Positions 1-64,000 are shown, counted from the stretch's first letter. The stretch: 64,000 nt of DNA from an uncultured delta proteobacterium (GCA_963755715.1 CAVWLW010000030.1:32001-96000), one strand, 5' to 3'. Translations and numbers: made by a program. Notes: generated by a model not told the origin, from the sequence alone.

Positions 1-1842
1 GTGGACCAAGTTCCGCGCGGAGAAAATTGGCTGCACGAAATAAAATTCGACGGCTATCGAATTCTTGGCCGCATCGATGATGGCCGAGGTTTCATTGTTG
101 ACTCGAGAAGCGCACGACTGGACCTCAGCGCTTTAAGATATGCGCGAATGCGCTTAAGAATTTGCCGGGGCGTCAGGCATTTCTCGACGGCGAGATCGTC
201 GCGCTCAAAGAAGACGGCACCAGTGATTTTCAGCTTTTGCAAAACTCACTGAAGGAACATGCGCCGGTCAAGCTCGTTTATTTCATTTTCGATCTGCTTT
301 ATTTAGACGGCCGGGACCTTACCGCTTTGCCGCTCCTCGCGCGCAAAGAGGCGCTGGCAAAACTTCTCGGCGCTAAGACCCAAGCGGCCGCGTCCGATCT
401 CATCCGTTATAGCGACCATTGGATTGGCCAGGGTGACGAGCTTTTCGACAAGGCCTGCCAAACCGGACTCGAGGGGATTATTTCGAAGAGACTCGATCAG
501 CCTTATCGTCCTGGCCGCAGCCGCGATTGGTTAAAAATCAAATGTGTGCACAGCCAGGAGTTTGTCATCGCCGGATTCACCGATCCGGCCGGTTCACGTT
601 CAGGATTCGGCGCGCTAGTGCTCGGTGTTTATGACGATAATAAATCTTTACATTATGCGGGGCGTGTCGGCACCGGGTTTACCGAAACAAGTTTACGGGA
701 TTTGCGCGCGCGTATGGACAAACTGGTAGTCCGCTCGTCACCCTTTACCGAAGCGCTGCCACGTGGGCAAGCCAAAGGTGTCCACTGGATAAAGCCCAAG
801 CTCGTCGGCGAAGTAGCGTTCACCGGTTGGACCAAAGACAAGCTGCTGCGCCATCCGTCCTTCAAGGGGCTCCGGGAAGATAAACCGGCGGCCAAAGTTC
901 AGCGCGAAGAAGAAGCTCCCACTGCCAAAGTCGCCACCTCGCGTAAGGGTGCCAACGTGGAAATTGAGATTGCCGGAATCAAGCTGACCCATCCCGACCG
1001 TATTCTCTACCCCGAGCAAGGAATAACCAAGCTCGATCTCGCACGCTATTATGAAACAGTCGCCGACTCGATGCTGACGACATGTCGCTGGACGGCCGCT
1101 GACGCTGGTCCGCTGCCCCGAAGGATATACAAAACAATGCTTTTACCAACGCCACATCAGCGAAACGCTCGACCCGGCGATTCGCGCCATCCGCGTTAAA
1201 GAAAAAAAATCCACGGCTTCTTACGTGGCGATCGATTCTCTATCCGGGCTGATCGCGCTCGTACAAATGGGAGTTTTGGAGATCCACACTTGGGGGGCGC
1301 GCGCGCCAACCATCGAGCAACCGGACCAACTGATTTTCGATCTCGATCCCGACCCGGCGGTTTCATGGCCTGCGCTCAAAGAAGCCGCGCTGATGCTCAA
1401 GACGCGCTTAACCGATCTCGGTCTGAAACCCTTTCTAAAGACCACCGGCGGCAAAGGACTCCACGTCGTCGTGCCGATCACGCCCAAACAGGATTGGGCG
1501 TTCGTCAAGGAATTTACCAAGGCTGTGGCGCAAAGCCTCGTCCGTGAGAAACCCGATCGGTATATAGCGACCATGTCCAAGGCAAAGCGCAAGGGAAAGA
1601 TCTTCATCGACTATCTGCGCAACGCCAAAACGGCCACCGCGGTATGCGCTTATTCCACGCGCGCGCGCCCCGGCGCGCCGGTTTCACTGCCGCTACGCTG
1701 GGACGAACTCAAAAAAGATCCACGCGGCGACTTCACCATCGAGACGGTGCCCAAGCGCCTCGCCCGTTTGCGCAACGATCCTTGGAATGGCTATGAGCGC
1801 GCCCGCAAGCCACTCACCGCGAACATGCTGAAAAAACTATGA
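1..1842 (+). CDS. ligD: NHEJ ATP-dependent DNA ligase LigD (ligase + polymerase/primase domains); 5'-partial, frameshifted
   Basis: HEIKFDGYR adenylation motif, LDGEIV, GLEGIISK, WLKIKC and LRHPSFKGLREDK in the ligase domain; LTHPDRILYP, FDLDPD, KTTGGKGLHVVVP and IFIDYLRN in the Pol domain. Frame changes near 90, 127 and 1080; frame 1 from 1081 reads HVAGRPLTLVRCPEG...CFYQRH into the 1225..1842 ORF. Confidence 0.93.
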
Positions 1843-2196
1843 TCGCTGCTTCGCAGATTTTCTGGTTCGCAAATAACACCGACGCCTGAATCAAGATCGC
1901 GCTGCCTCACCACAGACAATCGGCGATGAGCCACTGAGAACATGACTCGCTAAATTCGCTCACGGTTTAAGCGCGCAATTGTTTCTTTCTTCGACCCCAC
2001 CCGCTATTTTCGTCTGCATCTTCCTACCACATAGTCCTGTTTTCAGGACATATCTTTAGTCGCCCGCAGGCTAGAAATCTCCCGGCTGTGTCACTTGTGG
2101 GAGAATTTCATTCAGCCGTACCGAGTTTGGGACAAAATCATCTTCTCTTCCGCGGTCTTGTCGAGGAAGAAACCATCAGATTTTCTTGTCGGGTTA

Positions 2197-2211
2197 TGGC
2201 ATATCGATTGC
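2197..2211 (+). promoter_or_regulatory. sigma54 -24/-12 promoter
   Basis: TGGCATATCGATTGC (GG-N10-GC), 30 nt before the ATG at 2242. Confidence 0.7.
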
Positions 2212-2241
2212 GTTTTTATTGCAACAAGGGGGAGTCTTTTC

Positions 2242-2589
2242 ATGAGAGCGGTCTGTTGGAACGGCAAGAAAGATGTCCGTGTCGAAACCGTGCCCGACCC
2301 CGAGATCATCAACCCGCGTGACGCGATCATAAAAACCGAGCTCACTGCGATTTGCGGTTCCGATCTACACCTGTACAGCGGCAACATCCCGACTATGAAA
2401 GCGGGCGATATTTTGGGGCATGAATTTCTCGGCGAAGTCGTCGAGGTCGGACGCGGCGTGAGTAATCTACAAATGGGCGACCGAGTGATCGTGCTGTTCC
2501 CTATCGCGTGCGGCAATTGTTACTACTGTGCGCACGAATTATTTTCTTTTTGCGACAACAACCTTCCGGCCCTCGGCCGAAGCGCGTAG
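2242..2589 (+). pseudogene. Truncated Zn-dependent alcohol/formaldehyde dehydrogenase (N-terminal GroES-like domain only)
   Basis: [32 protein letters not shown] and CGNCYYC motifs after a GGAG RBS. Stops at about 115 aa; the SDR gene starts 72 nt later, so the Rossmann domain is absent. Confidence 0.8.
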
Positions 2590-2660
2590 GGAAACGCCGG
2601 CGTGGGCCAGAAAGCGCAACGCCCCAAGATCTCGTTTAGTTCATCAAGGGAGTTTATTCG

Positions 2661-3743
2661 ATGGAAAACGCAATGACGCCTAATTCACAATCGACCCTGC
2701 CCTTAGTGGCCAAACTCGGACTGATCGGTGCGCTTGGCGCCGCGGCGATCTATGCGGCGCGCCAAAGACGCCGCATGGATTTCGCCGGCAAGACGGTTCT
2801 CATCTCCGGTGCGTCGCGCGGACTGGGCCTGGAACTGGCCCGCGCTTTTGCGGACGAAGGCGCCGATCTCGTGCTTCTCGCCCGGGACCCAAACAAGTTG
2901 ATGCACACAGCCGAAGAACTCCGCAGCCGCGGCACCAAGGTTCTGGCCCACGTTTGTGACGTGCGCGATCAGCGCCAAGTGCATGATAGCGTAGCGACGA
3001 TACTCAGTGAAACCCGCAGAGTCGACGTCTTGATCAATAACGCGGGCACGATTCAAGTCGGGCCCGTCGAGAATATGGACTTCAAGGATTTCGAAAGCGC
3101 CATGGGCGTGCATTTCTGGGGTCCGCTCTATCTCATGCAGGAAATTATTCCGCACATGAAGGCTCACGGTGGCGGCCGCATTGTAAATATCGCTTCGATC
3201 GGCGGCAAAGTGGCCGTGCCCCATTTATTGCCGTATGCGGCGAGTAAATTTGCTCTAGTCGGCCTTTCGGAAGGAATGCGGGCGGAACTGCTCAAGGATG
3301 GCATCTACGTGACTACGGTTTGTCCCGGATTGATGCGCACAGGCTCTCATTTGAACGCCTTTTTTAAAGGACAACACAAAAAGGAATACGCCTTGTTCGC
3401 GATCGCCAATGCTTCGCCGGCGTTATCCATCGCCTCCGAACGGGCTGCGCGTGAAATCATCGAGGCCTGCCGTTACGGCAAGGCTGAAATCACGATTACA
3501 CCGCAAGCGCGTTTGCTTCGCCTCATCAATGGAGTTTTTCCGTCGTTGATCTCGGAGGCGTTCGGCTTTGTCAGTCGAATTCTGCCGCGCCCGCGCGAGT
3601 ACACGGGAAATCGCCTGCAAGAGGGTTGGCAGAGCAGATCAGCGCTGGCGCCTTCGTTGTTGACGCGACCGGCGGATCGCGCAGCCGCGCGCAATAACGA
3701 GTTGCCCGAAGCGGAAGCCGCACAAATATCGGGAGCTGGGTGA
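2661..3743 (+). CDS. SDR family oxidoreductase with N-terminal membrane anchor
   Basis: SGASRGLG, NNAG, NIASIGG and YAASK motifs; hydrophobic N-terminal segment. Confidence 0.9.
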   Translation: MENAMTPNSQSTLPLVAKLGLIGALGAAAIYAARQRRRMDFAGKTVLISGASRGLGLELARAFADEGADLVLLARDPNKLMHTAEELRSRGTKVLAHVCDVRDQRQVHDSVATILSETRRVDVLINNAGTIQVGPVENMDFKDFESAMGVHFWGPLYLMQEIIPHMKAHGGGRIVNIASIGGKVAVPHLLPYAASKFALVGLSEGMRAELLKDGIYVTTVCPGLMRTGSHLNAFFKGQHKKEYALFAIANASPALSIASERAAREIIEACRYGKAEITITPQARLLRLINGVFPSLISEAFGFVSRILPRPREYTGNRLQEGWQSRSALAPSLLTRPADRAAARNNELPEAEAAQISGAG

Positions 3744-3845
3744 AGCAACACAACTGTCACAAGAAACCAGTCGCAGCGGCTTGCTAGCGCGCTGTTGCTT
3801 TTGCCTGCATCCTGCTCGCAAACCATCACTCCGGAGGAAGCGATC

Positions 3846-4283
3846 ATGAATGCATTAGAGCTCTTGAAGCGCGACCATGACGCGATCACGGCTTTGCTTG
3901 CCAGCGCAAATGTTTACGTGGATATGAAACGACTTTTCGAAAGAATAAAAAGCGAGCTCGAAATTCACGCCCATATCGAGGAGACGGCTTTCTATCCCAT
4001 ACTGCAAAACCACGAGCTGCTCAAAGATCTCGCGCGCGATGCCAGAGCGCAGCATGCACTGATCAAAGAACTGCTCTCCGACTTGGAAAAACAAGAAGGC
4101 GCGGAATTTGAAAAAAATTTCCAGGCGCTCAAAGCCGAGGTCCAGCTGCACTTCACCGAGGAAGAGAATGAAATATTTCCGCAGGTGACGAGCCTGAAAG
4201 GCGGTCCCGATTTAGGCCGGCTCGCTGAACAATTGGCGACGAACAAGAAAGAATATCAATCGACGCAGGGATCCTTAGCCTAA
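3846..4283 (+). CDS. Hemerythrin HHE cation-binding domain protein (copy 1)
   Basis: MNALELLKRDH, HAHIEETAFYP, QH and HFTEEENEIFP; GGAGG RBS before ATG 3846. Confidence 0.85.
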   Translation: MNALELLKRDHDAITALLASANVYVDMKRLFERIKSELEIHAHIEETAFYPILQNHELLKDLARDARAQHALIKELLSDLEKQEGAEFEKNFQALKAEVQLHFTEEENEIFPQVTSLKGGPDLGRLAEQLATNKKEYQSTQGSLA

Positions 4284-4407
4284 GATTCGCCGCAAACTGT
4301 CGGCATAATGTTACAGCGTCTCGGCTTTTCGTTCGCTTTATCCAACAGAGAACCGATCGATAAAAGATAATCCCGCATAGCCATTGATTTTGTCACGCAA
4401 ACTTTGC

Positions 4408-4422
4408 TGGCACTGGCTTTGC
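4408..4422 (+). promoter_or_regulatory. sigma54 -24/-12 promoter
   Basis: TGGCACTGGCTTTGC, about 40 nt before ATG 4462. Confidence 0.75.
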
Positions 4423-4461
4423 TCGCTTGCGTTGATGCCGACAAATTTAAGGAGGTTGCTC

Positions 4462-4905
4462 ATGAACGCACTCGAACTGCTGAAGCAGGACCATCGGAAG
4501 GTCAAAGAGTTATTTGATCAAGCGAAAGCTGCCGCGGACGACAAACAGCGCAAGCAAATTTTTGATCGGATTGATACCGAACTGACGATTCACGCGCATA
4601 TCGAAGAGACGCTCTTTTACCCTGAGATGCAACAATACGAAGAGCTTAAGGACATGGTTGAAGAAGCTTTGCAGGAGCATCAGGAAGTTACGACCTTGCT
4701 CGACGAAATTGAAACCATGGAGCCGAACGATGATGAGTTTCAATCATCGCTCGAAGAACTTATGGAAACCGTCGAACACCATGTTCAGGAAGAGGAAGAT
4801 GAGATGTTTCCTCAGGTGCATGAGTTGTGCGACGAGGCAACGCTCGAAAAACTTGGCCAGCAGTTGGAGTCCGCCAAAGGAAAACAGCAACGCCAGGCTA
4901 GTTGA
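4462..4905 (+). CDS. Hemerythrin HHE cation-binding domain protein (copy 2)
   Basis: MNALELLKQDH, HAHIEETLFYP, EH and HHVQEEEDEMFP; AAGGAGG RBS. Confidence 0.9.
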   Translation: MNALELLKQDHRKVKELFDQAKAAADDKQRKQIFDRIDTELTIHAHIEETLFYPEMQQYEELKDMVEEALQEHQEVTTLLDEIETMEPNDDEFQSSLEELMETVEHHVQEEEDEMFPQVHELCDEATLEKLGQQLESAKGKQQRQAS

Positions 4906-4957
4906 CCGTGGCGCGTGCCGGCTGCGAGCGTTTTCGTGAGAGGAAGAGAGTATTGGT

Positions 4958-5119
4958 ATGGCCAAACAAGATTGCGCTCACCCCGATTGTGACTGCGTGG
5001 TTCAAGATAACAGCGGCATTACGCAAGGCAACGACACTTACTGTAGCAGCTACTGCGCCAAAGCCGGCCCATCGAGTCAATCGAAAGAATGTGAGTGTGG
5101 CCATGCCGACTGTGAGTAG
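4958..5119 (+). CDS. Bacterial metallothionein-like protein (53 aa; not in the ORF track)
   Basis: Hand translation gives MAKQDCAHPDCDCVVQDNSGITQGNDTYCSSYCAKAGPSSQSKECECGHADCE: 8 Cys and 2 His, with the CAHxxCxC, YCSxxCA and CxCGHxxC pattern of SmtA/BmtA-type proteins; purine-rich RBS upstream. Confidence 0.85.
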   Translation: MAKQDCAHPDCDCVVQDNSGITQGNDTYCSSYCAKAGPSSQSKECECGHADCE

Positions 5120-5182
5120 GGACAGCGCTCGGCAAAGGCCGGCAGCTTCATTCCACATGCACATGGTGTCGCCGATGAATCA

Positions 5183-6598
5183 TTAAAACATCTCCCGAAG
5201 CGCTTTTTGGGCGGCAAAATAGCCGCACATGCCGTGCACGCCGGCGCCCGGCGGCGTCGACGACGAGCAAAGATAAAGGCCCTTTTTTGACGTCGAATAC
5301 AACTGACGGGTCGGACGAAAAAAAAGTTGTCCGAGCGTAGGCGCGCCGCCACCGATATCGCCGCCGACGAGATTTGCATTGCGCCGCTCTAATTCGTGCG
5401 GCGGAGAAAGGTGGCGCACCAAAACCGTGTCGCGGAAACCCGGTGCGAACCGTTCTATCTGTGCTTCGATTCTTTCACTCGCATCTAGGTGCGAGTTGTT
5501 CGGCACATGACAATAGGCCCAAAGCGTGTGTTTTCCTTGCGGCGCCCGCGAGCTGTCGAAAAGTGACGGCTGAACTAGGAGCACGAAAGGTTTGCGCGCT
5601 TGATAGCCGCGCCAAGCAGCTCGCTCGGAAGCCGCAATCTCCTCCAGAGTTCCACCCAAGTGTACAGTTGCCGCTCGGGAGCATTCTTGCGCCGTCCACG
5701 GCACAGGCTCCCTCAGTGCCCAGTCTATTTTGAAAGCGCCCATACCATAGCGATACTGTTTTAATCTGTTCCGATAAACAGGAGATAGGCCGGGCCCGGC
5801 GATTCTCAGTAGCTGACGTGGCGTAACGTCGCAAAGTGTCACCCGGCAAGGAGGCAGTTCTTCAAGGCGGCGCACCGGCTGATTGAGAAAGACTTCGCCG
5901 CCCAAGGAGCGCAAATAGGAAATCAAAGCATCGGTCAGTTTTTGCGCTCCGCCACTCGCAAGCGGCCAGCCCAGCGCATGAGCCGTCACCGTTAAGACCA
6001 ATCCGAAAGCGGTCGATCCCCAGCTCTCGAGCGGCAACATCGAATGAGCCGCCACTCCGGCAAAGAGCGCCCGGGTTCGGCTGTCGCGAAAAGATCGCTC
6101 GGCAAACCGCCGCGCCGGTTGCATCGCCTGCAATCCAAACCGCGCAAAATTGACGGGATGGCGTGGCCAACGCGGCGGACCCAAAATGTCCCTGCCCAAT
6201 TCGTTCCACTGCGCTGTTAGGGGCGCAAATATTTTGCGATACGCGACTCCATCGACGCCGAGCGCATTCGCGGTGGCTTCGACAGATCGTTCCAACAGGA
6301 TTGCCGTGCCGTCGTCCAGAGGATGGGCGAGAGCCGCGCCCGGTTGGATCCATTCAAGGCCATGCTCGCCCAGAGGCAAAGCGGCAAAAAAAGGCGAGCC
6401 GATGGCCAGAGGATAAACGGAGGAACACAGATCATGGACATAGCCGGGCAGCGTCAGTTCCGCCGAGCGAACGCCGCCGCCGGCGCTTTCGTTGGCCTCA
6501 AACACAGCCACCGACTTGCCCGCTTGAGCGATAACAATTGCCGCAGCGAGTCCATTCGGACCCGAGCCGACCACCACGGCGTCGTAGGAGTCAGCCAC
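5183..6598 (-). CDS. NAD(P)/FAD-dependent oxidoreductase, phytoene-dehydrogenase-related (COG1233 type)
   Basis: VVVGSGPNGLAAA, HDLCSSVYPL and LCSSSTPPGAGVHGMCG motifs. Confidence 0.88.
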   Translation of the reverse strand: MADSYDAVVVGSGPNGLAAAIVIAQAGKSVAVFEANESAGGGVRSAELTLPGYVHDLCSSVYPLAIGSPFFAALPLGEHGLEWIQPGAALAHPLDDGTAILLERSVEATANALGVDGVAYRKIFAPLTAQWNELGRDILGPPRWPRHPVNFARFGLQAMQPARRFAERSFRDSRTRALFAGVAAHSMLPLESWGSTAFGLVLTVTAHALGWPLASGGAQKLTDALISYLRSLGGEVFLNQPVRRLEELPPCRVTLCDVTPRQLLRIAGPGLSPVYRNRLKQYRYGMGAFKIDWALREPVPWTAQECSRAATVHLGGTLEEIAASERAAWRGYQARKPFVLLVQPSLFDSSRAPQGKHTLWAYCHVPNNSHLDASERIEAQIERFAPGFRDTVLVRHLSPPHELERRNANLVGGDIGGGAPTLGQLFFRPTRQLYSTSKKGLYLCSSSTPPGAGVHGMCGYFAAQKALREMF

Positions 6599-6769
6599 GC
6601 GACGGTGCCGTGCTTATCGTGCTTATCGCAGGAAGATAACCCACGCTCGAAGCATACCGCGTGGAATTATTCGCCGGCACAAAAATATTTCGCGTAATCG
6701 TGGCATCGCCACATGAATCGGCGCGCCTTGCGAATCGGAGAAAGTTTCGGCGGGAGTAGCGGTTTTGGG

Positions 6770-7129
6770 TCAAGTTGTGTGTTTGGTTTTGCGCTCTTTG
6801 AGCGAGTCGCGGATGAAATCACCGGCGGCCACCCCGGCGACGCTCGCTGCAGCCGAAATGAACGTCCTGATTAAATGACCGACAACGCTTGTTTTGGGCT
6901 GGTCCGAATGGTTGGACGTTGCTCTGGATTGCAAGGAGCGCCCGACTACCCACCCTAAGAAAGCGCAGACCCCCAATGTCGGCCACGGGCGTGTGCGCAC
7001 GTAATAGGCCGGATTCAACGTCGTAGTCGCCGTCGTTTCAATCTTGTTTTCGAGACGCTCGATTTTGTCGGCGAGCGCAAACCGGGTATTTTCAACTTCG
7101 CGGCGAACATCTTCTAGATTATCGTCCAC
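6770..7129 (-). CDS. DUF3618-like stress-associated small membrane protein
   Basis: VRREVENTRFALADKIERLE N-terminus, a PW + hydrophobic segment, and its position downstream of a DUF1469 gene. Confidence 0.65.
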   Translation of the reverse strand: MDDNLEDVRREVENTRFALADKIERLENKIETTATTTLNPAYYVRTRPWPTLGVCAFLGWVVGRSLQSRATSNHSDQPKTSVVGHLIRTFISAAASVAGVAAGDFIRDSLKERKTKHTT

Positions 7130-7142
7130 GGCCTATCTCCTT

Positions 7143-7563
7143 TTAGTGACCAGTCGCCCTCTCGCGAATATACCGGATGTCCTCTTTCGTGCTGCGCAAA
7201 GTTTTTTCGGGAATGGGCTTCGCTCCTGCCGCCCGGCTCTTGCCGATCAAAATAATGATGCCGCCGATAATACTATACGTCAATCCTACCGCCCCGAGAC
7301 TTCCCCAAAGAGGCAGTACCGTGTACTGCTCCAAGAGAAATACGATCATGAGGGACAAAAAAACGACGCCGATCGCCAGGACAAACGCTCCAATTCCCAA
7401 AGAAACGCTAGCCTTGGCAATCTTGCCAATCTCCTGCTTGGCTTCGAGCTTGGCCGCAGTAAATTCTTTGGTAGACAGAGTTCGCACATCGTGAAAAATT
7501 CCCCGCACCAACTGAAGCACGGTTTCGTTATGGTTGGTTTGGTGAACGTCCTTTCGTCTCCAT
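7143..7563 (-). CDS. Phage_holin_3_6/DUF1469 (YqjE-like) two-TM membrane protein; probable indel just after the start
   Basis: DVRTLSTKEFTAAKLE, two TM helices and PEKTLRSTKED. Strong GGAGGAGGT RBS before ATG 7563, which lies one base out of frame with the body. Confidence 0.75.
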
Positions 7564-8005
7564 ATCGAACTTACCTCCTCCCGACCGGCGCATTATTCAA
7601 AGCGATCAAAATTTTCTATCACTAAATATACAATGATAAGCGACCACGAAGAAAGACCCCGGCTGGCGGCACCATGCCGGACAGAGAATCTAAATTGTTG
7701 GATCCCTCGGGGAACATTTTCGAGTTGTTGGCCAGCGCGCCCATGCGAGAAGCGCTGGCCGCCACTGATTAAAGTTAGTTGGTCACTTTCCTACCACTCC
7801 TCGCCCATACGAAACCCGATTCAATGTTGACCACGTGATTGCCATGATCGGCATTGTCACCAGTCCGTTTCAAGGAAAATTTCGCCGAATCACACACACC
7901 ACCGCCTCGGCACTGAAGCCCAGTTTGCAGAAACTCAATCTGCTCAGCTCAGCGCAATTTACATTTACTGCCGCAGATTTCTTCGTGAACCGCTAGGAAT
8001 GCCGA

Positions 8006-8020
8006 GCAAACTTCACGCCA
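8006..8020 (-). promoter_or_regulatory. sigma54 -24/-12 promoter
   Basis: Minus strand TGGCGTGAAGTTTGC; the nearest clear gene start (7563) is about 430 nt downstream. Confidence 0.5.
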
Positions 8021-8233
8021 TACATGAGTTCCCGGCTAAGTTCTTAAATCTAGAGCGTGAAAGAGTCCCCGGTGAGCAGTCGATCCACTCGTCATGTCCG
8101 AATTTAACCAACTCTTTGTTGATATTTTTCCACAACGACATGATAAAAACGATGATCGTCCGCTACGTTGTGGCGCGAAACGCACCTTCGAGCCACAAGT
8201 GCATGACCTGTCGACGTCAAATAAATTTTTAGA

Positions 8234-8712
8234 TTAATTTTCGCGCAGTCGCGGCAGCACGTGGCGTCCGTATTGCTCAAGGAAGGCAGACTGATCGGGA
8301 CCGGCGGCATGAAAAATCAAATGATCAAAGCCTAAGTCGACATAGCGCCGAGCGAATTTTACGTGAACGTCGGGATCGGCGGAAATACAGACTGACTGTC
8401 GTATCGTGTCGGCGCCGACTGCCTTGCCGTTTTCTTCGGACATTTTGGGCGTATAAATTTTTTCAGTAAACAAAGCTGGAAGGAAAACCCCCGCCCAGTA
8501 GTTTTTCCGGGTGGCGATGGCTTTGGTCTCATCGTCCGTAAAATCGGCCGCGAGCTCGATCATGCGTGGCATCTTGTCTGGATCTTTGCCCGCTTCTTTC
8601 GCGCCCGCGTCAAAGTTCTCGAGCATTTGTCGATAGGTTTCCGAGGTTTCGCCCCCCACGGTGATCAACCCGTCACCGTATTTGCCGGCAACTCGGGCGC
8701 TGTTCGGGCCGC
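8234..8712 (-). pseudogene. C-terminal fragment of an LLM-class (F420-dependent G6PDH-like) oxidoreductase
   Basis: GPNSARVAGKYGDGLITV...FDAGAKEAGKDP...YVDLGFDHLIFHAAGPDQ...VLPRLR. Confidence 0.75.
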
Positions 8713-8865
8713 GGAAAAGGCCGGGTTGCGATTCGATCGATGTCAGCGATCCATTTTCACCCCTGGACAGAGCGGGGCCAAGCCTGCTTTGTATGGACGT
8801 GGCTTGGCGCCGCAGCCGCTAAAACCAATCGCATCATTCTCGGCACGGGAGTGACCTGTCCAATC
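8711..8865 (+). pseudogene. N-terminal fragment of the same LLM-class family, inverted
   Basis: AEKAG / DSIDVSD / HFHPW..GQACFVWTWLGAAAAKTNRIILGTGVTCPI across small frameshifts. Confidence 0.7.
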
Positions 8866-9019
8866 GAAGTAACTTTGCGGCCGCGAACAGCCTCAGCTTC
8901 TATGAGAGTCCATGGCCCGTGGCAGATCGACGCGATCGGCTTTCCCGCGGCAACAAACTCTTTAACGAATGCCACCGCCGGCGGATTCCAACGCCAGTCT
9001 GGTCCGGATTCATGACCCC
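8865..9019 (-). pseudogene. Internal fragment of a PfpI/DJ-1 family protein
   Basis: GVMNPD / AVAFVKEFVAAGKPIASICHGPWTLIEAEAVRGRKVTS, including the nucleophile CHG motif. Confidence 0.75.
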
Positions 9020-9025
9020 GCTAAA

Positions 9026-9125
9026 GCGGATGGAATCGAAGATTCGCCTTCGTCATGACAAAATCAAGCATATCTTCATCGAATCCGACTCGCTAACGCC
9101 GCAAGCCGAGCCGCCATTATCCTGA
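9026..9125 (+). pseudogene. Possible C-terminal remnant of a cation diffusion facilitator
   Basis: RMESKIRLRHDKIKHIFIESDS resembles the end of the CDF cytoplasmic domain. Confidence 0.4.
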
Positions 9126-9264
9126 AATTTTTGGTAGGAGGTTTGTTAGGTCGATATCCTCCTGTCGTTCAGGGATAACACTTCACTCCCATCCGAGGAG
9201 TCTTTTTGTTGTCGAGTTTAGTTTGTAATTTAGCTGAAGATAGAAATGTTTACATCGGGCGTGG

Positions 9265-9279
9265 TGGCACACTCCTTGC
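9265..9279 (+). promoter_or_regulatory. sigma54 -24/-12 promoter
   Basis: TGGCACACTCCTTGC, 80 nt before ATG 9359. Confidence 0.75.
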
Positions 9280-9358
9280 TCTGATTTTTTCAGCCGCTCA
9301 CAGCGAACATGCTTCGATCCTCGAATCGTCATCTGAGGATTGGTTGGCCGGAGTTTGG

Positions 9359-10477
9359 ATGAAACGCTATCTGGTGCTTGCGGTATTACTTACCCTTGTG
9401 GCTTGCCGGGAGCAGGATGGGCTGGACCCGGTCAGCGGGACTCACCCTAGGCCAGCACTGGCGCGCGACGACCAGGTTAATTTCAAATTTACCCAGGCTT
9501 CGTATGCCGAAGCGATCGAACGTGCTGGTCCGGGTGTCGTAACAATTCGGGCCACGCGCCGGCTGCGGGCGGTGCAACAGCATCCTTTTCTCGCCGATCC
9601 ATTGTCTGGCGACCTTCAAGCTCAAGCAGGCCGGCAATTAGCGCTGGGATCCGGCGTCATCGTGGAGCCCAACGGGATCATTCTCACCAACCATCATCTC
9701 ATGGATGGCTCGGACTCGATTGTCGTCGAGTTAGTGGATCGCCGCGTCTTCGCTGCAAAAGTGCTCTGCGCCGATCCGCCCAGCGACTTGGCAGTGCTAA
9801 AAATCGATGCCCGCAGTCTGCCAGCTTTGAGCCTTGGGGATTCCGACCGTGTCCGGGTCGGCGACGTCGCCCTGGCCATCGGCAATCCGCTGGGCATCGG
9901 CCAAACCGTCACCGCGGGAATCATCAGCGCCAAGGGCCGCTCCACCGGGTTCAGCAACGGCAGCTTCGAAGATTTCTTGCAGACCGATGCGCCGATCAAT
10001 CAGGGCAACTCCGGCGGCGCATTGATCAGCGCGAGAGGGGAGCTGATCGGCATCAACTCGCAAATTCTCTCAAATTCCGGCGGCAATATCGGCATCGGTT
10101 TCGCGATTCCTTCCAATATGGCGCGCAATGTTTTGCAGCAACTCCTGACGACGGGAAAAGTTCGGCGCAGCCGTTTGGGCGTGGCGACGCAACCGATAAC
10201 ACCCGAGACGGCGGCAAATTTGGGACTCAGCGATTGGCGCGGAGTTGTCATTAATACGGTTGCGCCGAACAGCCCCGCGGCGCGCGCCGGAATGCGTCAG
10301 GGCGACGTCATAGTCGCGTTCAACGGCGCGCCGGTCACGGACGGAAATTCCTTGCGCAATCATGTGGCCAGCACCTTGCCGGGCACAGCCGTCGGTTTTA
10401 CAGTGCTACGCAATCAGCACGAGCTGAAGATTCAGGTGATCTTGACGGAAATCGAGTTAAAAAACGGCACGAGTTAG
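9359..10477 (+). CDS. HtrA/DegP-family serine protease with one PDZ domain, probable lipoprotein
   Basis: MKRYLVLAVLLTLVA-C lipobox; GSGVIV, TNHH, SDLAVLKI, QTDAPINQGNSGG; a single PDZ domain. Confidence 0.92.
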   Translation: MKRYLVLAVLLTLVACREQDGLDPVSGTHPRPALARDDQVNFKFTQASYAEAIERAGPGVVTIRATRRLRAVQQHPFLADPLSGDLQAQAGRQLALGSGVIVEPNGIILTNHHLMDGSDSIVVELVDRRVFAAKVLCADPPSDLAVLKIDARSLPALSLGDSDRVRVGDVALAIGNPLGIGQTVTAGIISAKGRSTGFSNGSFEDFLQTDAPINQGNSGGALISARGELIGINSQILSNSGGNIGIGFAIPSNMARNVLQQLLTTGKVRRSRLGVATQPITPETAANLGLSDWRGVVINTVAPNSPAARAGMRQGDVIVAFNGAPVTDGNSLRNHVASTLPGTAVGFTVLRNQHELKIQVILTEIELKNGTS

Positions 10478-10543
10478 CGTACAGCAACCTATCGATTTAG
10501 GTTTCCGCGCGAAGCGCGGCAGCGTCTTCTCTCGTGCGAGGTT

Positions 10544-11260
10544 TTAAAGAAATTTTCGGTCCTTTATCGGGTCCGGCACCGTCAGCCCCATACCTTGGAT
10601 GATCGGGCCGACTTCTTTTATGAATTCCCAGCGCGCTTGACTGTTGCTGCGCCGCTTCAAACCCCAGTGGCAAAATCGATTCGATCGTTCAGAATCGCTC
10701 CGTCCGAACATATCCAACGCTTTGATGTACCAGAAGTCGACACTCCGTTGCGCGCGCTCCCGTTCTTCGTCGCCTTTAGCGGCAAGCTCGGCGGTCTGAT
10801 TGGTGCCGAAACCGATATGACCTATTTCCTCTTTCAGGATCTCCGGTAATATCCGTTGCAGCGGCAAATAACTGCAATCGAGAAATTCCTCCAGTTGATA
10901 GCGACCGACCCGATCGATCAGAAAGCCGAATACGGCAAAATCCTCCCAGGTTTTGATAACGCCGCGAAAGGCTTCTAGAGAGCGCTTCTGATTCGGTATG
11001 CTCAGCAGGAAAGACGTATCTGTACCAATGTCGCCGGCGAGCTTGGCGATTTTTCGGTAGTGGTCCATTTCTTCGGCGGCCGTGCGAGCGACGATCAATT
11101 GATTCACCTGACTGGGCGCCGTTGGCAAAATATCTTTGACGTAGAGATGGGGACCGCCGATTTCGCAGTCCGCTTGTATCGTCAGCACCCGTTCGAGCAA
11201 CTCCTTGTATTCCGCCGGCATTTTTTCCAAGTCTTCGCGCTCGATTTTATCTTCGAACAT
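10544..11260 (-). CDS. Ferritin-like diiron protein of the PaaA/PaaC (ring-1,2-phenylacetyl-CoA epoxidase) family
   Basis: MPAEYKELL..QADCEIGG, AP..EEMDH, SYLPL..ILKEEIGH, ALDMFG and WGLKRRSN. Confidence 0.75.
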   Translation of the reverse strand: MFEDKIEREDLEKMPAEYKELLERVLTIQADCEIGGPHLYVKDILPTAPSQVNQLIVARTAAEEMDHYRKIAKLAGDIGTDTSFLLSIPNQKRSLEAFRGVIKTWEDFAVFGFLIDRVGRYQLEEFLDCSYLPLQRILPEILKEEIGHIGFGTNQTAELAAKGDEERERAQRSVDFWYIKALDMFGRSDSERSNRFCHWGLKRRSNSQARWEFIKEVGPIIQGMGLTVPDPIKDRKFL

Positions 11261-11293
11261 GACATCCCCCCTTTACCGTCAAAAAAACTGTAA

Positions 11294-12076
11294 CTATCTC
11301 AATGATTGCTGTCGGCTTTCGCCCGGCCCTGACCACCTTGCCAAATAGGCTTGTCCGCGCTCATAGCCGCGGCGAAAAGCGTCTTGCTCGCACAGCGCGC
11401 CATGGCGTGCGCGCAAAATAGCCACTGCGTCATGCCATGATTTGCCGCGGCATTGCGGTTCCAGCGCCGCTTCGAAACCACGGCGATAAGTAGCTTCGAT
11501 GTCGGCGAACGAACCGTCTGGTGAATCATATTCAGCCTCTTCCGCATCGCGCAGGCCAATCCACCACTGCTTTCTCGCCGCATCGACGCTTTCCGCGCCT
11601 TCCTGGTCCATGATTGCGCGTGCCTGCTCGATGCGCTCATCACTTTCGGACGAAACGATAATCAAACTCCGCCCTTTTTTCAGCGCATCTTCATAAAGAA
11701 AAATTTCGTCCTTAGGTACGCCGTGGGTAAGCATGCGTTCGAACAAATCTCCCGCCGCGCCTCCCGCCACTGCGCCGCCGAGACCCAGCACGCCCGCACC
11801 CAATCCGATCGCCAAGATCGGCCCAACACCCGGCAACAAAAGACTCCCAACGATCGCCCCGCCGGCAAGTCCGACTGCGCCTCCGGCGATACTGCCGATA
11901 GCCTTGCCCATACCCGGCTGTTCGGCATCCTCGGTCGCTATGGTTTCGACTTGATCGGGAAACTGCTCGGGCGTGAGCATAACCAGATTTTCATCTTTGA
12001 AATCGGCGCGCCGCAATTTTTCCCAGGCTGCCTGCGCGCTTCGTCGATCAGCAAAAATTCCCACGGCGTGGTTCAT
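11294..12076 (-). CDS. General stress protein (YflT/glycine-zipper type)
   Basis: VGIFADRRSAQAA, a Gly-rich hydrophobic core (GGAVGLAGG..PGVGPILAIG) and GVPKDEIFLYEDALKKG; GGAGG RBS. Confidence 0.7.
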   Translation of the reverse strand: MNHAVGIFADRRSAQAAWEKLRRADFKDENLVMLTPEQFPDQVETIATEDAEQPGMGKAIGSIAGGAVGLAGGAIVGSLLLPGVGPILAIGLGAGVLGLGGAVAGGAAGDLFERMLTHGVPKDEIFLYEDALKKGRSLIIVSSESDERIEQARAIMDQEGAESVDAARKQWWIGLRDAEEAEYDSPDGSFADIEATYRRGFEAALEPQCRGKSWHDAVAILRARHGALCEQDAFRRGYERGQAYLARWSGPGESRQQSLR

Positions 12077-12110
12077 AGCGTTCCTCCGATCCTTTTTTGT
12101 CTATGTAGGA

Positions 12111-12125
12111 GCAATCAATGCGCCA
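12111..12125 (-). promoter_or_regulatory. sigma54 -24/-12 promoter
   Basis: Minus strand TGGCGCATTGATTGC, 35 nt before ATG 12076. Confidence 0.7.
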
Positions 12126-12317
12126 GCCAACTCGCGCCGATCGTTTCAGGTAAATCCATTGAAAAATCAATAGATTTTTCGTTAAGACGTGGCGGCTTCG
12201 AACGCCGCGGAATAGGCAATCAACCTACCGTGCAAGCAAATCTGCAGGAGGAAATAGTGGACCAAACATGCGGTTTAGCTCAAATTAACAATCAAAGAAC
12301 CGTCGAGGCGAACGATG

Positions 12318-12881
12318 CTAAATTTTCCCGATCAGGTCCATCCCGGGTCTAAGCGTCTTTTTTCCCGGTCGCCAGTTGGCGGGACAGACTTCGCCTTCGT
12401 GGCCGCGCACGAAAATTGCTGCCTGCAACTTGCGCAAAATCTCGTCGGCGCTTCGCCCGATGCTATTATCATGGACTTCGTAAGCACGCAGGACCCCGTC
12501 GGGATCTACGATGTAGGTGGCGCGCAACGAAATGCCGTTTTCTTCGATGTAAGTCCCGAAATAGCGACATAGCTTCGCAGCGGGATCGGCGACCATCGGA
12601 TATTGAATCTTTTTTATCGCGGGCGACTGATCGTGCCAAGCCTTATGCACGTAAGCGGTGTCCGTGCTCACGCTGAGAATTTCTGCCCCGGCCTTTTTGA
12701 ATTCTTCGTAATGGTCCGCCGCATCCTCGAGCTCCGTCGGACAAACAAAGGTGAAATCCGCCGGATAAAATAGCAAGACCAACCATTTGCCTTCGTAAAA
12801 TGATAAACGGATTTTTTTGATTTCGCCGTCGTGATAGGCGTCGCACTCAAAATCATTGATCTTGTGGCCGACTTGTATCAT
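12318..12881 (-). CDS. ahpC: Alkyl hydroperoxide reductase C (2-Cys peroxiredoxin)
   Basis: FYPADFTFVCPTEL and GEVCPANW; start at MIQVGHK. Confidence 0.95.
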   Translation of the reverse strand: MIQVGHKINDFECDAYHDGEIKKIRLSFYEGKWLVLLFYPADFTFVCPTELEDAADHYEEFKKAGAEILSVSTDTAYVHKAWHDQSPAIKKIQYPMVADPAAKLCRYFGTYIEENGISLRATYIVDPDGVLRAYEVHDNSIGRSADEILRKLQAAIFVRGHEGEVCPANWRPGKKTLRPGMDLIGKI

Positions 12882-13125
12882 GAAAACGATCCTTTCTGGT
12901 TTTCTCCTCGAGTTCGCGACAAGCCTTGAAACAATCCACGCGACTACGTTGAGGGAGAGCAAGCGACGTACCAGAGAAAGACAAACCGCTTCCAAAGGTA
13001 ACAAATGGCTGGCTATGTGTCGGCAGCGAGACAATCTTCGAGATACCGTGTCGCCGGCGCTACAAGTCAATACGAATGTTTGACGATGAATCTGGTGATC
13101 AAAAAAGCGAGCAGCTGGCCGGCAT

Positions 13126-14235
13126 CTACGTCAGATGATTCTTTGACGGCAAAACCACTCTAAAGGTCGTCCCCATTCCGGGTGTGCTCGAATAGTCGAT
13201 GGAGCCCTTATGTGCCTCGACAATTTGCCGTGCGATCGCTAGGCCCAAGCCCGTTCCATTCGGTTTGGTCGAGCGAAATAGGTCGAAGACATTCAGGCCC
13301 AGCGGAATCCCTTGACCGGTATCGGCAATTTCAATGCAGGCATTGCCGTTGTTCGCATAACATTTGGCCGTCAACGTTCCACCTTGGGGCATCGCTTCGA
13401 AGGAATTTTTGATTAAATTGAGAAAGACCTGTTTAAGCTTGTCCGCGTCGCCCGAGACTTGCGGCACGTCCGGATCGAATTGCTCGACGATTGCAACTTT
13501 TTCTTGGAGAGATTCCGGCAGCAGCAGCGCAATCAGCCCGCGTACGAGTTCTGTTGGTTGGACGCGCCGGCAATTAACTTGCTGCGGGTATGAGAGCGTA
13601 TGAAAGTCGTTGAGCAGCGTTTGCAGCCGGCCAATCTCGTTTTTTAGATCCTGCACCGTGCTCACGATCATTTCTTTGCTGAGATTGAAATTATTTTGTA
13701 ACGACCGTTCTAAAAATTGTACGGTTGTCGACATGCCGTTTAGCGGATTTCGGATCTCATGAGCCAACATGGCCGTCGCCGTCCCGATCGCCGCCATATG
13801 CCCTTTTTCTTTTAGGCGCTCCTGGAGTTCTTTTTGCTCACTGTCGTCGCTTAAAAGAATGAGATGCCCCTTGACGGCTCCTGTGTCATCACGCAACGCC
13901 AGCGCCTCCAACTGCGCATACAAATACGACCCGTCTTTGCGCTGCAGCCAGTCGGAAATGACAACGCTATTTTGGCGCTGCGCCTTTTCAATCGTTTGTT
14001 GCCATTTAGTTTCACCGGTCGGCGCAACTCTGAAAAGCGTCGGAAAATGGACGCCTTCCATTTCTTGACTCGGATAACCTAGAATCTTTTCCGTCCCTCG
14101 GTTGGAACGAACGACTTCATCCTCGAGGCCAAGAAATAAAATAGCGTAATTGGTCAAATTGCCCATCAAGCTTTCATCGAGCGACGAGGGGTGGATTGGT
14201 TTCGGGGTCAAAGCTGACAATTCTCGTTTTTCCAC
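13126..14235 (-). CDS. Soluble PAS-domain sensor histidine kinase (NtrB-like), orphan
   Basis: PAS domain (NRGTEKILGY, RKDGS), H-box AHEIRNPL, NLIKNS, DTGQGI and GTGLGLAI; no TM segment and no adjacent response regulator. Confidence 0.9.
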   Translation of the reverse strand: MEKRELSALTPKPIHPSSLDESLMGNLTNYAILFLGLEDEVVRSNRGTEKILGYPSQEMEGVHFPTLFRVAPTGETKWQQTIEKAQRQNSVVISDWLQRKDGSYLYAQLEALALRDDTGAVKGHLILLSDDSEQKELQERLKEKGHMAAIGTATAMLAHEIRNPLNGMSTTVQFLERSLQNNFNLSKEMIVSTVQDLKNEIGRLQTLLNDFHTLSYPQQVNCRRVQPTELVRGLIALLLPESLQEKVAIVEQFDPDVPQVSGDADKLKQVFLNLIKNSFEAMPQGGTLTAKCYANNGNACIEIADTGQGIPLGLNVFDLFRSTKPNGTGLGLAIARQIVEAHKGSIDYSSTPGMGTTFRVVLPSKNHLT

Positions 14236-14507
14236 GGCAAATCGACTGTCTCAACACTGAGAATTTGGCGACGATTCTATCGGGTGGCCATAGAGTGTTT
14301 CAGCATGGCGACAGGCCAGCTCTCTCTACTCTCAATCTTGGTACACGCATAGTCCTAAATCAACCCATCTCTGCTGAAAACCATTCACGATGTGCGATGT
14401 GGCGGTTAATTCTGGCGGCAAATGAGGCGATTTCCCTTCAGATGCTGATTTGAACCAGCTTGTTATGCCACTCGCGAGACGATGGTTTCGTATCGTCTCG
14501 TTTTTCC

Positions 14508-14522
14508 GGGAACAACGCTTGC
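14508..14522 (+). promoter_or_regulatory. Possible sigma54 promoter
   Basis: GGGAACAACGCTTGC (GG-N10-GC with a weaker -24), 64 nt before ATG 14586. Confidence 0.45.
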
Positions 14523-14585
14523 ACTTACATGGCGTTAAATGGCGCTACGAATCTTTTGCGACAGATTAAAGCTTAAAGTGCGGCA

Positions 14586-16151
14586 ATGAGTAAACATCTT
14601 TCGCCGTTGGTCGCCGCAATGCTGCGGCCGGAGTTTTACCCGGACAAACCCGCCGAGGTGGAGCTTCGGCAAACCCACATATCATACGTATTTATCGCCG
14701 GAGCCCGTGTTTATAAGGTCAAGAAAAACGTCAAATTTCCTTTTTTAGATTATTCGACTTTAGACAAACGTCGCCACTTCTGCGCGGAGGAAGTGCGCCT
14801 AAACCGGCGGCTAGCGCCGAGCACCTACCTGGGCACTGTCGGGATTTGCCGCGTGGGAACAGCCTTCTCCCTCAATCGAGACTCAAGCCACCCTGCCGAA
14901 GAATATGCGGTCGAGATGAACCGGCTCCCCGACTCTCGAATGCTTAGCGCGTTATTGCGTCACGATGCGGTTGATTCGGAGTGTTTGATCGCGATCGCAA
15001 CAAAACTTGCCGCTTTTCACGCGCGCGCGCCTTCCGACAAAGCGGCGATTTACGGCTCGCCGCAAACGATCGCCGCTAATCTTCGAGAAAATTTCCGCGC
15101 CACCCGGCCATTCGTCGATCGCACGATTACCGGACCTTCCTTCAAGACCATAAAAGCCTACAGCGAGGCGTTTCAAAAGGAGCACGCCGCGCTCATCGCC
15201 GGGCGAATGGCTCAAGGCCGCGTCCGCGAAGGCCACGGCGATTTGCGCGCGGAACATATCTGCTTGGTGGGCGAAATAGAAATCTTCGATTGCGTGGAAT
15301 TCGATGCAGCGCTCCGATATGGCGACATCGCCTCGGACATTGCTTTTCTCGCGATGGATTTAGATTTTTTCGGCTGCGCGCACTTATCGCGTCAGTTCGA
15401 AAGCGCCTACGCAGCAGCGGCACGCGATCCGGCAATGGCAACCTTACTGCCCTTTTATAAATGTTACCGCGCCTATGTCCGCGGTAAAGTCGAGAGCCTC
15501 AAAAGCGAGGAGCAAGAAATTTCCTCCGCCGATCGCCAACGCGCGTCTCTGCAGGCGTTGCGTTACTTCTGTCTGGCGACCCGATATACCGAAAGTCGGC
15601 GAAAGCCGATCCTGCTAATCGTTTGCGGCCTGATCGCGACGGGAAAATCGACCGTAGCCGGATTGGTTTCCAATCTGACGGGCTTTCCGGTTTTCAGTTC
15701 CGATCAGGTCCGGAAAAAACTCGCCGGCATGGCGCCGACGAGCCGGCGAACCGACAAATTCCAACAAGGCATCTACGCCGAGCAATTCACCGAGCAAACG
15801 TACGCGAGTTTACTCGAGGCGGCGGAGCAATGCCTGGCGAGGGGCAACGGCGTTATTATCGACGCCACTTTTGCGGCGCCGCGATATCGTAATCAATTTC
15901 TTGATCTGGCCGGCCGCTTCAACGTTCCGGTGCTCTTCATTGAATGTCGGAGCGCAGAAAGAACCATCCGCGAGCGGCTCGCCGCAAGGGAAAAAGATCC
16001 GAACGAAGTCTCTGATGCGACCTGGGCGGTTTATCGAACAATGCGCGAGCAATTTAAGGCATTCTCGGAACTACCCAAGAATTGCCACATTGAATTGAAC
16101 ACCGATCGGAATCTCGCGCGCGCTCTAGGTAAATTGCAGGCGAAGCTGTGA
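14586..16151 (+). CDS. Bifunctional aminoglycoside-phosphotransferase-like kinase / AAA_33 P-loop protein (Rv2004c-like)
   Basis: QTHIS, YKVKK, EVRLNRRLAP, GHGDLRAEHI, FDCVEF and YRAYVRGKV; Walker A CGLIATGKST; SDATW. Confidence 0.9.
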   Translation: MSKHLSPLVAAMLRPEFYPDKPAEVELRQTHISYVFIAGARVYKVKKNVKFPFLDYSTLDKRRHFCAEEVRLNRRLAPSTYLGTVGICRVGTAFSLNRDSSHPAEEYAVEMNRLPDSRMLSALLRHDAVDSECLIAIATKLAAFHARAPSDKAAIYGSPQTIAANLRENFRATRPFVDRTITGPSFKTIKAYSEAFQKEHAALIAGRMAQGRVREGHGDLRAEHICLVGEIEIFDCVEFDAALRYGDIASDIAFLAMDLDFFGCAHLSRQFESAYAAAARDPAMATLLPFYKCYRAYVRGKVESLKSEEQEISSADRQRASLQALRYFCLATRYTESRRKPILLIVCGLIATGKSTVAGLVSNLTGFPVFSSDQVRKKLAGMAPTSRRTDKFQQGIYAEQFTEQTYASLLEAAEQCLARGNGVIIDATFAAPRYRNQFLDLAGRFNVPVLFIECRSAERTIRERLAAREKDPNEVSDATWAVYRTMREQFKAFSELPKNCHIELNTDRNLARALGKLQAKL

Positions 16152-16204
16152 ATGCGAAATTCACAGCTCGCCGCAATTCTGCGAGTTCCTACGAGCCAAA
16201 CGTC

Positions 16205-16825
16205 TTAAGCAACGGCTCGTACCGCCGCGGGCGTCGCCAGCCGACGATGGACCGTGTCCCAATCGACGTTGGCGAAAAATGCTTCAATATACTTACCGCG
16301 CTCCGCCGGTTTGTAGTCGAGTAGAAAGGCATGCTCCCAGACGTCCATGACCAAAATCGGTTTGAAACCGGACGGCACCCCGTCCTGATGCAGCGCAACC
16401 CAATGATTCGAAAGTCGCTCGGTTACCGGGTCCTGATACAAGATGGCCCAGCCGACGCCGCGCATTTCTCCGACGGCGGCAAACGCCTGATGCCAGTTGT
16501 CGAAACCGTCGAAGCACTGCTCGACGGCGTGCTTGAAATCGGCGGACGGACTGCCTTTGCCCTTTGCCGCAAGGTTTTCAAAATAATACTCGTGCAACAC
16601 CATGCCGCCGTATTCGAATCCCAAGCGACGGGTCAGCTCGGCGTAAGCCGGGTCTTTTCCTGACGCCTCTTTGTTGCGGATGATTTCAGCAATTTGCTCG
16701 TTGAGTAAATTGGTATTTTTCACGTAGCCTTCGTAAAGGCCAAAGTGCATTTTCAAGGTCTCGTCCGATATTCCCTTCAATCCGGAGAGCTTAAATTCCT
16801 TCGCTTTGTAAGTAGAATGCGCCAT
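16205..16825 (-). CDS. Fe/Mn superoxide dismutase family protein
   Basis: GISDETLKMH..LY.GYV, LHEYYFENL, GVGWA and DVWEHAF. Confidence 0.9.
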   Translation of the reverse strand: MAHSTYKAKEFKLSGLKGISDETLKMHFGLYEGYVKNTNLLNEQIAEIIRNKEASGKDPAYAELTRRLGFEYGGMVLHEYYFENLAAKGKGSPSADFKHAVEQCFDGFDNWHQAFAAVGEMRGVGWAILYQDPVTERLSNHWVALHQDGVPSGFKPILVMDVWEHAFLLDYKPAERGKYIEAFFANVDWDTVHRRLATPAAVRAVA

Positions 16826-16922
16826 TGTTCTTCCTTTCGTCGATAAGATTCTTCTAAATAACGCAAAGGTGATACCAAATTTTGCCTGCTGCGGGCCGTC
16901 GCGAAAGTGGGACAAATACATA

Positions 16923-16937
16923 GCTCGATATGTGCCA
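16923..16937 (-). promoter_or_regulatory. Possible sigma54 promoter for the SOD gene
   Basis: Minus strand TGGCACATATCGAGC: good -24, GC at -12 but lacking the TT. Confidence 0.45.
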
Positions 16938-17010
16938 AATTTAAGAAGCGAAACGGCCGGTCGCCCGTTCGATTTGGCTATAAAAGAGCCATCCTTGTCG
17001 TCGAGCGCCA

Positions 17011-17025
17011 TGGCACGTCTGTTGC
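17011..17025 (+). promoter_or_regulatory. sigma54 -24/-12 promoter (consensus)
   Basis: TGGCACGTCTGTTGC matches TGGCACG-N4-TTGC. Confidence 0.8.
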
Positions 17026-17038
17026 GCATTAAAAAAGA

Positions 17039-17552
17039 ATGGCAGATCGTCAGCATATTTTGGTTGCTATCAATGATTTTCCGATGACACAGCATCTTGA
17101 AGACTGCTTGCGGAAAACGGTTAAAGACCGAACTGCAGTGACGATCCATCTGTTTCATGCGCTCGGGCCGTTGCCGCCGCAACTGCTCGAATCACGCGGA
17201 GCTGAGGATCCCACAGACGAAAAGAAAGTCGAAGCCGAGCAAATTCAACAGCAAGAGTCTTGGTTTATTCGCGCACGGCAAGAAGCCGAACTTCTCTTGC
17301 AAACCGCAACAGCTCGGCTGCGAGATCTTTCTGTCTGACACCGAGATTAAATCTCATTTTGTCCTGCTGTATCAGCGCGAAGATCTGGTCGCCGAAATTC
17401 TTAAAGCGGCGCATCACAATGATTGTGCAACGATTATCGTCGGCCACAAATCCTACCCCTGGCTGCGCGAGCAGTTCCATGCGCATACCGCTGTGCAATT
17501 GAAATCGGCTTCACCGGACGTAACGGTTTGCGCCGTAGCCGTAAATGTATAG
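17039..17552 (+). CDS. Universal stress protein, frameshifted near 17330
   Basis: HILVAIND..TIHLFHAL in the first frame, then EILKAAHHNDCATIIVGH..TVCAV in the second frame. Confidence 0.75.
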
Positions 17553-17606
17553 TACCGGGTTGGCAAACCAGTGAATACGTGATGGCCCCTTCGACTAAAG
17601 ATCTTA

Positions 17607-18116
17607 ATGGCTAAGAGCATCCAAGTCCCGCTACGTGAAAAGCTGTCACTTGCGTTTACGCTGATTGAAGACACTATTTACGTCGGACTTGGTCTGCTGC
17701 TCGCCGGTGTCGCCGCCGCTCTGCTCGTCACTGAAATCGTTTTCTTCAGCCAGTACATTCTTGCTGGAGAATTGTCCGACAACATCGTTATGCTGCTCGA
17801 CCGCATCCTGCTCATTATTATCTTTGCTGAAGTCTTGTACACGGTGCAGGTTTCTTTTCGCCAGCACATGCTCCAGCCCGGCCCGTTTTTGGTCGTGGGA
17901 CTGATCGCTGTAACTCGGCGGATCCTTGTCCTCACGGCCGAACTACCCAAAATGGTGAAAGAAAACGAAGCGATTTTCTACAATGCCATGATCGAACTTG
18001 GCTTGCTCACCGTTTTGATCGTGGCGTTGGTGGTTTCCCTACGGCTGATTCGGCCAAGCGATCCCAATGCCGCGGCGGAAGACAAATCGACGCCACAAAT
18101 TAAACGCGGGGCCTGA
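17607..18116 (+). CDS. PsiE family membrane protein
   Basis: Four TM segments; LDRILLIIIFAEVLYTV and PFLVVGLIAVTRRIL. Confidence 0.8.
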   Translation: MAKSIQVPLREKLSLAFTLIEDTIYVGLGLLLAGVAAALLVTEIVFFSQYILAGELSDNIVMLLDRILLIIIFAEVLYTVQVSFRQHMLQPGPFLVVGLIAVTRRILVLTAELPKMVKENEAIFYNAMIELGLLTVLIVALVVSLRLIRPSDPNAAAEDKSTPQIKRGA

Positions 18117-18187
18117 TGGCTCATAGCGAGCGCACACTGTGGGGAGAAGTTTTTGAATTTACCAGCCCATCGGCGCTGAATTAGGGC

Positions 18188-18502
18188 TCAATTGCGCGAT
18201 CCAGTAATTCTGAACAGCTCGCGTTTGGACGCCTGCTGCAAAAGCCCGGATACTTGCTGTGACCATGAATGAAAATCGCCATTCGCTGTTACTTTTTGGA
18301 TTTGCGTTTCGAGCGCGCCGAGATCCTCCGCTTCCTGCTCGAACAGCAAATCCGGCGCGCCGATCGAGCCAAAATGCGTGCGCATGATTCTTGGCTTGCT
18401 CCCGCCGGCTTCTTCAACCCATTTGAGAAGCTTCATGAGCTTGCCTTCGACCTCATCGGTTTTTCCGGGCAATGTGTGAAAACTCAATCGCGATAAAAAC
18501 AC
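18188..18502 (-). CDS. Hypothetical protein, probable dimeric alpha-beta barrel (NIPSNAP-like)
   Basis: 104 aa, GGAGG RBS before GTG; LPGK motif after the first beta strand. Confidence 0.55.
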   Translation of the reverse strand: MFLSRLSFHTLPGKTDEVEGKLMKLLKWVEEAGGSKPRIMRTHFGSIGAPDLLFEQEAEDLGALETQIQKVTANGDFHSWSQQVSGLLQQASKRELFRITGSRN

Positions 18503-18535
18503 GACCTAAGCCCTCCAATAAAACAAGATTGAATA

Positions 18536-18856
18536 TTAAAACTGTTCTTTGTCCAGACAGCGACTCCACACAAGAAAACCCACGGCCGCGCCGGTCAGGA
18601 CACCTAACGTTATCCACGGCCTCGCCTGGACGTAAGAGATCGCTACATCCGCTCCATGTCGGGCTTCTTTCAAAATATCTTCCTTCTGAATGAGCTGATC
18701 TCTTATCGACTGTAAGGTTCGGCGCACTTGTCCGCGTAACGAGGACAAGCCGTCATCCGCCTGCTCGGCCGTGGCTTTCATTAACTCTTCCACGTCTTCC
18801 GTCAGCGTTTTGAGATTAGATAACAGCCTTTGGCGCGCAATTTCGGCTCGGGTCAT
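18536..18856 (-). CDS. DUF883 (ElaB/YqjD) family tail-anchored protein
   Basis: LKTLTEDVEELMKATA ... YVQARPWITLGVLTGAAVGFL. Confidence 0.85.
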   Translation of the reverse strand: MTRAEIARQRLLSNLKTLTEDVEELMKATAEQADDGLSSLRGQVRRTLQSIRDQLIQKEDILKEARHGADVAISYVQARPWITLGVLTGAAVGFLVWSRCLDKEQF

Positions 18857-18912
18857 ATAAATTCTCCCGCATCTAAACTTCACGACCGATTATGGTATGG
18901 TTAGGTTTTAAA

Positions 18913-18927
18913 GCAAGTTATGTGCCG
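18913..18927 (-). promoter_or_regulatory. sigma54 -24/-12 promoter
   Basis: Minus strand CGGCACATAACTTGC, about 57 nt before ATG 18856. Confidence 0.7.
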
Positions 18928-19226
18928 AATTTGATTTCCTATCCTTAAATAAATTGTGACAACAGTGAAGGATTAAATGCTTTTAGTTTGTCCGCACGCC
19001 TCTCACAGTTTCACAATGTTGAAAAAGTCGCGGCGAGTGCAACCGACCGGCGGTGGTTGTACGAAAAACTCAGACAGAGAAGAAGAAAAACTCAGAATTG
19101 AAGATTTATTTAGATCGCGGCGTGCGCGTTAGAGAGGGAATCAGGAGTTAGCCGTAGACGTTGATCGATAATTCGACGGAGAAATCGACGAGGGAAAATG
19201 AAACGCCTCTGGGCTTCGATTGAAAA

Positions 19227-19439
19227 CTATTGCCAGGTTACCGCGTCCGTGATCACGATTTCTTCGGAAGAAACTAACGACTGTGTGCCGTCATCCCAAT
19301 GCACGTTGACCAATTGCCCGCCCTCGCCTTCGAGTTCGTAGACAATAGTTCCTTCCGTCGCGGCTCCGATCGTTCCTTCGATATCTAAAATCTCGGTCGC
19401 CGCGCGGCAACGTATTCCTTTCAGCGTAACATCTATCAT
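19227..19439 (-). CDS. Small acidic hypothetical protein, possible SH3/KOW-like barrel
   Basis: 70 aa; GTIVYE..QLVNVHWDDG; GAGGG upstream. Confidence 0.5.
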   Translation of the reverse strand: MIDVTLKGIRCRAATEILDIEGTIGAATEGTIVYELEGEGGQLVNVHWDDGTQSLVSSEEIVITDAVTWQ

Positions 19440-19624
19440 CGGCGCGCCCTCGTGGTCTCGTCGAAAACGACTTGACGGTCTTTGGTCTCAAGAAGGGCAA
19501 CTTTAAACATGAAAATTTGTTCAAATCAACTGTAAAAAAACCTTTGCGCCGATAAAGTTTCGCCACGCTCGTTGCGAAAGCAGCGCTAGCCAACCAGCAG
19601 CCCACCATCGACAATCGAGGGAAG

Positions 19625-20956
19625 CTACGAAATCAACGCCACCTGAAGATCCATGACGTTGGTCAAGGTCGGACCTGTGACTAATAAATCGTCCGTAGCG
19701 CGTAAGAAATGATAGGAATCGTTTCTATTTAGAAAATCTCTTGCGTCGAGACCTTTGGCTTTGCCGCGCTCGACGGTTGATCCGTCGATAATTCCACCGG
19801 CGGCATCCGTAGGTCCGTCCGTGCCATCCGTGCCGCCGCTCAAGAGAACGGCATCCTTCAGCCCGTCGATTTCAATTGCCGCCGCGAGAGCGAACTCTTG
19901 ATTGCGGCCGCCCACGCCATCGCCGGAAACCGTGACCGTGGTTTCGCCGCCCGAGATCACGCAGGCGGGACGAGGAATCGGTTTGTCGGTCCGCGCAATC
20001 TCTTGCATCAACGAGGCGTGCGATCTGGCCACGGCTCTGCTTTCGCCCTCGATAGAATCGCCAAGAATCATCGTATGATAGCCGAGCGCGTCGGCGCGCT
20101 GGCGCGCCGCCTCTACGGCGATGCGATTGCTGCCAATGACGACGTTTTGGACTTTCTGAAAGATCGCGTCCGAAGGTTTCGGCGTCTCGTCATGCTTGCC
20201 GTCGGCGCCGCTTTGCAAATAATCGATCACCGCCGATGGAATCCGATCGTGAAGCCGGTAGCGACGAAGTATCTGCAAACACTCGTCGTAGGTGCTGTTA
20301 TCGGGAGCAGTGGGGCCGGACGCAATGGCATCGAGCGCGTCGCCGACGACATCGGAAAGGATCAACGCGATCAAACGCGCGGGCGCTACGAGTTTCGCAA
20401 GCTGCCCGCCTTTCAATCGCGAAAGATGTTTTCGCAGCGCGTTGATTTCACCGATGCCGGCTCCGCTTTTTAAAAGAGCCTCGGTGGCTTGTTGCTTATC
20501 AGCGAGCGATAAGCCGTCAGCCGGAAAAGGCAAAAGCGCCGAACCGCCGCCCGAAATCAGAAACAAGACCAGGTCCCGTTCCTCGCAGTTGTGGAGGAGC
20601 TCCACAACCCGCCGCGCGCCATCGAGTCCGGCTTGATCGGGAATCGGATGACCCGCTTCAACGACGCGGATCTTCTTCAGCGGCAGGCCGTGGCCGTACT
20701 TCACGACGATGACGCCGTCCGCGATTTTATCCCCGAGCAATGCTTCGACAGCCGATGCCATCGGCGCGCTCGCTTTACCGCAACCGGCGACAAAGATGCG
20801 GCGAATCGATGCTAACTCGTAGGCGCGGCCGGCGACGTGGAGCCGATCGCCGCGAAGTCGAAGGTTAGTCTTAACCGCTGCGCCAGGATCCGACGCGATT
20901 AAAGCGGCGCTGAAAATATTCCGGGCGTGCGTCCGCAGTTCGTTCAGAGATGGCAT
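19625..20956 (-). CDS. Glycerate 2-kinase (MOFRL/TtuD/GckA family)
   Basis: GCGKAS, EAGHPIPD, LISGGGSAL, KGGQLA, SDVVGD..IASGPT, GGETTV, GGRNQE, GTDGTDGPT and TNVMD. Confidence 0.93.
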   Translation of the reverse strand: MPSLNELRTHARNIFSAALIASDPGAAVKTNLRLRGDRLHVAGRAYELASIRRIFVAGCGKASAPMASAVEALLGDKIADGVIVVKYGHGLPLKKIRVVEAGHPIPDQAGLDGARRVVELLHNCEERDLVLFLISGGGSALLPFPADGLSLADKQQATEALLKSGAGIGEINALRKHLSRLKGGQLAKLVAPARLIALILSDVVGDALDAIASGPTAPDNSTYDECLQILRRYRLHDRIPSAVIDYLQSGADGKHDETPKPSDAIFQKVQNVVIGSNRIAVEAARQRADALGYHTMILGDSIEGESRAVARSHASLMQEIARTDKPIPRPACVISGGETTVTVSGDGVGGRNQEFALAAAIEIDGLKDAVLLSGGTDGTDGPTDAAGGIIDGSTVERGKAKGLDARDFLNRNDSYHFLRATDDLLVTGPTLTNVMDLQVALIS

Positions 20957-21045
20957 TTGCCGGAGCCTATCATGACGATAGCCAATAGGTCACACGTGCG
21001 GGGAAATGCGCCGGAACGAAACGACGACCAGATCAATCGTCAATT

Positions 21046-21453
21046 CTATCGAGGGGATGATGCTTGAGGCTGAGGATCAAACAGGCGGAATCCACCAAAA
21101 CCATATTCACCGATTTCCTTCCCGGTGCTCGCGTCATAGATATCGATCAACATGTTCTTTTCCGGATGTCCCGCGAGAAAGCGCGAAAAGATCTCGACGA
21201 ATTCTTCTTGCTCAACGGCATTGGCCTTTGAAAAGCCTTCACCGACGAAAAGTCGGTGCGGTCTTTTGCTGCTGTCGAGTCTCACCCAGTAGCGGGAACC
21301 GTTGGACCCTACTTTATCGAGCCACTTACGGTATTCCGAGACTCGAGCTTCGATTTCTTTGAAGTTGAGGTTTTGCGCTGACGCAAGAGGGGAAAAAAAA
21401 CATGCGGATGCCAGGATAAAAATTGCTATTTTTCCCGACATCCGCATGGTCAC
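21046..21453 (-). CDS. Hypothetical exported protein
   Basis: Signal peptide ending in ASA-Q; about 130 aa ORF. Confidence 0.6.
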   Translation of the reverse strand: MTMRMSGKIAIFILASACFFSPLASAQNLNFKEIEARVSEYRKWLDKVGSNGSRYWVRLDSSKRPHRLFVGEGFSKANAVEQEEFVEIFSRFLAGHPEKNMLIDIYDASTGKEIGEYGFGGFRLFDPQPQASSPR

Positions 21454-21469
21454 GATCTAGTCTGCGAAA

Positions 21470-22177
21470 TCAGTTAACTTTGATTTCGACTCTGCGATTC
21501 TTCGCTCGACCTTCTGCGGTCTTGTTGTCAGCGATCGGTTTGCTTTCGCCGAATCCCTGTCCGGAAACTCGGCCACCGTCAACGCCTTTCTTCACGACAT
21601 AGTCCTTCACCGAAGCAACACGCCGCTCGGACAACCCTTGGTTGTACCTCTCGGTGCCAACGTTATCGGTGTAGCCCGACAAATTGACCTTCTTGTCTTT
21701 GTTCTCGTTCATGAAAGCAACCAGCCGATCCAATATGGCCCCGGCTTCAGGCTTGACGTTGCTCTTGTCGAAGTCAAAGAGAACATCGTCCAAAATAATC
21801 GTCCGCTCAACCGGTGCCGGTTTTGGCGGAGGTGGCGGTGGTGGCGGTGGCGGCGGTGGTGGCGGCTTCGGCGCCGGCGGCGGTGGTGGTGGCGGTGGAG
21901 GCGGCGGTGGTGGCGGTGGCGGTGGTGGCTCTTGAGCGATCAAATATGCCAACCCGCCACATATCAATGCCCCAGTCACTAAACCGATCGCGGCTCCAAT
22001 ACCCTCATTTACGTGACTGCCGTTTATTCCGTGGTGTGCGACCGCGGCACCCACTCCAGCTCCGCCCGCACCGCATGCTGCAGCTCCAACCAATGCGCTT
22101 TGGGTCTTGGACATTCCCGCACAGCCCGTCAAGAAAAACCCTAGCGCGGTTAAGGCCAGGTGTTTGCTTGTTTTCAT
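21470..22177 (-). CDS. OmpA-family peptidoglycan-binding lipoprotein with poly-proline linker
   Basis: LTG-C lipobox, glycine zipper, Pro-rich linker, VLFDFDKS, GYTDNVG..N..LSERR and NRRVEI. Confidence 0.93.
   Translation of the reverse strand: MKTSKHLALTALGFFLTGCAGMSKTQSALVGAAACGAGGAGVGAAVAHHGINGSHVNEGIGAAIGLVTGALICGGLAYLIAQEPPPPPPPPPPPPPPPPPPAPKPPPPPPPPPPPPPPKPAPVERTIILDDVLFDFDKSNVKPEAGAILDRLVAFMNENKDKKVNLSGYTDNVGTERYNQGLSERRVASVKDYVVKKGVDGGRVSGQGFGESKPIADNKTAEGRAKNRRVEIKVN
21826..21929. repeat. Low-complexity CCN codon run encoding poly-proline
   Basis: Runs of GGT/GGC triplets on the + strand; protein PPPPP...APKPPPP... Confidence 0.9.
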
Positions 22178-22614
22178 CTCTGCCTCCCAAAAATGCTCAC
22201 AAAATTTCGCCCAAAATATGACAAGGCACCCCCTGCTGTCAAGCAAATAATTAAGAAATTTTTGAACCAACTACTTTATACGTACCGGGAGAGCCAAATA
22301 AGGCGCTAAATAGTGTAATTCCCCTTCATCTGGCACAATCTATAGGTGTACAAAGCCTGCCGTGCCCGCAGGTAAAATGAGCCGACAATACCGCGTGAAG
22401 GTTTTGAGATCGGTGCTTCGGTGCTAGGGTGTGCGCGCACTTGGCGAGGGCGAGCGCCAAAATCGAGCGGTCTAACAGCCTACGGCCGCGGTTGTGCAGC
22501 GAAATCGCTTATATATCAGGCAAAAAGGGAAAGTCGAATTAATCAGGGTGGCGAGATCGATCGCCGCGTTTGGATTTGGTTGCCGGGCAATTTTTCAACG
22601 TGTATCGTTTTCAG

Positions 22615-25524
22615 ATGCCCGCTCTCGCTCGCACCGGTCTGAAACTCGGTGGAATTTTTCTCGCTCTCGTCGTGATCTTTTACTGCGCGCTCTATTTCAT
22701 CATTCAGTCGGCGCCATTTCGCCCCTGGATAGAAGCCAAGCTTTCGACAGCGAGCGGCGCCACGGTGCGAGTGACGGATCTCCGTTTTCGGCTGCCACTG
22801 AGCATCGTCGCCGAAGACATGGAGGTTTCCAAACCGGACATATTTTTCTTCAAAGGCCATCGACTCACGGCGACGCTCAATCCGTTCGATTTGCGCTCAG
22901 GGACGGTGCATCGTCTAGACATCGAAAGTCCGCTCATCGAGCTGGACATTCAAGGATTATCGCGGCCCGCGAATAAGAAATCCGCCACTCTCGCGTTGCG
23001 CCATCTGAATGTGCGCGACGGCAGGATCGTCTTAAAAAAAGGCGACACGGTCTTGCTTGAGTTGCCGGCGGTGACTTTGAATGCGCAGAATTTCAATCTT
23101 GCGGACCATGCCGGGGTAAGCCTTCAGGCCGACATTCCCGAACTAAACGGCAATCTGGATTTCACGCTGGCAGGTCAACTCGACGCACTGCAGGCCGATA
23201 TTGCCGTCCGGTCGAAGACGACGCGCGGCCTGCTCGGCGGCGCCCAGCCGGACCCGGCGGCGCCCGAAATGCTCCGTCTCCGGTCGCTCATCAACCTAGC
23301 TGAAAATCAAAGGCCCGCAGCCACGATCGAGAGCCGATGGCACGATTTGCCAATTCAAACGACCAGGATGACCGGCGTTTTGAACGCCAAGCTCGATATC
23401 GAGCCGGATTTCAGCGCCGTCGCGTTTACCGGGCGGGCTGAGCTCGTCGATGTTTTTAGCGCGCTCGTCCCGGCGCTTAGCCGGCTGCCCAACGGCAAAG
23501 CCGCGGCAACTTTTAGCGGTGCGTATGCCACCGCGAGCAAAAAACTCACGGTAAAAACAGTCGATATCGCTTCCGCTCTTGGCAGCGCCAAAGGCGACGG
23601 CGAGATGCTTTTTACCGAGCAACAGCCGACGGTGGCAAAAGCGGCGCTGCTCTTTCAAGACATTCCTCTGCAGGATCTGAAAACGCTCCTGCCGTCACCA
23701 TTCAATCAATGGAGCTATCAGGGTCGCGGCCGAGTCGAAGTCGAAGTCCATGGCGCCTGGAATGCGCTCGCAGTTAAAGGCGTCGCGCGGAGCAATGGCA
23801 CGCAAATCCGCGGCGCCGACCTTGCGCTGGAAAATTTATCTTTGAGTGCGCCGTTTGAGTGGTTGCGACCGACTTGGCGCGTCGGCGAAGCGCAGCTAAC
23901 CGCTCTCAAGCTCACCTACGGCGATAAAGATCGCTGGCAAGTCGCAGCGGAGCGAGTGCAAGCCAGCGCGACGATGAACTTTGGCGCCGACCCGGCGATG
24001 AAAATCACTGGGCGTCTTAAAAGCGCCGGCGGCAAATTCGCCTCTCCCGACGGCTCCAAGTTGGGCGAAAATTTCGCGATCGATGGTGACTTCGAATTGC
24101 GCACCGATCCCGTCAAGCATTCCATCGGCGTCGGCGGCAAGTTTCGCGCCGACGCCGGCGAGCTCTTGTGGGGCAAATTTTTTGCGGATCTCAAAATGCA
24201 GCAACCGGTCATTGAACTCCAGGCCGATTATTTTCGCGATCTCGACCGCTTCGATTGTCGCCGCTGCAATTTTAATTTAACAAAAATCGGTTCTGTCGAC
24301 GTGAGCGGCTCGGTCGAGGGCTTCAGCCAAAGCCCGAAGCTTCGCCTCCAAGCGCGCAGCGCGAATTTTTTGCCCGGCGGCTTTTATGAATTTGTCCTGC
24401 GCTCGAGTTTCAACCGTGAGTATCCGCTGCTCGACAAACTCACCCTCGGCGGCGAACTCGCCTTTCAATGCCAAATTCACGGCGATCTGCAAAGCCTCAT
24501 TACCGAGGGAGATTTATCTCTGAAGGCCGGTGAACTGCGCGAGCAACCGGAGGGCTGGCAGATCGGGCCGATTACGCTCAATCTACCGTTCCAAATTTCC
24601 TGGCCGGGAAGCCCGCAGACATCGAGCGCCAAGCCGCAAATCGGCGTGCTCGCAATCGAGCAGGCGCGCTTTGGTGGCCAGTCGGTGGGCCGAATCACGG
24701 CGGCCATTAGCTTGTCCAATAATGCCTTGATATTTCCCCAGCCGATTCACGCCGAGATCTTTGGCGGTGCGGTCGAAATCAGCGCTCTTCGTTGGCCCGA
24801 TGTCGTCAACGATCCGAAGCAGTTGTCGTTCTCGGCCGAGATGAAACGATTGCAGCTTGACGACCTGTCGCGGGCCCTCCACTGGCCACCTTTCAGCGGC
24901 ACTCTGACCGGCTCGATTCCGCAAGTGCAATCGGTCGGCAACACACTGCAGACCAACGGCGAGATCCAGGCCGAGCTATTCGGCGGCCAAGTTCGCCTGG
25001 GAAAACTCGAAATCGAAAATCCTTTTTCGTCTCTGGCGGCGATCCGGCTGGACGCCCGGCTCAGCGGCATCGATCTCGAGCAAGTCACCAAAACCTTTTC
25101 ATTCGGACGCATCTCAGGCATTCTGGAAGGAAGCATCGACGATCTCGTGATCACCGACAAACAACCGTCGCAATTTCGCGCCGACTTGCATTCAGTCGAT
25201 CGCGGCACGGAACAGCGGATCAGTGTCGAGGCGCTAAACAAGATTACGGTGTTGAGCTCCGGCGCAAGCGCCGGCGCCCTGTACAGCGGACTCGCCGGCT
25301 TCTTCGACAGCTTTCGCTACAGTAAGCTCGGCTTCAAAGCGAGCTTGAAAAACGACCGGCTTACCTTGCGCGGCGTAGAAAGCCAAGGCGATCAGGAATT
25401 CTTGGTGGTCGGCAGTTTTCTGCCGCCGCGGGTCAATATCGTCAGTCACACTCAAAATATCGCCTTTTCAGAGCTGCTGCGCCGGCTTCAACAAATCAAA
25501 TCAGACAAACCGGAAACGAAATAG
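22615..25524 (+). CDS. YdbH-like AsmA-superfamily envelope bridge protein
   Basis: N-terminal TM anchor and a long beta-rich body; C-terminal QRISVEALNKITVL..FFDSFRYSKLGF..LKND.L.LRG; followed by a YdbL-type gene. Confidence 0.7.
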   Translation: MPALARTGLKLGGIFLALVVIFYCALYFIIQSAPFRPWIEAKLSTASGATVRVTDLRFRLPLSIVAEDMEVSKPDIFFFKGHRLTATLNPFDLRSGTVHRLDIESPLIELDIQGLSRPANKKSATLALRHLNVRDGRIVLKKGDTVLLELPAVTLNAQNFNLADHAGVSLQADIPELNGNLDFTLAGQLDALQADIAVRSKTTRGLLGGAQPDPAAPEMLRLRSLINLAENQRPAATIESRWHDLPIQTTRMTGVLNAKLDIEPDFSAVAFTGRAELVDVFSALVPALSRLPNGKAAATFSGAYATASKKLTVKTVDIASALGSAKGDGEMLFTEQQPTVAKAALLFQDIPLQDLKTLLPSPFNQWSYQGRGRVEVEVHGAWNALAVKGVARSNGTQIRGADLALENLSLSAPFEWLRPTWRVGEAQLTALKLTYGDKDRWQVAAERVQASATMNFGADPAMKITGRLKSAGGKFASPDGSKLGENFAIDGDFELRTDPVKHSIGVGGKFRADAGELLWGKFFADLKMQQPVIELQADYFRDLDRFDCRRCNFNLTKIGSVDVSGSVEGFSQSPKLRLQARSANFLPGGFYEFVLRSSFNREYPLLDKLTLGGELAFQCQIHGDLQSLITEGDLSLKAGELREQPEGWQIGPITLNLPFQISWPGSPQTSSAKPQIGVLAIEQARFGGQSVGRITAAISLSNNALIFPQPIHAEIFGGAVEISALRWPDVVNDPKQLSFSAEMKRLQLDDLSRALHWPPFSGTLTGSIPQVQSVGNTLQTNGEIQAELFGGQVRLGKLEIENPFSSLAAIRLDARLSGIDLEQVTKTFSFGRISGILEGSIDDLVITDKQPSQFRADLHSVDRGTEQRISVEALNKITVLSSGASAGALYSGLAGFFDSFRYSKLGFKASLKNDRLTLRGVESQGDQEFLVVGSFLPPRVNIVSHTQNIAFSELLRRLQQIKSDKPETK

Positions 25525-25537
25525 GGACGGAGGAAAC

Positions 25538-26119
25538 ATGCTGAAACGGATGATCTTCACACTGATATTTTTTGTCAGCGCCTGCGTGACGGTCAATATC
25601 TATTTTCCCGCGGCGGCCGTCGAACGCGCCGCCGATCAGATCGTCAAAGAAACTTGGGGCGGGCCGGCGAAACCAGCGACACCCGTGCCGCAGCCGCAGA
25701 GCCGCAGTTTATTTTCGCCGAACCGCTTCCTAGCGCTGAGCTTCGTGAGCGAAGCTTTTGCCCAGGACGCCGATATCAACGTGACCAACCCGGCGATTCG
25801 CGCCTTGAAAGACTCGATCAAGAAGCGCAGCGACGCCATCAAGCCGTACATGGACCGCGGCAACATCGGTATCGCGCAAGACGGCCTGCTCGCGATCCGC
25901 AGCGCCGACGGCCTCAATCTCAAGGAGCGTGCCGAGGCCAACCAACTCATCGACGCGGAGAACAAGGACCGCGAGGCGCTCTATGCAGAGATTGCCAAGG
26001 CGAATGGCATTCCGAAAGAGAACATTCCCAAGATCAAGAGCATCTTTGCCAAGAGCTGGATCGAGCAGGCACAGCCCGGCTGGTGGATTCAGAGCAATGG
26101 CAATTGGCAGAAAAAGTAA
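25538..26119 (+). CDS. YnbE-like lipoprotein N-terminus fused to a YdbL/DUF1318 domain
   Basis: VSA-CVTVNIYFPAAA lipobox; ENKDREALYAEIAKAN..FAKSWIEQAQPGWWIQ..G.W.KK. Confidence 0.8.
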   Translation: MLKRMIFTLIFFVSACVTVNIYFPAAAVERAADQIVKETWGGPAKPATPVPQPQSRSLFSPNRFLALSFVSEAFAQDADINVTNPAIRALKDSIKKRSDAIKPYMDRGNIGIAQDGLLAIRSADGLNLKERAEANQLIDAENKDREALYAEIAKANGIPKENIPKIKSIFAKSWIEQAQPGWWIQSNGNWQKK

Positions 26120-26268
26120 GCGCCATGCTTCCGCCCGCCGGGCAGAGCCAACGCGGCGACTTGGATCTGGTCTTTTTTCTCGATCGCGGCGGCTCGCGCG
26201 CCACTCGCGACCACAGCAGATAACAGGATCAGCGAGAGTAACCGCACTCGACGAAAAGGTCTTTCCAT
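26089..26268 (-). pseudogene. Possible truncated exported-protein remnant (59 aa; not in the ORF track)
   Basis: MERPFRRVRLLSLILLSAVVASGARA-AAIEKKDQIQVAALALPGG; runs into the convergent ydbL end. Confidence 0.4.
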
Positions 26269-26314
26269 AGAACCAAACTCTTCCAGCTGGCGCGACGTCG
26301 CATAAAGATGCTCT

Positions 26315-26749
26315 CTACTTCAAATCCGCCGTGCAGTGGGCGCACTTCGTCGCCTTGAGTGGAATTGCCGAGAGACAATGCGGACAATCCTTGGTTGTCG
26401 CCGCCGCCGCGGCCGGCTCCGGTTTTTTCAATGCATTCATCTGTCGAATGATCAAAAAAAGCACAAATGCGATGATCAAAAAATTGAGTATGGTGTTAAA
26501 AAAAATGCCGTAATTGACCGTCGCGGCTCCCGCCGCTTTCGCTGCTGCGACGCTGGGATACTCCTTGTCTGACAAATTGACGAATAGGTTGGCAAAATCA
26601 ACGTTGCCGAGCATCCGTCCGATCGGCGGCATGATGATATCGTCAACAAGCGATGAAACAATCTTGCCGAACGCAGCGCCAATGATCACGCCCACGGCCA
26701 GCTCGATGACCGGGCCTTTCATTGCGAACTCTTTGAACTCTTTCAACAT
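26315..26749 (-). CDS. mscL: Large-conductance mechanosensitive channel with C-terminal zinc ribbon
   Basis: [37 protein letters not shown] and NYGIF; tail CPHC..CAHC. Confidence 0.95.
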
Positions 26750-27230
26750 AAGACCTCCCTGTCGTTTTTGCGATTCGCTTCGGGACATTAATCGCGAGGT
26801 CACCCGCGTATAATGGCAGGTCACCGCTCATAAAGTCAATGGAAAAGTCGTGTCAGCAATCGAACGATCACGACGTTCCTACGGGTCATTCATGGCGGCG
26901 TATCGCCCAATATAATTATGATACACCTACGGCGCGTCGATATTTCGCGATCTCGTTTAATTACCATCCCAACGTCCTTTGTTTTTCGTATGGCAAAATT
27001 CACAGACCGACACGGCGCCGATCGGTCGCAAGAATCTGGTGGAGAGAAATTAAAGTGAATCGCCCGACTAACTTGGATTCAGCTCGAAAGAACCGAGATC
27101 CGTCGCTGAAGCGTTCGAATGATCGAGCTATATTCTACGGCGAGATAATCTTCCCGGATCGACATCGCGAAGCGAATGCTCATTAATTCTGCCGAAAGCG
27201 GATTAATCTGCGCATCGTCAAGTGCATTCT

Positions 27231-30200
27231 TTAATACCGTTTGCTCCAGATGATATCTATTCCACTCGAACCGCTGCTGCTCGTCTTCGTGCCGATTTTC
27301 CAGTTGGGCGCGATTTGATACTCGAGGGCAACTTCCTGTTCATGATTATCGGCAAGCTCTTGAGAAAGCGAAAAGTAGGTCTTGTCGCCGATGTAACGCC
27401 CGAAGCCGATGCGACCGCCGGAAAAATCCACTTCGCCCAAGCTATCCAAACCGAGCGCCTTGGAAACCGAGTTAGCAATTTGGCCGGCGACGAAGCCGCT
27501 CGTGATACCCAATGCGCTTTGCTGCAATGAGCCTTGCTCTTTCTGGCTCAGCGAGTCGATCGGTTTGCCGAAAATCAGCAGCGCAAGAATATCGGCTTGT
27601 TCTAGCTGCGGGTGGCTCGCGAGAGTCAAGCTAGGTTTTTCCGCTGTGCCGCCGATGATTACGTCAACCTCATAGTTCGGCAATCGATATTCCGCCACGA
27701 CGTCGAGCGACGGATTGATCTGGCCACCGCCCGTGAACTCGATCGCTCCCCTGGTCAACTGAAGCCGCCGCCCTTGAAAAGCCAGCCAGCCCCTGACGAC
27801 ATCGATGCGTCCCGTGAGATCGATCTCGCGATCGGGCGCCTTGGTCGCGTGCACATTACCGGAAAGCTCGGAAACCAAATCAGGATGTCGGATCCAAACA
27901 TGGCCCGGCGCGCTCACCGTTAGATCCAGACTGAGCTTTTTGAAAAGCTGGTCATCGCCTGCAGTGGAGGACTCTTTTTTTTGCGCCGGCGGCGGGCGCG
28001 GTACGCCGTTTTTATTAACGAACACAATCGTCTCGTCGGGCTTCAGCGGCACTTTGCTCTGCTCCAAAAAAGCCAGGTCCGGCCGCAGTGAACCTTCAAG
28101 AACGGTGATCTTGCCGGATATTTTCGGAGCAGTCAGAGTTCCTTGGGCCTCGACATCGCCGGCCACCTTCACTTGATAACGTTGGGTCTCGATCGCAGGC
28201 CAGCGCTGCGCCGTCAGCACCAGCTTGAATCCGTTGGCATCGAAGTCTTTAAGCGCGATCGAGCCGCTGCCCTTTATTTCCCCATCCTTGGCTTTGGCGG
28301 TGAGCTCACGCACGTTGACGCTGCGCGAATCCAACCCCCCCGTCACCGTGATCCCGTTGATATCGACACCGAGAGGGACAACCTTCAACCTGCCATCACG
28401 CAATTGAAAGGTGCCGCGCAGATCCGGTTGTTTTACCGCGCCGCGCGCGCTCGCATCGAGGCTCACTTCACCGGCGATGTTTTCCAGGCTTTTGCCGCTA
28501 AACGCGTTTAAAAAAGCGACGCTTAGCCCGGCGCTTTGTATTCGGAGATCCAAGCCGTCGGCAAAATCGGCGCGAAAACCGTTGCTCCAGCTCAAGTTGA
28601 GCGGCAGCGTGCCGTTGGCATTGAGCGCGCGAGCAGCGTCCTGGCGCACCTCCAGTCGCAGAGTCGCGCGCTTGTCTTGATAACCCAGGTCGGCAGTCGC
28701 ACCGGCGTAGGCTTGTCCGGCGACCGTCGTTTCGGTGAGCTTTGCCGAAGCGGCGATTTCCGGCGCGGCGGCCGACCCCGTGACCCGGGCATGCGCAGCG
28801 AGCAGTCCGGTCACCTTCGGGGGTTGCGCTAGAAAGGCGGTCACCAAGCCAAGCGGCAATCGATCGACAGTCAATGTCAGGTCCTGATTGCCGGCGACCG
28901 CAAAACGGCCGTATAGCGCCAATTCTCGGTCGCCGTTCTTCATGGAGAGCTGATCGATAGTAAAAGCATCGTCGCGCTTGGTCACCGTTACCGGACGCGA
29001 TAACTTCCACGTGCCGTCCGGCGCGGTGAGCGAAACCTGGCTCAGTCGCAGTATCAAAGCATCAGGCGCCAGATCCACCGTGCCGCTCACCGCGTGCTTG
29101 CGCTCGAGCAGGTCCTGCGCGTCTAAGTCGAGTTGGATCGACGGCACTGCCTGCCGCGACAACTTTGCCGTGGCGTTGAGACGTCGCAAGTTGAGCCCGG
29201 CAGCGATGTCGGTCAATTGCGCCGTGACCACTCCCCGAGGAAAAAATTCCTCCTGGGAGCCCCGCAGAGCGAAGGAAATGTTGCCCGCCTTCACAACAGT
29301 CCCTTCGAGCTCCAAACCCGATAAACGCACCACCCCCTGGGTTTGCAGATCAGCGGGATTACCTCGAGCTTGACCGCTGAGTTCGATTGCTCCCGAACCT
29401 TTTCTTTGGACCAGCGCCAGCCAAGGAGAGACATCGGTCATGCGCAGTCGATAATCGAGATTGCCGGTGTTCTTCGCGTCGAGACCCAGTTCGCCGTTGA
29501 CGGCCAACGTTGCATCATCGGTGGCAAGAGTAGCGCCCGCAATGCGGATTTTATTCTCGCTTAGAGTCGCGGTCAGCGCGCCTTGCTTGACCAGCACCGG
29601 ACCCACGGACGATGGCAAAATGCGCACCTCCGCGCGCGTATTCATATCGGCAAGAGTCCATCCGGCGCCTTTGACCTTTGCCTGGAGGTTGAGTTTGCCC
29701 TGAATGGCAGTGCCGTCCGCCGCCTTTTCAATGTCGAGATCTTTTACCGACAGAGCCAACTCATACGGCGGCCGTTTTTCACTCAGGGCCACCTTCCCAG
29801 ACCACTCGGCGCCGCCGAGCTTACTTTGGAGCCGGCCATCGACGGTCGCTATGCTGTCTTTCAGTACTCCTTGAATAGAAAGGGTGCCCAACAGCCATTC
29901 CTGCATTTGAGCGGCGTGGGCTTCCAAAGCCAGTTTCGCCTGCGTATCGCGCAATGCAAAACCGTTCCCGTTCGCTTCAATATTGGCATGCACGACTCCA
30001 GCGACATCCCTGCGGCCAAGCCACTGACGCAAGTCGAAACCGTTAACGATCGCCGTCGCCGAATAACGAGGGTTCGCCTGAGTCACATCAGCCTTAAATT
30101 TTGCGGCGATTTTGCCGCCCGCGCCCGCTAACTCGAGATTTCCATTCAAAGCATCGAGCGGCCCCTCGATCGTTAGGTTGCCGGCAATATCGGGTTTCAA

Positions 30201-31022
30201 CGGCCATTGCGAAACAAAATAGGCGATGTCCGCCGCCGCCAGCTTTTCAATCGATGCCTGGGCTTTCACCGTCATTTTTTCGCCGATGGCGAATTCGCCG
30301 TTCAGTTTGACCTGGGAGTGGCGGCTCACGGCCCAGAAATTTTTTACTTTGACCGTAGCCGGCGCCACAGCGGCCTGTTCGTATTCGAACTCGCCTTTGA
30401 GCCGAAGGTCCGGCTGGCCCGACGAGATCAGCACTGTCATCAGCTCGGCGACGTCGAGTGAAACACCGGTCGGTCGAACTCCTACCCGGCCCTGGAGATT
30501 TAAATCCTGCAAACGATAGAGCTTGCCGCCTCCCGAAGCGGGGCGCACGTCGAATTTCGCGTGGCGTAAATGGAAAGACTCCACCAGCACGATGAAGTCG
30601 GATGGCTTCTCTGGTTCCGGTTGGCGCGGCGCTAAGGCCTCGACGAGGTTCCACTGTCCGGCCTGATCTTGAAGCAGGCTGGCGCTTGGCTCCGTGGCAT
30701 CGATGCCGGCAATCTTCAGCTCGCCCCAGAGCAACGGGATCAAAGAAAAGAAAACTTCCAGGCGAGGGACTTTAAGGATCTCGCTTTGTTCATGGCGCAG
30801 CGTCACGTTGTGAAGCGTCAGCCTGCTCCATACCGATCCCTCGAGACGATCGACGCTAATGGTTCCTCGAATGGTCTGGTTGACGAGGGTAATCGCTTCT
30901 TCTCGGAGCCAGCGGGTAAAGTTTTCCGTGCGCGTGTAGATCGCCACGATCACGACTGCGAGAAAGAGCAATGCGCCGACGCCCGCGACCAGCCATTTCA
31001 AAATGCGCCGCAATTTCTCCAT
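27231..31022 (-). CDS. tamB: Translocation/assembly module TamB (DUF490)
   Basis: 1263 aa with an N-terminal TM; C-terminal GTAEKPSLTLAS.P.LEQADILALLIFG, GRYIGDKTY and GIDIIWSKRY. Confidence 0.88.
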   Translation of the reverse strand: MEKLRRILKWLVAGVGALLFLAVVIVAIYTRTENFTRWLREEAITLVNQTIRGTISVDRLEGSVWSRLTLHNVTLRHEQSEILKVPRLEVFFSLIPLLWGELKIAGIDATEPSASLLQDQAGQWNLVEALAPRQPEPEKPSDFIVLVESFHLRHAKFDVRPASGGGKLYRLQDLNLQGRVGVRPTGVSLDVAELMTVLISSGQPDLRLKGEFEYEQAAVAPATVKVKNFWAVSRHSQVKLNGEFAIGEKMTVKAQASIEKLAAADIAYFVSQWPLKPDIAGNLTIEGPLDALNGNLELAGAGGKIAAKFKADVTQANPRYSATAIVNGFDLRQWLGRRDVAGVVHANIEANGNGFALRDTQAKLALEAHAAQMQEWLLGTLSIQGVLKDSIATVDGRLQSKLGGAEWSGKVALSEKRPPYELALSVKDLDIEKAADGTAIQGKLNLQAKVKGAGWTLADMNTRAEVRILPSSVGPVLVKQGALTATLSENKIRIAGATLATDDATLAVNGELGLDAKNTGNLDYRLRMTDVSPWLALVQRKGSGAIELSGQARGNPADLQTQGVVRLSGLELEGTVVKAGNISFALRGSQEEFFPRGVVTAQLTDIAAGLNLRRLNATAKLSRQAVPSIQLDLDAQDLLERKHAVSGTVDLAPDALILRLSQVSLTAPDGTWKLSRPVTVTKRDDAFTIDQLSMKNGDRELALYGRFAVAGNQDLTLTVDRLPLGLVTAFLAQPPKVTGLLAAHARVTGSAAAPEIAASAKLTETTVAGQAYAGATADLGYQDKRATLRLEVRQDAARALNANGTLPLNLSWSNGFRADFADGLDLRIQSAGLSVAFLNAFSGKSLENIAGEVSLDASARGAVKQPDLRGTFQLRDGRLKVVPLGVDINGITVTGGLDSRSVNVRELTAKAKDGEIKGSGSIALKDFDANGFKLVLTAQRWPAIETQRYQVKVAGDVEAQGTLTAPKISGKITVLEGSLRPDLAFLEQSKVPLKPDETIVFVNKNGVPRPPPAQKKESSTAGDDQLFKKLSLDLTVSAPGHVWIRHPDLVSELSGNVHATKAPDREIDLTGRIDVVRGWLAFQGRRLQLTRGAIEFTGGGQINPSLDVVAEYRLPNYEVDVIIGGTAEKPSLTLASHPQLEQADILALLIFGKPIDSLSQKEQGSLQQSALGITSGFVAGQIANSVSKALGLDSLGEVDFSGGRIGFGRYIGDKTYFSLSQELADNHEQEVALEYQIAPNWKIGTKTSSSGSSGIDIIWSKRY

Positions 31023-31025
31023 AAG

Positions 31026-32861
31026 CTAAAAGGCGGCTCCAATACTGAAATGAATTTGCCAAGGCCGATCGCTGCGCGGCGGATTAAACGGAAAGCCCAG
31101 GTCCACCCGGATCGGTCCAACGGGCGTTGCATAGCTCAATCCGAAACCAGTGGAAAATTGCAAATTATTCACGGGAATATCGAAAGCACGCTCCGAAACC
31201 TGACCGAAATCGACGAACAGCGCGCCGCTTAATTCCCGCCAGACGGGCCGGCGCAGTTCGAGCGAGCCTTCGATCAAACTGAGTCCACCCAAGGGATCGT
31301 TGCTTGCACTCAAGGGACCGAGACGGCGCCTGGCGTAACCGCGCACGCTCCTGTCACCGCCGGCATAAAATCGTTCGAACAGCGGCAAATTTTGGTGGTC
31401 GCCGATAGCATCGGCCAGGCCTAGCTTCAGTCGGCTGGCAAAAACCGTCTGCCAGCCGATATCGATGTATTTTTTTGCTTCCGCTGTAAATTTGTAGAAA
31501 CTGAACTGACCGCCCCAGATCGCGCCCGCTTGATCCGCGGTTAGTGTCACCACTTCGCCTTTTTTAGGATTGAAAGGGTCGTCGGCGGTGTTCCAGACCA
31601 GGCTGGCGAACGGGCCGGAAAGAAGCCCTTTTTTCTCGATCCCGCCCAGCGCCTCCGAGGTAGCTTCCGAGACGTCGCTCAGCTGATCGTATTCCAGCCG
31701 ATAACCCATGAAAGCGCTGAGTGTCTTGGAAAATTTATGTTCCACGCGCGGACGAAATCGGCTCGCGTTCAAATGATAGGTTTGCTCCTTTTCCTGGTTG
31801 TGCGTAAAGTTCACGACGGCTTGCGTATCGGGGGAGAAAAAATGCGGCTGAATGAAGTTGATCGTGCCCGAAGCTTCGATGGCGGAGTATCTAGCCAGAA
31901 GCGACAACCGCCTGCCGCCGCCCAGCCAATTCAGAAGGCGCCATTCGAGCTGAGTGCGAACTTGGTCTTCGGTGCCGTAGCCGAGCGATAACTTGATTTC
32001 GCGATTGGGCTTTTCCGTGACTTCCACTTCCATCGGTACGACGGTCGCCACTTGCTCAGGCTGCGCCGGGCCTACCCGCACCGTGCCGAAAAGGTCCAAC
32101 GCCAATAACTTCTCCCGGGTTTCGGTGACTTTCGAGAGCGCATAAGTCTCCCCCGGGCGATAGGTGATTTCGCGCGTCACCAACTCCGGATCCACCGTCG
32201 TCGTACCTTTCACTTCCGTTGCCCCGAAAACGGCGAGCGGTCCGGGTTGGACGACGTAGCGAATACGAACCTGCTGCTGGTCTAAATCGACTTCGGCGTG
32301 ACGCTCGGTTTTGACAAAGGCATAGCCATTTTCCAAAAAAGTCGAGCGTAAAACTTGCTCGGCCTGCTGATAATCCGCCTCGCGAAAGATTTGTCCTCGC
32401 TTGACGGGCAATTCCTCGGGAAAAGGTGGCGGTTTCTGCGCCGATCCCTTCCCCGCCACTTGGACATCGATCTCGGTAATTACCACGGGCACCGCTTCGT
32501 GCACGGCGATATGAGCCGTCACCAGCGCATCGGCTTCATCGACTTCGAGGTCGGGCGACAAGGTCGTCCCGTAGAAGCCTCTCGACTCGTAAAGTCTCTC
32601 CAGTCGCTCCAGATCGGTGCCGAAAGTCACCGGATCAAACACCGGGCGATCCTCCCAAAAGCGATACCAAGGCCGCTCTTTGGTCGTCATCAGCTCACTA
32701 AGTTCGTCTTTTGAAATTTTTTTATTGCCGGAAAAATCGATTTGCTTGACCCTCCATTGTCGCGCGCTATCGAGAGCATCGAGCGGAATCGCAGCAACAC
32801 TGCCAGCACATGCCAACCATCCGGCTAGCGCCGCTACAAGGATCTTGCATGGCTGCGTCAC
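31026..32861 (-). CDS. tamA: Omp85-family protein TamA (about 3 POTRA domains + barrel)
   Basis: RFYAGGDRSVRGY, TPVGPIRVDLG and terminal FSIGAAF; 3 nt gap to tamB. Confidence 0.88.
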   Translation of the reverse strand: MTQPCKILVAALAGWLACAGSVAAIPLDALDSARQWRVKQIDFSGNKKISKDELSELMTTKERPWYRFWEDRPVFDPVTFGTDLERLERLYESRGFYGTTLSPDLEVDEADALVTAHIAVHEAVPVVITEIDVQVAGKGSAQKPPPFPEELPVKRGQIFREADYQQAEQVLRSTFLENGYAFVKTERHAEVDLDQQQVRIRYVVQPGPLAVFGATEVKGTTTVDPELVTREITYRPGETYALSKVTETREKLLALDLFGTVRVGPAQPEQVATVVPMEVEVTEKPNREIKLSLGYGTEDQVRTQLEWRLLNWLGGGRRLSLLARYSAIEASGTINFIQPHFFSPDTQAVVNFTHNQEKEQTYHLNASRFRPRVEHKFSKTLSAFMGYRLEYDQLSDVSEATSEALGGIEKKGLLSGPFASLVWNTADDPFNPKKGEVVTLTADQAGAIWGGQFSFYKFTAEAKKYIDIGWQTVFASRLKLGLADAIGDHQNLPLFERFYAGGDRSVRGYARRRLGPLSASNDPLGGLSLIEGSLELRRPVWRELSGALFVDFGQVSERAFDIPVNNLQFSTGFGLSYATPVGPIRVDLGFPFNPPRSDRPWQIHFSIGAAF

Positions 32862-33142
32862 TCTTTTCTTCTTAACATCTCAACTAAGCCCGCGAAATAA
32901 GTCAAAGTGAAATATGGATCCGCACAACGCGAATGAGCAATCTTGCCTTGCCCGAAACCATCATCACGCTGGCAAATCAGTGGATCAGTAGCAAAATAAA
33001 TGTTTTAGTGATTGAAGATCGAGAGTTTCAGTTCTTGGCGGCAAAGACAAACCAATCAACCGCGTTGTTAGCGGTCGAGGAAGGTTTTAGTCGTGATCAA
33101 ACAAGCAATCGATTCAGCCGCGAAGGTAAGAAGGCGAATCCC

Positions 33143-33670
33143 ATGCGACGGATAATGTTATCGCGGCGAAACGCTGTCTTGGTTTTTCTACTCGTGTTTG
33201 AACTCTATGAGGGGCAAGTTCTGGCTCAGGCAGTAAGAGAAAGTTACACGACCACGGCCGACGTTTCGTTGCGATCCGGGCCCGGTATGAAGTATCCAGT
33301 CGTTACGACGCTACCCAAGGGGACCAACATCAACGTCGTCGGCCGCGAAGGTTATTGGCTCAAAGTTGAATCGAAGCATGGGGGTCAACCGGGTTATGTC
33401 GACGAACAATTTACTCAACCCGTTGAGACCACCCAAGCCGCTCCAAAGATTACGACCACGCCGGTCGTCGGCGCCTATAAAACAATAAAAGATGTCGATC
33501 TGCGCCAAGGACCCGGGGCCAAATATCCCATAGTCGCAAAGATCCCTTCTGGAATCCGAGTCAACGTCGTTCGCGCGGAAGGAGATTGGTTAAGAGTCGA
33601 ATCCAAACGCGGCGCCAAGCCGGGATATCTGGAGAAGCGCTCGGTCGAACCCTGGGACGATCGATATTGA
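33143..33670 (+). CDS. Exported protein with two bacterial SH3 domains
   Basis: Internal repeat VSLRSGPG.KYPVV..W.KVES..GYV / VDLRQGPG.KYPIV..WLRVES..GYL; signal-peptide-like N-terminus. Confidence 0.85.
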   Translation: MRRIMLSRRNAVLVFLLVFELYEGQVLAQAVRESYTTTADVSLRSGPGMKYPVVTTLPKGTNINVVGREGYWLKVESKHGGQPGYVDEQFTQPVETTQAAPKITTTPVVGAYKTIKDVDLRQGPGAKYPIVAKIPSGIRVNVVRAEGDWLRVESKRGAKPGYLEKRSVEPWDDRY

Positions 33671-33775
33671 AATTGACACGCAACGTTCGCGCCTGTCGGC
33701 AATGAGCTAACAATCCAAGTGAGCGCGGCCGCCAAAATCTCTTGTACTTGCCGCGCCCACTTGGATGTAAAACGG

Positions 33776-34156
33776 TTACGACTTAGCTTTTTCTTCGCCG
33801 ATCATCTGCAGGATTTTCTTGCGCACGTCTTGATCCGCGCGCGCCACTTCGAAAATCTTCGTATAGCTTTCTTCGCTCAATCCCTCTTTTGTGAGCACCT
33901 GTTGAAATTTTGATTGGGCTTCCTGTTGAATCTGCTTGCCCTCTTCCGGACCGGAAGCTTCTTTCGCGCGAGGCTCATACTCTTGTCGTATTTTCTCAAC
34001 CTGAACGTAGACTTTGGCAAAGGACCTAAGTTGCTTTTCGTCGAGCTCTGATTGTGGTTTAGGGGCAACCTGGGCAACAAGCGGCTTTGCAACCACGACC
34101 ATTAAGAACGCCGAGACAAAAATCGTGGCGAGGGTCTTCAGACTGACTCTTTTCAT
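33776..34156 (-). CDS. DUF4168-like exported protein
   Basis: Signal peptide; QLRSFAKVYVQVEKIRQEY..GLSEESY..I..ARAD; AAGGAGG RBS. Confidence 0.75.
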   Translation of the reverse strand: MKRVSLKTLATIFVSAFLMVVVAKPLVAQVAPKPQSELDEKQLRSFAKVYVQVEKIRQEYEPRAKEASGPEEGKQIQQEAQSKFQQVLTKEGLSEESYTKIFEVARADQDVRKKILQMIGEEKAKS

Positions 34157-34196
34157 GGAACAACCTCCTTGGTATCAGAATCTGTCTTTCTGTCGC

Positions 34197-34243
34197 GCAA
34201 GAGATATGCCAGGAGGGGTCCCCGCCATATTATCAGTGATTTA
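34197..34243 (-). promoter_or_regulatory. sigma54 promoter with upstream IHF-like site
   Basis: Minus strand TGGCATATCTCTTGC at 34197-34211; TATCAGTGATTTA (WATCAR-N4-TTR) at 34231-34243. Confidence 0.7.
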
Positions 34244-34446
34244 GAGAAAGCTATTTTGCCCGAGAAAAAATATGCTGCATGGGATCCCATGCAGCAAAAA
34301 CCAGAATCACCGGCAAGTGAAAGTGTTTTCATACACACTTACGCTGAAGTCAGCGATAGCTTGCCGAGAAATGCTGGGTAGATTCAAACGGAGACCGCGC
34401 AGGGCATTTAAAGTCAAACCTGCGGGATGGATGCGGCGAATCTAAT

Positions 34447-35262
34447 TCAGGACCCCTTGCCCAACTCCTGCGATCTTCTGGTCGCGCTCACCACCGCGTC
34501 CATCACCGTGCCGCGAAAACCGTTCTGCTCCATGGCGTAAAGTCCGGCGATAGTCGTACCGCCCGGCGAGGTCACTTCATCTTTCAACTCGCTCAAGTGC
34601 TTGTTGCCTTCCAACGCCATGCGCGCGGCACCGTAAACGGTCTGCATCGCTAGTTTCAGCGCCACATCGCGGGATAAACCGACTTGAACACCGCCGTCGG
34701 CGAGCGCTTCCATAAAAAGAAAAACATACGCCGGCCCGCTGCCGCTGAGCCCGGTGACCGCGTCCAAATATTTTTCTTCTACCGCTAAACCGACGCCAAA
34801 GCTGTTGAGAATCGCGCCGACTTTTTCTAAATCCGCAGCCGTGGCATGACCGCCGCCGGCAAAACCGGCGGCGCCGGCGCCAACGACGCAGGGAATGTTC
34901 GGCATCACGCGCACGACGCGCGCTCCCGGCTCGAGGTGCGTCTCGATGCGCCCCAGTGGCACTCCCGCGGCGACCGAGACCAGCAGCTTGGATTTGCCGA
35001 GTTTCTTGGCGATCTCGCGCGCCACCGGATCGACGATTTGTGGCTTGACCGCGAGGATGATGATCTCGGCAAAATCACAGAGTGCGCCGTTATCCGGCGT
35101 GACCTTGATATCGAGATCCCGGGCGATGGCCTGACGCAGCTCGTCGCTTACGTCACTGGACATGACGCTTTCTTTATTCACCAAACCGGCTCGAATGATT
35201 CCTCGAGCGATGGCCGAGCCGATTTTTCCCGCACCGATCACGCCGATTTTTTCCGTCAACAC
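34447..35262 (-). CDS. proC: Pyrroline-5-carboxylate reductase
   Basis: IGAGKIG, LAVKPQ, VRVMPN, TGLSGSGPAY and VTSPGGTT. Confidence 0.97.
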   Translation of the reverse strand: MLTEKIGVIGAGKIGSAIARGIIRAGLVNKESVMSSDVSDELRQAIARDLDIKVTPDNGALCDFAEIIILAVKPQIVDPVAREIAKKLGKSKLLVSVAAGVPLGRIETHLEPGARVVRVMPNIPCVVGAGAAGFAGGGHATAADLEKVGAILNSFGVGLAVEEKYLDAVTGLSGSGPAYVFLFMEALADGGVQVGLSRDVALKLAMQTVYGAARMALEGNKHLSELKDEVTSPGGTTIAGLYAMEQNGFRGTVMDAVVSATRRSQELGKGS

Positions 35263-35342
35263 TGGAGACCTCCTTGGATGCTTAGCCGACGCCGGCCAGC
35301 ATAGTTGGTCGGCGCGCGAAGTTCAAAGTCCGGCGCTGCCAT

Positions 35343-35376
35343 AAAAAAAGCCCCCGGCCTGTAACCGGGGGCTTTT
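35343..35376 (-). terminator. Rho-independent terminator
   Basis: AAAAAAAGCCCCCGG-cctgtaa-CCGGGGGCTTTT, downstream of the 35403 stop. Confidence 0.85.
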
Positions 35377-35402
35377 AGTAAGGCGGATACTAGCTGACCT
35401 GG

Positions 35403-38400
35403 CTAGTATTTCGCGCCCAAGTCTTGCAGCGCCTTCAGCGCGTCCGCATCGTCAGGGCTGAGAGAGAGTATCTCGCGATACTTCTGTTCGGCATCTTTTA
35501 TTTTTCCCAACTGGGCATAGGACTGGCCGAGCGAAAAGCGCAGATCGTTGCGCCGCCGCCGCATGCGCAGGGCTTCGGTATATTCCGCTGCGGCCTTCTC
35601 CCACACGGCGAGCCGGTAATACACACCGCCTAATTCGGTGTGGATTGTCGCCGAGTCCTCGCCCTTGGATTTGGACTTTTCGAGCAACGCGCGCGCTTCC
35701 TGCAGCTCTTTCTTGGCCTGGCCGTCGTCTTTTAGCCGCGCCGCTTTGGCCGCCGCCAAGCGTCCCCATGCCAGCAATACGGCGGGGTGTTCCGCTTGCA
35801 AGTCGCGCGCTTGAATAAACCATTTCTCGGCTTCCGCGAGATCGCCGGAATGAAGCGCGATATTGCCCAAGCCGAGATACGGCAAAACCTCTTTGTTGCC
35901 CATGCTGATCACCTTGCGGTAAATCACCTGGGCTTCCGGCAGATAGAATTCATCGCTCATCGCCAACACGTCGGAAATGTATTCAGACCCGCTCTCGAGC
36001 GCGGCAAGAGCTTCTTTCAATCCTTCAGTGCTCTTGTCTTGTTCGAGCAAAATTCTCATTTTCAAAAGATGAAATTTCGGGTTCTTTGGCTCGAGACGGA
36101 TGGCTTCGTCGATTTCCTTCGAGGCGCGAGCGCGGGATAAGCTCGCCAAGTACGACTGCGCCATATAAAAGTGATGCATCGCTTCGGGCACCGGCAATGG
36201 CTTTGATTTAAGCCACGGTGGCGAATCCAGCAGAAACGGCGTCATGATGCGCCGGTTGAGCTCAGTCGTTGCCCGGCGCAGATTTTTCGGCGCCGAGAAC
36301 TCCAACTGGGCGCCGTCATCGGTATTGATCGCAGCGCCCTTGGAAAATGCCAAAAAGCCGTCGCGGTTCATCCGATAAAAACCTTGCACCGCGTAGACGT
36401 CGGAGAGCCCCAGGTATTCGAGATCCGACTGCAAGGTCTTGTTATCGTCGTAGATTTTTTTGACCGCGGCATAATCGAAAACTTGCTCCTTTTTGCTGCC
36501 GATCAACAGAAAGTCGCTTTCTTTCATGCTCCACAGCGACACGTGCGGAAAGGCTTCGGCAAAAGTGCGAAACACCATGCGAAAATCATCGGGCGACATG
36601 GAATAGTTATGAAACCATTGGGCGAAGATGCCGTCGTCTTTGATCTTGGATTTGATGACTTGGTAGAATTCACGGGTATAGAGATTGGCGATGCCGGCGA
36701 TCCAGGGATTCGACGGTTCCGCGGTGATGACGTCGTATTGTTCCGGTGTGGCCAAAATGTAGTTTCTGCCGTCCGTCGGAATGACATGGACCCGCGGGTC
36801 CTCTAACACGCCCGCATGACGGGAATTGCGCGCGTTACGAGACAGGCGGTCAATGGCGCCGCGGTAATCGAGGTCCTCCGAGCGCTTCATCAGCTCGGCG
36901 CGCGCCGCCGGAGCCATCACGCCCTGATAGTAGATCCGCTTCTCTTTTTCGTCGTACCATACGCGAGTATCGGGGCTGTCGGCGACAGAATCGTATACAA
37001 AGCGTGAGCGAACGGTCGGGCTCGACGGAAAAGAAACTCCCGGCGGCAGCTTAGCGAGCGGCACCGAGGTCCGGTCGAAGAACTTGCTCGCTTGGATCAT
37101 TGCCGGCTCGATTTCGATGATCTCGATTCGCTTTAACGATTTAAAAGTGGCGAGGGCCTTGGCCGACATGCCGCTGCCAAGGCCGATGGTCAGGGCTCTC
37201 TCCGCCGTCGGATGCAGCAGCATGGCGATGTAGCTGGTCATCAATTGACTGAGCGCATCGCCGTAAGAACCGTCGATCTTGCCGTTCGATTTAAAATAGA
37301 CGTAGTCGCTGCCCGGGATGCTGTGCACGCTGACAGTGGTGGTCAATCCCTCGCGGTAAAAAAGCACGTCGTCCCGCTTCATTTCCTCGACCCGCAAGGA
37401 ATCGGTCGGCAACGATTCGTAGCGATCGGCATAGATCGTCACGCCGCTGGTGAGAACGTGCGGATCCCAACGATGCACCTTGAAAGGCACGATGATCGCC
37501 AACACCAGTACCGCCAGGCCGAGAGCGTAACGCGGCACAAAGGAGAGTTTCGAGTCGCTGATCACCAGCCAGGCGCCGATCAAAAGATTCAGGACGACAG
37601 CGAAAATAATGGTGTTTTGCACGCCGAGGTTGGGGATCAAGATAAAGCCGCCGGCAAAAGCGCCGACAACCGCGCCGACGGTGTTGGCCGCGTAGGAGCT
37701 GCCGACACCGCTGCCGACCCGATAAACACTTTGGGTGAACAAGCGCGCGACCAGCGGAAAGGTCATGCCCAGCAGCACCGTCGGAATGAACATCACTAGA
37801 GCCGAGAGAAAAATCTGGAGGTAGAGAAACACTGTGAACGTATCGCCGAACCCATGCAGCAACCGGACAAAGATCAGCGGCAACCGCTCGAACAAAGGAA
37901 TGGTGGCGAGAGCGGAGAGCCCCACCCAGAGCTCGATCAAGCCGAAGGTGTTCAAGCGCGCCTCGCGTCCACCGAGCACTCGGGCGTAAATAAAACCGCC
38001 GAGCGCCAAGCCGATGAGAAAAGTCACGAGCATCGTCGAAAACGAATAAATCGAGCTGCCGATCACGAGCGTGAGCGACCTCGTCCAAGCGTTTTCGTAA
38101 ACCAGCGAAGCGAAACCGGAAAGCGCGAACGAAGTCAACACCACCCAGGCTAACCTAGAGGAACCTTGCGACTCAGCCGCAGCGGTTTCCTCGGCGGCGG
38201 TTGGCGGGACAATTTCCAGCGGCGTTTTATCGCGTAGACGATCGATCAGGAGAATAGCGGCGGCGATGACCAGGTTAACCGAAGCGGCGACGAAGACCGT
38301 CATGCGCATGCCCAGCGTCGGTATCAGAAAAAACCCGCCGGCGGCGCAGCCAATGACCGCACCGAGTGTGTTGGTTGCATAAAGATCGCCGACGCGCCGG

Positions 38401-38876
38401 CCAAACTGCGCGAAGCTACGGACAAAGAACCGGCTGAGCACCGGCAAAGTCGCGCCCATCAGCATGGTCGGAAACACGAGCAGGACGAAAGAAAGAAAAA
38501 ACAGCACGAGATTGAAAAGAAACGGATAGCTCTCATTCAAACCGAAGATCGGCCCGTAGACCTTTTGTGCCATCTGAAAAATCCACGGCACCAGGAAACC
38601 GTAGACGCCGACGCCCGCTTCGAGGATGCCATACAACAAAAAATCGTTCTTGCCGCGGTCAGCAATCTGGCCGAACAGATAACTGCCGATCGCCAAGCCG
38701 GCCATAAACGCGGACAACACGGTGGCAATGGCGTAAGTCGTATTGCCGAAGATTTGCGTCAGCATGCGGGTCCACACCACTTGGTAAATCAAACCCGCCG
38801 CGCCGGAAAAAAAGAAACAAAAGAGTCCGACGAGGAGCAGCCAATCTTGTTTGGAACGCGGAACACTATCCGTCAT
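35403..38876 (-). CDS. Fused multi-TM (MFS-like) / spermidine-synthase-like SAM-binding domain / TPR protein
   Basis: SGAAGLIYQVVWTR, MGATLP, LYATNTLGA and LGMTFP duplicated TM module; IGLGSG, DGRNY and DVITAEPSNPW..G..NLYTREFY; C-terminal TPR-like helices. Confidence 0.88.
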   Translation of the reverse strand: MTDSVPRSKQDWLLLVGLFCFFFSGAAGLIYQVVWTRMLTQIFGNTTYAIATVLSAFMAGLAIGSYLFGQIADRGKNDFLLYGILEAGVGVYGFLVPWIFQMAQKVYGPIFGLNESYPFLFNLVLFFLSFVLLVFPTMLMGATLPVLSRFFVRSFAQFGRRVGDLYATNTLGAVIGCAAGGFFLIPTLGMRMTVFVAASVNLVIAAAILLIDRLRDKTPLEIVPPTAAEETAAAESQGSSRLAWVVLTSFALSGFASLVYENAWTRSLTLVIGSSIYSFSTMLVTFLIGLALGGFIYARVLGGREARLNTFGLIELWVGLSALATIPLFERLPLIFVRLLHGFGDTFTVFLYLQIFLSALVMFIPTVLLGMTFPLVARLFTQSVYRVGSGVGSSYAANTVGAVVGAFAGGFILIPNLGVQNTIIFAVVLNLLIGAWLVISDSKLSFVPRYALGLAVLVLAIIVPFKVHRWDPHVLTSGVTIYADRYESLPTDSLRVEEMKRDDVLFYREGLTTTVSVHSIPGSDYVYFKSNGKIDGSYGDALSQLMTSYIAMLLHPTAERALTIGLGSGMSAKALATFKSLKRIEIIEIEPAMIQASKFFDRTSVPLAKLPPGVSFPSSPTVRSRFVYDSVADSPDTRVWYDEKEKRIYYQGVMAPAARAELMKRSEDLDYRGAIDRLSRNARNSRHAGVLEDPRVHVIPTDGRNYILATPEQYDVITAEPSNPWIAGIANLYTREFYQVIKSKIKDDGIFAQWFHNYSMSPDDFRMVFRTFAEAFPHVSLWSMKESDFLLIGSKKEQVFDYAAVKKIYDDNKTLQSDLEYLGLSDVYAVQGFYRMNRDGFLAFSKGAAINTDDGAQLEFSAPKNLRRATTELNRRIMTPFLLDSPPWLKSKPLPVPEAMHHFYMAQSYLASLSRARASKEIDEAIRLEPKNPKFHLLKMRILLEQDKSTEGLKEALAALESGSEYISDVLAMSDEFYLPEAQVIYRKVISMGNKEVLPYLGLGNIALHSGDLAEAEKWFIQARDLQAEHPAVLLAWGRLAAAKAARLKDDGQAKKELQEARALLEKSKSKGEDSATIHTELGGVYYRLAVWEKAAAEYTEALRMRRRRNDLRFSLGQSYAQLGKIKDAEQKYREILSLSPDDADALKALQDLGAKY

Positions 38877-39224
38877 AAGTTCTCCCCAACGCCGTCGAAA
38901 AACAATTCAAGAAGTGATAGCAAGCCGCTCGCGAACTGTAAAGGGTAGCAGGCCGCGAGCGCGTCGATTTGCGACACGCGACGGGCTCGGTCAGCAACGC
39001 AAAGTTGGTAGGCCGAGCAAGATTTACCGTCGGTACGTTCGTTGACTTTGGGAGTAATGTCGTATAAGCGTAAATTCTGTCCAGGCATCCTGAATCGGAA
39101 AATTCTTTCCTCTGTAAATTGTTAACCGATTAGCTTAAAACTAACTGTTTGCTGATCCGATAGTTTTTTTGCACGAAAGTAGCGATCGCGGCCAATTACA
39201 AGTTAAATTATTTGGAGGAAAGCA

Positions 39225-40796
39225 ATGGCAAACGCAAAACGAGACGGCGCTGCGCCGGAAGAAGTGAGAGATCTCAGGCGGGCAATCGAGTGGATGAAGA
39301 AAGAAGGTGACATTATTATCACCGACAAAGAAGTCGACCCCAATCTCGAAATCACCGGCATCCAAAAACGGCTGGACGGCGGTTGCCCGATCCTTTTCAA
39401 CAACGTTAAGGGCAAGCCTCAGCATCGTTGCATCACCAACCTCTTCGGCGACATGAACGTCATCAACAAGATGTTCGGCTGGAAGGATCACGCCGATCGG
39501 ACCCGAAAACTTGCCTATGCGATCACTCACCCGATTGCGCCGATTGTGGTCGATCAAAAAGATGCGCCGGTACAGGAAGAAGTTTACGAAAAACCGGCTG
39601 AAGCCAACGACTACGTCGTGCCGATCCGCCACACCAACATCGAGCCGGAGTTGACCGTCGGCTCCGGCAACCGCTTAATCTCGGGCGAATATTTCAACGG
39701 CGGCACGGACCTCGGCTATAACCGCATGAATTTTCGCTGGGGCAACGTGGGGACATTCCAAATTTCTCCCGGCTCGCACATGTGGCAAGTCGTGAGCAAA
39801 TATTACAAAGACAATAAGATGGTCCCGATCACGATGAATTTCGGTTTGCCGCCGGCCGGCTCGCTGCTCGCCGGCGCTGGCTTCGACTATGTTATCCTGC
39901 CGCAAGGTTGCGACGAAGTCGGTATGGCCGGAGCCGTGCAAGGCGCGCCGATGCGCTTGGTGAAAGCCCGCACCATCGATGCTTACGCTTTAGCCGATGC
40001 CGAAGTCATTCTCGAAGGCTATGTAAATCCCCGCGACCGCCGTTTCGAGACCGCGGAGTCGGAAAAGGCCGGAATTCAAGGTCGCTTTCACTTCCATCCC
40101 GAATGGGCCGGCTATATGGGCAAAGCCTACAAAGCACCGACGTTTCATGTCACCGCCGTGACGACCCGTAAACGGGAAGGCAAGCCGATTATCTTTCCAC
40201 TCGGCGTGCACACGCTCGACGATCACAACATCGATACGACGATCCGTGAAGCGGCGATGTTCGAGCTCTGCGAACGCATGCAGCCCGGCATCATCATGGA
40301 CGTCAACATTCCTTACTGCATGACGGATTGGGGCGGAGCGATCATCCAGGTCAAGAAGCGCAATCGCATCGAAGAAGGGTGGCAGCGCAATTTCATGGCC
40401 GCGATCCTCGCGACTTCGCAGGGCTCGCGTTTGGTCATCGCCGTCAGCGAAGATTCCGACCCTTACGACATGGATGACATCATTTGGAATCTCACCACCC
40501 GCGTCAATCCAAAAACCGATATCATCAACCCGCTACCGGGCGGTCGCGGCCAAACTTTTATGCCGGCCGAGCGCATGACTGCCGGCGAAAAAGAGTGGAC
40601 CGCATCGAATACCAGTTTCGAAGGCGGCATGGGCATCGACGCGACCGTGCCTTTCGGTTACGAGAGCGACTTCATGCGCCCGGTTTATCCGGTCGACAGA
40701 GTCGAACTTTCGAAATGGTTCAGTGAGAAAGATATTCAGAACGCCAAGAGTCGCATGCAAGGCTGGGTGCATTCGTTAGCGCGCACCGGCCGTTAA
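39225..40796 (+). CDS. UbiD-family prFMN decarboxylase, phthaloyl-CoA decarboxylase (PhtDa/Pcd)-like
   Basis: 523 aa; YNRMNFRWGNVGTFQISPGSHMW, QGRFHFHPEWAGYMGKAYKAPTFHV, IPYCMTDWGG and terminal SLARTGR match my recollection of characterised Pcd sequences; GGAGG RBS. Confidence 0.8.
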   Translation: MANAKRDGAAPEEVRDLRRAIEWMKKEGDIIITDKEVDPNLEITGIQKRLDGGCPILFNNVKGKPQHRCITNLFGDMNVINKMFGWKDHADRTRKLAYAITHPIAPIVVDQKDAPVQEEVYEKPAEANDYVVPIRHTNIEPELTVGSGNRLISGEYFNGGTDLGYNRMNFRWGNVGTFQISPGSHMWQVVSKYYKDNKMVPITMNFGLPPAGSLLAGAGFDYVILPQGCDEVGMAGAVQGAPMRLVKARTIDAYALADAEVILEGYVNPRDRRFETAESEKAGIQGRFHFHPEWAGYMGKAYKAPTFHVTAVTTRKREGKPIIFPLGVHTLDDHNIDTTIREAAMFELCERMQPGIIMDVNIPYCMTDWGGAIIQVKKRNRIEEGWQRNFMAAILATSQGSRLVIAVSEDSDPYDMDDIIWNLTTRVNPKTDIINPLPGGRGQTFMPAERMTAGEKEWTASNTSFEGGMGIDATVPFGYESDFMRPVYPVDRVELSKWFSEKDIQNAKSRMQGWVHSLARTGR

Positions 40797-40815
40797 GCCG
40801 CTGTCGCAAATCCAT

Positions 40816-40858
40816 AGCGCCAGAGGGGAAAATGAAATTCCTTGACCTCTCTGGCGCT
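40816..40858 (+). terminator. Stem-loop downstream of the UbiD gene
   Basis: AGCGCCAGAGG...CCTCTCTGGCGCT imperfect inverted repeat; weak U-tract. Confidence 0.4.
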
Positions 40859-41082
40859 TCCGACCCATTGAAACTATTATCTGAAAAATATCCAGGCGCG
40901 TAAAATCGCGACTCTTCAGCGCGTTGTTTTCCTGCAAAGCGAATTTTTTAGAAAAATCCCGTCTCATCGATATTTTTCCGGGATCCGCGTTGACAGGATG
41001 TAATGGGTCTGATAGCCAAGTGAAAGTTTTTCAAGTTGCCGCCGCCCAGCAACTTCGATAGATCCTCTCCTGAGTTGAAAGT

Positions 41083-41778
41083 ATGGAGAACCGTCGTCAA
41101 ACAACGCTTGCTCGTACTTTACGGCGCGCCGCCGGATGCAGCAAACTCGTCGTCATCGCAGTGCTGTTTGTTCCGCCGCTTTTGGCGTTCCAATCGCGAT
41201 CGCAACAAGGCACCGTTGCTGCGCCCACGCGCATCGTCAAAGGGGTCGAGGTTGCCGCCAAACCCCGCTCCCGGGAATTGATTAAAATCTACTCGATTAT
41301 CAAGGCGCACCGTCCCGATGTTTCGGAGGCAGAAACATGGAGAGTTGCGGAAGTCGTCTGGGAGGAATGCGCCAAACGCAAAATCGATCCATTGCTCGTG
41401 TTAGCGCTGATCAAGATCGAGAGCGGCTTTCAATATGCCGCGGTGTCGCCCGTAGGCGCGCGCGGCATCATGCAAATCATGCCGGATACGGCCCGATCGT
41501 TGACCCACAGCGTCGGCGGCAATTACGGCATTCGGCCGGCGGCGTTCAGACCGGAAGCGCTCGACGATCCGTTGCTCAATATTCGCCTCGGTGTTTACTA
41601 TCTGCATGGTTTAAAAACCCAGTTCCAGGATCTAAATCTCACGCTGAGCGCCTATAACTTCGGGCCGGCGGAGCTGCAAAACCGCCTCGACAACAATCTT
41701 GACTATTCGTCCGACTTCGCTGCCTTGGTTCTCGACGCTTACCAACGTTACCAGCAGGCAAAGCACCCGGCATTTTAG
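41083..41778 (+). CDS. Lytic transglycosylase (SLT domain) with N-terminal anchor
   Basis: LALIKIESGF, SPVGARGIMQIMP, NIRLGVYYL and AYNFGP. Confidence 0.9.
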   Translation: MENRRQTTLARTLRRAAGCSKLVVIAVLFVPPLLAFQSRSQQGTVAAPTRIVKGVEVAAKPRSRELIKIYSIIKAHRPDVSEAETWRVAEVVWEECAKRKIDPLLVLALIKIESGFQYAAVSPVGARGIMQIMPDTARSLTHSVGGNYGIRPAAFRPEALDDPLLNIRLGVYYLHGLKTQFQDLNLTLSAYNFGPAELQNRLDNNLDYSSDFAALVLDAYQRYQQAKHPAF

Positions 41779-41975
41779 TAATCTCTTTTATCCGTTCGGT
41801 TTTTCGGTGCGAAATGGTCGTGTCCGACGAGCGTGATCGTCCGGCATGGCAGCACACACGAACAGGGGAAAAATAAGGAACTATCCGGTGCCAGCCACGA
41901 GTCTCATAGCAACGCCGGCTATTCTCATGATAAATAGATTCGATCCCGTCGCTCCGCTTTAGGCTCGTTGAAAAG

Positions 41976-42431
41976 ATGTTGCTCACGCAAGAAGCTTGGA
42001 CCGAAATCTCGCGGCACGCGCAGGAGACCTTTCCTGAAGAGTGTTGCGGCGTCATATTTTCAGCGGGCGCAACCGACCAGGTGGTTCGGGTGAAAAATAT
42101 CCAGAACCGACTGCACGCGCTCGATCCTCAGACTTATCCGCGCACGGCGGTGATCGCCTACGCCATGGACCCTTTGGAACTCGATTCGGTGATTCGCCAG
42201 GGCGAAGAAAAAGGCCGGCGGCTCAAGGCCTTTTATCACTCGCACCCGAACCACGATGCCTACTTCTCCGATGAAGACAAGGCGTTTGCCAGCCCCTTCG
42301 GCGAGCCGACGTACCCCGACGTGGCGCAGATCGTTATTTCGATTTACAATCGCGCCGTGAAGGTGATCCGCGCCTTTGAATGGTCCGCCGCACGGAACGA
42401 CTTCGCCGAAGTGCCCCTCGACCGTTTGTAA
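41976..42431 (+). CDS. JAB/MPN (M67) metallopeptidase, Mec-like
   Basis: PEECCG and an intact JAMM motif YHSHP....FS..D. Confidence 0.88.
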   Translation: MLLTQEAWTEISRHAQETFPEECCGVIFSAGATDQVVRVKNIQNRLHALDPQTYPRTAVIAYAMDPLELDSVIRQGEEKGRRLKAFYHSHPNHDAYFSDEDKAFASPFGEPTYPDVAQIVISIYNRAVKVIRAFEWSAARNDFAEVPLDRL

Positions 42432-42435
42432 CCGC

Positions 42436-43308
42436 ATGGCCGAAGCACGCGAAACCTTCGTCGACTCTCAGGGACTGCCGATTCATTGCCTCGAGTGGGG
42501 CAAGCCCGCCGGCGAACCGCTCGTGCTCATTCATGGCTATCTCGATCTCGCGTATAGCTGGCGCGCCTTCGTGGCGGCACTGGAAAAAAAACACGGCGAT
42601 ACGCCGTGGATCATCGCACCCGACTGCCGCGGCCATGGCGACAGCGGCTGGGTGGGCGCCGGCGGCTATTATCATTTTCCCGATTACGTATTCGATCTTG
42701 ACTGCGTGACGCGAGCGTTCGGCGCGCCGGGCATCCGGTTGATCGGCCACTCAATGGGAGGAACCATTTCGCTTCTGTACGCCGGCACGTTCCCCAAGCA
42801 CGTCTCCAAGTTAATGCTCATCGAAGGCATCGGCCCGCTCGGCATGAGCTACGCGGACGCGCCGCCACGCATGGAAAAGTGGATCGCGGAAGTACGCGAG
42901 CGCGGCCGACGCCATTTTCGCGAGTACACGAGCGTCGAGGCAGGCGCCAGCCAGTTGCGCCAAACCAATCCGAGATTGCATCCCACTCTAGCGCTCGATT
43001 TGGCGCGCGCCGCGATGAAACAGAATGACAAGGGCAAATGGGTTTGGAAATTCGATCCGCTGCACCGCACCCTCACGCCGCAACCTTTTTATACGGCACA
43101 GGCTCTTGAATTTCTGCGCCGTATCGAATGCCCTGTTTTAATCGTCGATGGCAAGGAAAGCCGCCAGGCGCGGCGCACCGACAAACAAGAAAGATATGAC
43201 GCGATCGCGAACTATCGTCGCGCCACGATCGACAGGGCCGGCCACATGGTGCATCAGGACAACCCCGAGCAGTTGGCAGAAGTTGTCGCGGCTTTTTTGG
43301 AATCGTAA
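42436..43308 (+). CDS. Alpha/beta fold hydrolase
   Basis: LIHGY, DCRGHGDS, GHSMGG and AGHMVHQD. Confidence 0.92.
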   Translation: MAEARETFVDSQGLPIHCLEWGKPAGEPLVLIHGYLDLAYSWRAFVAALEKKHGDTPWIIAPDCRGHGDSGWVGAGGYYHFPDYVFDLDCVTRAFGAPGIRLIGHSMGGTISLLYAGTFPKHVSKLMLIEGIGPLGMSYADAPPRMEKWIAEVRERGRRHFREYTSVEAGASQLRQTNPRLHPTLALDLARAAMKQNDKGKWVWKFDPLHRTLTPQPFYTAQALEFLRRIECPVLIVDGKESRQARRTDKQERYDAIANYRRATIDRAGHMVHQDNPEQLAEVVAAFLES

Positions 43309-43510
43309 CCCAGTCTTCATTTATAAATGATAGAATTATGAAGCCAGTCGCGCGGCTGGAAAATTCGCCCGGTGAGACCGATGTTTCATGCGCCGGAAGA
43401 CCTTGACTATTGAAGTCGATTTCGGTGATTATAGCGCTGCGATTATTGAGACCGCTTGATGACTATGGGAAACTACAAAGAAGTGATTCTGTTGATGCAA
43501 AGGACGACCC

Positions 43511-43966
43511 GTGCGCAAAGGCCATACATCGCGCAAGACCGGCGATCCTCTCGATAAGTCGGCGCGCGATTCGCGAGAAGTAACCGTATCGACGACGCGG
43601 CGAAGGAACCGTCCACGCGCCGAGTCGTCGTCGCCCAATATTGACCTGACCCTGAAACATTTCCACCGTCGCAATGAAGGAGCGCTCACGTCGGGGGACG
43701 GCAAGAGGCTTTACCTACGAGTCGGCGATGAGGTCAATCACCTGCGTTATGAAGAGTGGGGCTTGGGAGTGGTAATGGAAGTGATGACATCGTCGGTTCC
43801 GGGCGGCACCTGTCTCGCCCGCGTGCGCTTTCAAGACGGACAGTTACGCTGCTTTAACAACGATCTTGACAACCAGGCCTGTTGCTACTATTTCGGAGTA
43901 CGGCGCTACTGGAACCCGACCGAAGGCGTCGAAGCCATTCGGACACAATTCTTTTTAAGGAGATAG
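43511..43966 (+). CDS. DUF3553-like protein (start uncertain)
   Basis: LYLRVGDEVNH...EWGLGVV...GG.C..RVRFQDG..R.F.NDLD...CCYY.G. Confidence 0.6.
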   Translation: MRKGHTSRKTGDPLDKSARDSREVTVSTTRRRNRPRAESSSPNIDLTLKHFHRRNEGALTSGDGKRLYLRVGDEVNHLRYEEWGLGVVMEVMTSSVPGGTCLARVRFQDGQLRCFNNDLDNQACCYYFGVRRYWNPTEGVEAIRTQFFLRR

Positions 43967-43970
43967 CTTC

Positions 43971-44294
43971 ATGTCTACACGATGGAAATTCTTTGCCGCC
44001 GCCTTCGCCCTAGCTCTCACCTTTTTGTCGCCGCCTTCGCTAAAAGCGGAAGACGTCGTGGAAAATGCCGGTGTCGCCATCGGTGTCAGCATCGGAAATG
44101 TTCTTTTTCTGCCGATCAAAGCAATTTCGATGACCATGGGCGTATTCAGCGCCGGATTCTCCTACGCTGTCACCGGGAATGCCGACCTAACCAAGCAAAT
44201 TTGGCAGGACACAACCCAGGGCCCCTACGTGATTACGCCTGACCTCGCCCGTACCTCGATCGGGCAACGCCCGGAGCTCCTTGAGAAAAAATAA
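43971..44294 (+). CDS. Hypothetical exported/membrane protein
   Basis: Signal peptide and a hydrophobic core; AAGGAG RBS. Confidence 0.65.
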   Translation: MSTRWKFFAAAFALALTFLSPPSLKAEDVVENAGVAIGVSIGNVLFLPIKAISMTMGVFSAGFSYAVTGNADLTKQIWQDTTQGPYVITPDLARTSIGQRPELLEKK

Positions 44295-44345
44295 AAAACG
44301 GCATGCAGCCTTACTCGAATGAGCATGGCAGCATGCCGTTTTTTT
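44293..44345. terminator. Bidirectional terminator between convergent genes
   Basis: AAAAAACGGCATGC...GCATGCCGTTTTTTT. Confidence 0.8.
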
Positions 44346-44367
44346 CGCGTCTTGCCGTTCGTACCGC

Positions 44368-45102
44368 TTAAGCTAAATTTGTTTTGAAGAAGCTAACGGT
44401 TCTTCCCCATGCGTCCTTGGCCGCTTCGGGATTGTAGCGGTCTGCGTTGGTATTGTTGTTAAACGCATGTTTCGCGCCCGGATAAACTTTACAATCAAAC
44501 TTTTTCCCCGCCTTCTGTAGCGCCGCCTTCAAAGGCTCCACGCCCGGCATGATGTTCGCGTCATCTTCGGCATAGTTCCCCATCACCGAACAAGGAATGT
44601 TGGCGACGGAATCAAGTGGATCCGGGTTGCGGCCGTAGTAGACAACCGCAGCGTTCAGATCCTTGCTCTTGGTGGCGAAATTTAGCGACTGACCGCCGCC
44701 CCAGCAGTAGCCGACCACGCCGACTTTGCCGTTGACGTAGTTCTGCTTTTTCATATAAGCCACTGCTGACGCCAAATCCTCGGCCACCATGGTTCCGTTT
44801 ACCTTCTGAATTTCTTTGGTGGCCTCATCACTGCCATTCCATTTGTCACTGCCACCGATCCGGCCCATGCAGTCCACCGCGATCGCCGCGAAGCCGTCTT
44901 TAGCGAAGTGCCGCGCCACGTCTTTGATATGACCCACGAGTCCCCGGTTTTCGTGAATCACGAGCACCGTACCCAGATTCGTCCCGCTCTTCGGCCGTGC
45001 TACATAAGCGTTGACGGTTCCGGCTTGACCGGGGAATGAGACCATTTCCGAGGTCAAACTGGAATCATTCGGATCGACGATATTTTCTATAGTCTGAGCC
45101 AT
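44368..45102 (-). CDS. Dienelactone hydrolase family protein
   Basis: VIHENRGL, VGYCWGG, YYG and HAFNN. Confidence 0.93.
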   Translation of the reverse strand: MAQTIENIVDPNDSSLTSEMVSFPGQAGTVNAYVARPKSGTNLGTVLVIHENRGLVGHIKDVARHFAKDGFAAIAVDCMGRIGGSDKWNGSDEATKEIQKVNGTMVAEDLASAVAYMKKQNYVNGKVGVVGYCWGGGQSLNFATKSKDLNAAVVYYGRNPDPLDSVANIPCSVMGNYAEDDANIMPGVEPLKAALQKAGKKFDCKVYPGAKHAFNNNTNADRYNPEAAKDAWGRTVSFFKTNLA

Positions 45103-45278
45103 TGTAAAACCTCCTTCAGCAAATTTTTAAATCATTCGCCCCAGCTATAGCTAAAAACAAAATTCAAATCCAGACCCATTTGCCGGATTGTAGGCCCTCA
45201 AAACAGCAACGGCGCCTTGACGGCGCCGCTGTTCGTGGAACTCGCGATTTTCTCTGAAACGAAGAAGGAATCAGCGTC

Positions 45279-45626
45279 TCACGCCGAGGTCGAGCTCGCG
45301 GCGGAAGATGACTTTTCACCGCTCGACGGAGTGCTCTCGCTTTTCTTACTCTCTGTCTTAGTTTCCGTCTTGGTTTCTTTGCTTTCTTTATTATTTGAAT
45401 CCGCAGGCGACTTGGCGGTTTTATCGTCCTTGGCATCGCCGTTTTGGCCTTTACGCGCGTAGTCGGTGACGTACCAGCCGGTACCTTTCAGTTGGAACGA
45501 AGTGTTCGAGATAAGCTTTTTGACTTTATTCTTACAAGTGGGACATTTGCTCAGCGACTTCTCGGTGATTCTTTGCGTGACCTCGAAGGTGCCGCATTTT
45601 TGGCATTGATACTCGTAGATAGGCAT
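45279..45626 (-). CDS. FmdB-family zinc ribbon protein
   Basis: [27 protein letters not shown] plus a low-complexity tail. Confidence 0.92.
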
Positions 45627-45708
45627 GAAAAATCCTCAACTTAGCTGTTTGTCGGATAACTTAACCACAGTCTTCGATGATGTCAATTGAAGCTCATGAC
45701 GGCTCCAT

Positions 45709-46065
45709 TCACGCCCGCGCATTGCGGTCCGAGCCGTCTTCTTTGACATGCGGCCCGCCGAATCCTTCCGAGCGGTTGCCGAACAGCACCAGCGGTTCCG
45801 TTCCGTTGTTGGTAATTTGATAATAGTCCTTGGCTTCCAAGAAAAGCACCTCATTTTTACGAATCGGCCGCTCCTCGCCTTTCAAACCTTTGACCACGCC
45901 GCTCCCGGACAAGACCAAAAAAGTTTCCGGATTGGCGTGGTAGTGCATATCCGTGCCGTCACCTGGAACGAAATAAAGCATCCAAGATCGGAAATTACCG
46001 GCACCGAATAAATGGATATTGCGTTTTTTTGTCGAAATCATTTCGTCGAGATTCTTTACGTCCAT
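45709..46065 (-). CDS. Cupin domain protein
   Basis: PGDGTDMHYH..PETFLVLSGSG and YQITNNGTEPL; AAGGAGG RBS; divergent from the 46209 operon. Confidence 0.85.
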   Translation of the reverse strand: MDVKNLDEMISTKKRNIHLFGAGNFRSWMLYFVPGDGTDMHYHANPETFLVLSGSGVVKGLKGEERPIRKNEVLFLEAKDYYQITNNGTEPLVLFGNRSEGFGGPHVKEDGSDRNARA

Positions 46066-46208
46066 TGCGATCCTCCTTAGACTAATTTTTTGATTCTAGC
46101 CTAGCTCTCTTGTTTTGAGCAAGCGTCGCGAATCGAGCTTGACAGCCAAATGGGGCTGCAATATTGGTGCTCGGTAAACCGTTTATCTAAACGATGGAGG
46201 CGTTTCGC

Positions 46209-46952
46209 ATGCTAAAACTCAACGAGTCGCAAGCCGAAGAATTTATCGCCGATCTTGCCGCGAAATGCGACCGCCGCTGGAAGGAAACCGTCGATAAGAC
46301 CCGTTTTATGGACGAGCTGCGCGAAGGCAAGCTAAAAAAAGCAACGCTGCAGCTTTTTTACAAGAACTGGGGCTCCTTTGTGCCGGTGATCAATTCGGTT
46401 TACACCTCGGCCTTTTATAAGCATCTCTGGTTTTTCGTTAAAAACGTCGACTTGATGGAGGTCTACACTCAAAAAGTTCTCGACGAGTTCGGCCATCCTT
46501 GCCCGCCGGGGCATATTCAGATCCTGATGAGCACGGGCAAAGCCCTGGGTCTGAGTAAAGAGGAAGTGCTCCTTTCACCGATGCTGCCGGAGTGCCGGGC
46601 GCTGCCCGACTTTCATCGCACTCTGATCAACGACGGGCAGATTCAGGAGTATTGGTTTTCGGTTCTTTGGGAGCATCCCTTCGGCAATTCTTGTCTGGAT
46701 TTTTTCAAAGCCCTCACCACGCATTACGGTCTCAGCACGGCCGACGCGAGTTATTTTTCCAAACATCACGAAGCCGACACCATGGATCATCTGGATCGAA
46801 AATCACACGGCGCGGTGACGCAGACGGTTTTGGTCCGGCTGCTGCAGGAAGGCATCAGCGAGCGGCCGGGCTATTCGGCGGAATACTGCGCCGTCACGCC
46901 GGCGGATTTGAACAAGATGTTCATGGACGGCTGCTATAAGGCAACGCATTAG
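46209..46952 (+). CDS. Heme-oxygenase-like diiron enzyme (CADD/PqqC/TenA fold), paralog 1
   Basis: FMDELREGKL, DEFGHPCPPGH, ALGL, WE and YFSKHHEAD..H...H give an E/H/E/H/D/H ligand set; GGAGG RBS. Confidence 0.75.
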   Translation: MLKLNESQAEEFIADLAAKCDRRWKETVDKTRFMDELREGKLKKATLQLFYKNWGSFVPVINSVYTSAFYKHLWFFVKNVDLMEVYTQKVLDEFGHPCPPGHIQILMSTGKALGLSKEEVLLSPMLPECRALPDFHRTLINDGQIQEYWFSVLWEHPFGNSCLDFFKALTTHYGLSTADASYFSKHHEADTMDHLDRKSHGAVTQTVLVRLLQEGISERPGYSAEYCAVTPADLNKMFMDGCYKATH

Positions 46953-46957
46953 TCGAA

Positions 46958-48040
46958 ATGCCGCGAAGCGAGAACAAAATGTCGTTGGCAGAGCTCAATC
47001 AGAAACTCAAAGAGCAAAATCTCATCGGCTACTGGACGATTCCCAATACCAGCACCGGCTTTCGCGAGCCGGAGCCGACCTTCCGGCCCTTCCTTTGGAA
47101 ATGGAAGGAGATTCGCGCGGCGCTCGATCAAGCCGCGCAGCTTATCCGTCCCGAAGAAGCGTTCCGCCGATTTATCGGTTACCAGCACCCTGAATTGAAA
47201 TTGGGCACGGCGCACACTCTGCTCATGGGTGCGCAAATGGTCCGGCCCGGCGAGTTTGCGCCGGCGCACCGTCACACCATGGGCGCGATCCGCTTCGTCG
47301 TCGAGGGCCACGGCGCGACAACCATCGTCGAAGGCGAGCCCTTGCCGATGGAGCCGGGCGATTTGATCACGACACCGAGTTGGAATTGGCACGACCACGT
47401 CAATAGCGGCGACACACCGATCATCTGGCTTGACGGCGCCGACGGACCGATGCTGCACTATTATCAAGCCGGTTTTGCCAACCCGTTTCACGAGCGCCAA
47501 CAGACCGTGAGCAAGCCTGAAGATTGGTCAAAAAAAACCTACGGCGCCTTGCGTCCGCAGTCCACGCCGCAACCGACGTCGAGTCTTTACCGCCCGCCCT
47601 ATCGCTACGCCTGGAAAGACACGGAAGAGATTTTTGCAGCGATGGCTGAAGCGCCCGGCGATCCCTACGACGGAGTTTTGCTGCACTATGCGGACCCGCT
47701 CAGCGGCGGGTCGACTTTGCCGACGATGAATTGCCAAGTGCAAATGTTTCGCCCCGGTGAGAAAGGCCGCTCGCATCGTCACACACACTCGGTCGTGTAC
47801 CATGCTTTTCGCGGCTCGGGCACGACTTGGGTCGGCAATGAGAAATTCGACTGGCAGCAAGGCGATTCCTTTGTCGTGCCGCTCTGGAGCTGGCACGCCC
47901 ATGAAAATAATTCGGGTGAGCCGGCGATATTATTTTCCATCAATGACCGGCCGGCGATCGAAGCGTTGGGGTTTTTCAGAGAAGAAACGAGGGAGAAAGT
48001 CTTACGTCAGCATCTCCAGTGTCAAACGGGTGTCACCTGA
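46958..48040 (+). CDS. Gentisate 1,2-dioxygenase-like bicupin
   Basis: LWKW, PGEFAPAHRHT..AIRF, GDLITTPSWNWHDH, WLDG.D.P, TLPTM, HRHT and VVPLWSWHAH. Confidence 0.88.
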   Translation: MPRSENKMSLAELNQKLKEQNLIGYWTIPNTSTGFREPEPTFRPFLWKWKEIRAALDQAAQLIRPEEAFRRFIGYQHPELKLGTAHTLLMGAQMVRPGEFAPAHRHTMGAIRFVVEGHGATTIVEGEPLPMEPGDLITTPSWNWHDHVNSGDTPIIWLDGADGPMLHYYQAGFANPFHERQQTVSKPEDWSKKTYGALRPQSTPQPTSSLYRPPYRYAWKDTEEIFAAMAEAPGDPYDGVLLHYADPLSGGSTLPTMNCQVQMFRPGEKGRSHRHTHSVVYHAFRGSGTTWVGNEKFDWQQGDSFVVPLWSWHAHENNSGEPAILFSINDRPAIEALGFFREETREKVLRQHLQCQTGVT

Positions 48041-48056
48041 GCGAATGCGAAGGGTC
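48031..48056 (+). repeat. Degenerate half-copy of a short palindromic intergenic repeat
   Basis: TGTCACCTGAGCGAATGCGAAGGGTC resembles the TGTCATCCTGAGCGAAGCGAAGG-type repeat. Confidence 0.4.
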
Positions 48057-48128
48057 GCGTTCGTCGAATTCTCCTACCGTCAGACACCAGAACTTTAGAC
48101 TGCGATTCGAGTTTTTAGACAAGTGAAC

Positions 48129-49550
48129 ATGGCCTTCACTGACCTAAGAAACTTCATCGACGGCGCCGCGCGCATCGGCGAGCTGAAAGTCATCGACGGG
48201 GCGCACTGGAACCTCGAAATCGGCTGTCTGACGGAATTGATGGCCGAGCAAGAAGGACCGCTGCTGCTCTTCGACAAGATCGTCGATTATCCCGCGGGTT
48301 TTCGTATCGCGACCAACGCGTTGGCGACACCGCGGCGCTTCGCCCTGGCTCTCGGCCTACCCACCGATGTGCCGAAGCTGGAGATTCTCAAAGCCTGGCG
48401 CAACAAGATTCGCGATCTCAAGCCTTTCGCCCCCGTCGAAGTTTCATCCGGCCCGATAAGCGAGAATGTTCTTGAAGGTGATCGCATCGACTTGGATATT
48501 TTTCCCACGCCCAAATGGCACGAGCACGACGGCGGGCGCTATATCGGCACCGGCGACATGGTGATTATCAAAGATCCGGATAGCGGCTGGATCAACGTCG
48601 GTACCTACCGCTCCTGCGTCGTTGCCAAGGATCGCGTTACGCTCTGGATCATCGAGCACAAGCACGGCAAACAGATCGCGCGCCGATATTGGAACGCGGG
48701 ACGCCCCTGTCCCGTCGCCATCGTGCTCGGTTGCGAGCCCGCTACCTGGCTGGCTGCGCCGTCCGCCGCCAAATCCGGTGTGAGTGAATATGAATATGCC
48801 GGCGCGTTGCGCGGCGCGCCGCTCGAAGTGATCCGAGCGCCATTCACCGGACTGCCGATCCCCGCAACAGCTGAAATTGTCATCGAAGGCGAAATGCCCT
48901 CGCCCGAAGAAGAGTCGCACGCGGAAGGGCCCTTCGGCGAATGGCCGGGATATTACACTCATAGCGGCGATGAATGTGTCGTCCGCGTCAAGCGGATTCT
49001 CTATCGCAATGATCCGATCCTGCTCGGCAATCCGCCGCTTTTGCCGATCACCGAGCGCTATGGCATTCCGCTCTACGCCGCGCGCATCTGGGACCACTTG
49101 GAGCAATCCGGCATCTCGGACGTCCAAGGCGTTTGGTGCCATTGCCATACTTTGATGGTGGTCGTCTCTCTGAAGCAACGGCACGCCGGGCAGGCATTGC
49201 AAGCGCTCACTGCGATCGCCGGCATGCAAACCGGCGCGAGCATGTATCGCTACTATATCGCCGTCGACGACGACATCGATCCGGTGGACCTGAAACAAGT
49301 CATCTGGGCCATGTGCACGCGCGTCGATCCGGCGGAGTCGGTGCAGATTCTTAAATCCTGGACCACCGATCTCGACCCGCGCTTGCCGCCGGACAAGCGC
49401 GACAAGGGCGATTTTACTATGAGCCGCATGTTGATCGACGCCTGCAAACCGTTTCATTGGCGCGAGCATTTCGCCGTCGCCAATAAGTTCAGCGCCGAGA
49501 AGCGCGAGGAGATCTGGGAAAAGTGGGCGCCGAAACTTTTACTCAAATGA
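48129..49550 (+). CDS. UbiD-family (de)carboxylase (second, different clade)
   Basis: DLRNFI, PLLLFDKI, NVGTYR, AEIVIEG, EGPFGEWPGYY, VDDDID..V.WA..TR.DP and IDACKP. Confidence 0.92.
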   Translation: MAFTDLRNFIDGAARIGELKVIDGAHWNLEIGCLTELMAEQEGPLLLFDKIVDYPAGFRIATNALATPRRFALALGLPTDVPKLEILKAWRNKIRDLKPFAPVEVSSGPISENVLEGDRIDLDIFPTPKWHEHDGGRYIGTGDMVIIKDPDSGWINVGTYRSCVVAKDRVTLWIIEHKHGKQIARRYWNAGRPCPVAIVLGCEPATWLAAPSAAKSGVSEYEYAGALRGAPLEVIRAPFTGLPIPATAEIVIEGEMPSPEEESHAEGPFGEWPGYYTHSGDECVVRVKRILYRNDPILLGNPPLLPITERYGIPLYAARIWDHLEQSGISDVQGVWCHCHTLMVVVSLKQRHAGQALQALTAIAGMQTGASMYRYYIAVDDDIDPVDLKQVIWAMCTRVDPAESVQILKSWTTDLDPRLPPDKRDKGDFTMSRMLIDACKPFHWREHFAVANKFSAEKREEIWEKWAPKLLLK

Positions 49551-49610
49551 AGTTGTCGGGTTGACGTTTCAGCGCACATAAACTAAGGACTGAAACAAGG
49601 AGGACACATC

Positions 49611-50522
49611 ATGGACAAAGTAAACTTTCCCTATCGTTCGGACAGCCATCTGCCGTTTCTTCACGTCGTTCACGACTCGGGTTCCTGGGCGAAGCACGGC
49701 CTTGACGTGAATTACGACTACGAGATTACTTCGGAGGATTCGCACAAGAACGTCGCCAACGGCACGGTCGAATTCGTCGGCGGCAATCATCTTTCGCCTT
49801 ACATTCGCCGTTCGATGGGCGACAAATGGGTTTACCTCGGCCAATCCGTGAGTTTGTTGAATCATCGGCTGGTCGTGCGCGCCGACTCGGGCATCAACAA
49901 AGTTTCCGATCTCAAAGGCAAAAAAGTTGCGACCAAGGGCAAGCACCCCGGTTTGAATACTTGGCTCTTCATCAAGCAGGCCGGGTTGATCCACGAGTGC
50001 GAGGTGGAGAAAGCCAAGGGCAGTAAGTTTCACTGGGAAGCGGTGCGCGACGGCGAAGCTGATGCGGCGTTCGTCACGCCGCCGGCGGATATTCTGTCGA
50101 AACGCGCCGGCTTGAAAGTCATCGAGGTGCCGTTCTTGCCGATGGTGTGGTTCACCACGGTTTCGAGCGGGTTGCCCTTCGTCGAGAAACACCCGGATAT
50201 AATCGACAAGATGCTCCGCGGCATTTGCGAGGGCATCGCCTATTTCAAAACGCACCGCGCCGAGTCGATCAAAATCATCAAAGAAAAATACAAGGCCGAA
50301 GGCGATCTCGACGACGAGACGGCGAGCCATCTGTACGACGACCTAAAGAAAGTCCTGCAGGCGAAGCCGTACGCGACGATTCCGGCGATCAGCAATGTCT
50401 ACGAGATTTCAATCGTGCAGGACAAGGCCGCCGAAAAGACCGATCCGATGGCGCTGTGGGATTTTCACTATCTCAGACGCATCGACGACAGCGGCTTTAT
50501 CGATAATCTATATCGGACTTAA
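49611..50522 (+). CDS. NMT1/THI5/SsuA-type binding-protein fold without signal peptide
   Basis: HGLDV, DLKGKKVA, GEADAAFVTPP and IDDSGFIDNLY. AAGGAGG lies 7 nt before the ATG and the N-terminus is polar (MDKVNFPYRSDSH). Confidence 0.8.
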   Translation: MDKVNFPYRSDSHLPFLHVVHDSGSWAKHGLDVNYDYEITSEDSHKNVANGTVEFVGGNHLSPYIRRSMGDKWVYLGQSVSLLNHRLVVRADSGINKVSDLKGKKVATKGKHPGLNTWLFIKQAGLIHECEVEKAKGSKFHWEAVRDGEADAAFVTPPADILSKRAGLKVIEVPFLPMVWFTTVSSGLPFVEKHPDIIDKMLRGICEGIAYFKTHRAESIKIIKEKYKAEGDLDDETASHLYDDLKKVLQAKPYATIPAISNVYEISIVQDKAAEKTDPMALWDFHYLRRIDDSGFIDNLYRT

Positions 50523-50530
50523 GACCTTCA

Positions 50531-50603
50531 TGCTTCGACAAGGCTCAGCACGAACGGAGGATTCGGGTTCTTTTTTTCCGTTCGCCCTGAGCTTGTCGAA
50601 GGG
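50531..50603. repeat. REP-like inverted repeat pair (CTTCGACAAGCTCAG family)
   Basis: CTTCGACAAGGCTCAGCACGAACGGA ... TCCGTTCGCCCTGAGCTTGTCGAAG. Confidence 0.8.
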
Positions 50604-50642
50604 CTCCGCTTTTCTTGTACTCAATCAACGGAGCAACAGCCG

Positions 50643-51416
50643 ATGACTGGCGTTACTCCTCAGCTCGGCGTCAAGATGAGCTCCAATGACGCCAGAGCGT
50701 ACATCGACGAAGTCAACAAGAAAGTCATTCAGCGCTGGAACGAGCGAGTGACGCAAGGTCCCTTCATGAGGAAATTACTAGAAGGCACCTTGCCGATGTC
50801 GGCGATTAAGCTGTTCTTCAAAAATTGGGGCAACTTCACCGTCGAGATCAATACTCTGATATCCGTCTCGTATCATAAACATATCGGCTTTTTTAAACGT
50901 CATCCCGACCTCATGGCACCGCTCGGCGTCAAGATTGCCGACGAGTTCATTCATCCCAAGCCGCCCGGTCATGTGCTCGTGATGCTTCAGACCGCCGAAG
51001 CGCTGGGGCTCACGAAAGATCAGGTGCTGCGCGAACCGATGCTGCCGGAGTGCCGCGCCATACTCGATTTCAAACGGCAGCTCATGTGGGAAGGAACCGT
51101 CGCCGAATGGTGGTTTTCCATGCTGACGGAAGAGCCCATCGGTCACTGGTCGGCCATGTGGTTCAAAACCTTGACGCAGAAATACGGTTTCAGTAAGGAG
51201 CAGGCCGTTTACTTCTCCACCCACGAGGAAGCCGACCTGAAAGAACACGAAGACGGCGTCATGGGTCATGGTAGTTTCAACAAACTAGTCATGCAGCGCA
51301 TCCTCGAAGACGGTTACGCCGATACGCGCGAAGGTTACAATCTCGAATACTGCGCCACTGCCGCCGTCGATCTCTACGGCGTCATGCACCGCGCGGCGGC
51401 GGAGCTGGCGGAATGA
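50643..51416 (+). CDS. Heme-oxygenase-like diiron enzyme, paralog 2
   Basis: KNWGNF, DEFIHPKPPGH, PMLPECRA, TEE and YFSTHEEAD...H...H; clearly homologous to 46209..46952. Confidence 0.75.
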   Translation: MTGVTPQLGVKMSSNDARAYIDEVNKKVIQRWNERVTQGPFMRKLLEGTLPMSAIKLFFKNWGNFTVEINTLISVSYHKHIGFFKRHPDLMAPLGVKIADEFIHPKPPGHVLVMLQTAEALGLTKDQVLREPMLPECRAILDFKRQLMWEGTVAEWWFSMLTEEPIGHWSAMWFKTLTQKYGFSKEQAVYFSTHEEADLKEHEDGVMGHGSFNKLVMQRILEDGYADTREGYNLEYCATAAVDLYGVMHRAAAELAE

Positions 51417-51437
51417 TCAACCCAAGAGAAATTTTCC

Positions 51438-52441
51438 ATGACAGCTTTGAGAATTTTCATTATCCGCCGTGTTCTTGCTTTTTCTCATCGGCGACTGCCC
51501 AGGCGCAAACGACCTCACTCGTCCTCGGCTACAGCGGCTCGGGCATCAGCACGGATCTGCGCCGCGTCATGGATCTGGAAAAAATCTGGGAGAAGCACGG
51601 CCTCATCATCAAATCGGTCTACTTCAATAGCGGCAGCGTTCTCACCCAAGCGATGATCGGCGGGAACATAGCGCTGTCGGATTCCGGCGTGCCTGAAATG
51701 CTTGTCCTGCCGGTCTCCGGCGCATTCGAGACCAAAGTCATTACTGTCAATATCAATCGTCTCGAACATATTTTCGTCACGCGCAAAAACGTCGCAAAGC
51801 CCGAAGACCTGAAGGGCAAGCGCATCGCCGTGAGCCGTTTCGGCTCGGCGTCGGATCTCACGACGCGAATGGTGCTACGATCATGGAAGCTCGACCCGGA
51901 AAAAGACGTTGCCTTGTTGCAATCCGGCAACACGCCGACCCGCATGACCGCGCTGATCGCCGGCCACGTCGACGGCGCGCTGGTGAGTCCCGAGAGTCTG
52001 CACAAGGTTTTGGCCAGCGGCTGCTGCCGATCTTTGGCCGATCTCTCCGAGCTGCCCCTCGACTTTGCCCGTTTCGGCGTGACCGTGCCGGCTTCGTTGA
52101 TTCGCAACCAGCGCGACGTCGCGCGCCGCATCGTCATGGCCTACGTCGAAGGAATTCATGCATTTAAAACAAAACCCAAACTCGTTTACTCCGTGCTCGA
52201 AGAAGAAGGCATCAAGGATCCAGCCGTCGCTAAAGAAATTTATGCTCGGTTGAGTTTCAGCATGCGCGAATATCCGATTCCCGAAGCGAGCGGAATACAA
52301 AATGCCCTCGATTCGCTCGGTCACCCGAACGCGCGCAACGTGAAACCGGCCGGTGTGATCGACACGAGCCTGATCGAGGAAGTGCGGAAATCCGGCTTTA
52401 TCGACAAACTCTACGGGCGAGCGCCGATGAATCAAAAATAA
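51438..52441 (+). CDS. NMT1/THI5-type ABC substrate-binding protein; signal peptide region frameshifted
   Basis: MTALRIFII.. then AQA-QT in another frame; EDLKGKRIAVSRFGS, RMTALIAGHVDG and SGFIDKLY. Confidence 0.8.
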
Positions 52442-52893
52442 AACTCAGTGTTTGAAACCTGCCACGGTCGCGCGCCATCCCGCTTCGTTTTCATCGGCAC
52501 ACGGAAAGACACAACCCGTCGTATTTTTTCAAGACTTGTGATTAGAATTGAGAGCACGAAAGAGATTGTGGAAGTGATCACAAAGACGCCGAGCAGGCCT
52601 AGACCAGTTTCGAAGATTTGTTTGGAATCGGAGAGTTCGTCGCTGCCGTCGCGAAAAGCAAAATTCTTAACGAGCACGCCATCCTTTCTGAGATACAGTC
52701 CGAAGAGAATAAGAACAATTGGACTGAATAACGAAAACCACCGACCTAGTCTTAGACTTGACTCCCACGCTACCCCAGAATCCGAATTGTTGAGCACTCT
52801 CGCCAGCGAATCAAGCTATTCGCTGAGCCCGGAAGCCGGACAGTAGAGTCCAATGAATTTGATTCTTAAATTTTGTAGCGTCGTAGTTTTCAT
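52432..52893 (-). pseudogene. Hypothetical membrane protein, possibly degenerate
   Basis: ATG 52893 is in frame with ORF 52432..52797 but interrupted by TAG at 52816-52818; hydrophobic segments; more AT-rich than its neighbours. Confidence 0.35.
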
Positions 52894-52925
52894 TTTAGGA
52901 TGACTGTCGGTTTAAGATCGATTTT

Positions 52926-53267
52926 TTAGACCTTCTCGTCTTCCGCCAAAATGTCCGTTATCAGATCCCGAATCAGCTGCCGCTTCGGCAGCGGTTCGAC
53001 AGTGATCAATTCCGGCGTTACCTTGGCGATGCAGGTATATTCCACCGCGCCGTTCACCAGCGCCATGCAGGTTTTGCAGGCGTTAGCGTTGATGCAGCTG
53101 TAGCGAATCCCCAGCGTGCTATCGAGATGAATGCGAATCCAGCGCAGCGCGTCGAGCACCGACATGCCTTCTTCGTAGGGAACGTCGAAGACATCGTAAC
53201 GGCCCGCTTCGCCGACCGACCCGCGCCGGACGCGAAGACGGGTGGTTTTGCCGATTGGATCAGCCAT
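52926..53267 (-). CDS. [2Fe-2S] protein resembling only the N-terminal domain of SdhB/FrdB
   Basis: SVLDAL..I....D..L..RYSCINANACKTC..VNG....TC and VEPL......IRDL. Confidence 0.85.
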   Translation of the reverse strand: MADPIGKTTRLRVRRGSVGEAGRYDVFDVPYEEGMSVLDALRWIRIHLDSTLGIRYSCINANACKTCMALVNGAVEYTCIAKVTPELITVEPLPKRQLIRDLITDILAEDEKV

Positions 53268-54967
53268 GACTCGATTCGCTGCGATTGAGTCGGACGAGAG
53301 CGGCCCAGCGCGTCGACAGGTTGCCGTCTTTCAGCTCCAGCACCTGATTCTTGAGCAATCGCGCATCCGCGATCGGAAAATCTTCGCGCTGATGTGCGCC
53401 GCGGCTCTCGGTTCGCGCCAAGGCGGAACGGACGACCGCTTCCGCCGTCGTCAGCATCGCGCGTAATTCGAACCAATCTTGCAGATCGAGATTGAAGTCA
53501 CGTTCTCGGTTAATGCGCAGACGAAGCAGGTCCGTCTTGCTCATCTCTTCGATGCGCGCGAGCGCCTCCGTCAGCTTCTCGCCGGTGCGAAACGGCCCGG
53601 CTTGCTCCCACATCAGCTTCTGCAGCTCAATTTGCAGCGTGATCGGAGCGGCGCCGTCCGAGCGGGAATTTTCGTAGACAAATCCTAAGCGCTCGATTGT
53701 TTTCTGAGCGAGTTTCTCGTCCCAAGCAGCTGGCGCGCGCTGCGCCGCTTCAGCGGCGCTGGAGCCGGCGCGCGCGCCGAATACGAACGCTTCAGTGATC
53801 GCGTTGCCGGACAGTCGATTGGCCCCGTTAGAGCCGCCGACCGCTTCGCCGGCGGCATAAAGCCCTTCGATTCGCGTCCGCATGTTCGTGTCGACGCGAA
53901 TCCCGCCCATGTGATAGTGCGCCATCGGGCCGACTTCCACGGGCATTTGCGTGAGATCGATGCCGTTGACGAGCAGGCGATCGATCACCGGACCGAAAGC
54001 GGCGCGCAGTTGCGTTTCAGGAATGTGGCGGAAGTCGAGATAAGCGCCGCCGTGCGGCGTGCCGCGCCCGGCTTCGACTTCTTTTAAGATCGCGTAGGCC
54101 GCGATGTCGCGGGTGGCGTTGTAATGGCCGAAATCCGTGCTGCCGTAGCGGTCGATGAATTCTTCGAATTGTCCGTTGAGCAGTTTACCGCCGAGCTTGT
54201 AGCGAAACGGATCCCATAGGATCGGATCCATGCCGACCAGGCGCGGCGCAAGATGGCCGATCGGAAAAAATTGCACGAACTCCATATCGATCAGCTCCGC
54301 GCCGGCCGACAATGCCAACGCGTACGCTTCGCCGCCCATGTTGGCCGACGCGCTGTTGCGCTCGTAGAGTTTCGTGAGACCGCCGGCGGCGAGAATCACC
54401 GCTCGTGCTTGAATCGTGACCCATTCGCCGCCGGCGAGACTGAGAGCGACGGCGCCGATCGCCCGCCCGTCGCGCGCCAATATTTCGAGCCCGGCGAGAT
54501 TGCTGATGCGCCGAATGTTTGTCGACTCGCTCACTTTGCGCCTGAGCGTCGCTGCCACGGCTGGACCGGTGTTGAGAAAGTCGACGTAGCAACAGCGTTT
54601 GACGCTGTGCCCGGGCGCCATTTCTTGCTTGATGCGGCCGTCTTCCCGCGCCCAGCGCGTGCCCCACTGCTCCATCTCGACGATGCGCTTCGGCCCGTCG
54701 CTGCAAACCAACCGCGGCAAGCTCTTCGTTGCACAGGCCGCGGCCTGCCCTCAAGGTATCTTCCAGATGCAGCTCGACCGAGTCCGGTTCCGCCGCGCCG
54801 AGCGCTACGGCGACGGTCATCTGCGCCATGATCGTCGCGCCGCCGCGGCCAACTTGGCCTTTGTCGACGAGAAGCACCGAGGCGCCATCGCGTGCCGCGG
54901 CGATCGCCGCGTACATACCGGCGCCACCAGCACCGACTATCAGTACATCTGTCGAGAGTTGGGGCAT
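53260..54967 (-). CDS. SdhA/FrdA/NadB-superfamily flavoprotein; frameshift near 54710
   Basis: VGAGGAG, LAAGG, DMEFVQF, ATRD, AHYHMGG, LYAAGE, GANRL.GN and RTESRGAH.REDFP; two overlapping ORFs join at EELAA/VCSDGP. Confidence 0.88.
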
Positions 54968-55009
54968 GACCGATTCGTTACCCCGCCGATGGGAATGTTG
55001 AGACGAAAC

Positions 55010-55750
55010 TCAATCCACTGTCTGTTCGCCGCTTTTTTGGAGCTCGTGCAGGGCCTTCTTCGCCGCTTCCTGTTCGGATTGTTTCTTGCTCCGACCTTCG
55101 CCTATACCTAAAATTTTACCGCCGACGGCGATCTCAGTAAGGAATAGCTTTTCATGATCGGGGCCGGTCGCGGCGATCACCCGATAAGCCGGCGGCGCGT
55201 GATAGAGCATCTGGCTGATTTCCTGAAGCCTTGTCTTGTAATCATGCTGGCCGAGTTTTTTCGCGGTCACGTCGGCGTTGAAGAAGCGCTCCACCACCGT
55301 GCGCGCGGCTTCGTAACCGCCGTCCTTATACACGCCGCCCAACACTGCTTCGAAGGCGCCGGCAAGGATCGACGGCTTGTTCCGGCCGCCGCTCCATTCT
55401 TCACCCTTGCCGATGCGCAGCATGGGACCGAAATTAAGCAGGGCAGCCTTTTCCGCGAGCACGGTGGAATTTACCAGCGCCGCGCGCATTTTGGATAGCA
55501 CGCCTTCGCTCTTATCGGGGTTGCGTTCAATCAAGAGATCGCTGATCGCCAGATCGAGCACCGCGTCGCCGAGAAACTCCAAGACCTCGTTATGGCCTTC
55601 GCTTTTCTTTCGCTCGTAGGAGACATGGGTCATACACCGCAGCAACAGCACGGGATCTTTAAAATAGTATCCCAACGCGTTTTGCAGCGCACCGAGTTGC
55701 GTCTCGTTCTTCAATCCGGTCCTACCGTAAAAAACCGGCGAGTCAGCCAC
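55010..55750 (-). CDS. rnc: Ribonuclease III
   Basis: NEVLEFLGDAVL, FEAVLGG and the dsRBD motifs DYKTRLQE and SKKQSEQEAA. Confidence 0.96.
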   Translation of the reverse strand: MADSPVFYGRTGLKNETQLGALQNALGYYFKDPVLLLRCMTHVSYERKKSEGHNEVLEFLGDAVLDLAISDLLIERNPDKSEGVLSKMRAALVNSTVLAEKAALLNFGPMLRIGKGEEWSGGRNKPSILAGAFEAVLGGVYKDGGYEAARTVVERFFNADVTAKKLGQHDYKTRLQEISQMLYHAPPAYRVIAATGPDHEKLFLTEIAVGGKILGIGEGRSKKQSEQEAAKKALHELQKSGEQTVD

Positions 55751-57068
55751 GCGCCGAAAGGTCAGTACCCCGTTCGAAGTCTATTCCCGTCAGCCATCCT
55801 TCGCGCCAGCCGTTGAGCTCCACGTCTACTTCTCGATTCGACGAATCGGTTCCCGCCGGCAAAATCACCGGCAGATAATTCCGGCTAAAGCCGCGCCGAA
55901 AGCCGCTCGCGCCGTCGACTTTTTCTTCGACCAACACCGAGACGCGCCGGCCAAGGAAACTCGAACAAAACTCGCTTTTCTTGCGCACGCCGAGCGCGCG
56001 CATGCGCCGCGCTCGCGCTTTTTTCACCGGCCCGGCCACATGATTCGCGAGAGAGACCGCGGCGGTGCCGCGGCGCGACGAATAGGGGAAAACGTGGAAA
56101 TAAGTGAGCGGCAGCGAGTTAAAATACTCCAGAGAATTTTCAAACTGGGCGTCGCTCTCGCCGGGAAATCCCACGATGATGTCACTGCCGAGCGCGGCCT
56201 CGGGCAAACGGGTGCGCACGCGCGCCAAGAGGTCGCGATAATACACCGTGTCGTAGTTGCGCCGCATTTGCTTGAGTATCTCATTATCGCCCGCCTGTGC
56301 GCAGATATGCAGGTGCGGACAAATAGTTTTCGAAGCCGCGATCAAATCTAACAATCGGTCCGGCACCTCGCGCGGATCGAGGGAGCTCAAGCGCAGGCGT
56401 GAAATCAATCCGCTATCGGCGATCCTTTCGACGAGCGCCGCAAGATCGATCTTTGGATTTAAATCCTGGCCGTATCCGCCGAGATGAATGCCGGTGAGCA
56501 CGATTTCTTTGTATCCCGCGCCGGCCAACCGGCGCACCTGCTCCATGACTTCGCTCGGCGTGACGCTGCGGCTCAGCCCGCGCGCCGTCGGGATAATGCA
56601 ATAAGTGCAGGAGTAATTGCAGCCTTCCTGAATTTTCAAAAATGCCCGCGTGTGCCCAGGCAGCGCGCGCGTGCCGAGCACCGGCACGCCGCGTTCCCGC
56701 TTCACGTCGCTGACGGCGATCCGTGGCGCGCCCGTGGGAACGGACTCGACGAAGCGGAGCAAATCATCGAGCCGGTTTAGCCCGATGACGAAATCGACAC
56801 CGGGAACTTCGGCGACTTCCTGCGAATTCACTTGCGCATAGCAGCCCGTGACCAGCACCTTCGCCGCTGGGTTTCGTCGCTTGGCCCGGCGCACCAACTG
56901 GCGCGCCTCCCAATCCGCTCGATCCGTCACCGTGCAGGTATTGATCACATAACATTCGGCGACTTCATCAAAAGCGACGAACGAGTGTTTATCTTCCAGC
57001 CGGCTTTGAATCACCGCGGAGTCGTACTGGTTGATCTTGCAACCCAAAGTTGTAATCGCGATACGCAT
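55743..57068 (-). CDS. mtaB: tRNA threonylcarbamoyladenosine methylthiotransferase
   Basis: TLGCKINQYDS, NTCTVT, KIQEGCNYSCTYC, LTGIHLG, DIIVGFPGE and HVFPYS.R.GT. Confidence 0.95.
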   Translation of the reverse strand: MRIAITTLGCKINQYDSAVIQSRLEDKHSFVAFDEVAECYVINTCTVTDRADWEARQLVRRAKRRNPAAKVLVTGCYAQVNSQEVAEVPGVDFVIGLNRLDDLLRFVESVPTGAPRIAVSDVKRERGVPVLGTRALPGHTRAFLKIQEGCNYSCTYCIIPTARGLSRSVTPSEVMEQVRRLAGAGYKEIVLTGIHLGGYGQDLNPKIDLAALVERIADSGLISRLRLSSLDPREVPDRLLDLIAASKTICPHLHICAQAGDNEILKQMRRNYDTVYYRDLLARVRTRLPEAALGSDIIVGFPGESDAQFENSLEYFNSLPLTYFHVFPYSSRRGTAAVSLANHVAGPVKKARARRMRALGVRKKSEFCSSFLGRRVSVLVEEKVDGASGFRRGFSRNYLPVILPAGTDSSNREVDVELNGWREGWLTGIDFERGTDLSARG

Positions 57069-57080
57069 GACCTTAGTCGT

Positions 57081-57151
57081 TAGGCAACAGGCACTAGGCT
57101 ACAGAAAGACCACATGTTCTCAATCTTATTCTTACTAGTGCCTGTCGCCTA
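57081..57151. repeat. Inverted heptamer-repeat element
   Basis: TAGGCAACAGGCACTAG ... CTAGTGCCTGTCGCCTA (16 of 17 complementary). Confidence 0.7.
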
Positions 57152-57154
57152 ATG

Positions 57155-58231
57155 CTATTGCCTTTCTTCTTTTATGGCTCGTTCGATCCAGCCGCCGCCG
57201 AGCAAATGCTCGCCGCAATAAAATACCGCGGCCTGTCCCGGCGTCACTGCCGGAAACGCTTCGTTAAATCTTATTTCACATGCACCGGGCGAAGTCGTAC
57301 GGATCGTGCAGGGAATCGACGGCGCGCGGTAGCGGATCTGCACTTCGGCGTCGATACTGGTAATATTGGGCGGCTCGATCCAATTAACCGCACGCGCGAT
57401 TAATCCGATTGAGCCCAGCTCATTTTTGTTGCCGACGACGACGCGGTTCGCTTCTTTATCGATCTCGACGACGTAAAGCGGTTCGCGTCCCGAGATACCC
57501 AAACCTCGGCGCTGCCCGACGGTGACTGTATGCACGCCGCCATGCCGGCCGAGCAGTTTGCCCGACCGATCGACGACTGCACCGCCGTCAAGCTCGCTTT
57601 CTTTCGCATAAGTTGCCACCAACGCCTTGTAGTCACCGAAGCAGATATCCTGGCTCTCCGGCCGCTCGGCCGCGGGCAAATTCAAGGCGCGCGCCTTCGC
57701 GCGCACAGCGCTTTTCTGCATCGCGCCGAGGGGAAAAACCGTGTGCGCCAGCTGCTCCTGCGACAGAGCAAACAAAAAATAAGACTGATCCTTGGCGCCG
57801 TCCGCGCCGCGCAGCAATGACGTGTGGCGCGTTCGATCGTCGTGAATTACTCGGGCGTAATGCCCGGTGGCGATGTAAGCGGCGCCCTGCTCCTTGGCCC
57901 AGCGCAGCAGCGTGCCGAGCTTGAAGTCGCGGTTACAGGCGACGCAAGGATTGGGCGTGCGCCCGTCGAGATAATCCTGAGCGAAAGGCTTCACAACTGT
58001 CTCGGCGAACTGACCGCGTAAATCGAGCAGCGTGTGCGGAATCCCCAGATGTTCGGCAACTTCCTTGGCGCCACGATGATCCGAACACACCCTCGGCCCA
58101 CGCTCCCCTTCCCACATGCGCAGCGAAACGCCGTGAACATCGTAGCCCTGCTCGACAAGCAACGCCGCTGTCACCGAACTATCGACACCGCCACTCATAG
58201 CGACGACGATCTTATTGGATCGCGTTGACAT
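57155..58231 (-). CDS. mnmA: tRNA 2-thiouridylase
   Basis: AMSGGVDSS, TPNPCVACN, ATGHYAR, KDQSYFL, ESQDICF, GQRRGL and TPGQAAVFY. Confidence 0.97.
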   Translation of the reverse strand: MSTRSNKIVVAMSGGVDSSVTAALLVEQGYDVHGVSLRMWEGERGPRVCSDHRGAKEVAEHLGIPHTLLDLRGQFAETVVKPFAQDYLDGRTPNPCVACNRDFKLGTLLRWAKEQGAAYIATGHYARVIHDDRTRHTSLLRGADGAKDQSYFLFALSQEQLAHTVFPLGAMQKSAVRAKARALNLPAAERPESQDICFGDYKALVATYAKESELDGGAVVDRSGKLLGRHGGVHTVTVGQRRGLGISGREPLYVVEIDKEANRVVVGNKNELGSIGLIARAVNWIEPPNITSIDAEVQIRYRAPSIPCTIRTTSPGACEIRFNEAFPAVTPGQAAVFYCGEHLLGGGWIERAIKEERQ

Positions 58232-58273
58232 GGTTTCTTACATAACGAGCGAATCAATGGTCGCCTTTCGAAA

Positions 58274-58299
58274 GGGCAGACACGTAGGTCTGCCCCTAC
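58274..58299 (-). repeat. GTAG-type REP
   Basis: Minus strand GTAGGGGCAGACCTACGTGTCTGCCC. Confidence 0.75.
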
Positions 58300-58332
58300 A
58301 TCCGATCTATGTTCTAATGCCTGTTGCCTTCT

Positions 58333-59068
58333 TCAACTTCCCGTATTCTTCAGCAGCTCTTTGATCTTGTTGAGCTCTTCGCTTTCCTCGTTGGTCTTCT
58401 CTTCCAGGCCGCCTTGGCGGTCGGTCAACTCGTCAATCCGCTTTTCCAATTTTTCAATATAGTCCGCCAGACCACCGATCGCTTTGGCGACAAGGTCGGG
58501 CAGGTCGGCCGAGTTGAGATCGATGATCGCTTTACCGGCCGCCGTGTGTCGCGCTTCTCCCTTGACGATTCTGCCCGGGATACCGACCACGGTGGAGTGC
58601 GCCGGGACAGAAGTAACGAGCACCGAGCCCGCGCCGACCCGGCTGTGCCGGCCAACGGTCACCGGCCCGAGCACCGCGGCGCCGCTGAAGATCGTCACCG
58701 ACTCCTCGATCGTGGGGTGCCGTTTGATGCGCTCGGTCGAAGTGCCGCCGAGAGTGACGCCCTGATAAATTGTCACGTCGTCGCCGATCTCGGTCGTCTC
58801 GCCGATCACCACGCCCATGCCGTGATCGATAAAAAAGCGCCGACCGATTTTCGCGCCCGGATGAATCTCGATACCGGTCAAGAAATCGTCCCATGTGGCT
58901 CACCACGCGCGCCAGCGTCCAAAGATTTCGCTGCCAAAGCCAGTGCGCCAGCCGGTACAGCAGCATCGCGTGAAAACCAGGATAGGCAAGCGCGATCTCC
59001 CACACCGAGCGCGACGCCGGATCGCGCTGAAAGATAACCTGGATATCTTCTTTAATGTTTTGCCACAT
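58333..59068 (-). CDS. cysE: Serine O-acetyltransferase; frameshift near 58885
   Basis: RDPA...E....YPGFHA..YRLAH, then [31 protein letters not shown] and KRHPT. Confidence 0.95.
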
Positions 59069-59085
59069 GCCGAAAGGCATGGGGC

Positions 59086-59165
59086 AGGCAGTAGGCAGCA
59101 GGCATTAGGTCAAGATATCAAATCCATTACTCCATCGTTCTACTACTGCCTGTTGCCTAGTGCCT
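59086..59165. repeat. Inverted heptamer-repeat element
   Basis: AGGCAGT AGGCAGC AGGCATT ... ACTGCCT GTTGCCT AGTGCCT. Confidence 0.75.
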
Positions 59166-59169
59166 CCTT

Positions 59170-60752
59170 TCAATTCGCCCGATGCCTCGCATCCTTATAG
59201 AGCTTGTAATCAATGCTATCGACCAGCGCTTGCCAACTCGCTTCGATCACGTTGTGCGATACGCCGACCGTGCCCCAACGGCCTTTGCCGTCGCCGGATT
59301 CGATCAACACCCGCACCACTGCGCCGGTGCCTTCGCCCGTCGAGAGCACGCGGACTTTATAATCGAGCAGCTCGACCTGCTTGAGCGACGGATAGAATTT
59401 GGTGAGCGCGCGGCGCAGCGCCTGGTCGAGCGCGTTGACCGGCCCGTTGCCCATCGCCGCGGCGTGCTCCATCACGCCGTCGACTTGCACCATGATCGTC
59501 GCTTCGGAGATCGGCGCCTCGCCCTCTTTGCGTTTTTCGTCGATAACGCGAAAGCCGACCAGGTTGAAATTCTTCTTCTTCTTGCCGAGCGCTTCCTGAA
59601 TCAGCAGCTCGAAAGACGCCTCGGCGGCTTGGAACTCGTAGCCCTGGCCTTCCAGCTCCTTGGTCCGGCGCAAAATATTTTTGACCGCGTCGCCGGCGTC
59701 CTTGAGATCGATGCCGTACTCCTTGCCTTTGTAGACGACGTTGCTCCGGCCCGAGAGATCGGAGACCAACACCCGCTGGCGGTTGCCGACCAGCTCCGGA
59801 TCGATGTGTTCATAGGTTTCGCGGTTCTTGAGCACGCCCGAGACATGCAGCCCGCCCTTGTGCGCGAAGGCGCTGTCGCCGACGTAGGCTTGGCGCTTGT
59901 TCGGTTGAATGTTCGCCAGCTCGTAGAAAAGCTGCGACACCTCGCGGAGCTTTTTGAGTTGCGCCGCGCTCACGCATTTCTTGCCCATCTTCAATTGCAA
60001 GTTGGCGATCACCGAGATCAGATTGACGTTGCCGCAGCGCTCGCCGAAGCCGTTGATCGTGCCCTGAACCTGAGTCGCGCCCATCTCCACGGCGGCCAAC
60101 GTGTTGGCAACCGCCAGTTCGCCGTCGTTGTGGCAGTGAATCCCCAGCGGCGTCTTGATCGCCCGGTTGACTTGCGCGAGCGCGTCGCGAATATCAGCCG
60201 GGCAGCCGACCCGCCGTTGGTCTCGCAGAGGACGATCCAATCGGCGCCGCCTTCCTGCGCCGCTTTGAGACATTCCAGCGCATAGTCGGGATTGGCGCGA
60301 AAGCCGTCGAAAAAATGCTCGGCGTCGAAAATCACTTCATCGACCCGCTTCTTCATGAACGCGATCGAGTCGGCGATGATTTCCAAATTGGCTTTCTGGC
60401 TGATGCGCAGATCGTCGCGCACGTGCAGGTCCCAGGTCTTGCCGACCAAGGTCACCGCCGGCGCATCGGCGCCGAGGAGAGCCTTGAGATTGATATCCTG
60501 CGACGGCTTGGCACCGAATTTTCTCGTCGTCCCGAAGGATGCGACCTTGGCATTCTTGAGCTTGAGCTTTTTCACCTGCTTGAAAAAATCGGCGTCGCGC
60601 GGATTGGAGCCCGGATAACCTCCTTCGATATAGTCGATGCCCATGTCGTCGAGCTTCGCCGCCATGCGCAGCTTATCCTCGAGGGTCAATGAAACATCCT
60701 CCGCCTGACAACCGTCCCTGAGAGTCGTGTCGTAAAGCAAAACGTCCTTCAT
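59170..60752 (-). CDS. cimA: Citramalate synthase (LeuA/CimA family); frameshift near 60200-60215
   Basis: [60 protein letters not shown] and EASWQAL. Confidence 0.92.
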
Positions 60753-61972
60753 ACTTGCCCCTGTTTTCCGATAAACGCGTCGTGCAGCACCCGCACCGCG
60801 AGCTCCGTGTATTTGGCATCGATGACCACCGAGATTTTAATCTCTGAAGTCGATATCATCTCGATGTTGATGCCTTCGGCGGCCAACACCTGGAACATTT
60901 TCGCAGCCACGCCGGCATGCGTGCGCATGCCCACGCCGACCACGGAGATTTTGGCGATGTCGGTGTCGACTTTGATGCCCTTGGCGTGCACCGCAGATAA
61001 AGTTTTTTCCATGATGCCGAGCGCCTTTTTGTGGTCGGCCTTGGGCACGGTGAAAGTCAGATCGGTGGTGCCGTCTTCGCTGGCATTCTGTATTATCATG
61101 TCGACGACGATGTGCGCGTCCGCAATGGGCCCGAAAATCTGCGCCGCCAAGCCCGGCTGATCGGGAACGCGGATCAAGGTGATTTTGGCTTCATTCTTGT
61201 CCGAGGCTACGCCCGAAACCAACACATCGTTCATGCTCTCCTCCTCGTTGACCAGCCAAGTTCCCTCGGCGTCTGAAAACGACGAGCGCACGTGCACCGG
61301 CACAGAGAAATTTTTGGCAAATTCCACCGAGCGAATTTCCAAGACCTTCGCTCCGATGCTCGCCAGCTCGATCATCTCGTCGTAGGAAATCCGCGCCAGC
61401 TTTCTCGCCTGCGGACAAATTCCAGGATCAGCCGTAAATACACCTTCTACATCGGTGTAAATTTCGCATGCCGCGGCGTTGAGAAAAGCCGCCAGCGCCA
61501 CCGCGCTGGTGTCCGAGCCGCCGCGTCCGAGAGTGGTAATATTGTCATCTTCGTCCACGCCCTGAAAGCCGGCGACGACGACGACATCGCCCTCGTTCAA
61601 CGCCTGCACGATCTTGGTCGAATCGATGCTTAAAATGCGCGCCTTGCCGTAAGCGTTGTCGGTCTCGATACGCACCTGATGGCCCAAGTAAGAGCGCGCC
61701 GGCTGACCGAGCTCCTTGAGCGCGAGCGTCAGCAAGGCGACGGAAACCTGTTCGCCGGAGGCGAGCAGCACGTCTTTCTCACGCTCGTCGGGGATCTCGG
61801 CAATCTCATGAGCAAGGGCCAGTAAACGATTGGTCTCGCCGGCCATCGCCGACACCACCACGACGATATCGTGCCGCGCTCGCTTGGCGGCAACGATCTT
61901 CGCCGCCACTTGCTTGATGCGCTCAATCGATCCGACCGAGGTGCCGCCGTATTTCTGCACCAACAATGACAT
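60749..61972 (-). CDS. lysC: Aspartate kinase
   Basis: [33 protein letters not shown] and ACT domains (STSEIKIS). Confidence 0.97.
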
Positions 61973-62020
61973 TTCCCTATGGCCTCTTCGACGCAGCATA
62001 ATTAGAATGAATTTTAATTT

Positions 62021-62494
62021 TTACTTTTTAATTTTGTCCACGATCTTTTCATAGCGCTCGCCATGCGCGATAAAACTCAGTTCGCGCTTCGATCCGCCGC
62101 CATGCGCAAGCCGCACTTCGAGATACTCGTCAACTTCCGCCGCCGGCAAATACTCGAACCATTCGATCAGGCTCACGCCGTCGGCGTAGAGATACTCGCG
62201 AAGATTGAGCGCGTCGAGCTCATCCTGCTTACCGACCCGGTAAAGATCGATGTGGTAAACCGGCAGGCGGCCTTGATACTCATTGATCAAGGTGAACGTC
62301 GGACTGCGCACCCAAGCTTCTTTGCCGACTTCAATTCCGGCGCAGAAACCGCGGACAAAGCAAGTTTTGCCCGTGCCGAGCTCGCCGACTAAACCGACAA
62401 TCTCTCCCCCACGCACCCAGCTCGCCAGTTTTCGCCCCAGGCTCATGGTTTTGCGACTGGAGTTGGAAGTGACAGTCCACGAACCCATCGCCAA
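62021..62494 (-). CDS. tsaE: t6A biosynthesis ATPase
   Basis: GELGTGKT, SPTFTL, HIDLYR and IEW. Confidence 0.96.
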   Translation of the reverse strand: MAMGSWTVTSNSSRKTMSLGRKLASWVRGGEIVGLVGELGTGKTCFVRGFCAGIEVGKEAWVRSPTFTLINEYQGRLPVYHIDLYRVGKQDELDALNLREYLYADGVSLIEWFEYLPAAEVDEYLEVRLAHGGGSKRELSFIAHGERYEKIVDKIKK

Positions 62495-62555
62495 CGGGCC
62501 TCCCGATACAACTAGTATATTTTTGTCGAAATATCGAGATTGACTCGGGACCGCC

Positions 62556-62583
62556 GTAGGGGCGCAGCCTGCTGCGCCCCTAC
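62556..62583. repeat. GTAG-type REP palindrome
   Basis: GTAGGGGCGCAGC-CT-GCTGCGCCCCTAC. Confidence 0.8.
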
Positions 62584-62636
62584 CCTAAAATTGTCGCATT
62601 CTGCCGATCCCACCAAACCAGTCGCGCAAGGGAAAT

Positions 62637-64000
62637 CTAAGGCGCCGCGAGGGCGCGCATGCCTTCAGGCAAACCATCGATGATATCGGACGCAATCAGA
62701 CCAACTTCGCCGCGCGCCGCTGCGACCCGATCGCCGACAAAGCCGTGCAGGTACACGCCGAGCTTCATCGCGCTGGCCGCAGTAAAACCCTGGCCGAGAA
62801 GCGCCGATAGAATACCCGCCAACACATCGCCCATGCCGCCGCTCGCCATGCCCGGGTTGCCGGTTGGATTGATAAAGACATTTCCCTCCGCCGTGGCAAT
62901 TACGGTGCGCGCCCCTTTCAAAACCAGGTGGCAACGGTGTTCGACGGCAAACGCGCGCGCGATTTCCACTCGATCGGCGTTGACATCCGCGGTGCTTTTG
63001 CCGATGAGCCGCGCCATTTCGCCCGGATGGGGCGTGAGCACCGGAGCGGTTTTGGCGTGGCGCAGCCGGCCGATCTCCAGCGCCAAGTTATTGAGTCCGT
63101 CGGCATCGATCACCCAAGGCAGGTCCAAATTTCTCAACAACCAGCGCAAGTTATTCTGGGTCGCCGTAGTGACGCCGATCCCCGGCCCGAAGAGCAGCGC
63201 GTCTTTCCGCTCCAGCAAGCGATGCCAATCGTCGTCGCCAAGCGGCTCTAGTTCTTCCGCAGCATTGTCGCCCAACGGCTCGGTCATGACCTCGATCAGC
63301 GAAGCGGCGAAAATATTATTGAGCGAGCGCGGCGCGGCCAAGGTCACCAATCCGGCGCCAGTGCGCATAGCAGCGCGGCAAGCAAGAATCGCCGCGCCGG
63401 TTTTGCCGCGCGAGCCGGCGACGACTAACAAGTGGCCGTAGGTGCCTTTGTGCGTGTCCGGGGCGCGCCGCGGCACCAGCCAGCGGATCGTTTCGCGATC
63501 GAGAAGCTCGGTTTTGGGCGCGACTTCCGCCACCGCGGCTTCCGCAATGCCGATATCGGCGACTACCAGAACACCGACGTAGTTGAGTCCCGGATAGATC
63601 ACTTCACCGAGCTTGGCGAAACCTAACGCCACCGTCATCTCGGCCTGCACCGCGACGCCGAGCGGTGTGCCGTTGTCGGTATGCAACCCCGAGGGAATAT
63701 CGACGGCGACGACCGGCACGCCGGACGTGTTGATCATCGTGATCGCGTCGCCGAACAATCCGCGCACTTCGTTTTTTACTCCCGTGCCAAGTATCGCATC
63801 GACGATCAGCCCCTTCTGGCTCATGCGCTCACCCAGCAACTCAAGTTGATCCGCGGAAATCTCGGTGACTTTTCCCTTGAGCTTGAGATAAGCGCGCAGA
63901 TTGTGCGCCGCGTCGGGCGAAAGCTCGTCTTTGCGCGCCAGCAGCGCGACTTCACAGGGAATGCGTTTTTTTTTAAGCAGGCGCGCGACGACAAAACCGT
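62637..64000 (-). CDS. nnr: Bifunctional NAD(P)H-hydrate epimerase/dehydratase; 5'-partial
   Basis: VDAILGTG, AVDIPSG, HKGTYG, GPGIG, DADGL, TPHPGEM, LKG and GGMGDVLAG; frame open to the window edge. Confidence 0.95.
   Translation of the reverse strand, partial: GFVVARLLKKKRIPCEVALLARKDELSPDAAHNLRAYLKLKGKVTEISADQLELLGERMSQKGLIVDAILGTGVKNEVRGLFGDAITMINTSGVPVVAVDIPSGLHTDNGTPLGVAVQAEMTVALGFAKLGEVIYPGLNYVGVLVVADIGIAEAAVAEVAPKTELLDRETIRWLVPRRAPDTHKGTYGHLLVVAGSRGKTGAAILACRAAMRTGAGLVTLAAPRSLNNIFAASLIEVMTEPLGDNAAEELEPLGDDDWHRLLERKDALLFGPGIGVTTATQNNLRWLLRNLDLPWVIDADGLNNLALEIGRLRHAKTAPVLTPHPGEMARLIGKSTADVNADRVEIARAFAVEHRCHLVLKGARTVIATAEGNVFINPTGNPGMASGGMGDVLAGILSALLGQGFTAASAMKLGVYLHGFVGDRVAAARGEVGLIASDIIDGLPEGMRALAAP

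Follow-up and report, generated by a model that had tools for sequence, protein, structure and literature searches.

We examined a 64,000-nucleotide stretch of DNA, hereafter the window, from an uncultured soil bacterium of the Binatia group. ORF calls and family profiles located seven genes between positions 45,709 and 52,441, at the coordinates and in the families given by the initial annotation, which had described a co-oriented run flanked by a divergent small cupin gene and containing two heme-oxygenase-like diiron enzymes (HDO1 and HDO2). The genes of the cluster and its left flank are as follows.

39225-40796, plus strand: divergent second UbiD paralog of the left flank, with three UbiD Pfam domains
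44368-45102, minus strand: dienelactone-hydrolase (DLH) family protein, YghX-like (Pfam DLH, 162.8 bits)
45279-45626, minus strand: FmdB-family zinc-ribbon protein (Zn_ribbon_8, 57.4 bits; TIGR02605, 70.5 bits, cut-off 31.3)
45709-46065, minus strand: single-domain small cupin, divergent from HDO1 (Cupin_2, 42.1 bits)
46194-46952, plus strand: HDO1 (Haem_oxygenas_2, PF14518, 27.1 bits)
46958-48040, plus strand: bicupin of the gentisate/salicylate type, with two Cupin_2 domains
48123-49550, plus strand: UbiD with all three UbiD domains, nearest characterised protein PhdA
49611-50522, plus strand: NMTa, signal-less NMT1/THI5-fold protein (Pfam NMT1, 44.1 bits)
50643-51416, plus strand: HDO2 (PF14518, 32.7 bits)
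51413-52441, plus strand: NMTb, NMT1/SsuA/TauA-type protein (NMT1_2, 35.2 bits; NMT1, 35 bits)

The plus-strand unit runs from HDO1 to NMTb with intergenic gaps of 5, 82, 60 and 120 bp, after which HDO2 and NMTb overlap by 4 bp, and the divergent minus-strand unit consists of the small cupin, FmdB and, last, DLH. Many records contain homologs of the window genes that are 78-93% identical, and the seven ORFs are real genes. The small cupin gene and the DLH gene each lie within 2.5 kb of 15 out of 19 HDO1-type genes, the small cupin gene being the next gene upstream of HDO1 in 12 of the 19 contexts counted, and FmdB is syntenic in close loci. The DLH protein scored 187 bits with the NCBIfam YghX model, under its cut-off of 460. 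As the initial annotation had noted, family profiles revealed no Rieske or flavin monooxygenase in the 45.7-52.4 kb region. Family searches of the cluster also returned no reductase or ferredoxin partner, UbiX, PhdC-like maturase or classical catabolic regulator, and NRPS and PKS families had no match in the 62 window ORFs or in 65 locus gene-cluster representatives.

HDO1 and HDO2 share 43% identity over 235 residues (E = 1e-72), and the motifs KNWGxF, DEFxHPxPPGH, PMLPECRA and YFSxHxEAD are all present in both, so that, judging by sequence, the two are true paralogs, as had been proposed. With the two Pfam families singled out at that time, HDO1 fell just below the Haem_oxygenas_2 cut-off of 28.9 bits, and HDO2 marginally exceeded that of TENA_THI-4 (24.1 vs 22). 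Searching 1.84 billion proteins, clustered at 50% identity, with a profile of the HDO clade yielded 268 clusters. Most genome records of the relatives carry a Binatia or deltaproteobacteria label, and some relatives are annotated at source as PqqC or thiaminase. HDO1 belongs to a clade of its own with 20 members (support 1.0). No PDB sequence matched HDO1 or HDO2 better than E = 0.01, the PqqC and TenA NCBIfam models gave no match at E <= 0.01 and the NCBIfam CADD model reached 22 bits for a cut-off of 200; the two proteins thus fall outside the PqqC, TenA and CADD families, in agreement with the initial annotation.

The AF2 model of HDO2 (pLDDT 94.5, pTM 0.90) had CADD, FlcD, PqqC, TenA, UndA and BesC as its nearest folds, and CADD (1rcw/8vag) as its best match, with TM scores of 0.71-0.73 for the query and 0.84-0.88 for the target. 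The predicted metal ligands are E98, H107, E160, H191, D195 and H199/H205 in HDO1, and E101, H110, E163, H194, D198 and H209/H202 in HDO2. In HDO2 numbering, E101, H110, E163, H194, D198, H202 and H209 were invariant in 101 out of 101 full-length relatives, which delineates an invariant set of three histidines and three carboxylates; E101, H110, E163, H194, D198 and H209 were also kept in the N-terminal half of distant double-domain relatives (5/5). A HMMER alignment of HDO2 with CADD pairs H110/H88, E163/E142, H194/H174 and D198/D178, that is, four HDO2 ligand residues with CADD metal ligands. The CADD-like E/H/E/H/D/H set described earlier therefore holds as to its invariance, except that the sixth ligand would be H209 and/or H202 and not the CADD i+7 position. 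HDO2 hence resembles CADD/CT610, a self-sacrificing p-aminobenzoate synthase, in its seven-helix fold, structural match and four aligned ligands, and differs from it in an identity of only 15-16%, the low CADD model score, the displaced sixth histidine and a genomic context of UbiD, cupin and NMT1 genes instead of folate genes.

The closest solved relative of the window UbiD is 7PDA (598 bits over residues 4-472, E = 1.3e-178; next solved UbiD, 189 bits), which the available text of PMC10850782 identifies as PhdA, the phenazine-1-carboxylate decarboxylase of Mycolicibacterium fortuitum. UbiD also exceeded the TIGR00148 cut-off (283 vs 245 bits). The initial annotation had the family right but overlooked this close kinship, which marks the protein as a PhdA-like UbiD, a predicted prFMN-dependent (de)carboxylase. 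Since PhdA itself takes a wide set of aromatic acids, according to the same portion of PMC10850782, the similarity leaves the UbiD substrate unfixed. The PhdABC system (decarboxylase, UbiX and prFMN maturase) is comparable in that both occur in soil bacteria with oxygenase genes beside the full-length matching decarboxylase. M. fortuitum expresses phdA together with phdB (prenyltransferase) and phdC (maturase), according to the available text of PMC13040415, whereas the window neighbourhood contains no phdB or phdC homolog; and whereas the M. fortuitum phenazine locus, in the accessible part of PMC4626857, includes Rieske-type and extradiol dioxygenase genes, the window UbiD neighbours the HDOs and a gentisate-type bicupin. 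In 15 out of 28 related loci, HDO2 is followed by a second UbiD (UbiD2), also nearest PhdA (346 bits), which is absent from the window. The left-flank UbiD paralog scored 159 bits with the VdcC model, under the cut-off, and is found on the same side at 90-96% identity in loci L001, L005, L006, L011 and L018; whether it belongs to the system is uncertain.

The bicupin matched gentisate 1,2-dioxygenases in the PDB (3bu7, 247 bits; 2d40, 241 bits), HRH...H motifs are legible in each cupin half, and the NCBIfam models for gentisate 1,2-dioxygenase (277 bits) and 5-aminosalicylate dioxygenase (311 bits) scored under their equivalog cut-offs of 442 and 650. These matches place it in the gentisate 1,2-dioxygenase family, as a predicted ring-cleavage dioxygenase. 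Its presence in the cluster is optional, as 8 of the 19 HDO1 loci have it and 11 do not, so that the six genes do not form a fixed unit. The bicupin family and the succession bicupin, HDO and FAH-family hydrolase in paralogous loci recall the gentisate pathway; nevertheless, its usual flavin or Rieske hydroxylase and maleylpyruvate isomerase were not seen, and an HDO stands in their place.

Both NMT proteins exceeded the Pfam NMT1 cut-off of 20.5. Among the matches listed, nearly all NMTa homologs are 303 aa long with a common N-terminus, and the NMTa model (pLDDT 92.7) retrieved 3qsl, ThiY, Thi5, SsuA, PqqT and DszB in Foldseek at TM 0.66-0.74. NMTa is thus predicted to be a cytoplasmic, signal-less NMT1/THI5-fold protein, like the cytoplasmic NMT1-fold enzymes DszB and Thi5. 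NMTb matched TIGR01728 (52.9 bits) and TauA (6ssy, E = 8e-8). It is thus a protein of the solute-binding type, as designated earlier. Its relatives mostly start with a clear signal peptide (21 sampled of 82 related NMT1 proteins), including an 89% identical one in L018, but the window copy has an aberrant N-terminus, and a hydrophobic stretch lies there in another frame.

Genomic context was compared in 79 loci from related MAGs, and because of this relatedness descent may account for much of the synteny and the counts are not independent events. NMTa was upstream of HDO2 in all 30 loci with upstream sequence (next to it in 25, whereas in the other 5 an insert of ∼3 kb, a TctA/TctB transporter insert where mapped, lies between the two), and NMTa-HDO2 is the tightest unit of the cluster. 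The UbiD and cupin linkage anticipated by the initial annotation recurred, with a UbiD within 2.5 kb of 18 of the 19 HDO1 genes; conservation holds for the NMTa-HDO2 and HDO1-UbiD pairs, but UbiD linkage is limited to the two window-type HDO subgroups (45 of 66 genes; the remaining two subgroups have 0 of 38). In L009, L010 and L020, NMTa-HDO2 has no HDO1 or UbiD within 10 kb upstream, and therefore an obligate HDO1:HDO2 heterodimer is not indicated. Gene densities per 10 kb within 2.5 kb of an HDO, vs farther away, were 0.78 vs 0.16 for cupins, 0.85 vs 0.47 for UbiD and 1.64 vs 0.70 for NMT1, NMT1 genes being common throughout these regions even far from HDOs. Paralogous HDOs recur near other cupin dioxygenases, FAH-type hydrolases, aldolases, molybdenum hydroxylases and exported NMT1 binding proteins. 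Their arrangements comprise aldolase, bicupin, HDO and FAH-family hydrolase; HDO, DLH, Amdase-family protein and NMT1; a second cupin type followed by HDO; and a split TPP enzyme, HDO and molybdenum hydroxylase, with ABC and TTT transporters also present among these loci. Finally, the parallel divergence of HDO1/HDO2, UbiD/UbiD2 (40% identity) and NMTa/NMTb (24%) would be consistent with a duplicated three-gene module.

Our preferred explanation, held tentatively and at somewhat less than an even chance, is a catabolic cluster of a Binatia lineage for an aromatic or N-heteroaromatic carboxylic acid, with the HDOs as its O2-activating enzymes. An exported NMT1-type binding protein would feed uptake of the acid, and the PhdA-like prFMN enzyme, its UbiX necessarily encoded elsewhere, would take off (or add) a carboxyl group. 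HDO1 and HDO2, each with two metal ions (Fe2 or Mn/Fe), would oxidise the ring with O2, by hydroxylation or otherwise, and would thus stand where known pathways have Rieske or flavin monooxygenases. The gentisate-type bicupin, where present, would open the ring of an o-hydroxy acid, and DLH and alpha/beta hydrolases would handle the product. NMTa is predicted to share the ligand of HDO2, either handing it over or acting as an enzyme like DszB and Thi5. Gentisate-family dioxygenases require a ring carboxylate and UbiD removes one, and therefore the order of the steps is not fixed. Two parallel or successive HDO-UbiD-NMT modules are more likely than an obligate heterodimer. Against the catabolic reading count the missing reductase, UbiX, maturase and regulator, the HDO1 loci devoid of bicupin, and the dozen or so validated HDOs, whose substrates, in the available text of PMC13108848, are mainly fatty acids or amino acids and whose roles lie largely in making natural products.

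These validated HDOs, which the same text links predominantly to the biosynthesis of natural products and cofactors, would rather fit a locus in which the HDOs make a small metabolite or cofactor, such as a modified aromatic acid or quinone, with UbiD and the cupin as tailoring enzymes. CADD, the structurally closest protein, makes a cofactor precursor, and SznF, of N-nitrosourea biosynthesis, joins an HDO domain to a functionally coupled cupin domain (available parts of 10.1101/2022.08.01.502304 and PMC7848743, respectively). We consider this unlikely. CADD Lys152, whose role is taken from the same part of the preprint 10.1101/2022.08.01.502304, aligns with W173 of HDO2; HDO and cupin are separate proteins here, the cupin is a ring-cleaving bicupin of the gentisate type, and no conserved extra Glu was apparent where the HDOs would have the seventh ligand of SznF. 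The wider neighbourhoods look catabolic, in line with the first of the two readings offered by the initial annotation, with FAH-family hydrolases, HpaI/DapA-type aldolases, DLH, molybdenum hydroxylases and many uptake components, and no NRPS/PKS, methyltransferase or aminotransferase was found in those examined; the multiple HDO paralogs per MAG are also in keeping with substrate diversification.

Alternatively, the HDO, UbiD, bicupin and NMT1 genes might be functionally unrelated and co-located by descent only, in a gene-dense island of one Binatia lineage. Close loci are indeed syntenic over at least 10 kb, including a clearly unrelated SLT transglycosylase and JAB protein, bicupin and UbiD2 vary between loci, and promoter and terminator scans did not exceed shuffles (3 sites vs a mean of 4.0, and 10 vs 11.0). 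What makes this improbable is that NMTa-HDO2 persists in L009, L010 and L020 despite the loss of other synteny, that cupins recur next to HDOs in all four HDO subgroups in differing contexts, and that the window genes are separated by short gaps, with one overlap.

A metal-independent function, in which TenA/PqqC-like HDO-fold proteins and NMT1-fold proteins salvage or convert a heteroaromatic compound, is slightly less likely still. In ThiY-TenA and PqqT-PqqC an NMT1-fold binder and a HO-fold enzyme serve one heteroaromatic ligand, and NMTa-HDO2 combines the same two folds; the marginal TENA_THI-4 score, the source annotations of relatives and the fold matches of both models point the same way. 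HDO2 nevertheless differs from TenA and PqqC in retaining a predicted dimetal ligand set, whose CADD-aligned residues are invariant, its best fold match is CADD, and the PqqC and TenA NCBIfam models failed to match at E <= 0.01. Furthermore, the sole candidate cysteine, C137 of PMLPECRA, a motif rightly reported as common to both HDOs, is variable in the 101 full-length relatives (C 38, F 37, A 25). Least probable is that HDO and NMTa replace PhdB/PhdC as UbiD accessory factors, for O2-dependent prFMN maturation and as cofactor chaperone, as the twofold HDO-UbiD-NMT trio of related loci could suggest, given the HDO subgroups devoid of nearby UbiD, the NMTa-HDO2 pair of L010, which lacks a co-oriented UbiD next to it, the export of NMTb-type proteins and the fact that prFMN oxidation is not known to need a diiron site.

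Taken together, these findings lead us back to the catabolic reading, under which this Binatia cluster most likely represents a so far undescribed route of aromatic acid breakdown.

The initial annotation had placed seven genes of named families around two paralogous heme-oxygenase-like (HDO superfamily) proteins, HDO1 and HDO2. The ORFs that we called matched its coordinates exactly, and Pfam and NCBIfam agreed for every family:

45709-46065, minus strand: small cupin, heading the minus-strand unit
46194-46952, plus strand: HDO1, weak PF14518 match
46958-48040, plus strand: bicupin, two Cupin_2 domains
48123-49550, plus strand: UbiD, three UbiD Pfam domains
49611-50522, plus strand: NMTa, Pfam NMT1
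50643-51416, plus strand: HDO2, weak PF14518 match
51413-52441, plus strand: NMTb, Pfam NMT1

The plus-strand genes are spaced by 5, 82, 60 and 120 bp, and the last two overlap by 4 bp. On the minus strand, Pfam identified an FmdB zinc-ribbon gene and then a dienelactone-hydrolase gene following the small cupin, and thus the system is better drawn as two divergent units covering 44368-52441. A promoter and terminator scan of 45000-53400 gave site counts not above those of shuffled sequence.

HDO1 and HDO2 share 43% identity (E = 1e-72), and all four motifs quoted as common to them were found in both. The HMM check proposed in the initial annotation was positive for HDO2 but not for HDO1, with PF14518 scores of 32.7 and 27.1 bits, respectively, around a cut-off of 28.9. 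Scores against Pfam TENA_THI-4 were 24.1 for HDO2 and 19.1 for HDO1 (cut-off 22). When the HDO sequences were compared with solved structures, nothing better than E = 0.01 was obtained, CADD being the top match. A word-based search with HDO2 returned 844 proteins; the best 120 of them showed 78-89% identity, measured 245-362 aa (mostly 255-260 aa) and were named in the source records only as ‘PqqC’, ‘thiaminase’, ‘iron-containing redox enzyme’ or hypothetical, so that ‘PqqC’ is here a label supplied by those records. In a profile search run exhaustively over 1.84 billion cluster representatives, only 268 clusters passed E <= 1e-3; 165 passed 1e-10 and 54 passed 1e-30. The clade is small and self-contained.

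The commonest phylum for this family in the protein Atlas was Candidatus Binatota. We fetched 79 related genome loci (L001-L079), whose record titles read Candidatus Binatia (33), delta-proteobacteria (28), Syntrophobacter(aceae)/Thermodesulfobacteriota (10), Verrucomicrobiia/Udaeobacter (5), Proteobacteria (2) and Chloroflexota (1). They contained 104 HDO genes, with two to four copies in several MAGs, and the HDOs fell into clades of 20 (HDO1 type), 48 (HDO2 type) and 38 members, the window proteins being counted. A second, unrelated Haem_oxygenas_2 family of 235 aa (PF14518 34.6 bits, no NCBIfam match) was also present near HDO loci in L001, L010, L016, L025, L048, L051 and L054 (e.g. L010:19019-19726, minus strand).

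Membership in a characterised family was then considered, and the tests for CADD, TenA and PqqC failed alike; the clustering with PqqC or TenA that the initial annotation had named as refuting its proposal was not seen. Regarding CADD-type pABA synthase (TIGR04305, cut-off 200), HDO2 reached 22.2 bits, and no match was obtained for HDO1. In addition, CADD Lys152, which is a sacrificial residue (10.1101/2022.08.01.502304), pairs with W173 of HDO2, and the aligned region does not reach the other sacrificial residue, Tyr27. For PqqC, there was no NCBIfam match at E <= 0.01 and there were no pqq genes among the 62 window ORFs scanned. TenA thiaminase II has a conserved catalytic Cys; the sole candidate in our proteins, C137 in the PMLPEC motif (residue numbers are those of HDO2), varies, being C in 38, F in 37 and A in 25 of 101 sequences. 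A metal-independent salvage role of the TenA/PqqC kind is kept as an explanation of the locus, at lower weight than the best-supported reading given below.

An AF2 model of HDO2 built from a 32-sequence alignment (pLDDT 94.5, pTM 0.90) and Foldseek confirmed the seven-helix heme-oxygenase-like fold. Foldseek returned 49 matches at E <= 1e-3, CADD being the first (TM 0.71-0.73 normalised to the query and 0.84-0.88 to CADD, 15-16% identity), followed by FlcD, PqqC, TenA homologs, UndA and BesC. In the HMMER alignment, H110, E163, H194 and D198 of HDO2 pair with four CADD ligands (H88, E142, H174 and D178), while CADD H181 pairs with E201, adjoining H202. We compared 101 full-length HDOs, that is, 99 from the 79 loci plus the two window proteins. 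E101, H104, H110, E155, E163, H194, E196, D198, H202 and H209 were invariant in all 101, as were W62, K97, R138, Y181, Y190, R229, Y236 and C237; among 32 sequences including more distant representatives, E101, E163 and D198 were kept in at least 90%. The CADD-like E/H/E/H/D/H set proposed for both paralogs thus corresponds to invariant columns. As described in PMC13108848, the HDO-defining motif is made of three His and three carboxylates, and the ligand set of this clade, a predicted metal site on the core helices, matches it.

The profile search also recovered five distant double-domain HDO proteins of 483-519 aa (P0129, P0134, P0137, P0157 and P0210). Their N-terminal halves carried a complete E101/H110/E163/H194/D198/H209 set in five out of five, and their C-terminal halves had lost most ligands in four, with three kept in P0157. 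This pattern points to H209 as the sixth predicted ligand. It also shows that two HDO domains can act as a pair. A separate search for fused long forms of HDO2 (451-2000 aa) gave no match at E <= 0.001 among 1070 candidates, which is weak evidence.

To learn how far the layout is conserved, ORFs were called in the 79 loci and compared with the window proteins; 32 loci have an HDO2 at >=77% identity. NMTa, the NMT1/THI5-fold protein encoded before HDO2, was upstream of HDO2 in all 30 loci with upstream sequence and directly adjacent in 25. In the other five (L003, L014, L016, L024 and L033), the two genes are separated by an insert of ∼3 kb encoding a 354-aa protein without Pfam match and TctA, plus TctB where the contig reaches. 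This tripartite tricarboxylate transporter insert hints at a carboxylate substrate. A second UbiD (UbiD2), absent from the window, followed HDO2 in 15 of 28 loci with enough downstream sequence, or in 16 with L022, added separately because its ORFs overlap there. Within 2.5 kb of the HDO1-type genes we found UbiD in 18 out of 19 cases, the small cupin in 15 and the bicupin in only 8, so the UbiD/cupin linkage anticipated in the initial annotation does recur but the layout does not look like a fixed six-gene operon. Moreover, L009, L010 and L020 contain NMTa-HDO2 with neither HDO1 nor the first UbiD across 10 kb upstream. A pair of related modules, HDO1-(bicupin)-UbiD-NMTa and HDO2-(UbiD2)-NMTb, describes the layout best, and their parts diverged in parallel (HDO pair 43%, UbiD/UbiD2 40% and NMTa/NMTb 24% identity).

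UbiD, a prFMN-type (de)carboxylase, is the most informative neighbour of the HDOs, and its kinship had been missed at first. It matched PDB 7PDA with 598 bits (E = 1.3e-178, residues 4-472), while the next solved UbiD, HudA/PA0254, scored 189 bits. Domains PF20695, PF01977 and PF20696 were all matched, and TIGR00148 gave 283.3 against a cut-off of 244.85. The 7PDA entry is PhdA of Mycolicibacterium fortuitum, which decarboxylates phenazine-1-carboxylate and is described as acting on a wide range of further aromatic acids (PMC10850782). M. fortuitum phdA belongs to an operon of three genes, the others being phdB, for a UbiX, and phdC, for a prFMN maturase (PMC13040415), and Rieske-type and extradiol dioxygenase genes lie within the phenazine-induced region (PMC4626857). 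In contrast to the phd region, the window cluster lacks those partners: no UbiX-type or Rieske families occurred among the 62 window ORFs scanned, and the best PDB match of orf151 (43511-43966), considered as a PhdC-like maturase, was not meaningful (E = 0.3). UbiD2 of the related loci shares 40% identity with the window UbiD; its nearest relative, too, is PhdA (346 bits). One more UbiD paralog, a divergent protein of 523 aa that scored 159 bits with the VdcC model, is encoded 5 kb upstream of the cluster at 39225-40796 on the plus strand, a position conserved in L001, L005, L006, L011 and L018.

The bicupin carries two Cupin_2 domains with HRH...H motifs and matched 3bu7 with 247 bits. We place it at family level in the gentisate 1,2-dioxygenase family; it scored below both equivalog cut-offs (TIGR02272, 277 vs 442; NF049978, 311 vs 650). 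NMTa and NMTb matched Pfam NMT1 with 44.1 and 35 bits (cut-off 20.5) and are only 24% identical to each other. NMTa has no signal peptide, and the 120 homologs listed are almost all 303 aa long with an identical start. Its sequence had no PDB match at E <= 0.01; its model (pLDDT 92.7) was matched by Foldseek to 3qsl, ThiY, Thi5, SsuA, PqqT and DszB at TM 0.66-0.74, with 14-16% identity to Thi5. The NMT1 fold includes binders and cytoplasmic enzymes alike. NMTb, encoded after HDO2, belongs to a large NMT1 cluster whose members, in a sample of 21 out of 82, mostly start with a clear signal peptide, and is 89% identical to the L018 protein. At its N-terminus (51380-51520) the hydrophobic signal-peptide core is missing and a hydrophobic stretch lies just upstream in a neighbouring frame, pointing to a frameshift or to a deletion associated with UbiD2 loss.

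Elsewhere in the window, a frameshift, which reflects either an indel in the assembly or a true pseudogene, divides a FrdA/SdhA-like flavoprotein gene (53260-54967, minus strand) into two ORFs: ORF 54185-54967 covers FAD_binding_2 profile positions 1-97 and ORF 53260-54720 positions 82-413 plus the C-terminal domain. The gene is followed by a 2Fe-2S subunit gene at 52926-53267. Fragmentary genes at 162-1842, 2095-2589 and 8234-8668 (LigD ligase and primase-polymerase parts in separate ORFs, an ADH_N-only ORF and the C-terminal part only of a luciferase-like monooxygenase) are consistent with assembly indel errors. An aerobic lifestyle would fit a further set of window genes (3795-4905 and 10544-11260), which comprises two neighbouring genes for hemerythrin-domain proteins and genes for a PaaA/PaaC-like (ferritin-like) protein, a peroxiredoxin and a protein with a superoxide-dismutase domain.

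The linkage of HDOs to UbiD held for the HDO1 type (18/19) but not for the HDO subgroups other than the HDO1 and HDO2 types (0/38 within 2.5 kb), which adjoin cupins, NMT1 proteins and typical lower-pathway enzymes. One arrangement is a DapA/HpaI-type aldolase, a gentisate-type bicupin, an HDO and a FAH-family hydrolase (L048, L054, L057 and others); in another (L055, L063 and L066), an HDO comes after a distinct cupin of 351 aa, and this order is at times repeated directly. In the 72-76% identity group, a deazaflavin-dependent reductase is encoded divergently from HDO, DLH, an Amdase-family protein and NMT1, and molybdenum hydroxylase genes lie close by; in L059, L073, L075 and L076 a split TPP enzyme precedes the HDO and a molybdenum hydroxylase. 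Gene densities per 10 kb within 2.5 kb of an HDO and farther away in the same loci were 0.78 vs 0.16 for cupins, 1.64 vs 0.70 for NMT1 and 0.85 vs 0.47 for UbiD, figures that represent a trend and not independent events because the loci are related. F420-linked enzymes, namely a TIGR03617 LLM-class oxidoreductase (433.6 bits vs 278) and a member of the deazaflavin-dependent nitroreductase family, recur beside HDO genes, downstream of HDO2 in L002, L010 and others and upstream of the 72-76% group in L028-L042. These enzymes may supply reducing power, or may have the same heteroaromatic substrates. A sulfonate-metabolism theme, considered for the SsuA-like binders, was discarded: the luciferase-like enzyme of the related loci is an F420-dependent LLM oxidoreductase, not of the SsuD type, and the split TPP enzymes are below sulfopyruvate decarboxylase cut-offs.

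The best-supported reading, to which we give slightly less than even confidence, is that the cluster serves the catabolism of an aromatic or N-heteroaromatic acid. The HDOs would act as the O2-activating enzymes, the PhdA-like UbiD would deal with the carboxyl substituent, and ring cleavage would fall to the bicupin in loci that have one. Families, fold, conserved ligands and pairings are observed; from them we infer the reaction, substrate, electron donor, order of steps and protein-protein contacts. The HDO1:HDO2 heterodimer initially suggested is not needed, though it may form. Besides the metal-independent salvage role mentioned above, three other explanations received lower weight. The locus could be biosynthetic; the approximately one dozen HDOs validated so far act predominantly on fatty acids and amino acids, largely in natural-product biosynthesis (PMC13108848), and in the present loci lower-pathway enzymes adjoin HDOs. 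HDO and NMTa could be accessory to UbiD, with which HDO1-type genes are regularly linked; in L009, L010 and L020 the NMTa-HDO2 pair stands apart from the first UbiD. Finally, the genes could be co-located without shared function, an option to be set beside their recurrent pairing.

A broader proposal is possible, though we consider it rather unlikely: that the Binatia clade represents a novel class of catabolic (hetero)arene oxygenases, dimetal and O2-dependent, each partnered by an NMT1-fold ligand binder that is either cytoplasmic or exported. Window-type members would also work with a prFMN decarboxylase of the PhdA kind, so that phenazine-1-carboxylate-like or hydroxybenzoate-like acids would be degraded in soil by a route free of Rieske and flavin enzymes. 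In the HDO section of a 2026 mini-review, HDOs with a catabolic role or arene-hydroxylating activity do not appear (PMC13108848). Our literature searches found no paper joining heme oxygenase-like diiron enzymes with UbiD, or Binatia with UbiD, and those on Binatota, aromatics and gentisate found nothing on this cluster. Overall, this is a new HDO clade in a new genomic setting, and its functional setting is probably new too.

An aromatic-acid-degrading HDO clade would widen the chemistry and biology of the superfamily, and would add a third type of ring-activating oxygenase beside Rieske and flavin enzymes. The constant pairing of NMT1-fold proteins with HDOs offers a testable idea, that of a ligand-binding partner for a diiron enzyme, and the cluster proteins, being small, soluble and highly conserved, are concrete candidates for expression. 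Judging by the close relationship of the UbiD to PhdA, phenazine-type antibiotics or similar heteroaromatic acids may serve as food for uncultured Binatia, which are common soil bacteria, and such consumption would bear on rhizosphere ecology.
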